The notes beneath the pieces are model-generated. The model did no database searches. It saw only the letters and a program-made list of their open reading frames with translations, and was not told where the DNA came from. A stretch of DNA of 64,000 bases. Origin: Eledone cirrhosa (taxonomy: Eukaryota). Numbering within the stretch: the stretch's first letter is position 1; each line of letters opens with the position of its first letter. Where the stretch lies: contig OZ024755.1 in NCBI GenBank assembly GCA_964016885.1, positions 42,594,001 through 42,658,000 of the forward strand, given 5' to 3'. The position numbers and the translations under genes are program-made. Below are positions 1-64,000 of this stretch, in pieces.

Positions 1-28
1 CCCTCCTCTACACTGCCCCCCCCCCCCC

Positions 29-740
29 AGTGGTCAGTGTAGAGGTGTGGGGTTGCCTCTGTAGAGGTGGGGGTGGCCTGTGTAGAGGTGAGGGATGAGC
101 CAGTGTAAAAGTGGGGGTGGCCTGTGTTGAGGTGGGGGTGGCCAGTGTTGAGATGGGGGTGGCCAGTGTTGAGGTGGGGGTGGCCTGTATAGAGGTGGGG
201 GTGGCCAGTGGCCAATGTAGAGGTGGGGGTGGCCTGTGTGGAGGTGGGGGTGGCCAGTGTAGAGGTGGGGGTAGCCTGTGTAGAGGTGGGGGTGGCCTGT
301 GTGAAGGTGGGGGTGGCCAGTGTAGAAGTGGAGGTAGCCTGTGTAGAGGTGGGGGTGGCCAGTGTAGAGGTGGAGGGTGGCCAGTGTAGAGGTGGGGGGT
401 AGTCAGTGTAGAGGTGGGGGTGAGCCAGTGTAGAAGTGGGGGGTGGCCTGTGTAGAATGGGGGTGGCCAGTGTTGAGGTGGGGCGTAGTCAGTGTAGAAG
501 TGGGGGTGAGCCAGTGTAGAAGTGGGGGGTGGCCTATGTAGAATGGGGTGGCCAGTGTTGAGGTGGGGGGTAGTCAGTGTAGAGGTGGGGGTGGCCTGTG
601 TATACGTGGGGGGTGAGCCAGTGTAGAGGTGGGGGTTAGGCAATGTAGAGGTGCGGGGTTGTCTGTGTAGAGGTGGGGGCCTGTGTAGAGGTGGGGGTGA
701 GCCAGTGTAGAAGTGGGGGTGGCCTGTGTAGAGGTGGGGA
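29..740 (+). repeat. G-rich ~21-bp minisatellite (GTGTAGAGGTGGGGGTGGCC[A/T])
   Basis: Degenerate tandem units seen directly; the ORFs over it are repeat translations. Confidence 0.9.
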
Positions 741-849
741 TATACAGTGATGGCAGGAGTACTTTCTAAGGAGTGACAACATTGACAGTACGCCTAGGTC
801 ATATTTAACTACTGGCAAGTGAAGTTTTTGTGGTACTGCATGTCACTAA

Positions 850-1235
850 TCATCGCGAACCTTTATCATCTCTTGTAACATTCAGCTTCACTAATCCATC
901 CCATGTCTTCCAAGGTCTACCTTTTCCACAAGTTCTATCCACTGAAATTTCTCTGCATTTCTTTATTACAGCTCTCATCTTCCATCTCACATGTCCATAC
1001 CAAAGGTAGTCTTCTCTCTCGCACATCAGACCCTTATTACACATCCGCCAGAGAATGCTTATTTCCTTTCTTTCTAGCCTTTGCAGGTCTTCTGCAGTCA
1101 AAGTCCATGTTCCACTTCCATGTAGTATTGCAGTTCACACACAAGCATCTATCTACCCTTCACTCTAAAAGAAAAGCCCATTGTCAATGGTAGCACTTGC
1201 TCCTAAACTTCTTCCAACCCATTCTTATTCTGGTT
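850..1235 (-). mobile_element. Decayed RTE-clade LINE 3' fragment
   Basis: AEDLQRLER..WRMCN..WYGHV..GRPWKTWD matches the C-terminus of the RTE copies at 3190-4113 and 6047-6331. Confidence 0.75.
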
Positions 1236-1237
1236 AC

Positions 1238-2520
1238 TTACAGAGCATTCCATTCCATTCCTTCTGTACTTGATGCCTGTTCCTTCCTGTCATGAGATCT
1301 CAAATGGCTTTTGAGTCCTGAAAGCCTGTGAAACACCCATCCACAAATAATACAATGATGTCTCATTTCGTTCTTGTTTCCATTTTGGATTTGCTTTTGA
1401 AAGGTACACCCTAGGGCATACAGGGCATTTGAAAGGTACACCTTAGGGCACACAAGGACATTTGAAAGGTACACCTTAGGGTATACAGGGCATTTGAAAG
1501 GTACACCTTAGGGCACACAAGGACATTTGAAAGGTACACCTTAGGGTATACAGGGCATTTGCAAGGTACACCTTAGGGCACACAAGGACATTTGAAAGGT
1601 ACACCTTAGGGTATACAGGGCATTTGAAAGGTACACCTTAGGGCACACAAGGACATTTGAAAGGTACACCTTAGGGTATACAGGGCATTTGAAAGGTACA
1701 CCTTAGGGCACACAAGGACATTTGAAAGGTACACTTTAGAGCACACAGGGCATTTGAAAGGTACACCTTAGGGAACACAGGGCATTTGAAAGGTACACCT
1801 TAGGGTATACAGGACATTTGAAAGGTACACTTTAGAGCACACAGGGCATTTGAAAGGTACACCTTAGGGAACACAGGGCATTTGAAAGGTACACCTTAGG
1901 GAACACAGGGCATTTGAAACCAGCACTGGATAAGATTCATCATTATTACTGCTGGTCTCATTCTTCCACACTTTTCTTCAGTTCTGCATGTTTTACCCTC
2001 TCCATTCCAAAAGACATTTCTCCAGGCTTCTCTATCTGCTGCACATGGTTCAAGATTTTTCTAGGGTATGTTGGGACATTTTAAGTTCTCTTTTAGAGTC
2101 TCTATATCTCCTCCTTGGTTTACTATTTAACCTTTTACCCAGCTTGAGTTCACCATAAAACATTTTCTCAGGGATACATCTGTCACCCATATGAATCATG
2201 TCACTTGTCCATCTTAACTGATTCCTAACAAACATAGCTTGAGTAGATGTAACTTTTACCCTAGCAAGAATCCCAGTGTCCGGAAGGAATGTGTTCCAGC
2301 TTATTTTGAGTATATGCAGGAGGAATTTACGGTGAAACTGCTCCAACATTTTAACATACTGTGTGTACAATATCTCACATGAATACAATAGGACGGAGAG
2401 AATGAACATATACAGTAATCTTAGTCTCCAAGTTAATGTGACGTTGTGACCAGACTTTCAAGTCCACCAAAGGCTGTTGCTGCCTTTTGTATACAAGATA
2501 TAATTTCATTATGATGCCAT
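1238..2520 (-). mobile_element. Decayed RTE LINE fragment with C-terminal C2H2 finger, interrupted by a 32-bp tandem repeat
   Basis: LLYSCE..LEQFH..ILKISW..QLRW..FYGEL..KPRRRYRD (2050-2409) and CIICGWVFHRLSGLKSHLRSH (1238-1370). Confidence 0.7.
1396..1919 (+). repeat. 32-bp minisatellite (~16 units), most units contain TTAGGG
   Basis: CATTTGAAAGGTACACCTTAGGG[TATACAGGG/CACACAAGGA] repeated; two variants largely alternate. Confidence 0.95.
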
Positions 2521-3102
2521 CAGCTTGTAACCTACTATGGGTCGTCCATATTGAGAGTCAAGTCTGGACAGAATTGACCACACTGTACCTTGCTCTGATG
2601 GGTCTGTAAATTTGGCTGGGATCTTTACAGCTGGATGCCTTTCCTAATACCAAAGGCATTTACAGTGTGGAACTGGATGGCACCATTATGAAGAGGGACA
2701 AGCCAGTTGGCTGTGCAGAACACATCACAGTGACCACAGTTTGGGAGTCTAGAACTAGATGGCACAGATATGAGGGGGGACAGGCCAGATAGCCGTACCG
2801 AACCCTTCCTCATAGCAGGACCACAATTTCACTAATTGACACATGGATAGCACTTTACTCCAGAAAACACAACAGCTGGGAGACCCTTTTATGAACTCAT
2901 ATGTCTGCCGGGCGTACAAGCAGAAGGACGTGTTTTCCCCGCCTGCAGCATATCATATAATCAAATTTCATCTGAGGATACCGTTCCCATAACAACAACA
3001 AATGTATGAATTACATCTTGGATTGCATGGGAGAACCGTTGAAATACTTATAATGAATAAACAATTTATGTAACATCAGCATCTTTTATATATATATATA
3101 TA

Positions 3103-4510
3103 GCCCTTCAGGCTATAACAGAGGAGTTCAAGACCGGCTGCCCATGGGAAATCCTATACGCTGATGATCTAACGCTTATAGCTAAATCAATGGCTGAACT
3201 AGAGAAGAAATTCCAAACATGGAAGCATAGCCTAGAAACAAAAGGCCTTAAAATTAACCTGTCTAAGACTAAAGTTCTAGTATGTAGGAAGGAAAATAGG
3301 GCACTGGTCCCATCTGGGAAATGGCCATGCTCAGTGTGTAGGAAAGGAGTAGGTAGAAACTGCATTTTATGTCCCAAATGCAAAGTATGGGTCCATAAAA
3401 GATGTAGTGGGATCACAGGTAAGCTAACTAAGAATATAAATTTTATATGTGGCCGGTGCTCTGGTGCAATAAGTAGCAGCAAGTGCCCACAGAATACTAG
3501 CTTATTCCATTGCACAGGTGGTTCTATAGAAATAGTGGACACCTTCCGTTACCTGGGTGACAAAATCAGCAGTGGTGGAGGGTGCTCTGAAAGTACAGTA
3601 GCTAGAGTCAGAACGGGATGGAAAAAGTTCAGAGAGCTTATACCACTATTGGCCGCTAAAGGTTTCTCTCTAAAAATGAAAGGCAGGCTGTATGATGCCT
3701 GCATACGAACAGCAATGTTACATGGCAGTGAGACTTGGGCATTGTGTGCAGAGGATCTACGCAGACTGGAGAGGAACGAAGCTTGCATGCTCCGTTGGAT
3801 GTGTAATAGTAATATACGTGAACAGCAAAGCATAAATGAACTAAGTGAGAAATTAGGAATAAGAGGGATCAGATGCTGTTTACTCGAGAGAAGACTACGT
3901 TGGTATGGTCACGTGATGCACATGAAAGACGACAGCTGTATAAAAAAGTGCAGGGCGATCAAAATAGACGGTAGCCATGGAGTAAGCAGACCCAGAAAAA
4001 CCTGGGACGACTTGATAAATTCCGACCTCACACACTTACACCTCTCCAAGACAATGTCACAGGATCGAGATCTTTGGCGCTACGCAGTAATACAGAAGAC
4101 CCGCCTTGCCTAAGTGCAAAGAGAATCCTACAGTAAGTAGGCACCTCTTAACCAAAATACATCCCCATCTCACTACCGCTACCCCCACCCCCATCTACAC
4201 CACTCCTTTCGATGTAAAGTTATGTTGGTACACAATATCCAGTCCTAAATAAATGAGGTCGTGTAGGTGTCACGACAAAAACACACACAGTCCACGCTGT
4301 AATGTGGCCATGTAGGTAACATGGTAAAAACCTCCCAGTCCACACTGTAAACGTGGTTGGTGTTAGGAAGGGCATCCAGCCGTACAAAACCCACCTGACA
4401 GTCCTATATGAGCAAGACAACCAATCTTGCCCCAAGTGGGAAAATTCCCGTCCAAACCCATGCTAGCATGGAAGATGGACGTTAAACGATGATGATGATG
4501 ATGATGATGA
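3103..4510 (+). mobile_element. 5'-truncated RTE (BovB-like) LINE with 3' UTR and (GAT)n tail
   Basis: Begins near RT motif ILYADDL, continues through the C-terminal domain; ends GGACGTTAAAC(GAT)n. Confidence 0.9.
3190..4113 (+). CDS. Partial RTE ORF: late RT, PHD-like Cys/His insert, C-terminal domain
   Basis: GLKINLSKTK, CSVC..CPKC..HKRC..CGRC, FRYLG, LHGSETW, RLRWYGHV. Confidence 0.8.
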   Translation: MAELEKKFQTWKHSLETKGLKINLSKTKVLVCRKENRALVPSGKWPCSVCRKGVGRNCILCPKCKVWVHKRCSGITGKLTKNINFICGRCSGAISSSKCPQNTSLFHCTGGSIEIVDTFRYLGDKISSGGGCSESTVARVRTGWKKFRELIPLLAAKGFSLKMKGRLYDACIRTAMLHGSETWALCAEDLRRLERNEACMLRWMCNSNIREQQSINELSEKLGIRGIRCCLLERRLRWYGHVMHMKDDSCIKKCRAIKIDGSHGVSRPRKTWDDLINSDLTHLHLSKTMSQDRDLWRYAVIQKTRLA

Positions 4511-4512
4511 TA

Positions 4513-4672
4513 CAGTGAAATTTTGTTATAATGAAATTCATGAGGTATAAAAAAAATTCATTGTAACGAAAAATCCTTTACAATGAGATCGACCTAACAT
4601 ATCAAGGGTGTTGTCGGGGATTGAACAACATTTTGTTATACTGAAAAGTTCATTATAATGGAATTTTACCTG
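4513..4672. mobile_element. Tc1/mariner-pogo type MITE
   Basis: Imperfect TIRs CAGTGAAATTTTGTTATAATGAA / TTCATTATAATGGAATTTTACCTG flanked by TA on both sides. Confidence 0.7.
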
Positions 4673-4692
4673 TATACACACGTGCATACATA

Positions 4693-4774
<82 letters not shown>

Positions 4775-4777
<3 letters not shown>

Positions 4778-4910
4778 GCACGTGGCTTAGAGCATTGGCC
4801 TTGCAATCGAAAGATTGTGAGTTCAATTCTCAGACCGGGCGATGTGTTGTTTCCTTGAGCAAGACACTTTATTTCACATTGCTCCAGTTTACTCAGCTGT
4901 AGAAATGAGA
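4775..4910 (+). mobile_element. tRNA-derived SINE
   Basis: A-box-like TGGCTTAG, B-box-like GAGTTCAATTC, then CCTTGAGCAAGACACTT body; follows (TC)n(TA)n. Confidence 0.7.
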
Positions 4911-4934
4911 TGATAGGGACTGGGGTCCATATCA

Positions 4935-5117
4935 TTCCACTGTAAAGTGGACGTGTAGGTGCCACGCCAAAAAAGCACCCAGCACTCACTGTAAATGAGG
5001 TTGGTGTTAGGAAGGGCATCCAGCTGTAGAAATTTAGCCAGAATCAGTTCCCGTCCCACCCTTGCAAGCAGGGAAAAAAAAGCGGATGTAAAATGAAATG
5101 ATGATGATGATGATGAT
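4935..5117 (+). mobile_element. RTE 3'-end fragment with (GAT)n tail
   Basis: GGTTGGTGTTAGGAAGGGCATCCAGC shared with 4355-4380, 5884-5909(-) and 10696-10721. Confidence 0.75.
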
Positions 5118-5741
5118 ATATTAGCTGTAGTACCCAGTAATTGATACGTGTGTTTATGGCAGATCAATTTTTTTGTGTGGAACTATCAAGAGCTGCTTAA
5201 ATCATAAGCCCTTCTCCATCCAGCTTTCTTCATTCAGAGTGAATAAGCCGGGGGAGTTTGAGCTCGAAGAGTATCGAACTTATCCAACAAACTTATGTAT
5301 AAGAATAACAAACTTACTGCCTTAGTGCTCAAGAACAAACACAGCACAATTGAGAAAGTCATCACAATTAGTGAAGAAATGTGTCTCTGATCAAATCAAC
5401 GGAATACTGTACATTATTCCGATGATTTGATCAGGACACTGTATTTAACGTCAAGTGACACAATTTCGAGTGATCAGCGGCCTTTAGACTCACCTGATCA
5501 ATGAAACAATTGTTAATACTGTAAATAAAACCCTTTTTGTACAGCCGACCAAGTTATTCTTCACTCTTTCACTACTATTACTCCAAGGATAAGCAAGATG
5601 GGAATTCTCACAAACTCCCCACCTAACTAAGGAAACCTCTTGTTGAGTCAAACAACGCCGTACGTTAAAACTATCCATAGTACAGAGTACTCACAACCTC
5701 TAACTGGATTACCTATAACAACAATTTGTTATCCCTTATAT

Positions 5742-8630
5742 ATCATCATCATCATCATCATCACCGTTTTACGTCCGTTCTTCCACGCTAGCATGGGTTA
5801 GACGGGTTGTCCTGTTGTGGGCAGTGTCTGGTCGGCTGACCATGCCTTGCTCATACAGGAACTGATTTGGCTTGATTTCTACAGCTGGATGCCCTTCCTA
5901 ACACCAACCTCATTTACAGTGAGTGCTGGGTGCTTTTTCGTGGCGCCTACACGTCCACTTTACAGTGTGGGCTGGGTGCTTTTTTGCCGTGGCACCTCCA
6001 CGACCACCTTGCGGTGGGGCGTGTGGGGGCATATTGTCTATATGCTTCAGCTTGTACCCATGGGAGGTCGGGTACTCTGTATTACTGTGTGATGCCAGAG
6101 GTCACGGTCGTGTGTCATTGCCTTTGAGAGGTGTAATTGGGTAAGGTCGGCTTTTATCCCCTCATCCCAGGTCATCTTGGGTCTCCCTACTCCGCGGTTT
6201 CCATCGACTTCTAGTGCTCTGCACCTTTTTATGCAGCTGTCATCCTTCATACGCATCACATGTCCATACCAGCGCAACCGCCTCTCCTGCACACAACATT
6301 TGATTCCTCTTATGCTTAGTCTCTCTCTCAATTTATTTATGCTTTGTCGTTAACTTATATTACTGTTACACATCCATCGGAGCATGCAGGCTTCGTTTCT
6401 CTCTAATCTACGTAAGTCTTCCACCTTCAGCGCCCAGGTCTCACTACCATGCAACATTGCTGTTCGGATACACGCATCATACAGTCTGCCTTTCATTCTG
6501 AGGGAGAAGCCTTTTGCAGCTAGCAGTGGTAGTAGTTCCCTAAACTTCTTCCATCCCGTTCTTACCCTAGTTATTGTACTTTCTGAACACCCACCTCCGC
6601 TGCTAATTCGGTCACCTAGGTAGCAGAAGCTGTCTACTGTTTCTACAGAGCCCTCCCAGAGATTGGTGGTACTTGTTTCCTGTGGCTGTTTGCTGCTTGC
6701 TGTCTCAGCACAGCTGCTGCATGTGAAGCCTACATTCTTAATTAAGCTTCCTGAGATCCTGCTACATCTCTTGTGTACCCATTGTTTGCATTTGGGGCAG
6801 AGAATGGAGTTCCTACCTACACCTTTCCTACATACTGAGCAAGGCCATTTCCCTGAGGGGATCTGGGTTCTGTTTTCTCATCTACTTACAAGGACCTTAG
6901 TCTTTGTCATGTTGACTTTGAGACCCTTTCTTTCTAGTCCCTGCTTCCAAGTTTGGAATTTATTCTCTAGTTCTGCCATAGATTCAGCTATGAGTGCGAG
7001 GTCATCAGCATACAGGAGTTCCCATGGGCATCCAGTCTTAAACTCCTCCGTTATTGCCTGCAGGACTATGATGAACAGGAGGGGGCTAAGAACAGAGCCC
7101 TGGTGGACCCCAACCTGTACGCTAAATTCCTCGCTATACTCATCGCTAATCCTAACTTTGCTGACTGCTCCCCTATACATGGCTTGTACCGCTTTCACAA
7201 GCCATTCATCTACTCCTAGTTTTCTAAGAGCCCACCAGATTACAGCACGTGGAACTCTGTCAAAGGCTTTCTCAAGGTCGACAAATGCCAAGTAGAGTGG
7301 CTTACTTTTAGCTAGGTACTTTTCCTGTAACTGCCTCACAAGGAAGAGGGCATCAGTGGTGCCTCTTCCTGGTACAAACCCAAATTGCATCTCGTCTATT
7401 TTCACCCAGTCCCTAATCAATTGTGCTATAACTCTTTCTGTTACTTTCATGACCTGGTCCATCAACTTTATACCTCTATAGTTTCCTCTATCTAGTGCAC
7501 CGCCTTTACCTTTGTAGCAGTTGACAATGATACTACTGCACCAATCTTTTGGTATGACACCTTCTAGTATTACCTGGTTAACAATACGTGTGGTTATAGT
7601 GTGACCTACAGACCCAGATGCCTTCAGCATCTCGGCAGCTATACCCGATGGACCGGTTGCCTTCCCCATCTTCATATCTTTGATTGCCTTACTTACTACG
7701 TTGCTGCTGACTTGTACTGCTGGCCCCTCTATAGGGTCTACTTGGGGTAGGGTCTCTTCTTCCTCATTTAGTAATCTATCATAATGACTCTTCCATGCAT
7801 CTTTCTTCTCAGCACTTGTGAGGGCAAGCTCACCTTTATCATTCCGGATACACTTCTCTCCAATGACATCACAACTATCTCTGACACACTGCCTTGCAAT
7901 CTTGAACACCTCCTGTTTCTGGTCCTCACGTTGCAAAACATGCTTGAATTTTCTATCCTCTGCTTCCCTCCTAGCTAAGTATACTTGTCGCCTAGCTTCC
8001 CTCTTGGTCTCTATGTAATGTACCCTGCTCCCCCCGTTCTTCCATTCTTTCCATGCCTGTCTCTTGGCCTTAGCTGCTTCATCTACCTTATTGTTCCACC
8101 ACCAAGTCACTCTCCTCCTGCTTGAGGTCTTACTCCAGCCACAGACCTCATCCGTCGCCTCTAGTAAATTATTTTTTAGGAACTCCCAGTTCTCTTCTAC
8201 ATTGAATGTCTCTATCTGTTCTTCTTTACTGTCGTAGGAGTTGAGTAAAATATCTTTAAATCTGTTACTGGTTGAGGGGACTTTCAGCTTCCAGATCTTT
8301 CTTCTCCAGGTTGGCCTCTCTTTCCAGGTTCGTCTAGTTCTGACCGTGAGGTCACTGACAACTAAGCTATGTTGGGAGGTACATTCCTCATTAGGGAAGG
8401 CTTTTGTATTTACGACCGTCCATCTGTCACATCCTCTGATGAGGATAAAATCTATCTGACTGGAGTGCTCCCCTGATCTATAGGTGATCAGGTGGTTGTC
8501 GGGTTTTTTAAAGTTTGTGTTACATATCGTCATGTCATTGGCGATTGGCGTCGCAGAATTCTAGAAGTCTGAATCCTTCCTCATTTCTTGTGCCAACCCC
8601 ATGGCCTCCATGTACTCTATTGAAGCCGTC
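5742..8630 (-). mobile_element. RTE LINE, 5'-truncated within the endonuclease, with nonsense mutations
   Basis: APE end (HGGHGVG..NEEG, QIDFIL, SQH), RT (QFGF, AFVDLEKAFDRV, QGSVLSP, YADD), premature stops near 6878 and 6350, 3' UTR and (ATC)n at 5742. Confidence 0.92.
6878..8533 (-). pseudogene. RTE endonuclease-RT ORF segment (551 aa to a premature TGA)
   Basis: Non-LTR RT motifs present; the frame continues past the stop into a domain homologous to 3190-4113. Confidence 0.85.
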
Positions 8631-8643
8631 ATATATATATATA

Positions 8644-9200
8644 CAAACACCGGGGGGGGGGGGGGGGGCTAACGCCCTCTGGTGATGTCCAGCAGAAGTA
8701 AGGGGGACAACCCTCCCACCACTTGCGACTGCTTGACTAGAAGACAGGCGAGAATATATAGTTTTCTCGGCTGTGTAAATGAGGTGATTAATCTCATTTG
8801 CATATGAAGCTGCATAAGTTGGCTCATATAAAGCTATGCTTGAAGCGAAATCCTATTTCTTTTTTATTATAAGTTGAGCCAACTTATGCAGCTTAATATG
8901 CAAATGAGATTAATCACCTCATTTACACAGACGAGAAAAGTATATATTCTCCCGTCTTCTAGTCCAGCAGTCGCAAGCGGTGGGAGGGACCGTCCTCATG
9001 AAGGCCAGTTAAGCCTGAAATGCATAGACAGTTATCCCCTTGCTTCTGCAGGACATCACCAGAGGGCGTTAGCACCCCCCCCCCCACCCACCCCCGGTGT
9101 TTGCATAGCTACGGCTTCCTAAAAGTGTATTTCTTTGGAGATACGAAATATTTATACATATTGTATAAAGCTATGCTTGAAGCGAAATCCTATTTCTTTT
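8644..9200 (+). mobile_element. Non-coding HHR-bearing mini-element (337-bp permuted unit plus inverted partial copy); retrozyme/PLE-pLTR-like
   Basis: 37-bp direct repeat 8827-8863 = 9164-9200; 8644-8826 is an inverted copy of 8875-9103 lacking the HHR segment; (TA)n on both flanks. Confidence 0.7.
8989..9032 (+). ncRNA. Minimal type-I hammerhead with core mutation (CUCAUGA)
   Basis: gtc-CTCATGA-aggc(cagttaa)gcct-GAAA-tgca-TA-gac; palindromic ATGCAT stem III. Confidence 0.7.
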
Positions 9201-9267
9201 ATATGTATATATATATATATATAGATATACATGTAACATGCATATATAGATATGTATGTATGCATGC

Positions 9268-9308
<41 letters not shown>

Positions 9309-9354
9309 CACACATACATATATATCTGTTCTGCATATTGTGTAACTATCTATA

Positions 9355-9431
<77 letters not shown>

Positions 9432-9472
9432 GTTTGTGTGTATATATATATATACACATGATATATATATAT

Positions 9473-10650
9473 CAGGCAATCTCGGTCCACAGAATCAAAG
9501 GCCTTCCTGAAGTCAATGAAAACCATGACAACAGGAAGTCTCTTTGTTCTAGCTTCCTCTAATATCCTCCTCAGTATCAGGATGTGACTGCTGGTTGATC
9601 TTCCCTCTCTCTCAAGCCATTCTGGTTGTCCCTGAGCTTCCTCTGGCTGGATCCTGTTAAAAATCCTGTTAAGATCTTACAGGCTTATGGAATACCCAAG
9701 AAGATAGTGGACCTGATATCACTGCTCTACACCAACACCAAAGCCCAAGTCATTACACCTGATGGGATGACAGAGGTCTTTGAGATACTGGCTGGAGTGC
9801 TCCTGGGAGATACATTGGCTCCCTACCTTTTTATCATCGTAGTGGACTAATGTATGCGCCTTGCACTGGAGAAACACCAGGACTCTGGCTTTGCTGTAAC
9901 ACCGGCTCAGAGCAGGAGAGTTAAGGTGAAAAAGATATCAGATGCCGAATTTGCTGACATGGTTCTGGTGGCTGGGACAGTAAGGGGTTCAGGGGTGCTG
10001 GTGCAAGGGTGGGGGACGTGGGGCTGAGAGTGGGACGAGGTATATGGTGGAGAACCATCAGGAAACCACGGAGGATTGTGTGGGCGGAATCGCTGGAGCT
10101 GGTTGGGGACTTCTTGTATTTGGAGGCTAGGGTTGGGAACACAGGGGATGATGTGGTGGGGAGGGTGAAGCCTGAGTGATGTGTAGCAGTTTGGGTTCAG
10201 TGTGGAGGTCGGACCTTTGTAAAGACATTGATGTAGTGGAGTCTGTGCTGTTGTACGGGTCTGAGACTTGGATACTGACCAAGAAACTCACTCAGATGGT
10301 GGATGGGTGCTACATGGGAATGCTGAGGATGGTTCTGAACATTAACTAGAGTGTACACAAGATGAAGGAATCAGAGCTGTACAGGAGCCTCCTAAAAGTC
10401 AGCTCGAAAGTAACACAGAGGAGACTGAGGTTAGCTGGACATGCTCACCGACATTCAGAGTTGCCACTGCACTCAGTGCTCCTGTGGGAGCACCTACACA
10501 GACACACTGGAAGAGGGAGACTGAGGTTAACATATGTTGATGCCCTAAGGACAGACACGGCTCTCTTGGAGACGCAGGACATGGCAGCGATGATGAGGGA
10601 CAGAGACCACTGGAGAGAACTCGTCCATGGATCTCGGGAATTCTACCCAC
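9473..10650 (+). mobile_element. Decayed RTE-X-like LINE with 5' inversion
   Basis: 9473-9657(-) encodes FIDFRKAFDSV; + strand resumes KILQAYG..GDTLAPYLF..LLYGSETW..RRLRLAGH. Confidence 0.75.
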
Positions 10651-10855
10651 CCTTGATAGAGATAGATATAAAAATGTATATATATACATAAATGTGGTTG
10701 GCGTTAGGAAGGGCTTCCAGCCATAGAAAACCAGCCAGAAACACCCCTATATGCGAGACACGGTCACCTGACCCAACGTGCCTCTAAATGGGATCCGTCT
10801 AACCCATGCTAGCGTGGAAGATACCAACAGAATACTTGGGATAGTAGAGTGGGTA

Positions 10856-10978
10856 ATATGAAAAGATTCAGGACCTCGACGGCTGAAATCCAGCCGTTTC
10901 CACAGCTAGATCCGAACTGAGTTCGGATCTAGCTGTCGAAACGGCCGGATTTCAGCCGTCGAGGTCCTGAATCTTTTC

Positions 10979-10982
<4 letters not shown>
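10856..10982. repeat. 127-bp near-perfect palindrome containing the 3' half of a hammerhead
   Basis: 63-bp arms, 1-nt spacer, two mismatches; each strand carries GAAA-cggcYg(gattt)cagccg-TC. Confidence 0.9.
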
Positions 10983-11034
<52 letters not shown>

Positions 11035-11200
11035 TCCAACGGCTTAATTTAAATGCATGGGATTTAAACCTCTCCGATACTAATTTGCATAATAGACCAA
11101 TAATAAAATTAGTAACCCCACTATCCGGGAGCTTCCAACCGACATGGTCACATTCTTTTAAGGGTATGTCAATATTTGTTAATAAAACTGATCTATATTA

Positions 11201-11265
11201 TATTTTATCTGATCAAAGCGCACCCTAATTTGCTTTGGTGTCCTTGAAATATGTATAATGAAATA
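11201..11265 (+). ncRNA. Degenerate type-I hammerhead (CUGAUCA core)
   Basis: tattttat-CTGATCA-aagcgcacc..ggtgtcctt-GAAA-tatgta-TA-atgaaata; 8-bp stem I, 8/9-bp stem II. Confidence 0.6.
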
Positions 11266-11410
11266 AATATGGTTTTATAGATATGGTTTCCATTTGTTAA
11301 TATATTGTATTTTTACTCCAAAAATTTGTTGAGTGCTTTATATTAGTTATAAAAATATTTGCTTGTTGTATCCCAACAAATTAAATATAACTTTTGCGTA
11401 TATATATATG

Positions 11411-11444
<34 letters not shown>

Positions 11445-11484
11445 GATATATATATTTGTGTGTGTGTGTATGCACAACCTTCCT

Positions 11485-11965
11485 TCCAGGTAGGCGTAAA
11501 AGCCAAACTCGCCGTCTTTACTTCGGTATTCGTGCCAACCTTTACCTATGGTCATGAATCTTGGGTAATGACCGAAAGAATACGATCGTAAATACAAGCG
11601 GCCGAAATGGGGTTCCTCCGAAGAGCCTTTGAAGTAACGTTACTCGATAGAGTGCGTATCTCGGAAATCAGAGTCACTCCAGGTAGAGCCCCTACTTCTG
11701 CGAATTGAGAGATCACAGCTCCGATACTATGGACATGTGGTTAGAATGTCCCAGGAAAGAATCGCTGGACAGATTTTACGAGCAAAACCAACCGGCAAGA
11801 GACCCAGGGATGGACCCCGGGGGAGATGGTTGGATAATATCCATGAAGTTTGCTGGCCTCGCTTGGGGATCCAGGTGGATTAATTGGAGATGGCTACTTC
11901 AGACAGAACCGGCTGGAAGGGGTGTTTTAGGACTCCACGGTCCTCTTAGGAATAAGTGGGCGAAG
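11485..11965 (+). mobile_element. RTE LINE 3' fragment
   Basis: PTFTYGHESWVMTERIRS*IQAAEMGFLRR..QLRYYGHV; same family as 60305-60535. Confidence 0.75.
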
Positions 11966-13476
11966 AAGAATATATATATATATGTATATATACATATATA
12001 TATATAAATATATTTACACACACACACGGAGAAAACATATTCAAATATAATTTTAGTTTAACCTTTCTGGTATTTTTTAAGTTTCTGTTTACCATATTAA
12101 AACAAATTATCTTAATATAAGAAATAATTTTGTAAGCAAAAGCAAATATAAAAAGAACATGATTTCAAGAAGGAAAAGAAAAAATATTTAATCTGTAATA
12201 CAGACAATAAAAGTGAAGGAATAAAGCTAATCTGTATATAATGGTAGAATTAGAAGTTATGTTGGCGTTGTATTCTTTGTAAATGTTCACATGGCTAAAA
12301 TGTAAATAAACAGGAAATATAAAGAGAGGGAGAAAGGGAGGAAGAAACACTAGTGTTGCGAAAAATGATCGTAGAAGGTTTGGCACTTCGAGAACAATGA
12401 AAAAGCTCTCAAGAATTGAGATGGTTTGATAGTAGCCATGATGGTTTTGAAAGAAAATGATGCGTTTTAATGAGAGAAATTGAGTAAAATATGGGGTTTA
12501 AATGTGTGAAGACAACCGGGTAAAGATAGAGAAAAGTTTAGCGGTAGTCGGTGCTCGTTTTCAAGAAAGTGAAAGCAAAGGATTACTTACCACAGTTCCT
12601 GCCGAATCACAACCAAAACTTCCGTTCTTTTCTGACTAACTCCATCAATGTAGTATTGCGCATATAAGGCAGGAAGGAAATGAATCAGAATCTCAAGGAA
12701 AGGGGGGAGAGGTAGAGAGAGAAATAGTATGGTAGAATATTAAGGTAGAGAGAGGGAGACAGGGAGAGTAGACTGTTGGAAGGAACAGAGATGGGGGGGG
12801 GGAGTAGACAGTTGGAACGAACAGAGCGGGGAGAGGGAGAGAAAGTAGTTGGAAGAGTAGGAGTAAGACAAAGAGACGAAGTAAGAAAAGGAAGGAGAGA
12901 AACTGGAGCAGACGAGAACAGGGCACCGCTACCGCCACCACCATCATTAACAGTGTTTTAATTCTCGATTTATTTAATATTTTAGGGAATATGGATCCTT
13001 TTGCATTACATAGAACATTTAAAACTAAATTTCCAAGTCATACTTAATTAATTTCTTTTCCGATATCCATTCCATCACATTATCTAAGACATGGGATTAT
13101 TTCTCAACGCGGATGTATCATCGTTTCCTTTCTGATTTATTTATTAATTGTAATCGCTCGTTTCCTCTTTCTTTCATTCTTCTCTCATTCCGTCCCTTCT
13201 CTGTCGGTCTTTGTTGTTATATACAAACGCGTATATATATATATAATATATATATATATATTATATATATATATATACACGTTTGTATATAACAACAAAG
13301 ATATATATATATATATATATACATCCATCATACACATACATACATATATATACATACATATTTACATATATATATATACATACATACATATATATACATA
13401 ATACATATATATACATACATATATACATACATACATATATATATATATATACATACATATATATACATATATATAT

Positions 13477-13605
13477 ATAATATAAAATCAAAAGATGGTT
13501 AAAAGAGTTCCATGTATTTTATTATGCGCATTTCAAAAACAAATTTTGAAATGCGCATAATAAAATACATGAAACTCTTTTAACCATCTTTTGATTTTAT
13601 ATTAT
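13477..13605. repeat. 129-bp foldback palindrome with hammerhead-like 3' arm
   Basis: 62-bp arms, 5-nt spacer; arm starts TTTT-GAAA-TGCGCA-TA-ATAAAAT; sits in (TA)n. Confidence 0.85.
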
Positions 13606-13733
13606 TTATACTCCAGTCCTATAAACTGTTGAGTGCTACTTATCCGATATTTGCATTGCTTTATTGTGCAATAGGATAAAACTCACCTCCTACATATATA
13701 TGTATGTATATATGTATATATATATATGTATAT

Positions 13734-14340
13734 GTCAGGTCACCAGTTGGTGCTACTGGTAACATGTATCCCAGTACAACCTGTCTCATGGTTGGGACGT
13801 TGGCGACTAAACTGGCAACCCCACCAAGGTTTCTTGGTGAGGAGGGTGACTTTGGACATCCTGCAGGACTAAAAACACAACCTGTCAAAGGGCAAAGGAG
13901 CTCTTAAGAGTCAATGGCCATCCAAAATCACCGGGAGAGATGACCCCTTAGCCTTTGTCAAGGCAGAATTCTAGGAGAAGGAAAACTCTGATATAACACC
14001 TGCAACCCTGATGGTATCCAATGATGTTGACTTGTTCTTCTTTTTGGTAAATATCATCTTGGTTAAGAGAGTGGGACTGGCTTTGTGCAGTGCCTTTGCT
14101 CACTATAAAAGCTTCCCGGCACAGGCATTGCTTTATATCTGGATATCTCTCTGCACTTGTCGTCACATGGTAACATGGACCCAGCACTATGTGTCAATAA
14201 TTGTCACAAGTGTAGTGTTTGTACCAGAGTTTTCAATACGCTGGCTGGACTAAAAAGTCACTCGTTCAGCGCATCGGTAGGGGTTCTCCTACATGGATAT
14301 AAAGTAGCGGCCGTACTCGAAAACGAGTTGGCAGCCACCA
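13734..14340 (+). mobile_element. RTE-derived internally deleted element (5' leader-like part plus C2H2-finger 3' end)
   Basis: [17 protein letters not shown] near 14205-14262; GAAGGAAAACTCTG leader-like motif; flanked by (TA)n. Confidence 0.45.
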
Positions 14341-14424
14341 TATATGTATGTATATATATATATATGTAGGAGGTGAGTTTTATTGTAGTACAATAAAGCA
14401 ATGCAATGTTCTTATATATATATA

Positions 14425-14506
<82 letters not shown>

Positions 14507-14512
<6 letters not shown>

Positions 14513-15482
14513 TGACATCACTGACATCATCAAACACAGCAACATTAGAATTTTCGCTAATGATTCCAAGCTCCAAAAGGTCATCAATGGCGTGGATGAC
14601 CAGATAAGCCTTCAGTCAGACCTACTGGCTGTTACCCAATGGGCGGAAAAGAACAACATGTTACTGAACGAAGACAAATTCGAACTGATCCACTTTGGAA
14701 AAGAGGATTCTCTGAAACTCCCGTACTCCCTTCCCTCCGGTGAAACTCTCGTGGCATCTAACAACACCAGAGACTTGGGAGTAACCGTGGACAACAACAT
14801 AAGCTGGGCCACGCATATAAGCAGCAAAGTTGACATGGCCCGCAGAATGTGTTCCTGGATCCTCAGAATCTTCCAGTCGAGAGATTCCCACACCATTATC
14901 CTTCTCCACTTGAATACTGTTGTCCACTGTGGTCTCCCCACACGAAACAAAGTATCATGAAACTTGAAGCTCCCCAAAGGGCAATCATGAAAAAGATAGA
15001 TGGCATGTCAGACCTTGACTACTGGGGTCGACTAGAAAAGCTGAAACTTTACTCACTCCAACGTCGCCGTGATGTAGAAAATGTTTCATCAGCACTGCCC
15101 AAATGATGTTGGCATCACCTTCAAAATACACCCAAGGCTTGGGCCCCGTGCTATCCGTCCCAAACAAAAATCTAAATCGCAACTCATAACAACAATACGG
15201 CACAATTATTTCACCTCAATTGGCCCTGCTCTCTTCAACATCACACCAGGACACGTCAAAACAGAAACTGACCACACAAAATTCAAGAAGTCTTTGGACA
15301 AATTCCTCCAAGTAATCCCAGACAAACCACCCACACCCGGATATGTCTCCGCAAACAGTAATTCTCTTCTCGAATGGGCCATGGTGCCCAAATCCTGAAT
15401 TGAAAGACTTCGCCAGGTGGTGCTATTAAGTTAGACATGGCCTGGGCCAATACTGGCCAAAACATTTCAAAGTTATTCAAAG

Positions 15483-15485
<3 letters not shown>
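14507..15485 (+). mobile_element. 5'-truncated CR1-group LINE
   Basis: [58 protein letters not shown]; inserted in (TA)n. Confidence 0.85.
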
Positions 15486-15542
<57 letters not shown>

Positions 15543-15544
<2 letters not shown>

Positions 15545-15737
15545 TAAGAATAATTGTTTCTACCTTTGGCACAAGGCCAGCAATTACCCAGTACATTACT
15601 GGTACTTTATTTTATCGACCCCGCAAGGATGAAAGGCAAAGTCAACCTCGGCGGGATTTGAACTCAGATCGTAAAGGGACGTAACTATGCTGGAAAGCAT
15701 GGCGTCCGACCCTCTACCGATACTGCCAATCCACCAA
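15543..15737 (-). mobile_element. tRNA-derived SINE
   Basis: Minus strand TGGCAGTATCGGTAGAG (A box) and GAGTTCAAATCCC (B box); homologous to 61336-61491. Confidence 0.8.
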
Positions 15738-16217
15738 GCAGTCCTTTACAATGAAATAGCTCAAAGAAAGAAGTATTTCTGAGCCGTGTAATACAAGTTA
15801 ATATAAATTAATATATATGATAAAACACAAATACCAACATATAAGTGTTTGTATTGTAAATGACTAAGTTAGCTAGATTGAAAAATACTAATTATAATAA
15901 TACAGCTTGCCTGTCTCAATTTAAAATAATAAATCAATAAAAACAAACGATATTGGCAAATGGCCGTGGTACTTAGACAAATTTAAATTTCAAAATCAAA
16001 CCTGTTCCGTAGATAAGTTTAAACTTCAAAATCCAAATAAGTTTCGAGATGAAAAAGTGAAAAAATACCTCGTTCAGCTCTCCTCAGTAAGTACCCTGAA
16101 CAATTGGTATGTTTCACTTCAAAATATTTAAAAAGACTGTTTAACACACATGGTTTTCCAGTTTCTAGCTAATTTATATTAATTTATATTAACTTGTATA
16201 TATATATATATATATAT

Positions 16218-17180
16218 ACACGGGTGTGTATGATTGTGTATAGAAGATTATATTAATAAAAGGAATTCCAACTTTGTCTGATTTACTCGTTTTATTTACA
16301 ATCCTTTAAAATTATAATGATATTATAATGAAATAGTATGGTAGGATATTAAGGTAGAATGTTAAATGTTAATTGAACAAGTGCTTTCGCAATCTTCAGG
16401 TTCATATTCAGTGGTGACAGTCAAGTTTGCAATTTTCAACTGTAATGAGATGGCTAAAATCTGTGCCTTTTATACAGTAAAAAGGGGCTACAGAATGCTA
16501 AGCCCTGCAAACTGTATTTCGACCAATCAGTGTGTAGTTTCACTAGATTACTAAAGCTGATTGGTTTAGGCGTCACGGTTGGTTGAGCATGTCTAACGAC
16601 TTCTATTTGACCCTATCCAAAGCATCAATTGCTTTGCTATTTTTAGAAATGATGAAAATAGCATTTTCTGGGGTTTTTATAAAAAATCTTCAGTAATCAT
16701 CAACATCAACATCACTTTTATTATTATTATTGTTGTTGTTGTTAGTGGTGTTAGTCGACATGGTCGTAGTCATAGTAGGAGTAATACCCCATTATTATTG
16801 TTCATTTAGCTTGGGTTGGAATTTATCAATAAAATTCTCTTCTTTAATTTTTCTCTTGATTTCACTTGGGCTGTGTAGTTTGTAGAATGGAAATATTATA
16901 AATATTCTCTGACCACATGTTGCTAGATGGTTACTCAGGGGTATCTGATGGACATTTGGGTCTCTGATTTGCTGTCGGTGCACCCGTGCACGTTCCGATA
17001 GTGAATTTCCAGTTTGACCGACATATAGTTCTTCACAATTCGGGCATTTAATGCAGTAAATTAGATTTCTGCTTTTGCAGTTCATATTTGCATTTGGGAA
17101 TATTTTTCCAGTTTTTGTGTTCATATATTGACCGGTGTGTATGGATTGACATGTGCCACATCGACTATCATTGCATTTAG
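16218..17180 (-). mobile_element. Inverted 3' segment (GIY-YIG + pLTR) of the Neptune-like PLE at 19237-21140
   Basis: ORF 16795-17124 near-identical to the end of 19854-20564; 3' UTRs align and end at the same CACCCGT. Confidence 0.9.
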
Positions 17181-17184
17181 ATAC

Positions 17185-17618
17185 ATGCAGTGCATGCGTT
17201 ATAGAATCTTGAGTTGATCAATTGCGTCGGTTGAAGCAAGCAAAATTTTGGCTGCCTGCTAAATCGTAGACACATAAAAAGGCAACACACACACACACAT
17301 ACACACAAACACACGACAGCGTCGGTTGAAGCAAGCAGAATTTTGGCTGCTTGTTAAATCGTAGACACATAAAAAGATAACACACACACGACAGCGTCGG
17401 TTGAAGGAAGCAGAATTTTGGCTGCTTACTAAATCGTAGATACATAAAAACATAACACACACACACGAACACACTAGATAACACTACATGCGGCTTTGAC
17501 CAGGGGTGTCATTTAGAGGGAATGGAGGGGGGGGGGGGGGGGTAAGGCTGCACAGCCCCACTTTCCGCCATGGCGATTGGACTGCATGCCCTGCTTTCCA
17601 GGTTACTCTTCGCCACTG
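17185..17618 (-). mobile_element. Possible non-autonomous DNA transposon fragment with internal tandem repeats
   Basis: Three ~70-90-bp repeats (GCGTCGGTTGAAG..AAATCGTAGA); terminus reads CAGTGGCG on the minus strand. Confidence 0.35.
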
Positions 17619-17642
17619 ATATATATGTATATATATATATAC

Positions 17643-19236
17643 ATACTATGTCGTCAGCAAATTCAGCATCCGATATCTTTTTCGCCTTAAATCTCCTGCT
17701 CTGAGCTGCTGTTACAGTAAAGCCAGAGTCCTGGTGTTTCTCCAGTGCAAGGCGCATACAATAGTCCACTACGATGATAAAAAGGTAGGGAGCTAATGTA
17801 TCTTCCCGGAGCACTCCAGCCAGTATCTCAAAGAACTCTGTCATCCCATCAGGTGTAATGACTTGGGCTTTGGTGTTGGTGTAGAGCAGTGATATCAGGT
17901 CCACTATCTTCTTGGGGATTCCATAAGCCTGTAAGATCTTCATCAGGCAGTGACAGTCCACAAAATCAAAGTTTTGGTGACAAATACAGTGAAGGAGGCA
18001 GAGGATTTGATGCAGGAAGTTGAGACTGTGTCGATGAGTGTGGGGCTGAGAATGAATGAGACTAAGACAAAATATCTGGTAGAGAATGTTGAGAAGCCAG
18101 AGGGGATCACTAATGTAGATGGGAAGCCGCTGGAATTAGTTGAGGACTTCCTGTATTTGGGTGCAAAGATTAGGAATACGGAGGATGATGTGGTCGAGAG
18201 GAAGAGCAAAGCCTGGGCAGCGTGCCACAGTTGAGATCGGTGTCGAAGTCAGACCTTCGTGAAGACCTAAAGATCCGCCTCTTCATTGCTGTAGTGGAGT
18301 CTGTGCTGCTGTACGGGTCTGAGACTTAGACACTGACCAAGAAACTCACTCAGATGGTGGATGGGTGCTACACGAGAATGCTGAGGATGGCTCTGAACAT
18401 TAATCAGTATACACTGAGGTTGAAAAACTCAGAGCTGTATGGGAGCCTCCCAAAAGTCAGCTCAAAAGTGACACAGAGGAGACTGAGGTTAGCTGGACAT
18501 GCTCACCGACATCCAGAGTTGACACTCACTCAGTGCTCCTGTGGGAGCCCCTGCATGGACACACTGGAAGAGGAAGACCGAGGTTAACGTATGTTGATGC
18601 CCTAAGGACAGACACTGGTCTGTTGGAGACGCAGGACATGGCAGCGATAATGAGGGGTAGAGACCGTTGAAGAGAACTCGTCCATGGATCTCGGGAATTT
18701 TACCCGCTCTAGATATAGATATATAGATACATACACACATATATATATATATATACATACATACATATATATATATATTTGGTGACAAATACAGTGAAGA
18801 GGGCAGAGGATTTGATGCAGGAAGTTGAGACTGTGTCGATGAGTGTGGGCCCTGAGAATGAATGAGACTAAGACAAAATGTCTGGTAGAGAATGTTGAGA
18901 AGCCAGAGGGGATTACTAATGTAGGCAGAAAGCCACTAGAATTGGTTGAGGACTTCCTGTATTTGGGAGCAAAGATTAGGAATGCAGAAAATGATGTGGT
19001 TGAGAGGAAGAGCAAAGCCGGGACGGTGTGCCACAGTTTGAGATCGGTGTGGAAGTCGGACCTTTGTAAAGACCTGAAAATCCGCCTCTTCATTGCTGTA
19101 GTGGGGTCTGTGCTGCTGTACGGGTCTGAGACTTGGACACTGACCAAGAAACTCTCTCAGATGGTGGATGGGTGCTACATGACAATGCTGAGGATGGCTC
19201 TGAACATTAATCAATATACACTGAGGTTGAAAAACA
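17643..19236 (+). mobile_element. RTE-X-like LINE pieces: inverted RT segment plus two direct 3' segments
   Basis: 17643-17962(-) ends FADDIV; 17974 and 18779 both restart at LVTNTV; same family as 9473-10650. Confidence 0.8.
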
Positions 19237-21140
19237 CATTACACATGATTTAGGAATAAAGGCGGTTAAATACTGGGTGGAAAAACATAGAGAAGTGATT
19301 CCCATCAGATTCACAGCGCCATTTATATTAGACGCAGTTAAACTTATTCTGGAAAACAACACTTTCTTCTTCAATGGAAAGAATTACATCCAAATTAGGA
19401 GCACAGCGATGGGAACGAAGCTTGCTCCCGTTTACGCGAACTCTGTAATGGGATACTTAGAACAACAACTCTACCAAGAAATAGAGGAAAAATATAGTAC
19501 TGACTTTAGAAAGTACATTGAAAAATCTTGGAAGAGATACCTTGACGACTGTTTCATCATCTGGACAGAATCTCTAGATACTCCTGAATAACCTACACCC
19601 ATCTCTCCAATTCACAAAAGCGATGAGTAGGACCAAATTACCATTCCTAGATATAATGATAATCAAAAACGACACCACCATTACCACGGATATATATTAT
19701 AAACACACAGACACCCATCAATATCTGAATTTTAAGTCGTGCCATCCACCTCATACAAAACGCAACATCCCATACTGCCTAGCCAGAAGAATTTGAACCC
19801 TTGTAGAAGATACAAATACCAGGTACAAACGCCTAACAGAACTAAGAGAATTTTTGCTCAAACAAAAATACCCATCTCTACTTATAGAAAATGGCATACA
19901 GCGGGCTATAAAGATACCTATACAACAACTTAGGACAACCCAAGGAAGAAGAAACCAAGAACTGGTCATACCATTTATAATGACACACAACCCATGTCAC
20001 CAGAATATCTTCAACACTGCCAAAGCAAACCTACCGATCATTGCTCAAAGTAATGAATTAAAAGGCTTAATCACAGATCGATCTTTGACTCTTAGTAAAA
20101 GACAGCCAAAAAATTTGAAGCAATTACTAACAAAAGCAAAGTTTGACCTTAACAACAAAGACCAATCATTCACTGTATCTAAATGCAATGATAGTCGATG
20201 CGGCACATGTCAATCCATACACACCGGTCAATATATGAAAACAAAAACTGGAAAAATATTCCCAAATGCAAATATGAACTGCAAAAGCAGAAATCTAATT
20301 TATTGCATTAAATGCCCGAATTGTGAAGAACTATATGTCGGTCAAACTGGAAATGCACTATCGGAACGTGCACGGGTACACCGTCAACAAATCAGAGACC
20401 CAAATGTCCGTCAGATACCCCTAAGTAACCATCTAGCAACATGTGGTCAGGGAATATTTATAATATTCCCATTCTACAAATTACACAGCCCAAGTGAAAT
20501 CAAGAGAAAAATCAAAGAAAAGAATTTTATTGATAAATCCAAACCCAAGCTAAATGAACAATAATAACGCTTAGGGGTATTACTTCTACTACCACTATGA
20601 CTACGACCACTAACAACAACAACAACAACAATAATAATAATAATAATAAAAGTGATGTTGATGGTGATGATTAATAGAAAATGCTATTTTCATCATTTCT
20701 AAAAATAGCAAAGCAATTGATGCTTTGGATATGATTAATTATTGGTCGTTAGACATGCTCAACCAGCCGTGACGCTTAAACCAATCAGCTTTAGTAATTC
20801 AGTGAAACTACACACTGATTGGTCGAAATACAGTTTGCAGGGCTTAGCATTCTGGAGCCACTTTTCCCTGTATAAAATGTATAAAAGGTAGGAAATTTAC
20901 CCATCTTATTACAGTTGAAAATTGCAAACTTGACTGTCACCACATATTATGAACCTGAAGATTGCGAAAGCATGAAAGTACTTGTTCAATTAACACTTAG
21001 AATTTAATATTCTATCATACTATTTCATTATATTACCATTATAAATTTTAAAGGATTGTAAATAAAACGAGTAAATCAGACAAAGTTGGAATTCCTCTTA
21101 TTAATATAATCTTCTATACACAATCATACACACCCGTATA
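19237..21140 (+). mobile_element. 5'-truncated Neptune-like Penelope element
   Basis: AMGTKLAP, KRYLDDCF, LPFLD, CNDSRCGTC linker, NLIYCIKC..LYVGQT GIY-YIG; frameshifts and stops; HHR in 3' UTR. Confidence 0.9.
20950..20988 (+). ncRNA. Minimal type-I hammerhead ribozyme
   Basis: tgaac-CTGAAGA-ttgc(gaaa)gcat-GAAA-gtac-TT-gttca; palindromic AGTACT stem III; U-U at base of stem II. Confidence 0.8.
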
Positions 21141-21145
21141 TTTAC

Positions 21146-21941
<796 letters not shown>

Positions 21942-22015
21942 CCCCCTCTACTACCCTAAGTATTGAGTACTTTGGTGCGTTATGGTCCACCTGGCTCCTT
22001 ACCACATTTCCTTCG

Positions 22016-22083
<68 letters not shown>

Positions 22084-22181
22084 GTATATATATATGTATA
22101 TATGTGTATATATATGTATATGTATATATATGTATATTTATATATATGTATATATGTGTATATATATATATGTATACAATA

Positions 22182-25181
22182 TGTTGAAAAAGTTGTGGGT
22201 ATGGTGTGGCGTGCGGTGGCCGGAAGCGGGGGAGTGCTCGACCGGAAGGGTGCTTGGCCGGAATGATGCTCGACCGGAAGGACGCAAGTTTCGGCAGCTC
22301 CCGGTGTTAATGAGTTGGACGCACGTGGAAGAGGAGAAACCAGCAGTGGGATTTAGCGGCGCCTATGAAAAGCGGTAAGTGAGAGAGCTTTTTCTAACCA
22401 CAAGCTATATCGGCACTGGAAACAGATCTGATTGAAAAAAAAAAGCTACTGGAAAAACAGAGAGGAGTCTGTTGTTTTTCTTATCACGTACCGCAAGACA
22501 AATTAGGATGGCGACAAGACTACGAACAAGCGAAGCGATCAGGGCATTTACCGGTGAAGGTGATGTCGCTTGGCTGCGAATAGTCCGGCTGGTCGCAAGC
22601 TTACAGAAGATAGATGTGGCTGGCCTCATGACACTGTACCTCGAGGGGGACGCGTTGGTACTCTTCCTTGAGTTGGATGAACACAGCCAAAGAGATGCGC
22701 AAAAGATTGAGAGGCGCATGATGGAAGCGTTCGCAGAGGGACCGTTAGCCGCTTTTGCTAAGCTGGCAAGAATTAGATGGAACGGCGAACGCGTTGACAT
22801 TTTCGCAGCGGAAATACGGCGATTGGCCATGTTGGCTGGATATCAGGTGGAATGCGAACACAGGGTGCGGTTGGCGTTCATAAATGGATTTCCAGATGAC
22901 ATAGCGGTGAAACTGCAGCAAGTCCCGGGTTACAAAGAAATGGAAATGCGTTCACTGGTGGAACAAGCCCGGATCATAGCAGAAGATGCAAAGAAGAGTG
23001 TAGCGGCGATAGCAACTACAGAGGCTCAAGACAGCTGGCAGCGAAATGGTGAAAGGGAGGCAACCACGGCACGCGGTCGCCCGCAAACGTTTAGAGGTCG
23101 CTGTTTTAGGTGCCAGGGCCAGCACATGGCGAGAGACTGTAGAGAGTCAAGGCCGGAAATAATATGCTACCGGTGTAAGTGACCAGGCCACATCGCTACT
23201 AACTGCGACCAGGGAAACGATCCAAGGGGAACTACTGCGCCGGTAGTTGCCCCTTACGAGTAGAGGCTCTGCCCGTGGTAGAAGTCTTCGTGAGGGGAAA
23301 GCCACAGCGAGCCCTCGTGGACACGGGCTGTACGACGACACTGGTGACCGCGGGGGTGGCACAGAGGTGGAGAGGGAAGAGCAGCGTAAGGGCAGTCGAC
23401 GGCAGGAAAATTGAATGCCGAGGTCGCAGCGAGGTGGAAATAGCGGTACGGGGAAGGAAAATAAGGCTTTCTGCCATCGTAGTTGACAACGTGGTGGATG
23501 GGATTGGCGTGGTTATGGGCATGGACGCAATTGGCCGTCTAGGAGGCGTCACAGTGAACAACGTCGGTGTGTCGTTTGGCGCCGCTGCATCGGTATGCGC
23601 TGGAGAACCAGAAGGCGACAGGAGAACCAGAAGGCCCACGAGGAGAAATACCCCGCTTACACTGTGCAGGACAAAGACTTCAAGGCCGTGTTCGATGGGT
23701 TGTTGAGTGGTACTGGAAGGGAGAACCACTAACACTGAAGACCAAAGTGGGCTGCTATCAACACACATTGAAGGGAAACATTAGGAGCGAGAGGTAGGGA
23801 GATGGATTGAGGAGGGTATACTGCTTCCCTGGAAAGAGGAGGTGAAGTGCGGAGTATTGCCGTTAATGGCGGTGGCGCAACCCACGAAGAACAAGGTGAG
23901 GCCGGTGCTTGACTTTCGTGAGCTGAACGAGTACGTGTCATGCCACACGGGTGGCGAGGTCACGGATGTCTGTGGGGAAACCCTGCGTGAGTGGAGACGC
24001 ATGACGGGGGGGGGGGGGTTCAGCAATCGTAGATCTAAAGTCGGCATACTTGCAATTGCATATATATGAGAAGCTCTGGCAGTATCAGCTGGTCAAGTAT
24101 AAGGGCTGGACATATTACCTGACCAGGCTCGGTTTCGGGCTGAGCTCCGCACCGAAGATCATGACGGTGGTCCTCAAGACCATTCTGGGAAAGGCCGACA
24201 AGATGAAGAGGGCCACTAACTCCTACATTGACGACATCCTAGTGGACGAGTCTGTAGTGTCGGCGGCGGAGGTCACGAGCCATTTACAGGGGTATGGACT
24301 GGCTGTGAAGCGTTGGAGGGAGGAGCCGCGCTGGGACTTAGGCTACGGCGAGACAGGACGGGCGTCTTGGTATTCCAGAGGGGAAATGAAGTTCCAGAAC
24401 TGGGCCCAAGTAAGAGTAGGCGGGAGCTTTTCTCGGTGTGTGGAAAGTTGGTGGGTCACTACCCAATTGCTGGGTGGCTCCGGACGGCATGAAGCTATGT
24501 CAAGAGACGAGTGGGAGAGAGGACGGTGGCCATGATGCAGGAGATCGTGGGGAGGGTGAAGGCCGACGACCCAGTGCGGGGACGCTGGTATGTTCCCAAA
24601 CCGCAGAGCGGAAACGTGTGGTGCGATGCCAGCAGCATAGCGCTGGGTGTCATGTTGGAGATAGGAGGTGTTGAGGTCGAGGATCCAGTCTGGCTTAGAG
24701 AGAAGGACGACTGCAGCCACATCAATGTGGCCGAACTGGACGCAGTGTTGAGAGGGGTGAACCTCGCCCTGAGGTGGGGACTGCACACCATCGAGATACG
24801 CACCGACTCGGCTACTGTACTCGGATGGGTGAGATCAGTGCTCACCAGTGAGAAGAGAGGGGCGGCGGAGATGCTGATAAAGCGCCACCTGGGAACTTTA
24901 GGAAAGCTGGCCACCGAGTTCGACCTGAGGCTGAGCGTAGTTTTCGTGCCCTCAGAGAAAAATAGGGCGAACGTCTTAACTAGGGTGAAGAAAGCCTGGA
25001 TGGAAGCGCCGGAGGAGGTAGAAGATGAGATAGCTGCCGTGTCGGCTGACCAAGTCGGATCTGAAAGGGTTGCATGACATGCACCACATAGGAGTGGATA
25101 GGAGCCTGTTCCTAGCCAGGAATCGACTCGGACATTAACAAACACAGTGTTCAAAGGGTGGTTAGACGCTGCGTCCGATGT
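22182..25181 (+). mobile_element. Decayed Ty3/gypsy LTR retrotransposon truncated in the integrase
   Basis: Gag from ATG 22508 with CFRC..H..C and CYRC..GH..C knuckles, protease LVDTGC, RT YIDD, RNase H WCDAS/AELDA/TDS, integrase HH..CVRC; LTR limits uncertain. Confidence 0.9.
23212..23253 (+). promoter_or_regulatory. gag-pol -1 frameshift signal
   Basis: G GGA AAC in gag frame, 7-nt spacer, hairpin GGGGAACTAC/GTAGTTGCCCC; protease ORF lies in the -1 frame. Confidence 0.75.
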
Positions 25182-27740
25182 CTTGTTGGTGGTCCTGTTG
25201 TCAGGTCGTCGACTGTCTTGTGGTCTTTGCGGAGCCCATACAAGGGTGGTATGCCATTGTTAGACGCCTGGAAGTTGTTGGCAGTGCGTCTGCTTGGCTT
25301 TAGGATGTCGGTCCACATCATCATGTGAGCGTTGAGGATTTTCTCTCTCCCATCATGTATTTGCTGTGCAATTTCGCTCGTGTTGGTGATGTGGGGTTGC
25401 ATAGCCTTGATGTAGTTCGGCATGCTATCTATTGACATCCTACCAGACTTATCCATGGGTAGACATAGTACCTCTCCATCCCTTGTGCGCTGCTTGAGGC
25501 TAACCAAGCCTTCTACAGGTTTCCTCCCAAGTTGTTGGGCCTCTGGTCTGCTCTGTCTCTTAGTATACCGGTCTACTATTTGTCTAATCTTATTTCTAGC
25601 TATGGTGAACTGTGCCTCTGTCTCGTCATCTATTTGTTGTGGTATGCAAACTCTTTTATTAAAGGGTAACCTCGTAGGATAGATATTACCCATCTTATAT
25701 GTTTTGTCAGCTGGGTTTAAGAATAGTTTCTCTAAGGGGTTGTCATTACATCTATCATCGACACAGACGAACTGGGCCTCCTACTTAGACTTACCTACGA
25801 CACTGACTACCTAGACAGCCATGACCTTAGACGTTTCTGCCCCAGTAGACCCATAAGAGGTAGACCCCCCACCATAACCTCAATGGCTAAAAAGACTCCC
25901 ATGGGAAGGTGGATTGGATGGACCAAAGCTATACAGACCCCCCAAAACAATGATCAGGTAGAAAAATGGTCGCACATGCAATAGGGGCTAGTATCAAAAC
26001 TACCCTAAAGGGCCACATATTCAAGTTCAACGAGAAGATCTACACCCAAAATGAGGGAGCAGCCATTGGCGTCAGCATAGCTGGTGACATTGCCAACCTT
26101 TTTATGATATGGTGGGAAAGGATACTTAAAGATCTCCTTAATGAGAGCTCCATTAACCTCATCATGTACTCTCGTTACGTAGACGATATCAATATAGTTA
26201 GAAGAATATCCCCACAAGAGAGCACTAACAAGTTGGATTTAGAACGTAGTACAATGGAAAGCATCCAGCAGATAGCTAATTCCATACACCAGAGTATAAC
26301 TGTAACTATCGACTACCCTTCCAAACACCCTAACAATAGACTACCTGTATTAGACACGGAACTCTGGATTAACACTATAGACGAGAGAGCCGAAATTCTC
26401 CACTCACACTATGCTAAACCCATGGCCTCCAAATACCTGATACTCAAAAACTCAACAATGTCCAGTAGTGGTAAGTTTAATATTCTGATCGCAGACTTGG
26501 TACGAGTGATGAAGAATGTGTCAGAGTATACGAAGGAGCCACGGAGAAGTATAAGACCCTCATAGAACTGGACATTAAAATGAATTTGCCCATTATACAG
26601 GAGCAAATCATGGAATAGATTAGATAGGGCTAGACATAAGATAGGGAAAGCCACCTCATGGTACGACAACCAGAGATACCAGAGTGTCATGTTTGTGGAC
26701 GCTACCCCTGGAGGGAAATTAGCTAACCAGTGTAGAAAGGCCCTGAGAAAGACCCACTTAAAAATAAAGGTGGTAGAAAAGCCAGGAACCACCATAAAAT
26801 CCCTGATCAGCAAAACCTACCCTTTTAAGAAAACCCACTGTACCAATAGGAAATGTATCATATGTAAGGTGAACCCCCGGATAAACTGTAAAACTAGAAA
26901 CGTAGTCTATAGCATAAGATGTACAGAGGGTACTTGCAGAAACATGACAACAACATACATAGGCGAGACAGCTTGTAGCATAGGTGAAAGGATAGACCAA
27001 CACTGGGGGGAACTAAAAGGACGAAAAAACGGTTCAGTACTATATGAACATGCCAGACAACAACACAACGGTAACATAGACAACACAGAACTTAGAATAA
27101 TATCTAAACATAGAAATGACCCAACAGATAGGCAAATCAGAGAGGCCAGTGAAATAGAACTTAGAAGGCCAAGGCTAAACAGAAAGAATGAATGGAATAA
27201 CAACAACACCCAAACAAACAACACTGACCTAAGAGAAGTAAATAAATAGATAAATAAATAAATAAATACATACACAAGCACAATAACAACAAACACATAT
27301 AAACACACACTAGTAAAGATAGAATACATTAACCAATACACAGTCACCCAATCACGAACACACATATCAAACAAAACACTATACACAGACGCAAACGCAT
27401 GCGCAAAGAAGACAAAATAAAATAAACAAATAAATAAATATATAAACAGACTAAATAAAGATGGCGTAGAAAATACAATGCCACGGGAGGAAACAATAGC
27501 ACCACTGACGATGTTGCAGATGTGCAACGAAAGAACTTTGATAAACTATGTATATGTGTTTGTGTCTATATTGTATCTGTATTATTTTTGACCGTTGGTC
27601 AGTCAATAGCAACATTGAGGACAGAATAAATTAGATTACCGATATAAAAGACACAGAAGCGAAAACCAACAAAACAGTGAGTGTGTTCTGTTATTAATTC
27701 TGGCAATATTACACAAATATGACCCTCCCCAAGTATAACT
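25182..27740 (+). mobile_element. Decayed Penelope-like element (Nematis-like, tentative) with inverted 5' part
   Basis: 25182-25790(-) PPLYGLRKDHK..GPPTR; + strand EGAAIG, SRYVDDI, LPVLD, CTNRKCIIC, VVYSIRC..YIGET, LNRKNEW. Confidence 0.85.
27501..27542 (+). ncRNA. Degenerate minimal hammerhead in PLE 3' UTR
   Basis: CTGACGA-t-gttgca(gatg)tgcaac-GAAA-gaac-TT; 6-bp stem II, weak stem I. Confidence 0.6.
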
Positions 27741-27891
27741 ATATATATATATACATAGTATGCTAGGGAAAGGATCAGGGGTGTATAACACTCCACTTAT
27801 CCAGCAGGCAGTATGAGGTTAGCTCAATGTCTGAGGACAGAGCCGTAATATAATAAATAAATAACAAAGAACGCTTATAGCATATGCATAT

Positions 27892-27949
27892 CTTTACTTG
27901 CTAACATTGTTTCATCCGCACTATAAGTGGGACTCATCAGAGCATAAAG
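27892..27949 (-). ncRNA. Hammerhead ribozyme, copy 1
   Basis: Exact reverse complement of 34391-34448. Confidence 0.85.
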
Positions 27950-28519
27950 GTTAATTACATACCATACAAGCAATAACAAATCCAAGACATTGAAGAATGA
28001 AAGGTAATAATAGACGATAGAGGATAAGAATAAAAATAAAAATAAAAGTAAAAATAAAAATAAAAATAAGGGGTGCTATCAGTCACAGTTGGGCGGTGTG
28101 CTGTCAACATATAGTTACATACAAGCATACACATGGATAAGAGAACAGACAAGAGTAGACACATGGATAAGAGAACAGACAAGAGTAGATAAGATAATGG
28201 GATTAGGTAAGAGTAGGTAAAAAATAGGTAAAAAATAGGTAAAAAACAGACTTATAATATATATAAAAAGAAATACAAAGAAATACATAACAAACTTACA
28301 TATAAAATATAAAATATAGGGTAAGGAATGAGATAAAATAATATAAAATTAAAAATTAAAAATTATATACATAGAACATAATATAGTATAATCGTAAAAT
28401 AAGATAAAATAAGGTAAACTAAAATCAAATAACATAGACTAAATTAAAATAATATAATATAAGATATAATTAAAATTAAATGTATAATTATATGTATAAT
28501 TAAATGTAATTAAATGTAA

Positions 28520-28567
<48 letters not shown>

Positions 28568-28636
28568 AAATTAAATAAATAAATAAAATTAAAATTTAAA
28601 TTTTAAAATTTTAAAATTAAAATCTAAATTTAAATA

Positions 28637-28679
<43 letters not shown>

Positions 28680-30189
28680 ATGGAGTCAAGTAAGTAAATA
28701 AATAAAATTAGATAACATGAAATGAAATAAAATAAAATGAAATAAAGTAAATTGAGATAAGATATATATTTTTTTAGAATATATCTCTTGAATATATCAG
28801 GGGCCCACGAAGGCACAAAATGTCACAGTTATGTGTATCACTTGACCAATTTTTAAAAATATATTTCTTGAAAACATCAGGGGCCCACGAAGGCACTAAG
28901 TGTCACAGTCACCAGTATCACTTGACCATTGCAAGGCAATGGAGGCGTCCCAGGTTGGGCAGTCTCGAAAGTTCACTCGAAAGTCATGGGTGTGCATTCA
29001 CACAGTTGAGCGGTGGGGTAATCACAAACCGGTTCACACACGGGCAGGAGTCAAATGGTCAGAGAGGTGCATCAAAGGAGGTAGAAGAATTCACATGCAT
29101 TAGCAAGCGAGGTGAGGTTAAAGCAAGCAGACACAGTTGTAGCGCATACAAAATATATATAAAAAGACAGAAGATATATAAAAAAATAGCTTCAAGAGCC
29201 ATTAAGTCACCGCATTGGGACATCACAAGATTGTACACATCAATATGTTCAGCACGTATATGCACGTATACACACCACATGCATATGCAGAGACGGTATA
29301 CATATATATATATATATATTTTTTTATATATACACACAGACACATATAACCACCTACACCCATACACATATAAATGTATACACGGGCACACACGCACACA
29401 CACACAGCGTAGGACACCCGGGTCAAAGCCGATATTAAATACGATATTAAATACGATATTAAACACCGAAATACCACATTAGACCAGACCCACCACCACA
29501 GGTAATATATTCAAAACAAATACATACGATGAGATGTATTAAAATAAAGTTGAAATCCTACGGAGATATTCATGTCTGCACGTGCCATTGACCGATTCGA
29601 GTGTACACAGACCGTTAGTAACTACGGAGGGCCATCGGGGCCAAAACGTTACTTTCGGGATCATAAAAACGACCGTCAATATAAGGAAGGCCGATCGTGC
29701 TAGAAAGACTACAACCCCGGGTAAGAGCTCCCAGAGGTCAGCCTGTAGATCTTGAACCACAGAATATGAGGGCAACACATATATGCGCCACGTATCCACT
29801 GCTTGCGGCAGGATGGCACGGGTCCGCCACAGTTACAGGCTAAATTTCTACTAGTGCAGCCTAAATCACAGTACACGCTTTACATAAATACATTACATCA
29901 CAACTCATGCGCATACAGAGGTACAGATCAACAAGATATACGTCAGGATAGGTCCACCAATGCACTAATGGTGGGTAGGCCAGCGTGGATGGGTTACATC
30001 CACTGTACCAAACAGGGGTGCTTATTAACATACACTCCCCTGCACACCCCAATATCAAGATCAATATCCTCCCACAGGCATACGTATACATTCACAGACT
30101 CGTATACATAGACGACCAACATTAGGAGACAGTTACACTCAGTCAGAGACAGTTACACAAGACAGCCCAACTGGAGGAATAAGGACGTG

Positions 30190-31089
30190 CTAGCTAACAG
30201 GTTTAAAGTAGAAGAAAGAGCTTAATATTCGGTGGGGGCAAGAGGAAAAAATTTCAGACTTTCTATTTAGTAGAGGGCATTTAGCAAATATAATAGAGTG
30301 GGATTCGGCAAGGCACAGGTTGCATACTCTACTATGAGGAGTATATGGATGGGATTTAGCAACCTGCCGCCAAGTAAGTGTGTAAGGTGTTCGTGCATTT
30401 TTTAAATTATGGATGTACGCTGCCAAGGAGGTGGAGTTCTTCAGTTTATTATGTCTAAAAGTGCATTGATGAGAGTTAAACCTGGTCTTAAAGGGGGTGG
30501 AAGTTGATCCTATATAGGTCATAGTGGACGCCGTAGTTACCACATCACACGCATAAACTATGTTTCTAACAAGGCAGAAACCATTCAGGGGGCAGCCCGA
30601 AGCCCTTCTACAGTTACAACCTCTGGTGATGCTATTCTCAGAAAGATCACCACCAGTGTTACTGCCCACTCTATCCACTACCGTGTTTTCCCCTAGGCTT
30701 AGGTTGTCCAGGCCTTCCTTTATTTTCTTATTATTAGTAATGGCCAGATGAGAGGCCAGATTTTGGGTTGTAGAATACGAAAGTTTAACAACATTCTTAT
30801 TGAGGATAGAGTGGTACCTATTACCAGGAGGGAAGTTCCGTTCTAGCACAGAGAAGAAGGCCCTAGGAATATTTGTAGCCACTTCAGAATTAAAAGGGGG
30901 GTTGAAGTATGTATTCAATCTTCTTCTATTCTTTTTATTCTTTCTATTTCCATCAGTATTATTAGCATTATTATTTCTACGGTTCCTATGCTCACCTAGT
31001 CTATGCGGGGAGCTGCGAGGCCCACCATTGCTATTACTTAGACTAATGGTGCCCTGCTGGTTCATTCCACCGGCATCTAGAAACCTCCC
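30190..31089 (-). pseudogene. 5'-truncated PLE ORF (linker + GIY-YIG) in inverted copy
   Basis: Nearly identical to the C-terminal ~300 aa of 34655-37147. Confidence 0.9.
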
Positions 31090-32190
31090 TTAGCTAGATC
31101 CGGCTTTAGGGACAAATTGTATTACACCCAGGGAAATAATGGTCCTAATAGTAGCTCTACCAGTGTTGTTATAACACATAATATGTCCATTGGTAATCGA
31201 GGTGTCGCGAATGGGAGGGTTCTAAATGCCGGTGGAATGAAACAGCAGGGCACCATTAGTCTAAGTAATAACAATAGAGGTGTCGTGAACGGGAGGTTTC
31301 TAGATGCCGGTGGAATGAACCAGCAGGGCACCATTAGTCTAAGTAATAGCAATGGTGGGCCTCGCAGCTCCCCGCATAGACTAGGTGAGCATAGGAACCG
31401 TAGAAATAATAATGCTAATAATACTGATGGAAATAGAAAGAATAAAAAGAATAGAAGAAGATTGAATACATACTTCAACCCCCCTTTTAATTCTGAAGTG
31501 GCTACAAATATTCCTAGGGCCTTCTTCTCTGTGCTAGAACGGAACTTCCCTCCTGGTAATAGGTACCACTCTATCCTCAATAAGAATGTTGTTAAACTTT
31601 CGTATTCTACAACCCAAAATCTGGCCTCTCATCTGGCCATTACTAATAATAAGAAAATAAAGGAAGGCCTGGACAACCTAAGCCTAGGGGAAAACATGGT
31701 AGTGGATAGAGTGGGCAGTAACACTGGTGGTGATCTTTCTGAGAATAGCATCACCAGAGGTTGTAACTGTAGAAGGGCTTCGGGCTGCCCCCTGAATGGT
31801 TTCTGCCTTGTTAGAAACATAGTTTATGCGTGTGATGTGGTAACTACGGCGTCCACTATGACCTATATAGGATCAACTTCCACCCCCTTTAAGACCAGGT
31901 TTAACTCTCATCAATGCACTTTTAGACATAATAAACTGAAGAACTCCACCTCCTTGGCAGCGTACGTCCATAATTTAAAAAATGCACGAACACCTTACAC
32001 ACTTACTTGGCGGCAGGTTGCTAAATCCCATCCATATACTCCTCATAGTAGAGTATGCAACCTGTGCCTTGCCGAATCCCACTCTATTATATTTGCTAAA
32101 TGCCCTCTACTAAATAGAAAGTCTGAAATTTTTTCCTCTTGCCCCCACCGAATATTAAGCTCTTTCTTCTACTTTAAACCTGTTAGCTAG
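31088..32190 (+). pseudogene. 5'-truncated PLE ORF (linker + GIY-YIG) in direct partial copy
   Basis: Nearly identical to 36045-37147. Confidence 0.9.
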
Positions 32191-34390
32191 CACGTCCTTA
32201 TTCCTCCAGTTGGGCTGTCTTGTGTAACTGTCTCTGACTGAGTGTAACTGTCTCCTAATGTTGGTCGTCTATGTATACGAGTCTGTGAATGTATACGTAT
32301 GCCTGTGGGAGGATATTGATCTTGATATTGGGGTGTGCAGGGGAGTGTATGTTAATAAGCACACCTGTTTGGTACAGTGGATGTAACCCATCCACGCTGG
32401 CCTACCCACCATTAGTGCATTGGTGGACCTATCCTGACGTATATCTTGTTGATCTGTACCTCTGTATGCGCATGAGTTGTGATGTAATGTATTTATGTAA
32501 AGCGTGTACTGTGATTTAGGCTGCACTAGTAGAAATTTAGCCTGTAACTGTGGCGGACCCGTGCCATCCTGCCGCAAGCAGTGGATACGTGGCGCATATA
32601 TGTGTTGCCCTCATATTCTGTGGTTCAAGATCTACAGGCTGACCTCTGGGAGCTCTTACCCGGGGTTGTAGTCTTTCTAGCACGATCGGCCTTCCTTATA
32701 TTGACGGTCGTTTTTATGATCCCGAAAGTAACGTTTTGGCCCCGATGGCCCTCCGTAGTTACTAACGGTCTGTGTACACTCGAATCGGTCAATGGCACGT
32801 GCAGACATGAATATCTCCGTAGGATTTCAACTTTATTTTAATACATCTCATCGTATGTATTTGTTTTGAATATATTACCTGTGGTGGTGGGTCTGGTCTA
32901 ATGTGGTATTTCGGTGTTTAATATCGTATTTAATATCGTATTTAATATCGGCTTTGACCCGGGTGTCCTACGCTGTGTGTGTGTGCGTGTGTGCCCGTGT
33001 ATACATTTATATGTGTATGGGTGTAGGTGGTTATATGTGTCTGTGTGTATATATAAAAAAATATATATATATATATATGTATACCGTCTCTGCATATGCA
33101 TGTGGTGTGTATACGTGCATATACGTGCTGAACATATTGATGTGTACAATCTTGTGATGTCCCAATGCGGTGACTTAATGGCTCTTGAAGCTATTTTTTT
33201 TATATATCTTCTGTCTTTTTATATATATTTTGTATGCGCTACAACTGTGTCTGCTTGCTTTAACCTCACCTCGCTTGCTAATGCATGTGAATTCTTCTAC
33301 CTCCTTTGATGCACCTCTCTGACCATTTGACTCCTGCCCTGTGTGAACCGGTTTGTGATTACCCCACCGCTCAACTGTGTGAATGCACACCCATGACTTT
33401 CGAGTGAACTTTCGAGACTGCCCAACCTGGGACGCCTCCATTGCCTTGCAATGGTCAAGTGATACTGGTGACTGTGACACTTAGTGCCTTCGTGGGCCCC
33501 TGGTGTTTTCAAGAAATATATTTTAAAAAATTGGTCAAGTGATACACATAACTGTGACATTTAGTGCCTTCGTGGGCCCCTGATATATTCAAGAGATATA
33601 TTCTAAAAAAATATATATCTTATCTCAATTTACTTTATTTCATTTTATTTTATTTCATTTCATGTTATCTAATTTTATTTATTTACTTACTTGACTCCAT
33701 TTATTTATTTATTTATTTATTTATATTTAAATTTAGATTTTAATTTTAAAATTTTAAAATTTAAATTTAAATTTTATTTATTTATTTAATTTTTATTTAT
33801 TTATTTATTTATTTATTTAATTACATTTAATTACATTTAATTATACATATAATTATACATTTAATTTTAATTATATCTTATATTATATTATTTTAATTTA
33901 GTCTATGTTATTTGATTTTAGTTTACCTTATTTTATCTTATTTTACGATTATACTATATTATGTTCTATGTATATAATTTTTAATTTTTAATTTTATATT
34001 ATTTTATCTCATTCCTTACCCTATATTTTATATTTTATATGTAAGTTTGTTATGTATTTCTTTGTATTTCTTTTTATATATATTATAAGTCTGTTTTTTA
34101 CCTATTTTTTACCTATTTTTTACCTACTCTTACCTAATCCCATTATCTTATCTACTCTTGTCTGTTCTCTTATCCATGTGTCTACTCTTGTCTGTTCTCT
34201 TATCCATGTGTATGCTTGTATGTAACTATATGTTGACAGCACACCGCCCAACTGTGACTGATAGCACCCCTTATTTTTATTTTTATTTTTACTTTTATTT
34301 TTATTTTTATTCTTATCCTCTATCGTCTATTATTACCTTTCATTCTTCAATGTCTTGGATTTGTTATTGCTTGTATGGTATGTAATTAAC

Positions 34391-34448
34391 CTTTATGCTC
34401 TGATGAGTCCCACTTATAGTGCGGATGAAACAATGTTAGCAAGTAAAG
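34391..34448 (+). ncRNA. Hammerhead ribozyme, copy 2 (about 220 nt upstream of the ORF)
   Basis: ctttatgct-CTGATGA-gtcc cact(tat)agtg c ggat-GAAA-c(aat)g-TT-agca(ag)taaag; predicted cut after 34437. Confidence 0.85.
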
Positions 34449-34654
34449 ATATGCATATGCTATAAGCGTTCTTTGTTATTTATTTATTATATTACGGCTC
34501 TGTCCTCAGACATTGAGCTAACCTCATACTGCCTGCTGGATAACTGGAGTGTTATACACCCCTGATCCTTTCCCTAGCATACTATACGGCTCCCACTGGT
34601 TGAGCTTAAACTTTGATATACGCGGATTTGCGTCCTTGTATATTATCAGGCAGT

Positions 34655-37147
34655 ATGCTAACAAAGACATACTTACCCATTTCCTTGAAGAATATTCCCC
34701 CCCCCCCCCCTAAAATCTCGTATGAGAAATCATTGATAACTAGCATAAACTCATTCGTAAAACGTGTTCGGTGGCGTGCGTTCCACTTTGATAGGAGGTA
34801 TGATAGCCCTGAGGAGAGGCGTAGTTTTAATAATTATGGATTTAAGACCTATAGGAGCCCCCCGCATAATAGCCTGTTGGATAACTTCGAAAGTGAGCTA
34901 TTATCCCTTGTTAGGAATATTAGATATAAAAAGTCTAGATGTACCAATAAATTTCAGAGTAAACTAAGTTCAATCGTTAGGGACTTTAGGGATAATAAAT
35001 CCATTCTGGTCCCCTCTGACAAAACTAAAAACTTATATAGTATGGATTATAAAACCTATCGAGGCTTCATTTATAATGAACTACATAGGAACTACAAAAA
35101 AACAACGCAGAGTAATTTAGATAATATTAATCTGGAGGGGTATAACATAGTGGTAAAATTAGGTCTGGATAAACACACTCAGCCTTATTACCCCAAGCAG
35201 CCTAGATTCACCCTCAAGGACCACAAGGAAGATTTTATTAGCAGACCCTCGGTTAGGCTTATCTGCCCCTCCAAGTCTGACCTGGGGATTATTAGTAAGG
35301 GAATCTTGGATAGCGTTATTCCCATGGTTAGAGAAAAAACTTTCCTTGAGCTTTGGGGTAACACTAGTGAGGTCATTACATGGTTCTCTACTGATTGTGG
35401 TCGTGACTCACTAAAATTCATCCAATTTGATATTGATGCTTATTATACATCTATATCTCCTATTATCCTCAATAAGGCCCTCATCCTAGCCATGCGGAGG
35501 GGGGCAATTACTAGGCCACAGATAGATATTGTTCTCGCTGCACGTAAAACCATTATCATGTTTGAGGATAATCTATGGACGAGAAAAAACACACCTGATA
35601 ATTTTGACATCACTATGGGGTCGAGTGACTCTGCTCAAGTCACCGACTTAGTTGGACTATACCTCCTCAATGAACTGCATAGTAACTTCCCTTTCCTTAG
35701 GGGTGGGTTGTACCGAGATGACGCCCTACTCTCCATAGATACTAGTAAGTATAATATAGAGCGCATTAGGAAAAAGCTGCATAGCTTTTTTAAAACTTTT
35801 AACCTATCCATTACAATGGATGTAAATGATAGAACTGTGAACTTCCTAGATGTTACACTGGACTTGGATAACCATACGTACACACCGTACCATAAGCCCA
35901 ATGAATTGCTGACTTACGTGAATACCTACTCCAACCACCCTAGGTCTGTCATCAGCGGTATACTGAAGGGCGTATCTAATAGAATAAGTTCACTCTCACA
36001 TAGTGAGGAGGCGTTTGACTCGCAGGCTGATTACTATAACGACGCCTTAGCTAGATCCGGCTTTAGGGACAAATTGTATTACACCCAGGGAAATAATGGT
36101 CCTAATAGTAGCTCTACCAGTGTTGTTATAACACATAATATGTCCATTGGTAATCGAGGTGTCGCGAATGGGAGGGTTCTAAATGCCGGTGGAATGAAAC
36201 AGCAGGGCACCATTAGTCTAAGTAATAACAATAGAGGTGTCGTGAACGGGAGGTTTCTAGATGCCGGTGGAATGAACCAGCAGGGCACCATTAGTCTAAG
36301 TAATAGCAATGGTGGGCCTCGCAGCTCCCCGCATAGACTAGGTGAGCATAGGAACCGTAGAAATAATAATGCTAATAATACTGATGGAAATAGAAAGAAT
36401 AAAAAGAATAAAAGAAGATTGAATACATACTTCAACCCCCCTTTTAATTCTGAAGTGGCTACAAATATTCCTAGGGCCTTCTTCTCTGTGCTAGAACGGA
36501 ACTTCCCTCCTGGTAATAGGTACCACTCTATCCTCAATAAGAATGTTGTTAAACTTTCGTATTCTACAACCCAAAATCTGGCCTCTCATCTGGCCATTAC
36601 TAATAATAAGAAAATAAAGGAAGGCCTGGACAACCTAAGCCTAGGGGAAAACACGGTAGTGGATAGAGTGGGCAGTAACACTGGTGGTGATCTTTCTGAG
36701 AATAGCATCACCAGAGGTTGTAACTGTAGAAGGGCTTCGGGCTGCCCCCTGAATGGTTTCTGCCTTGTTAGAAACATAGTTTATGCGTGTGATGTGGTAA
36801 CTACGGCGTCCACTATGACCTATATAGGATCAACTTCCACCCCCTTTAAGACCAGGTTTAACTCTCATCAATGCACTTTTAGACATAATAAACTGAAGAA
36901 CTCCACCTCCTTGGCAGCGTACGTCCATAATTTAAAAAATGCACGAACACCTTACACACTTACTTGGCGGCAGGTTGCTAAATCCCATCCATATACTCCT
37001 CATAGTAGAGTATGCAACCTGTGCCTTGCCGAATCCCACTCTATTATATTTGCTAAATGCCCTCTACTAAATAGAAAGTCTGAAATTTTTTCCTCTTGCC
37101 CCCACCGAATATTAAGCTCTTTCTTCTACTTTAAACCTGTTAGCTAG
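34655..37147 (+). CDS. Intact Penelope-like RT + C-terminal GIY-YIG endonuclease (830 aa from first ATG)
   Basis: SLKNIP, PSDKT, LKDHK, FDIDAYYTSI, MGSSDSA, LYRDD, VNFLDV, SNHP, YFNPPF, CNCx5Cx5C, IVY..YIGST..FKTRFNSH, CNLCLAE, LLNRKSE; no internal stop. Confidence 0.95.
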   Translation: MLTKTYLPISLKNIPPPPPKISYEKSLITSINSFVKRVRWRAFHFDRRYDSPEERRSFNNYGFKTYRSPPHNSLLDNFESELLSLVRNIRYKKSRCTNKFQSKLSSIVRDFRDNKSILVPSDKTKNLYSMDYKTYRGFIYNELHRNYKKTTQSNLDNINLEGYNIVVKLGLDKHTQPYYPKQPRFTLKDHKEDFISRPSVRLICPSKSDLGIISKGILDSVIPMVREKTFLELWGNTSEVITWFSTDCGRDSLKFIQFDIDAYYTSISPIILNKALILAMRRGAITRPQIDIVLAARKTIIMFEDNLWTRKNTPDNFDITMGSSDSAQVTDLVGLYLLNELHSNFPFLRGGLYRDDALLSIDTSKYNIERIRKKLHSFFKTFNLSITMDVNDRTVNFLDVTLDLDNHTYTPYHKPNELLTYVNTYSNHPRSVISGILKGVSNRISSLSHSEEAFDSQADYYNDALARSGFRDKLYYTQGNNGPNSSSTSVVITHNMSIGNRGVANGRVLNAGGMKQQGTISLSNNNRGVVNGRFLDAGGMNQQGTISLSNSNGGPRSSPHRLGEHRNRRNNNANNTDGNRKNKKNKRRLNTYFNPPFNSEVATNIPRAFFSVLERNFPPGNRYHSILNKNVVKLSYSTTQNLASHLAITNNKKIKEGLDNLSLGENTVVDRVGSNTGGDLSENSITRGCNCRRASGCPLNGFCLVRNIVYACDVVTTASTMTYIGSTSTPFKTRFNSHQCTFRHNKLKNSTSLAAYVHNLKNARTPYTLTWRQVAKSHPYTPHSRVCNLCLAESHSIIFAKCPLLNRKSEIFSSCPHRILSSFFYFKPVS

Positions 37148-39339
37148 CACGTCCTTATTCCTCCAGTTGGGCTGTCTTGTGTAACTGTCTCTGACTGAGT
37201 GTAACTGTCTCCTAATGTTGGTCGTCTATGTATACGAGTCTGTGAATGTATACGTATGCCTGTGGGAGGATATTGATCTTGATATTGGGGTGTGCAGGGG
37301 AGTGTATGTTAATAAGCACACCTGTTTGGTACAGTGGATGTAACCCATCCACGCTGGCCTACCCACCATTAGTGCATTGGTGGACCTATCCTGACGTATA
37401 TCTTGTTGATCTGTACCTCTGTATGCGCATGAGTTGTGATGTAATGTATTTATGTAAAGCGTGTACTGTGATTTAGGCTGCACTAGTAGAAATTTAGCCT
37501 GTAACTGTGGCGGACCCGTGCCATCCTGCCGCAAGCAGTGGATACGTGGCGCATATATGTGTTGCCCTCATATTCTGTGGTTCAAGATCTACAGGCTGAC
37601 CTCTGGGAGCTCTTACCCGGGGTTGTAGTCTTTCTAGCACGATCGGCCTTCCTTATATTGACGGTCGTTTTTATGATCCCGAAAGTAACGTTTTGGCCCC
37701 GATGGCCCTCCGTAGTTACTAACGGTCTGTGTACACTCGAATCGGTCAATGGCACGTGCAGACATGAATATCTCCGTAGGATTTCAACTTTATTTTAATA
37801 CATCTCATCGTATGTATTTGTTTTGAATATATTACCTGTGGTGGTGGGTCTGGTCTAATGTGGTATTTCGGTGTTTAATATCGTATTTAATATCGTATTT
37901 AATATCGGCTTTGACCCGGGTGTCCTACGCTGTGTGTGTGTGCGTGTGTGCCCGTGTATACATTTATATGTGTATGGGTGTAGGTGGTTATATGTGTCTG
38001 TGTGTATATATAAAAAAAAATATATATATATATATGTATACCGTCTCTGCATATGCATGTGGTGTGTATACGTGCATATACGTGCTGAACATATTGATGT
38101 GTACAATCTTGTGATGTCCCAATGCGGTGACTTAATGGCTCTTGAAGCTATTTTTTTTATATATCTTCTGTCTTTTTATATATATTTTGTATGCGCTACA
38201 ACTGTGTCTGCTTGCTTTAACCTCACCTCGCTTGCTAATGCATGTGAATTCTTCTACCTCCTTTGATGCACCTCTCTGACCATTTGACTCCTGCCCGTGT
38301 GTGAACCGGTTTGTGATTACCCCACCGCTCAACTGTGTGAATGCACACCCATGACTTTCGAGTGAACTTTCGAGACTGCCCAACCTGGGACGCCTCCATT
38401 GCCTTGCAATGGTCAAGTGATACTGGTGACTGTGACACTTAGTGCCTTCGTGGGCCCCTGATGTTTTCAAGAAATATATTTTAAAAAATTGGTCAAGTGA
38501 TACACATAACTGTGACATTTAGTGCCTTCGTGGGCCCCTGATATATTCAAGAGATATATTCTAAAAAAATATATATCTTATCTCAATTTACTTTATTTCA
38601 TTTTATTTTATTTCATTTCATGTTATCTAATTTTATTTATTTACTTACTTGACTCCATTTATTTATTTATTTATTTATTTATATTTAAATTTAGATTTTA
38701 ATTTTAAAATTTTAAAATTTAAATTTAAATTTTATTTATTTATTTAATTTTTATTTATTTATTTATTTATTTATTTAATTACATTTAATTACATTTAATT
38801 ATACATATAATTATACATTTAATTTTAATTATATCTTATATTATATTATTTTAATTTAGTCTGTTATTTGATTTTAGTTTACCTTATTTTATCTTATTTT
38901 ACGATTATACTATATTATGTTCTATGTATATAATTTTTAATTTTTAATTTTATATTATTTTATCTCATTCCTTACCCTATATTTTATATGTAAGTTTGTT
39001 ATGTATTTCTTTGTATTTCTTTTTATATATATTATAAGTCTGTTTTTTACCTATTTTTTACCTATTTTTTACCTACTCTTACCTAATCCCATTATCTTAT
39101 CTACTCTTGTCTGTTCTCTTATCCATGTGTCTACTCTTGCCTGTTCTCTTATCCATGTGTATGCTTGTATGTAACTATATGTTGACAGCACACCGCCCAA
39201 CTGTGACTGATAGCACCCCTTATTTTTATTTTTATTTTTACTTTTATTTTTATTTTTATTCTTATCCTCTATCGTCTATTATTACCTTTCATTCTTCAAT
39301 GTCTTGGATTTGTTATTGCTTGTATGGTATGTAATTAAC

Positions 39340-39397
39340 CTTTATGCTCTGATGAGTCCCACTTATAGTGCGGATGAAACAATGTTAGCAAGTAAAG
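39340..39397 (+). ncRNA. Hammerhead ribozyme, copy 3
   Basis: Identical to 34391-34448; 44 nt before the element end. Confidence 0.85.
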
Positions 39398-39496
39398 ATA
39401 TGCATATGCTATAAGCGTTCTTTGTTATTTATTTATTATATATACATATATATACATATATATATATCAAGATAAGCAGATATACATATATGTATA

Positions 39497-42400
39497 CTAG
39501 CTGAGCTACCCAGTGATACCCGGGTATTTTATGAAAGTTACAATATATTTGGCATACATTACAAAATATTTGACCATTCAAATATGATTGCTGAATTTTA
39601 ACCAAATTATTGCCAGTTCGTCAAAGTAAATCATCTAGATAAAAATATTGGTTTTTTCCAGTGGTGATTTTTTGAATACTGCTCCCCATTACAGTCAGCA
39701 TATATATAATGCTTTACTCATAGATGAATCATTAGGTATTTTGTCAGTGAAAAGGGCATGACCCAAAAAAATACATTTAGATTTTTCTTATTTATCCTTT
39801 ACTTTTTTTTTTTTTTTTTGTGCTCAATCTGAACCTCTGAAATAAAAAAAAAAACATAAATAAAATAAGAAAATAAATTTACCATTGGTTTATGATTGAA
39901 TGAAGCATTTACTTACTCATTTCTGTAATTCGGGGAAAGTGTATTTAAATTTGTACACTGTGGCTTTCACCAATCGTTGCCTCTATGGCAGTAGGATCTT
40001 GTTTGAGGGAGATTTTTTTTCTATTTCTATTAACTATACCAACAGTTATAGTGGCTCAAATGACATACATAGATACATACACACATATGTATGTGTGTAA
40101 GACAGTTGTTTGTGATTTGAAATGGATTTTGCTAATATTTCTAGTAGATCGAGTTATCACAGAGAACCAATCCTTTTTGCTTCATACATATATACATACC
40201 TAAGGTGGGATTTGAAGGAAATTTGGCTGCTATTTCTACCCAACAAAGTCCTCACTTATACTACTTTATATAGCAGAGGTACCCGGGAATGCCTGCATAT
40301 TCTTCCAAAGTAACACCATGCAGTAAATTTGCAGCTTCAGAATTCCATGCAAAGTACATGACTAAGGAATTAGGATCTGTGTGTATTGTCATTGAATGAG
40401 GAATTACGACATTGCTCATTCCAAAGCTTCTGGATAAACAACATTCTTGGTGCCACATTGAAGAGACAATCAGGGTTCCCAATCCTTGTTGTGCCAACAT
40501 AGAGTTGATCATGTGAAAAGACAGGATCTGCCAGATTCAACCCAGTGACTTTCTATGATTGCCCTTGAGATTTATTAATGGTCATGGCAAAACTGAGCCT
40601 GATTGGAAATTGAAGTCTTTGAAATTCAAATAGCAAATTAGTTGGCTTCAGAAGTATTCTGGGAATGAAACAATTGTCACCAGCAAATTTTCCTGACATG
40701 ATTGCAACTTCTAGAACGTTGGACATCATATTTTTGATGTCTTGTGCCATTACAAAGTTTTGGAGAATCCAGATTGCGAAGTAGCATAAGCGATGCTCCA
40801 AGCTTCAGTATCAGGTTGTGTGGAGGAATTCCTGCTTGTTCAAGGCTGTTCAAAAATTCAGTTGGATAGTTTACAACCTGGTCTTGAGAAGTGATTGTGT
40901 CAACTGATTTGTAGCATATTTTCCCTCCCGGTAACATCTCCAGCAGCCTTCTGTTGATTTCTTTCACAGCAACATTTTTAGGTGCTAAGATTGCTCGTTC
41001 ACAGAGCCATTTCGGATCACATTGCCTGGTCTGAATGTTTGTAAACACTCTGACAATCAGTTCTTGTTCTGTGTCAATGATATGGCCAAATGACAACTGA
41101 ATATGGTCATTGGAGTCCTTTTCAAGAAGTCCATTTCCCAATTTAAGTAGTTGGATGGCAAACTCACTGACATCTTCGTCACCAGTTAAGTGCACTCGCA
41201 TGTTGGTTGTAAGGCTCAGCAGCTGAAAGTGGGGCCAGAGATAGGATGTTTTCAGACAGGCATTGACCTAATCAGCTCAAATCCCTCGAAGAATTACAGG
41301 CAGAGTTTGTCTGAAATCACCAGCAAGAACCATTGTCACTCCTCCCATTATGCAACTATTTTCTCTCAGACCCCTTATCGTCCGGTCCAAAGCTTCAATT
41401 GCTCCTTTATGGCTCATAGTAGCTTCATCCCAAATTATCATCTTGCATGTTTGCAGAAGCTTGCCCTTGGGTGAGTTCTTCTTGATGTTGCAAAAAGATT
41501 GTTCATGCTGTGTGAGATCTATGGGCAGCTTAAACATGGAGTGCAGTTCTTCCCTCATCCAGAAGTGTTGCTGCAATGCCACTTGAAGCCACAGCAGGGG
41601 CAATGTGTTGCTTTTGGCGAACTTTTGCAAGCAGGAGGTTTATGAGGAATGACTTGCCTGTGCCAGCTGGAGCATCGATGAAGAAAAGTCCTCTCCTGTC
41701 ATTTTGAATATTTTTGATGATGTTGTGGTAGGAGTATTTCTGGTCATCCATCAATCGAGGTTCATTTTCATCCACAAACTTACGAAATGCTTGCATATCG
41801 TAGTTTGTCTCCTGAAAAATGTCTTGTGCTACCTCCATTTCTTCATCTGGCTCTGGCATCCCTCAGTTAGCTAATGTGCATTGCCTGAACTCGATGGGAC
41901 AGGTCACAGAGAGCTTGATTGTAAATCCTGGGGGGGTATATTCCATATACATATTGCCATGATGTCTTCAGGCTAGGTGTAGGTAGTTGTCCGACATATT
42001 GTTTTTGTACTCCTGCCAGAGTAGATGAGCTTCATCAATTCCACATGCTGTGAGTATAATAGCAAATAATTGTCTTCTTTGACTGGCTACTTGAATGATT
42101 GCTTCTTCTTCTAGGCACTTCTTCCAGTGTCCATTGTCATGCAGGAGTCCATGCTGTTTACATGCTTCTTGGTATGTTGCGCACTCCCTTCCTCTGAAGC
42201 ACCTAAGATCCTCAAATGACGTTGGCCCTCGAACAGTATGCAGAAGTAGCCATAAATAAAAACATTCTCTGTTGTTGGGATGGACATTGTAAACACGCCC
42301 AATAGCATCACTTGATTTGACTTCATGATCTTCCACTAAATGACTCTGCTTTCTTCGATTCCAGGTCTTGCAATTGGTCCAGGTGTAGTATGTTGGGACT

Positions 42401-42617
42401 TGAGCATATAGGAGGTATTGAGCAAATTCATCATTCTGGCTGAGTTTAAAGAAAGCAATTAGTGTAGTGTCATGTTATGCTTGTGCCAACTGATGAGCAG
42501 TGACCTCAGTGAAGTAAACTCTCTGTTCATTTTCCAGATGGACTGCGAGGTTGACCACTGTTGGGTGGCGTTGGTGGATATCAAATCCAAAGATTGGCCA
42601 GATAGCTTCATTGCATC
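39497..42617 (-). mobile_element. Decayed Helitron (Rep-helicase linker + Pif1 helicase) with 3' hairpin/CTAG ends
   Basis: VRGPTSFEDLR, DAPAGTGKSFL, IIWDEATM, GDFRQTLPV, RAILAPKN, LCNGTR, QFPIRLSFAMTINKSQGQS in shifted frames; ACCCGG..CTGGGT hairpin + CTAG at 39497-39525. Confidence 0.88.
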
Positions 42618-42843
42618 ATTAATAAATGAATATGTTCACATAATCAAAATATATATAACAGCACAGTACCTCCGAAAATATATATAACAGCACAGTACCT
42701 CCGAAAATATATATAACAGCACAGTACTTCCGAAGTATATATAACAGCACAGTACCTCCGAAATATATATAACAGCACAGTACCTCCGAAGTATATATAA
42801 TAAAACATATATTTTGATTATGTGAACGTATTCATTTATTAAT
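42618..42843. repeat. 37-bp inverted repeats enclosing five 28-29-bp tandem units
   Basis: 42618-42654 vs 42807-42843 (one mismatch); unit ACAGCACAGTACCTCCGAAAATATATATA. Confidence 0.85.
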
Positions 42844-43184
42844 ATTTTGAATAATATATATATATGTATATATATACATGTGTGTGTGTATGTTCATATA
42901 TGTGTATATATATATATACATACACATGAGTGTATGTTGATATGTGTATATATTAGCTGGAACAGGAAATTCAAGGAAACTCTGTTCCCTTTTCAGTGTA
43001 GAATGTAGGACAAAGGAAGGAAGTTGCCTGAGAAAAGGGAGTGCAGCTTTCGTTTCCGTCTCATTCTTACAAGACTTAACCTTTGTTGAGGTTTGTGGAG
43101 TGATTTTTCTTTTTCTTTCAGAACTACACAATACTTTAACAATAGTTCCCTCAACCACCATAACCACTTCACTCTTGCATCTCG

Positions 43185-43516
43185 TGTGTCTCTGTGTGTC
43201 TGTGCCGGTCTCTGTGTTTGTGTGTGTGTGTGTATCAGTGTTTGTGTGTATGTGTGAGTGTATCTGTTTCTGTGTGTGTGTGTGTGTGTGTGAGTATATC
43301 AGTGTTTCTGTGTGTGTGTGAGTGTATCAGTGTTTCTGCGTGTGAGTATATAAGTGTTTCTGTGTGTGTGTGTGTGTTTCTGTGTGTGTGTATCAGTGTT
43401 TCTGTGTGTGTGTGAGTGTATCAGTGTTTCTATGTGTGTATGTGTATCAGTGTTTCTGTGTGTGTGTGTGTATCAGTGTGTGTATCAGTGTTTCTATGTG
43501 TGTTTGTGTATGTATG

Positions 43517-43547
<31 letters not shown>

Positions 43548-43612
43548 ATCAGTGTTTCTGTGTGTGTGTGTGTGTGTGTATGTATCAGTGTGTATGTGTG
43601 TGTGTGTGTATC
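43185..43612. repeat. Compound (TG)n / TATCAGTGTTTC repeat
   Basis: Seen directly. Confidence 0.9.
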
Positions 43613-43669
43613 ATAAAATAGAGTTTATAAAATCACCCTGAAATACGTTTCTTTCAAAAGCTCCCCCCC

Positions 43670-46600
43670 ATACACACACCAATACAGCCCCCCCCCCTCT
43701 ACACCAATACAGGCCCCCATACATCAATACAGGCCCCCCTCTACACCAATACAGGCCCCCATACATCAATACAGGCCCCCCTCTACACCAATACAAACCC
43801 CCTCTACACCAATACTGCCCCCCCTCTACACCAATACTGCCCCCCCTCTCACACACACGAATACAGGCCCCCCTCTACACCAATACAACCCCCCCCTCTA
43901 CACCAATACAGGCCCCCCTCTACACCAATACAGGCCCCCTCTACACCAATACAGGCCCCCCTCTACACCAATACAACCCCCCCCCTCTACACCAATACAG
44001 GCCCCCCTCTACACCAATACAGGCCCCCTCTACACCAATACAGGCCCCCTCTACACCAATACAGGCCCCCCTCTACACCAATACAAACCCCCTCTACACC
44101 AATACAGGCCCCCCTCTACACCAATACAAACCCCCTCTACACCAATACAGGCCCCCTCTACACCAATACAAACCCCCTCTACACCAATACAAACCCCCTC
44201 TACACCAATACAAACCCCCTCTACACCAATACAAACCCCCTCTACACCAATACAAACCCCCTCTACACCAATACAAACCCCCTCTACACCAATACAAACC
44301 CCCTCTACACCAATACAGGCCCCCTCTACACCAATACAGGCCCCCTCTACACCAATACAGGCCCCCTCTACACCAATACAGGCCCCCCTCTACACCAATA
44401 CAAACCCCCTCTACACCAATACAGGCCCCCCTCTACACCAATACAAACCCCCTCTACACCAATACAGGCCCCCCTCTACACCAATACAGGCCCCCCTCTA
44501 CACCAATACAAACCCCCTCTACACCAATACAGGCCCCCTCTACACCAATACAAACCCCCTCTACACCAATACAGGCCCCCCTCTACACCAATACAAACCC
44601 CCTCTACACCAATACAGGCCCCCCTCTACACCAATACAAACCCCCTCTACACCAATACAGGCCCCCCTCTACACCAATACAAACCCCCTCTACACCAATA
44701 CAAACCCCCTCTACACCAATACAAACCCCCTCTACACCAATACAAACCCCCTCTACACCAATACAGGCCCCCTCTACACCAATACAAACCCCCTCTACAC
44801 CAATACAGGCCCCCTCTACACCAATACAAACCCCCTCTACACCAATACAGGCCCCCCTCTACACCAATACAAACCCCCTCTACACCAATACAGGCCCCCC
44901 TCTACACCAATACAAACCCCCTCTACACCAATACAGGCCCCCCTCTACACCAATACAAACCCCCTCTACACCAATACAAACCCCCTCTACACCAATACAA
45001 ACCCCCTCTACACCAATACAAACCCCCTCTACACCAATACAGGCCCCCTCTACACCAATACAAACCCCCTCTACACCAATACAGGCCCCCTCTACACCAA
45101 TACAAACCCCCTCTACACCAATACAAACCCCCTCTACACCAATACAAACCCCCTCTACACCAATACAAACCCCCTCTACACCAATACAAACCCCCTCTAC
45201 ACCAATACAGGCCCCCTCTACACCAATACAAACCCCCTCTACACCAATACAAACCCCCTCTACACCAATACAAACCCCCTCTACACCAATACAAACCCCC
45301 TCTACACCAATACAGGCCCCCCTCTACACCAATACAAACCCCCTCTACACCAATACAAACCCCCTCTACACCAATACAAACCCCCTCTACACCAATACAA
45401 ACCCCCTCTACACCAATACAAACCCCCTCTACACCAATACAAACCCCCTCTACACCAATACAGGCCCCCTCTACACCAATACAAACCCCCTCTACACCAA
45501 TACAGGCCCCCTCTACACCAATACAGGCCCCCTCTACACCAATACAAACCCCCTCTACACCAATACAAACCCCCTCTACACCAATACAAACCCCCTCTAC
45601 ACCAATACAAACCCCCTCTACACCAATACAGGCCCCCTCTACACCAATACAAACCCCCTCTACACCAATACAAACCCCCTCTACACCAATACAAACCCCC
45701 TCTACACCAATACAGGCCCCCTCTACACCAATACAGGCCCCCTCTACACCAATACAGGCCCCCCTCTACACCAATACAAACCCCCTCTACACCAATACAA
45801 ACCCCCTCTACACCAATACAAACCCCCTCTACACCAATACAAACCCCCTCTACACCAATACAGGCCCCCTCTACACCAATACAAACCCCCTCTACACCAA
45901 TACAGGCCCCCTCTACACCAATACAGGCCCCCTCTACACCAATACAGGCCCCCTCTACACCAATACAGGCCCCCTCTACACCAATACAAACCCCCTCTAC
46001 ACCAATACAAACCCCCTCTACACCAATACAGGCCCCCTCTACACCAATACAAACCCCCTCTACACCAATACAGGCCCCCTCTACACCAATACAGGCCCCC
46101 TCTACACCAATACAGGCCCCCCTCTACACCAATACAAACCCCCTCTACACCAATACAGGCCCCCCTCTACACCAATACAAACCCCCTCTACACCAATACA
46201 GGCCCCCTCTACACCAATACAGGCCCCCTCTACACCAATACAGGCCCCCCTCTACACCAATACAAACCCCCTCTACACCAATACAGGCCCCCCTCTACAC
46301 CAATACAAACCCCCTCTACACCAATACAGGCCCCCCTCTACACCAATACAAACCCCCTCTACACCAATACAAACCCCCTCTACACCAATACAGGCCCCCT
46401 CTACACCAATACAGGCCCCCCTCTACACCAATACAAACCCCCTCTACACCAATACAGGCCCCCCTCTACACCAATACAAACCCCCTCTACACCAATACAA
46501 ACCCCCTCTACACCAATACAGGCCCCCTCTACACCAATACAGGCCCCCTCTACACCAATACAGGCCCCCCTCTACACCAATACAAACCCCCTCTACACCA

Positions 46601-49600
46601 ATACAGGCCCCCCTCTACACCAATACAAACCCCCTCTACACCAATACAAACCCCCTCTACACCAATACAAACCCCCTCTACACCAATACAGGCCCCCTCT
46701 ACACCAATACAAACCCCCTCTACACCAATACAGGCCCCCCTCTACACCAATACAAACCCCCTCTACACCAATACAAACCCCCTCTACACCAATACAGGCC
46801 CCCTCTACACCAATACAAACCCCCTCTACACCAATACAGGCCCCCCTCTACACCAATACAAACCCCCTCTACACCAATACAGGCCCCCCTCTACACCAAT
46901 ACAAACCCCCTCTACACCAATACAAACCCCCTCTACACCAATACAGGCCCCCTCTACACCAATACAGGCCCCCCTCTACACCAATACAAACCCCCTCTAC
47001 ACCAATACAGGCCCCCCTCTACACCAATACAAACCCCCTCTACACCAATACAAACCCCCTCTACACCAATACAGGCCCCCTCTACACCAATACAGGCCCC
47101 CTCTACACCAATACAGGCCCCCCTCTACACCAATACAAACCCCCTCTACACCAATACAGGCCCCCCTCTACACCAATACAAACCCCCTCTACACCAATAC
47201 AAACCCCCTCTACACCAATACAAACCCCCTCTACACCAATACAGGCCCCCTCTACACCAATACAAACCCCCTCTACACCAATACAGGCCCCCCTCTACAC
47301 CAATACAAACCCCCTCTACACCAATACAAACCCCCTCTACACCAATACAGGCCCCCTCTACACCAATACAAACCCCCTCTACACCAATACAGGCCCCCTC
47401 TACACCAATACAGGCCCCCCTCTACACCAATACAAACCCCCTCTACACCAATACAGGCCCCCCTCTACACCAATACAAACCCCCTCTACACCAATACAGG
47501 CCCCCTCTACACCAATACAAACCCCCTCTACACCAATACAGGCCCCCCTCTACACCAATACAAACCCCCTCTACACCAATACAGGCCCCCCTCTACACCA
47601 ATACAAACCCCCTCTACACCAATACAGGCCCCCTCTACACCAATACAAACCCCCTCTACACCAATACAGGCCCCCCTCTACACCAATACAAACCCCCTCT
47701 ACACCAATACAGGCCCCCCTCTACACCAATACAAACCCCCTCTACACCAATACAGGCCCCCCTCTACACCAATACAAACCCCCTCTACACCAATACAGGC
47801 CCCCCTCTACACCAATACAAACCCCCTCTACACCAATACAGGCCCCCTCTACACCAATACAAACCCCCTCTACACCAATACAGGCCCCCTCTACACCAAT
47901 ACAAACCCCCTCTACACCAATACAGGCCCCCCTCTACACCAATACAAACCCCCTCTACACCAATACAAACCCCCTCTACACCAATACAGGCCCCCTCTAC
48001 ACCAATACAAACCCCCTCTACACCAATACAGGCCCCCTCTACACCAATACAGGCCCCCCTCTACACCAATACAAACCCCCTCTACACCAATACAGGCCCC
48101 CCTCTACACCAATACAAACCCCCTCTACACCAATACAGGCCCCCTCTACACCAATACAAACCCCCTCTACACCAATACAGGCCCCCCTCTACACCAATAC
48201 AAACCCCCTCTACACCAATACAGGCCCCCCTCTACACCAATACAAACCCCCTCTACACCAATACAGGCCCCCTCTACACCAATACAAACCCCCTCTACAC
48301 CAATACAGGCCCCCCTCTACACCAATACAAACCCCCTCTACACCAATACAGGCCCCCCTCTACACCAATACAAACCCCCTCTACACCAATACAGGCCCCC
48401 CTCTACACCAATACAAACCCCCTCTACACCAATACAGGCCCCCTCTACACCAATACAAACCCCCTCTACACCAATACAGGCCCCCCTCTACACCAATACA
48501 AACCCCCTCTACACCAATACAGGCCCCCTCTACACCAATACAAACCCCCTCTACACCAATACAGGCCCCCTCTACACCAATACAGGCCCCCTCTACACCA
48601 ATACAAACCCCCTCTACACCAATACAAACCCCCTCTACACCAATACAAACCCCCTCTACACCAATACAAACCCCCTCTACACCAATACAGGCCCCCTCTA
48701 CACCAATACAAACCCCCTCTACACCAATACAAACCCCCTCTACACCAATACAGGCCCCCTCTACACCAATACAGGCCCCCCTCTACACCAATACAGGCCC
48801 CCTCTACACCAATACAGGCCCCCTCTACACCAATACAGGCCCCCCTCTACACCAATACAAACCCCCTCTACACCAATACAGGCCCCCCTCTACACCAATA
48901 CAAACCCCCTCTACACCAATACAGGCCCCCTCTACACCAATACAGGCCCCCCTCTACACCAATACAAACCCCCTCTACACCAATACAGGCCCCCTCTACA
49001 CCAATACAAACCCCCTCTACACCAATACAGGCCCCCTCTACACCAATACAAACCCCCTCTACACCAATACAAACCCCCTCTACACCAATACAAACCCCCT
49101 CTACACCAATACAAACCCCCTCTACACCAATACAGGCCCCCTCTACACCAATACAAACCCCCTCTACACCAATACAGGCCCCCTCTACACCAATACAGGC
49201 CCCCTCTACACCAATACAGGCCCCCTCTACACCAATACAGGCCCCCTCTACACCAATACAGGCCCCCTCTACACCAATACAGGCCCCCCTCTACACCAAT
49301 ACAAACCCCCTCTACACCAATACAGGCCCCCTCTACACCAATACAGGCCCCCTCTACACCAATACAGGCCCCCTCTACACCAATACAAACCCCCTCTACA
49401 CCAATACAGGCCCCCTCTAAACCAATACAGGCCCCCTCTACACCAATACAAACCCCCTCTACACCAATACAGGCCCCCTCTACACCAATACAGGCCCCCT
49501 CTACACCAATACAGGCCCCCTCTACACCAATACAAACCCCCTCTACACCAATACAGGCCCCCTCTACACCAATACAGGCCCCCTCTACACCAATACAGGC

Positions 49601-52600
49601 CCCCTCTACACCAATACAAACCCCCTCTACACCAATACAGGCCCCCTCTACACCAATACAGGCCCCCTCTACACCAATACAAACCCCCTCTACACCAATA
49701 CAGGCCCCCTCTACACCAATACAGGCCCCCTCTACACCAATACAGGCCCCCTCTACACCAATACAAACCCCCTCTACACCAATACAGGCCCCCTCTACAC
49801 CAATACAGGCCCCCTCTACACCAATACAGGCCCCCTCTACACCAATACAAACCCCCTCTACACCAATACAAACCCCCTCTACACCAATACAAACCCCCTC
49901 TACACCAATACAAACCCCCTCTACACCAATACAAACCCCCTCTACACCAATACAAACCCCCTCTACACCAATACAGGCCCCCTCTACACCAATACAGGCC
50001 CCCTCTACACCAATACAGGCCCCCTCTACACCAATACAGGCCCCCTCTACACCAATACAGGCCCCCCTCTACACCAATACAAACCCCCTCTACACCAATA
50101 CAACCCCCCCCCTCTACACCAATACAGGCCCCCCTCTACACCAATACAGGCCCCCCTCTACACCAATACAACCCCCCCCCCCTCTACACCAATACAGGCC
50201 CCCCTCTACACCAATACAGGCCCCCTCTACACCAATACAGGCCCCCTCTACACCAATACAGGCCCCCTCTACACCAATACAAACCCCCTCTACACCAATA
50301 CAGGCCCCCTCTACACCAATACAAACCCCCTCTACACCAATACAAACCCCCTCTACACCAATACAGGCCCCCCTCTACACCAATACAAACCCCCTCTACA
50401 CCAATACAGGCCCCCCTCTACACCAATACAAACCCCCTCTACACCAATACAGGCCCCCCTCTACACCAATACAAACCCCCTCTACACCAATACAGGCCCC
50501 CCTCTACACCAATACAAACCCCCTCTACACCAATACAGGCCCCCTCTACACCAATACAGGCCCCCTCTACACCAATACAGGCCCCCTCTACACCAATACA
50601 GGCCCCCTCTACACCAATACAGGCCCCCTCTACACCAATACAGGCCCCCTCTACACCAATACAAACCCCCTCTACACCAATACAGGCCCCCTCTACACCA
50701 ATACAAACCCCCTCTACACCAATACAGGCCCCCCTCTACACCAATACAAACCCCCTCTACACCAATACAGGCCCCCCTCTACACCAATACAGGCCCCCCT
50801 CTACACCAATACAAACCCCCTCTACACCAATACAGGCCCCCTCTACACCAATACAAACCCCCTCTACACCAATACAGGCCCCCCTCTACACCAATACAAA
50901 CCCCCTCTACACCAATACAAACCCCCTCTACACCAATACAAACCCCCTCTACACCAATACAGGCCCCCTCTACACCAATACAAACCCCCTCTACACCAAT
51001 ACAGGCCCCCCTCTACACCAATACAAACCCCCTCTACACCAATACAGGCCCCCCTCTACACCAATACAAACCCCCTCTACACCAATACAAACCCCCTCTA
51101 CACCAATACAAACCCCCTCTACACCAATACAAACCCCCTCTACACCAATACAAACCCCCTCTACACCAATACAAACCCCCTCTACACCAATACAAACCCC
51201 CTCTACACCAATACAAACCCCCTCTACACCAATACAAACCCCCTCTACACCAATACAAACCCCCTCTACACCAATACAAACCCCCTCTACACCAATACAA
51301 ACCCCCTCTACACCAATACAAACCCCCTCTACACCAATACAAACCCCCTCTACACCAATACAAACCCCCTCTACACCAATACAAACCCCCTCTACACCAA
51401 TACAAACCCCCTCTACACCAATACAAACCCCCTCTACACCAATACAGACCCCCTCTACACCAATACAGGCCCCCTCTACACCAATACAGGCCCCCTCTAC
51501 ACCAATACAAACCCCCTCTACACCAATACAAACCCCCTCTACACCAATACAAACCCCCTCTACACCAATACAAACCCCCTCTACACCAATACAAACCCCC
51601 TCTACACCAATACAGGCCCCCTCTACACCAATACAGGCCCCCCTCTACACCAATACAGGCCCCCTCTACACCAATACAGGCCCCCTCTACACCAATACAG
51701 GCCCCCCTCTACACCAATACAAACCCCCTCTACACCAATACAGGCCCCCTCTACACCAATACAGGCCCCCCTCTACACCAATACAAACCCCCTCTACACC
51801 AATACAGGCCCCCCTCTACACCAATACAAACCCCCTCTACACCAATACAGGCCCCCTCTACACCAATACAGGCCCCCCTCTACACCAATACAAACCCCCT
51901 CTACACCAATACAAACCCCCTCTACACCAATACAAACCCCCTCTACACCAATACAGGCCCCCTCTACACCAATACAGGCCCCCTCTACACCAATACAGGC
52001 CCCCCTCTACACCAATACAAACCCCCTCTACACCAATACAGGCCCCCCTCTACACCAATACAAACCCCCTCTACACCAATACAGGCCCCCTCTACACCAA
52101 TACAGGCCCCCCTCTACACCAATACAAACCCCCTCTACACCAATACAGGCCCCCCTCTACACCAATACAAACCCCCTCTACACCAATACAAACCCCCTCT
52201 ACACCAATACAAACCCCCTCTACACCAATACAGGCCCCCTCTACACCAATACAGGCCCCCTCTACACCAATACAAACCCCCTCTACACCAATACAAACCC
52301 CCTCTACACCAATACAAACCCCCTCTACACCAATACAAACCCCCTCTACACCAATACAGGCCCCCTCTACACCAATACAGGCCCCCTCTACACCAATACA
52401 GGCCCCCCTCTACACCAATACAAACCCCCTCTACACCAATACAGGCCCCCCTCTACACCAATACAAACCCCCTCTACACCAATACAGGCCCCCTCTACAC
52501 CAATACAGGCCCCCCTCTACACCAATACAAACCCCCTCTACACCAATACAAACCCCCTCTACACCAATACAAACCCCCTCTACACCAATACAGGCCCCCT

Positions 52601-55600
52601 CTACACCAATACAAACCCCCTCTACACCAATACAGGCCCCCTCTACACCAATACAGGCCCCCTCTACACCAATACAGGCCCCCTCTACACCAATACAAAC
52701 CCCCTCTACACCAATACAGGCCCCCTCTACACCAATACAGGCCCCCTCTACACCAATACAGGCCCCCTCTACACCAATACAAACCCCCTCTACACCAATA
52801 CAAACCCCCTCTACACCAATACAAACCCCCTCTACACCAATACAAACCCCCTCTACACCAATACAGGCCCCCTCTACACCAATACAGGCCCCCTCTACAC
52901 CAATACAAACCCCCTCTACACCAATACAAACCCCCTCTACACCAATACAGGCCCCCTCTACACCAATACAAACCCCCTCTACACCAATACAGGCCCCCTC
53001 TACACCAATACAAACCCCCTCTACACCAATACAAACCCCCTCTACACCAATACAAACCCCCTCTACACCAATACAAACCCCCTCTACACCAATACAAACC
53101 CCCTCTACACCAATACAAACCCCCTCTACACCAATACAGGCCCCCTCTACACCAATACAAACCCCCTCTACACCAATACAGGCCCCCTCTACACCAATAC
53201 AAACCCCCTCTACACCAATACAAACCCCCTCTACACCAATACAAACCCCCTCTACACCAATACAGGCCCCCTCTACACCAATACAGGCCCCCCTCTACAC
53301 CAATACAGGCCCCCTCTAAACCAATACAGGCCCCCTCTAAACCAATACAGGCCCCCTCTACACCAATACAGGCCCCCTCTAAACCAATACAGGCCCCCTC
53401 TAAACCAATACAGGCCCCCTCTACACCAATACAGGCCCCCTCTACACCAATACAGGCCCCCTCTACACCAATACAGGCCCCCTCTACACCAATACAGGCC
53501 CCCTCTACACCAATACAGGCCCCCTCTACACCAATACAGGCCCCCTCTACACCAATACAGGCCCCCTCTACACCAATACAGGCCCCCTCTACACCAATAC
53601 AGCCCCCCTCTACACCAATACAGGCCCCCTCTACACCAATACAGGCCCCCTCTACACCAATACAGGCCCCCTCTACACCAATACAAACCCCCTCTACACC
53701 AATACAGGCCCCCTCTACACCAATACAGGCCCCCTCTACACCAATACAGGCCCCCTCTACACCAATACAGGCCCCCTCTACACCAATACAGGCCCCCTCT
53801 ACACCAATACAGGCCCCCTCTACACCAATACAAACCCCCTCTACACCAATACAGGCCCCCTCTACACCAATACAGGCCCCCTCTACACCAATACAGGCCC
53901 CCTCTACACCAATACAGGCCCCCTCTACACCAATACAGGCCCCCTCTACACCAATACAGCCCCCCTCTACACCAATACAGGCCCCCTCTACACCAATACA
54001 GGCCCCCTCTACACCAATACAGGCCCCCTCTACACCAATACAAACCCCCTCTACACCAATACAGGCCCCCTCTACACCAATACAGGCCCCCTCTACACCA
54101 ATACAGGCCCCCTCTACACCAATACAGGCCCCCTCTACACCAATACAGGCCCCCTCTACACCAATACAGGCCCCCTCTACACCAATACAAACCCCCTCTA
54201 CACCAATACAGGCCCCCTCTACACCAATACAAACCCCCTCTACACCAATACAGGCCCCCTCTACACCAATACAGCCCCCTCTACACCAATACAGGCCCCC
54301 TCTACACCAATACAGGCCCCCTCTACACCAATACAGGCCCCCTCTACACCAATACAAACCCCCTCTACACCAATACAGGCCCCCTCTACACCAATACAGG
54401 CCCCCTCTACACCAATACAGGCCCCCTCTACACCAATACAGGCCCCCTCTACACCAATACAGGCCCCCTCTACACCAATACAAACCCCCTCTACACCAAT
54501 ACACGCCACCCTCTACACCAATACAGGCCCCCTCTACACCAATACAGCCCCCCTCTACACCAATACAAACCCCCTCTACACCAATACACGCCACCCTCTA
54601 CACCAATACAAACCCCCTCTACACCAATACAGGCCCCCTCTACACCAATACAGGCCCCCTCTACACCAATACAGGCCCCCTCTACACCAATACAGCCCCC
54701 CTCTACACCAATACAAACCCCCTCTACACCAATACACGCCACCCTCTACACCAATACAAACCCCCTCTACACCAATACAGGCCCCCTCTACACCAATACA
54801 GGCCCCCTCTACACCAATACAGGCCCCCTCTACACCAATACAGCCCCCCTCTACACCAATACAAACCCCCTCTACACCAATACACGCCACCCTCTACACC
54901 AATACAGGCCCCCTCTACACCAATACAGCCCCCCTCTACACCAATACAAACCCCCTCTACACCAATACAGGCCCCCTCTACACCAATACAAACCCCCTCT
55001 ACACCAAGACAGGCCCCCCCTCTACACCAATACAAACCCCCTCTACACCAATACAAACCCCCTCTACACCAATACAGGCCCCCTCTACACCAATACAGCC
55101 CCCCTCTACACCAATACAAACCCCCTCTACACCAATACAGGCCCCCTCTACACCAATACAAACCCCCTCTACACCAAGACAGGCCCCCCCTCTACACCAA
55201 TACAAACCCCCTCTACACCAATACAAACCCCCTCTACACCAATACAGGCCCCCTCTACACCAATACAGCCCCCCTCTACACCAATACAAACCCCCTCTAC
55301 ACCAATACAGGCCCCCTCTACACCAATACAAACCCCCTCTACACCAAGACAGGCCCCCCCTCTACACCAATACAAACCCCCTCTACACCAATACAAACCC
55401 CCTCTACACCAATACAGGCCCCCTCTACACCAATACAAACCCCCTCTACACCAATACAGGCCCCCTCTACACCAAGACAGGCCCCCCCTCTACACCAATA
55501 CAGGCCCCCTCTACACCAATACAAACCCCCTCTACACCAATACAAACCCCCTCTACACCAATACAGGCCCCCTCTACACCAATACAAACCCCCTCTACAC

Positions 55601-58600
55601 CAATACAGGCCCCCTCTACACCAAGACAGGCCCCCCCTCTACACCAATACAGGCCCCCTCTACACCAATACAAACCCCCTCTACACCAATACAAACCCCC
55701 TCTACACCAATACAGGCCCCCTCTACACCAATACAAACCCCCTCTACACCAATACAGGCCCCCTCTACACCAAGACAGGCCCCCCTCTACACCAATACAA
55801 ACCCCCTCTACACCAATACAAACCCCCTCTACACCAATACAAACCCCCTCTACACCAATACAGGCCCCCTCTACACCAATACAGGCCCCCTCTACACCAA
55901 TACAAACCCCCTCTACACCAATACAAACCCCCTCTACACCAATACAGCCCCCCTCTACACCAATACACGCCCCCCTCTACACCAATACAGCCCCCCTCTA
56001 CACCAATACAAACCCCCTCTACACCAATACAGGCCCCCTCTACACCAATACAAACCCCCTCTACACCAATACAGGCCCCCCTCTACACCAATACAGGCCC
56101 CCTCTACACCAATACAGGCCCCCTCTACACCAATACAGGCCCCCTCTACACCAATACAGGCCCCCTCTACACCAATACAGGCCCCCTCTACACCAATACA
56201 GGCCCCCTCTACACCAATACAGGCCCCCTCTAAACCAATACAGGCCCCCTCTACACCAATACAAACCCCCTCTACACCAATACAGGCCCCCCCTCTCACA
56301 CACACGAATACAACCCCCCCTCTACACCAATACAAACCCCCTCTACACCAATACAGGCCCCCCTCTACACCAATACAGGCCCCCTCTACACCAATACAGG
56401 CCCCCTCTACACCAATACAGGCCCCCTCTAAACCAATACAGGCCCCCTCTAAACCAATACAGGCCCCCTCTACACCAATACAGGCCCCCTCTAAACCAAT
56501 ACAGGCCCCCTCTACACCAATACAGGCCCCCTCTACACCAATACAAACCCCCTCTACACCAATACAGGCCCCCTCTACACCAATACAGGCCCCCTCTAAA
56601 CCAATACAGGCCCCCTCTACACCAATACAGGCCCCCCCTCTCACACACACGAATACAACCCCCCCTCTACACCAATACAAACCCCCTCTACACCAATACA
56701 GCCCCCCCCTCTACACCAATACAACCCCCCCTCAACACCAATACAGGCCCCCCTCTACACCAAGACAGGCCCCCCTCTACACCAATACAGCCCCCCCCTC
56801 TACACCAATACAGGCCCCCCTCTACACCAAGACAGGCCCCCCTCTACACCAAGACAGGCCCCCCTCTACACCAATACAGCCCCCCCTCTACACCAATACA
56901 ACCCCCCCCTCTACACCAATACAGGCCCCCCTCTACACCAAGACAGGCCCCCCCTCTACACCAATACAGGCCCCCCTCTACACCAATACAGCCCCCCCCC
57001 TCTACACCAATACAGGCCCCCCTCTACACCAAGACAGGCCCCCCTCTACACCAAGACAGGCCCCCCCTCTACACCAATACAGGCCCCCCTCTACACCAAT
57101 ACAGCCCCCCCCCCCCTCTACACCAATACAGGCCCCCCTCTACACCAATACAGGCCCCCCTCTACACCAAGACAGGCCCCCCCTCTACACCAATACAGGC
57201 CCCCCTCTACACCAATACAGCCCCCCCCCCCTCTACACCAATACAGGCCCCCCTCTACACCAAGACAGGCCCCCTCTACACCAATACAGGCCCCCCTCTA
57301 CACCAATACACCCCCCCCCCTCTACACCAATACAGGCCCCCCTCTACACCAAGACAGGCCCCCCCTCTACACCAATACAGCCCCCCCCTCTACACCAATA
57401 CAGGCCCCCCTCTACACCAAGACAGGCCCCCCCTCTACACCAATACAGGCCCCCCTCTACACCAATACAGCCCCCCCCCCTCTACACCAATACAGGCCCC
57501 CCTCTACACCAAGACAGGCCCCCCCTCTACACCAATACAGGCCCCCCTCTACACCAATACAGCCCCCCCCTCTAAACCAATACAGGCCCCCTCTACACCA
57601 ATACAGCCCCCCCCTCTACACCAATACAGCCCCCCTCTACACCAATACAGCCCCCCTCTACACCAGTACAAGCCTCCCTCTACACCAATACAAGCCCCCC
57701 TCTACACCAGTACAAGCCTCCCTCTACACCAATACAAGCCCCCCTGTACACCAATACAAGCCCCCCTCTACACCAATACAGCCCCCCTCTACACCAGTAC
57801 AAGCCTCCCTCTACACCAATACAAGCCCCCCTCTACACCAATACAGCCCCCCTCTACACCAGTACAAGCCTCCCTCTACACCAGTACAAGCCTCCCTCTA
57901 CACCAATACAGGCCTCCCTCTACACCAATACAGCCCCCCTCTACACCAGTACAAGCCTCCCTCTACACCAATACAAGCCCCCCTCTACACCAATACAGCC
58001 CCCCTCTACACCAGTACAAGCCTCCCTCTACACCAGTACAAGCCTCCCTCTACACCAATACAAGCCCCCCTGTACACCAATACAAGCCCCCCTCTACACC
58101 AATACAGCCCCCCTCTACACCAGTACAAGCCTCCCTCTACACCAATACAAGCCCCCCTGTACACCAATACAAGCCCCCCTCTACACCAATACAGCCCCCC
58201 TCTACACCAATACAGCCCCCCTCTACACCAATACAAGCCCCCCTGTACACCAATACAGGCCATTCTCTACACCAATACAGGCCCCCCTCTACACCAATAC
58301 AGGCCTCCCTCTACTCCAATACAGGTCCCCCTCTACATCAATAGAGGCCCCCCTCTACACCAATACAAGACCCTCTCTACACCAATACAGCCCCCCTCTA
58401 CACCAATACAGCCCCCCTCTACACCAATACAAGACCCTCTCTACACCAATACAGCCCCCCTGTACACCAATACAAGCCCCCCTCTACACCAATACAGCCC
58501 CCCTCTACACCAGTACAAGCCTCCCTCTACACCAATACAAGCCCCCCTGTACACCAATACAAGCCCCCCTCTACACCAATACAGCCCCCCTCTACACCAA

Positions 58601-59391
58601 TACAGCCCCCCTCTACACCAATACAAGCCCCCCTGTACACCAATACAGGCCATTCTCTACACCAATACAGGCCCCCCTCTACACCAATACAGGCCTCCCT
58701 CTACTCCAATACAGGTCCCCCTCTACATCAATAGAGGCCCCCCTCTACACCAATACAAGACCCTCTCTACACCAATACAGCCCCCCTCTACACCAATACA
58801 GCCCCCCTCTACACCAATACAAGACCCTCTCTACACCAATACAGCCCCCCTCTACACCAATACAAGTCCCCCTCTACTCCAATACAGGCCCACCTCTACA
58901 CCAATAGAGGCCCCCCTCTACACCAATACAACCCCCCCCTCTACTCCAATACAGGCCCACCTCTACACCAATACAGGCCCCCCTCTACACCAATACAGGC
59001 CCCCCTCTACACCAATACAGGCCCCCCCTCTACACCAATACAACCCCCCCTCTACACCAATACAGGCCCCCCTCTACACCAATACAACCCCCCCCCCCCT
59101 CTACTCCAATACAGGCCCCCCTCTACTCCAATACAGCCCCCCCCTCTACACCAATACAGGCCCCCCTCTACACCAATACAGGCCCCCCTCTACACCAATA
59201 CAGCCCCCCCCCCACCTCTACACCAATACAGGCCCCCCTCTACACCAATACAGGCCCCCCTCTACACCAATACAGGCCCCCCTCTACACCAATACAACCC
59301 CCCCCCCCCTCTACACCAATACAACCCCCCCTCTACTCCAATACAACCCCCCCCTCTACACCAATACAGGCCCCCCTCTACACCAATACAG
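43670..59391. repeat. 15.7-kb satellite of 21/22-bp units CTCTACACCAATACA[GG/AA]CCCC(C)
   Basis: Roughly 730-740 units (length/period estimate); homogeneous core, diverged edges. Confidence 0.99.
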
Positions 59392-59449
59392 TTCACCTGT
59401 CACCCCCCTCGCCTAACTATCCTGCCTTTTTTCTATATTTAAGATATTA

Positions 59450-60010
59450 CATATTGTACTAGGAGTGTATATATATGGAGGTGTATATAGTGTACTAGGG
59501 GGTGTATATATATTGTACTAGGGGGTGTATATATATGGAGGTGTATATAGTGTACTAGGGGGTGTATATATATTGTACTAGGGGGTGTATATATATGGAG
59601 GTGTATATAGTGTACTAGGGGGTGTATATATATGGAGGTGTATATATATTGTACTAGGGGGTGTATATATATGGAGGTGTATATATATTGTACTAGAGGT
59701 GTATATATATATGGACGTGTATATATTGTACTACGGGTGTATATATATATATATATGGAGGTGTATATATTGTACTAGGGTGTGTGTATATATGGACGTG
59801 TATATATTGTACTACGGGTGTATATATATATATATATGGAGGTGTATATATTGTACTAGGGTGTGTGTATATATATATATATATATATATGGAGGTGTAC
59901 ATATATTGTACTAGGGGTGTATATATATATATGGAGGTATATATATATTGTACTAGGGGTGTATATGTATATTTAAGATATACAATGTACTAGGGGGTGT
60001 ATATATATAT
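59450..60010. repeat. Degenerate TGTACTAGGGGGTG(TA)n / GGAGGTG minisatellite
   Basis: Seen directly. Confidence 0.85.
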
Positions 60011-60304
60011 GAAGGTATATATGATGTTTATGTATAATAAATATATAAAAGTTTACTTATCAATATCTTAACCTATGATCATGTTTCTGGATCTTTATCC
60101 ATCATCAGTGACAATTTTGAGACACACTATGATTTCAAAAAGTTGGGATATGAATTGAGGGAATTTGGTTGTTATGTCTAGCAGATTACAATACTTATTT
60201 GGCTCATCAGCTCATAGTTATTTTACATATGAGGTGCTTATTCTTTTATTGCATGAAAGTCAATCAAGAAATATTTGCAATTTAGGAATTGTAATGTTTT
60301 GAAA

Positions 60305-60535
60305 TGAGAGATGACAGCTCCGATACTGCGGGCAGGGGGTTAGGGTGTCCCAGGAAAGAATCTCTGGACAGATTTTATGGGCAAAACCAACTGGCAGGAA
60401 ACCCAGGGGTAGACCCCAAGCAAGATGGTTGGATAACAACCATGAGACTAGCTAGTCACACTTAGGGATCCTTCTGGATCAGTAGGAGACAGCTGCTTCT
60501 GACAGGACCTACTGGAGGGAGTGTTGGAGGACTCT
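60305..60535 (+). mobile_element. RTE 3' fragment
   Basis: Aligns by eye with 11705-11935. Confidence 0.7.
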
Positions 60536-60750
60536 GCCCCCCCCCCCCCCCACCTGCAGTCAGCTACAGTCTTTTACCATCATTTCCACACATTCTGATC
60601 TGTGACAAGTCCTTCAAGATGACATGGATTGCTCAAGTGTAATGATGTGCTTCAGTTGGGCTTTCCTTAGCTTCATGGGAGTACCATACTAAGAACTCTC
60701 TATTATCTTCAATAACTAATGTTATTATTACTTCCATATAAGGGAGTTGC

Positions 60751-61491
60751 ATTGGCAGTGTCGGTAGAGGGTCGGACGCCATGCTAGGGCGGTGGATTGG
60801 CAGTGCCGGTAGAGGGTCGGACGCCATGCTAGGGCGGTGGATTGGCAGTGCCGGTAGAGGGTCGGACGCCATGCTAGGGCGGTGGATTGGCAGTGCCGGT
60901 AGAGGGTCGGACGCCATGCTAGGGCGGTGGATTGGCAGTGCCGGTAGAGGGTCGGACGCCATGCTAGGGCGGTGGATTGGCAGTGCCGGTAGAGGGTCGG
61001 ACGCCATGCTAGGGCGGTGGATTGGCAGTGCCGGTAGAGGGTCGGACGCCATGCTAGGGCGGTGGATTGGCAGTGCCGGTAGAAGGTCGGACGCCATGCT
61101 AGGGCGGTGGATTGGCAGTGCCGGTAGAGGGTCGGACGCCATGCTAGGGCGGTGGATTGGCAGTGCCGGTAGAGGGTCGGACGCCATGCTAGGGCGGTGG
61201 ATTGGCAGTGCCGGTAGAGGGTCGGACGCCATGCTAGGGCGGTGGATTGGCAGTGCCGGTAGAGGGTCGGACGCCATGCTAGGGCGGTGGATTGGCAGTG
61301 CCGGTAGAGGGTCGGACGCCATGCTAGGGCGGTGGATTGGCAGTGCCGGTAGAAGGTCGGACGCCATGCCTTGCAGCAAAGAGTTATGTTCGTTTATGGT
61401 CTGGGTTCAAATCCCGGGGTCGATAAAATAAAGTACCAGTAATACACTGGAGTAATTACTGGCCTTGTGCCAAAAGTAGAAACAATTATTA
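60751..61491 (+). mobile_element. tRNA-SINE whose 45-bp head is tandemly amplified ~13.7 times
   Basis: Unit matches the head of the SINE at 15543-15737; last unit runs into B box GGTTCAAATCCC and SINE body. Confidence 0.9.
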
Positions 61492-61519
61492 CTTCTATAT
61501 AAACTTTCATTGATCCAAA

Positions 61520-61835
61520 CGAGGAGACCTCCACTGATGAGATCTTCCTGATGAGATGAAACCATCATTGATGAGATGAGACCTCCACTGATGAGACCTT
61601 CCTGATGAGACCTCCACTGATGAGACCTCCACCGATGAGATGAGACCTTCCTGATGAGACCTCCACTGTTGAGACCTCCACCAATGAGATGAGACCTCCA
61701 CTGATAAGACCTTCCTGATGAGACTTCCACTGATGAGACCTCCACTGATGAGACCTTCCTGATGAGACCTCCACTGATGAGATGAGACCTCCACTGATAA
61801 GACCTTCCTGATGAGATTTCCACTGATGAAACCTT
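61520..61835 (+). repeat. 14-20-bp minisatellite (GAGACCTCCACTGAT)
   Basis: Seen directly; rich in CTGATGAG. Confidence 0.9.
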
Positions 61836-61928
61836 CACTTGGTCAATTGACTTGCTCAAACAGGTATGAGACCCATATAGAGCACAGGTGAGATTCATAT
61901 ATTTTCACTAGCTCTGACAGTTGGCAGG

Positions 61929-61994
61929 GTGAACAGTGAACTGCACTGACGAAGGGTGATACCCAGAAACATTAGTGTCTGCAGTTCTGTTTAC
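61929..61994 (+). ncRNA. Solo type-I hammerhead ribozyme
   Basis: gtgaaca(gt)gaactgca-CTGACGA-agggt(gat)accca-GAAA-ca(ttag)tg-TC-tgcagttc tgtttac; GUC site. Confidence 0.8.
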
Positions 61995-62454
61995 ATGCCA
62001 ACACAAGAGCAAGAATGAAGGGTTCATTCTACTGACATGTCTATAAAATTGAGGCTTGTTTGCATAATTGCAAACGAATCGAATGTTATTATTAATATTC
62101 GAAAAATTCAGATTACATTTATTGTATTCAGCCATGTAGAGCGAACATTTTTTATATACGGTGAAAGCTTCTATTGTCTAATTTCAAACTTGCTCACTGT
62201 TTCAAAACATAGTTACTTGATATATATTTATAAGAATGGATGGCTTATGTCTAATTATACAAAGAAACAGTCAAAGATTGACTGAATGACGACTCAATAT
62301 ATATAAGCAGAATATAGATTTTATTTCTCAAACAAGAAGATTACAGTAACTTCAAAGTTCCTGCTGTAATGGGCCACTTTCAACTGCCAAGTCTAAAGAG
62401 ACTCATTATAGCCGGAACTTTGAAGTCTGCCAATATTTTCTTTGAACTACACGT

Positions 62455-62760
62455 GCACACACACACACACATATACACACACATGCACACACACGCACAC
62501 ATACACACACACAAATATGCTTATACACACACATACATATGCTTATACACATACATACACATAAATATGCTTATACACATACACACACACAAATATGCTT
62601 ATACACACACACATACATACACATAAATATGCTTATACACACAGACATACACACAAATAAGCTTATACACATACATACATACAAATATGCTTATACACAT
62701 ACATACACACAAATAAGCTTATACACATACACGCAGACATACAAATAAACACACATTGAC
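62455..62760. repeat. (CA)n-based compound repeat with AAATATGCTTAT
   Basis: Seen directly. Confidence 0.85.
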
Positions 62761-63380
62761 ATATCAATACATATATATGACTGTATATCAATATATATAT
62801 ACACACTACAAAATTAACAATTCTCTACCAGCAGTCAGATGGTTTATTTTTCCATCAAATAAAGTAAGTTTCTAATAAACAAAATTTCAAATCAATAAAA
62901 AGAGACATAAAAAGCAATAACATTATGAAAAAGTCATTTTAGTCATTCAAAACACAGAAAATCTGTTAAATTTATCATATTTCTTTGTGTATAATATGAT
63001 TTGAATATAATATAACTCAGGGGTGTGCAACACCCCACTACCACCATCACCACTTTTATTCCATTGGTGGGCCACTTTTGAACATTGGAACAACTATCAG
63101 GGCCAGTTACTGTAAAAAATATGTAATCTGATGAAAACCAGTAAATTGAGTCATAAATACATTGTGAATACACTATTAAACAACAAAGACAAATAAAATA
63201 TAATTTAGTTTTATTAATGTGAGACTTGGTATTTGGTATAGGTCAACTAACTGAAGTATTATGGTTACGAAACAAATTCTAAATAAGCCTACAAGGTAAA
63301 AAGTAAAAATGGTCATTGCGGGCCACTTTGACTGGTCAGGATTGTGGCCTGTGCATGCCTCTGACATTAGCCATTGCTAA

Positions 63381-63419
63381 ACCTGCTTGTTGGCCTTTTA
63401 GCTAAGGTCAAAGAGTGTA
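63381..63419 (+). pseudogene. Possible U2 snRNA 5'-end fragment
   Basis: GCTTGTTGGCCTTTTAGCTAAGGTCAA matches 23/27 nt of U2 GCTTCTCGGCCTTTTGGCTAAGATCAA, then GTGTA after a short gap. Confidence 0.45.
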
Positions 63420-63679
63420 TATTACAACTCAAACGTACTGCCAGGTCTATAGAAATATTTCTGTAAACTTGTCCAACAAAATCTTGATCTCAGCTCAAGT
63501 AAAGTAAAGACCCCCTTCAGTCATGGGATTTGTACCTAGAAAGTTCCCCTCTAAGGCACAAGTCCAGGCAAGGATGTTTGTGGAAGACTAGCAGTTCCCC
63601 ATACATACCAGTCTTTCCTCTCCATGGCAGCAATGTTGTCCAAGGGAAAGACAAAAACTGGTAGCAGTGACGTTGCAAC

Positions 63680-64000
63680 ATATATACACTGTATATACAT
63701 TATATATACACTGTATATACATTATATATACATATATACAGTGTATATACATTATATATACACTGTACATACATTATATATACACTGTATATACATTATA
63801 TATACACTGTATACACATTATATATACATATATACAGTGTATATACATTATATATACACTGTACATACATTACATTTACACTGTATATACATTATATATA
63901 CACTGTATATACACACTGTATATACATTATATATACACTGTATATACATTATATATACACTGTATATACATTATATATACACTGTACATACATTACATTT
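63680..64000. repeat. AT-rich ~22-bp minisatellite (TATATACACTGTATATACATTA)
   Basis: Seen directly; runs off the window. Confidence 0.9.

What the first reader, a model, noticed from the sequence alone, without database searches (positions are those of the whole stretch)
27755..39441. Potentially active Penelope-like element with intact ORF and three ribozymes
An uninterrupted 830-aa ORF (YRDD, GIY-YIG), near-identical copies and intact HHRs 4949 nt apart. A read-through transcript could self-process to an exact unit-length RNA containing the ORF. The SLKNIP start, CxCx5Cx5C linker and TA flanks suggest the Hydra clade (from recollection; needs phylogeny).
Basis: partly seen in the sequence, partly recalled or inferred. 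Interest (0 to 1): 0.75.

Follow-up and report, generated by a model that had tools for sequence, protein, structure and literature searches.

The report
Intact young Hydra-type Penelope jumping gene
This is an intact, recently spread copy of a known kind of jumping gene (Hydra-type Penelope element) whose copies end at two fixed points, each beside the same small RNA hairpin, which likely marks where its telomerase-related enzyme starts copying, possibly from a circular RNA.

Summary
27755-39445 is one insertion in (TA)n: an inverted truncated arm plus a 1.7-unit arm with an open 830-aa RT/GIY-YIG ORF. It has three identical hammerheads; two predicted cuts lie 4949 nt apart. All published Hydra-clade motifs are met; a tree with named references was not possible. 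The family is young (700 exact hammerhead cores, 15 of 30 top copies with open ORFs, RT dN/dS 0.07-0.09). Current activity and expression are untested.

Copies do not end at the ribozyme cut but 55 or 149 nt past it. Each of 38 two-armed insertions has one end of each kind, as do 11 of 11 in two sister families. Each end abuts a bulged hairpin, with compensatory changes across families. So a linear unit RNA cannot simply be the template. Half of the ORF-bearing arms (10 of 20) end at the outer site, which favours a ligated circle or rare long arrays.

The element type, the one-sided tail and the circle idea are published. This scan noted the twin hairpins and the pairing rule before, on other DNA. 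New here: an intact enzyme with its own signals, and a locus-specific test for the circle.

The parts
27755..39445 (.). Whole two-armed insertion in a TA microsatellite; possible 12-bp target duplication (27746-27757 and 39437-39448, overlapping the element ends)
27755..31089 (-). Arm A: inverted 5'-truncated copy (EN part of ORF, 3' UTR, hammerhead, 94-nt tail); ends at outer site E2 (+148 from the cut)
27899..27944 (-). Hammerhead 1 (identical core), predicted cut after 27903
31088..34437 (+). Segment B (pseudo-LTR): 5'-truncated copy, joined head-to-head to arm A with 2-nt overlap
34396..34441 (+). Hammerhead 2, type I, 2-bp near-palindromic stem III, predicted cut after 34437 (GUU triplet)
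34492..34492 (+). Inner end site E1 (+55): one of two places where family copies stop
34496..34519 (+). Bulged hairpin 1, directly 3' of E1; inner stem covaries across three families
34586..34586 (+). Outer end site E2 (+149); E1-E2 is the 94-nt tail
34588..34606 (+). Bulged hairpin 2, directly 3' of E2; present in this insertion only at the B/C junction
34655..37147 (+). ORF, 830 aa: RT (about 1-478), disordered N/G-rich insert (482-585), CxCx5C linker, GIY-YIG endonuclease (706-809)
37148..39386 (+). Long (2.2 kb) 3' untranslated region with AT-rich and short tandem repeats
39345..39390 (+). Hammerhead 3, predicted cut after 39386; copy C then ends at E1 (+55, about 39441)

Best explanation
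This is one recent insertion of an autonomous Hydra-clade Penelope-like retrotransposon with an open RT/GIY-YIG reading frame, likely made when the enzyme cut a TA repeat on both strands and primed reverse transcription from both ends, at two hairpin-marked sites of an RNA that was likely longer than one unit or circular. Shown: anatomy, motifs, fold, copy number, two fixed ends, one of each per two-armed insertion, hairpins beside both ends, near-identity of arms. Inferred: staggered cut, short TA pairing of each target end with the RNA, the hairpins as binding/start signals (possibly one per subunit of a dimer), joining of the two cDNAs by microhomology. Least certain: the template. I favour a hammerhead-cut, re-ligated unit circle (about 45%) over uncut multi-unit transcripts (about 40%) or end-to-end jumps on a cut linear RNA (about 10%); all three give the same outer ends.
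For: Hydra motifs RWR, DKT, CxCx5C, CxxC/CxH, no CCHH (vs PMC8557442 section 11); TERT-like and I-TevI-like folds. First 30 exact cores on contig C1: 15 end at E1, 14 at E2, 1 continues, none at the cut. 690 of 700 cores read through the cut; 891 of 930 downstream words keep the upstream core, and the 3 exceptions checked are point changes or a junction 14 nt upstream. One E1 plus one E2 end in 33 of 33 parsed two-armed insertions and 5 more read separately; 8 of 8 and 3 of 3 in sister families with 68-69% RT identity, ends 2-7 nt before their own hairpins. Hairpin 1 inner stem changes on both sides at 2 free pairs; 0 of 500 shuffles reach the covariation score. In 10 of 12 insertions the two arms are closer to each other than to any other sampled copy. 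Interrupted TSD-like repeats in 11 of 33 insertions vs 37 of 516 mismatched pairs. ORF-bearing arms: 10 end at E2 and 10 at E1, while only 2 same-strand arrays with three or more hammerheads were seen and none among the 10 insertions re-fetched as closest relatives. RT dN/dS 0.07-0.09. Poseidon RT starts at two internal sites that bound the tail and is predicted to dimerise (PMC11167929).
Against: No biochemical test. The hammerhead fold (-4.5 kcal/mol) is above the MFE (-9.7), and metazoan PLE hammerheads cleave poorly (PMC4209133). In Poseidon, hammerhead mutants still insert in vitro, uncut RNA is the main substrate, no RNA-seq reads ended at the cut, and start sites did not differ between strands (PMC11167929). 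Hairpin 2 is weak alone (z -0.56), and the whole leader can fold in an alternative long-range form. Covariation rests on only 3 families, and my motif search fixed 6 of the 8 pairs. B and C share a private substitution and a short TTTA run that A lacks, and one insertion (L070) has 6 of 13 arm differences seen elsewhere: two RNAs or later gene conversion. Nearest-copy distances come from a sample of under 60 loci.
Confidence: 0.7

Rival explanations
1. Same element and same two start sites, but the template is an uncut read-through transcript of a long tandem array; the hammerhead is a passenger or only regulates RNA level.
For: Hammerhead dispensable for Poseidon in vitro (PMC11167929); arrays of three or more units exist (C1002, C4); seamless read-through of the cut site is expected.
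Against: Such arrays are rare against two-junction loci, the C1002 array differs from the window copy by about 1.5%, and arrays would shorten each round without a way to regrow. Hammerhead cores and stems are kept with compensatory changes in three families.
Confidence: 0.4
2. One reading: the ribozymes release a linear 4949-nt RNA that is both mRNA and direct template.
For: Two intact cores flank the ORF at exactly one unit.
Against: No ends at the cut. Both start sites would lie 55 and 149 nt from the RNA 5' end, so the ORF could be copied only after an end-to-end jump, and the joins are seamless in 690 of 700 cores.
Confidence: 0.1
3. The inverted/tandem layout arose after insertion by DNA-level duplication or is an assembly artefact, and the copy is an old dead insertion.
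For: B and C share one private change; long near-identical repeats are hard to assemble; no long reads were available for this locus.
Against: Each copy has private differences; arms end at different fixed sites; the same layout recurs at other loci; contigs of four public runs (2 samples, 1 study) show loose TA ends at both sites.
Confidence: 0.05

Closest known systems
Hydra clade of C-terminal EN+ Penelope-like elements (Craig et al. 2021, PMC8557442; includes Hydra-1_Obim from Octopus bimaculoides)
   Same: Single ORF with RT then GIY-YIG, RW[KR], DKT, CxCx5C linker, CxxC and CxH around E and N, no CCHH, type I hammerhead near the 3' end, (TA)n target; N-terminal KNIP segment as in the supplement sequences (by eye).
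   Different: Unit 4.95 kb versus 'generally <3 kb'; 2.2-kb 3' UTR; about 100-aa disordered insert; tail 94 nt versus 30-40; a different family from Hydra-1_Obim (different hammerhead and N-terminus); abundant with many open ORFs.
Poseidon_Ac of Anolis (Frangieh et al. 2024, PMC11167929)
   Same: Two internal RT start sites bounding the tail, downstream of a hammerhead; AT-rich targets; both strands extended.
   Different: Other PLE clade; start sites lie inside the ORF in one AC-rich stem-loop; no twin hairpin or one-end-of-each rule described in the parts read.
PLE hammerheads and circle model (Cervera and de la Pena 2014, PMC4209133); metazoan retrozymes (PMC7229834)
   Same: Type I hammerhead with minimal palindromic stem III; proposed cut-and-ligate circle as template for more-than-unit copies.
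   Different: Circles were shown for small non-coding retrozymes; for coding PLEs the circle is only proposed in the parts read.
Adineta vaga Penelope elements (Arkhipova et al. 2013, PMC3846280)
   Same: Two direct plus one inverted pLTR, tail on one inverted end, 8-10-bp TSDs, N-rich in-frame inserts between RT and EN.
   Different: Low copy number; inversion explained there by self-priming on an antisense template.

Membership tests
EN+ Penelope-like elements | Single ORF with telomerase-related RT | tested here: met
   AlphaFold model pLDDT 80.9; best Foldseek and VIA hits are telomerases; YRDD invariant in 26 homologues
EN+ Penelope-like elements | C-terminal GIY-YIG endonuclease with R, H, E, N residues | tested here: met
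   I-TevI domain Z 9.9, rmsd 2.5, 89 of 92 aligned; weak HHalign match to a Pfam-positive GIY-YIG, probability 28%
EN+ Penelope-like elements | Partial tandem (pLTR), inverted truncated copy, one-sided tail | tested here: met
   PMC8557442 section 6
EN+ Penelope-like elements | Hammerhead in the pLTR | tested here: met
   Core and three stems read directly, covarying in sister families; no Rfam hit; cleavage untested
Hydra clade | RWK motif, GxKF/Y not conserved, DKG changed to DKT | tested here: met
   RWR and SDKT in the window protein; DKT in 35 of 39 homologues
Hydra clade | CxCx5C linker; CCHH absent; CxxC and CxH beside E and N | tested here: met
   CNCRRASGC, CNLCLAE, CPH; no second-strand CxxC of the CCHH type in 39 of 39 homologues
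Hydra clade | (TA)n insertion preference | tested here: met
   29 of 29 terminal ends abut AT-rich or TA runs
Hydra clade | Generally shorter than 3 kb (descriptive, not diagnostic) | tested here: not met
   Unit is 4949 nt
Hydra clade | Placement in RT phylogeny with named Hydra references | tested here: inconclusive
   Quick tree holds no named Hydra sequence; the family sits among Hydra-motif homologues, in a 99% group with an Argonauta hians protein, far from two other PLE fragments of the window
Active transposon | Expression, polymorphic or identical copies | not testable with these tools
   Closest copies 99.4-99.6% identical; no informative junction coverage

The most novel reading that the evidence does not exclude
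Hydra-type Penelope elements replicate through a 5-kb, protein-coding, ribozyme-made circular RNA on which two RT subunits dock on twin hairpins and each primes one strand of a staggered break, which explains pseudo-LTRs, the one-sided tail and the inverted arm in one mechanism.
Probability: 0.35. Interest if true: 0.8.

Novelty: new member of a known kind. Interest (0 to 1): 0.48.

Why it matters
How Penelope-like elements, the closest mobile relatives of telomerase, make their tandem and inverted insertions, and what their hammerheads are for, is open in the papers read. This family supplies an open-frame enzyme, its own RNA signals, hundreds of young copies with exact ends, and private alleles in this very locus that tell a circular RNA from read-through. 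No Hydra-clade protein was found to be characterised in my searches. As an element alone it is ordinary.

Tried and rejected
Rfam found no hammerhead. Pfam and PDB sequence searches gave nothing for the ORF. A single-sequence fold of the C-terminal part was unusable (pLDDT 31.9). No RNA holder listed. Laying contigs on the right junction gave no cover across the TA run, so the empty-site test was uninformative. The sigma-70 promoter scan is irrelevant for an animal genome. The whole-window repeat search was swamped by a 21-bp minisatellite. The careful tree did not finish; only the quick tree is used. Named Hydra reference proteins were seen only as cut text in a supplement and were not brought into a tree. 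Pile-up of 5' or 3' ends at the ribozyme cut: looked for, not found. Two insertions (L084, L090) had one E2 end and one damaged end and were left out of the pairing count. Look-ups of earlier notes by sequence and by nearby place returned nothing. Supplementary figures of PMC8557442 (S2, S7, S8) and the supplements of PMC11167929 were not seen and may bear on motif placement and on the tail/start-site claims.

Full report
What is there. Self-alignment of 27000-41000 shows three copies of one element. Arm A (31089 to 27755, minus strand) is joined head to head, with a 2-nt overlap, to segment B (from 31088), which runs in tandem into copy C (to about 39441). B and C are 99.5% alike over 3410 nt; A is 98.2-98.5% alike, mostly through two 20-nt microsatellite indels. 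C holds an open ORF, 34655-37147, 830 aa. Three identical hammerhead cores have predicted cuts after 27903 (-), 34437 and 39386, the last two 4949 nt apart. Both outer ends abut TA runs, with a shared interrupted 12-mer that may be a target duplication.

Protein. Pfam finds nothing, but 983 homologues were returned; the best named full-domain one is from Argonauta hians, and earlier notes of this scan call the genome cephalopod, so the host is likely a cephalopod. A model from 26 sequences (pLDDT 80.9) matches telomerase RTs best, and residues 706-809 match the I-TevI GIY-YIG domain (Z 9.9). Residues 482-585 are a disordered N/G-rich insert that most homologues lack. Every Hydra-clade marker listed by Craig et al. 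(PMC8557442; passages, sections 6 and 11, supplement file 1 part 2 and finds read) is present. That supplement already lists an octopus Hydra family of 2507 bp with a different hammerhead. My tree (quick method, no named references) cannot serve as a formal placement.

Family and age. The genome has 700 exact copies of the 38-nt hammerhead core and 930 of the word just after the cut. Of the 30 best RT-region hits, 15 have an uninterrupted frame of 800 aa or more, the window copy included. The closest copies differ by 8-10 substitutions in 2.5 kb. dN/dS in the RT is 0.07-0.09 against three subfamilies, 0.14-0.25 in the C-terminal part, and 0.36-1.4 in the insert. Two sister families with 68-69% RT identity have 812 and 866 exact marker words. 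The family therefore spread recently under selection; present activity is not shown.

Where copies end. Of the first 30 exact cores on contig C1, 15 end at about +55 from the cut (40-55 as aligned, the spread due to small subfamily indels), 14 at +146 to +149, and 1 continues into an ORF. That search word spanned the cut, so I repeated it with a word stopping before the cut: 700 versus 690. Downstream, 891 of 930 words keep the core upstream; the three exceptions in the listed part of C1 are two point changes and one junction 14 nt upstream. Contigs of four public runs (2 samples, 1 study, kind not on record) show loose TA ends at 34484-34491 and 34585-34586. Ends are thus set by two sites, not by the ribozyme.

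Pairing rule. In two-armed insertions one arm ends at E1 and the other at E2: 33 of 33 parsed, of 35 given; the two unparsed and three more, read, follow suit (38 of 38). Two with a damaged end were left out. Sister families: 8 of 8 and 3 of 3. A tail on one inverted end is described (PMC8557442 section 6; PMC3846280, passages), as 'often' or 'optional'. The arms of one insertion are closer to each other than to any other sampled copy in 10 of 12 cases. Interrupted TSD-like repeats occur in 11 of 33 insertions against 37 of 516 mismatched flank pairs.

Twin hairpins. Directly 3' of both E1 and E2 lies the same motif, a 4-bp outer stem, a 2-nt bulge and an inner stem (34496-34519, z -2.16; 34588-34606, z -0.56). 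Both recur in the sister families, 2-7 nt behind their own end sites. The two unconstrained inner pairs of hairpin 1 change on both sides between families (97.9% paired, 0 of 500 shuffles, but only three independent families). I noted this and the pairing rule before looking at earlier notes; several of them report the same on other DNA. They are AI notes, not independent proof. Searches listed no paper whose parts I read describes twin hairpins or a strict rule.

Mechanism. Inferred: the endonuclease makes a staggered cut in (TA)n; each 3' end pairs with a few UA letters at E1 or E2; RT copies upstream through the hammerhead into the 3' UTR and ORF; the two cDNAs join at a short microhomology. 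Frangieh et al. (PMC11167929, parts 1-2 of 4) show for Poseidon two internal starts bounding the tail, extension of both strands and a predicted dimer, but also that the hammerhead is dispensable in vitro. If hairpin 2 is needed in cis, an arm that ends at E2 and holds the whole ORF needs a template with a complete junction 3' of a full unit. No ordinary locus offers that, because terminal ends stop before hairpin 2. Yet 10 of 20 ORF-bearing arms end at E2, and only two arrays of three or more hammerheads were seen. A cut-and-ligated unit circle, proposed by Cervera and de la Pena (PMC4209133, parts 1-2 of 4) and shown for small retrozymes (PMC7229834, passages; preprint 10.64898/2026.07.22.740005, part 1 of 5), solves this; long uncut arrays are the rival. 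Against a single circle: B and C share one private substitution and a short TTTA run that A lacks, and L070's arms differ at alleles seen elsewhere.

Verdict. A real, intact member of a described clade, larger than described members. The value lies in testability: an enzyme with its own signals and locus-specific alleles for a circle test. Interest 0.48; novelty: new member of a known kind.

Noticed in passing
window 19211-20564 (+) and 16792-17217 (-): Broken Penelope-like element of another clade (RT_1 and GIY-YIG Pfam hits, CCHH-type endonuclease) with an inverted partial copy.
   Followed up: partly
window 25151-27249: Further PLE-like remnants: a CxC/DKS piece on the minus strand and RT plus endonuclease pieces on the plus strand; clade label not tested.
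   Followed up: no
window 22436-25077: Broken LTR-retrotransposon-like frames (zinc knuckle, protease-like, RT-like, RNase H-like by eye; labels recalled).
   Followed up: no
window 3061-8560: Two LINE-like RT fragments in inverted orientation, 77% complementary.
   Followed up: no
window 40677-42474: PIF1-helicase remnant, probably a Helitron (Pfam).
   Followed up: no
window 43600-59460: About 16 kb of a 21-bp C-rich minisatellite giving long spurious ORFs.
   Followed up: no
L131-L135, upstream of the ORF: Sister family F2 has the U3-A8 hammerhead core variant reported for Schistosoma PLEs (PMC4209133), and a 107-nt tail.
   Followed up: partly
L094-L096 (G000:C1002) and L147-L148 (G000:C4): Tandem arrays of about 4.6 and at least 2.5 units of this family; units nearly identical; candidates for rolling-circle products or source loci.
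   Followed up: partly
L082:4987-5119; L086:1303-1369: Tiny arms that start in the 3' strand of hammerhead stem II; L082 is a 133-bp two-armed insertion that still has one end of each kind.
   Followed up: partly
window about 34698-34711: C run early in the ORF is a frameshift hot spot among copies (C10, C12, C13 in six loci; C14 in frame here).
   Followed up: yes
L137:171-900: 310-bp tandem repeats with a hammerhead core (retrozyme-like) near a sister-family copy.
   Followed up: no
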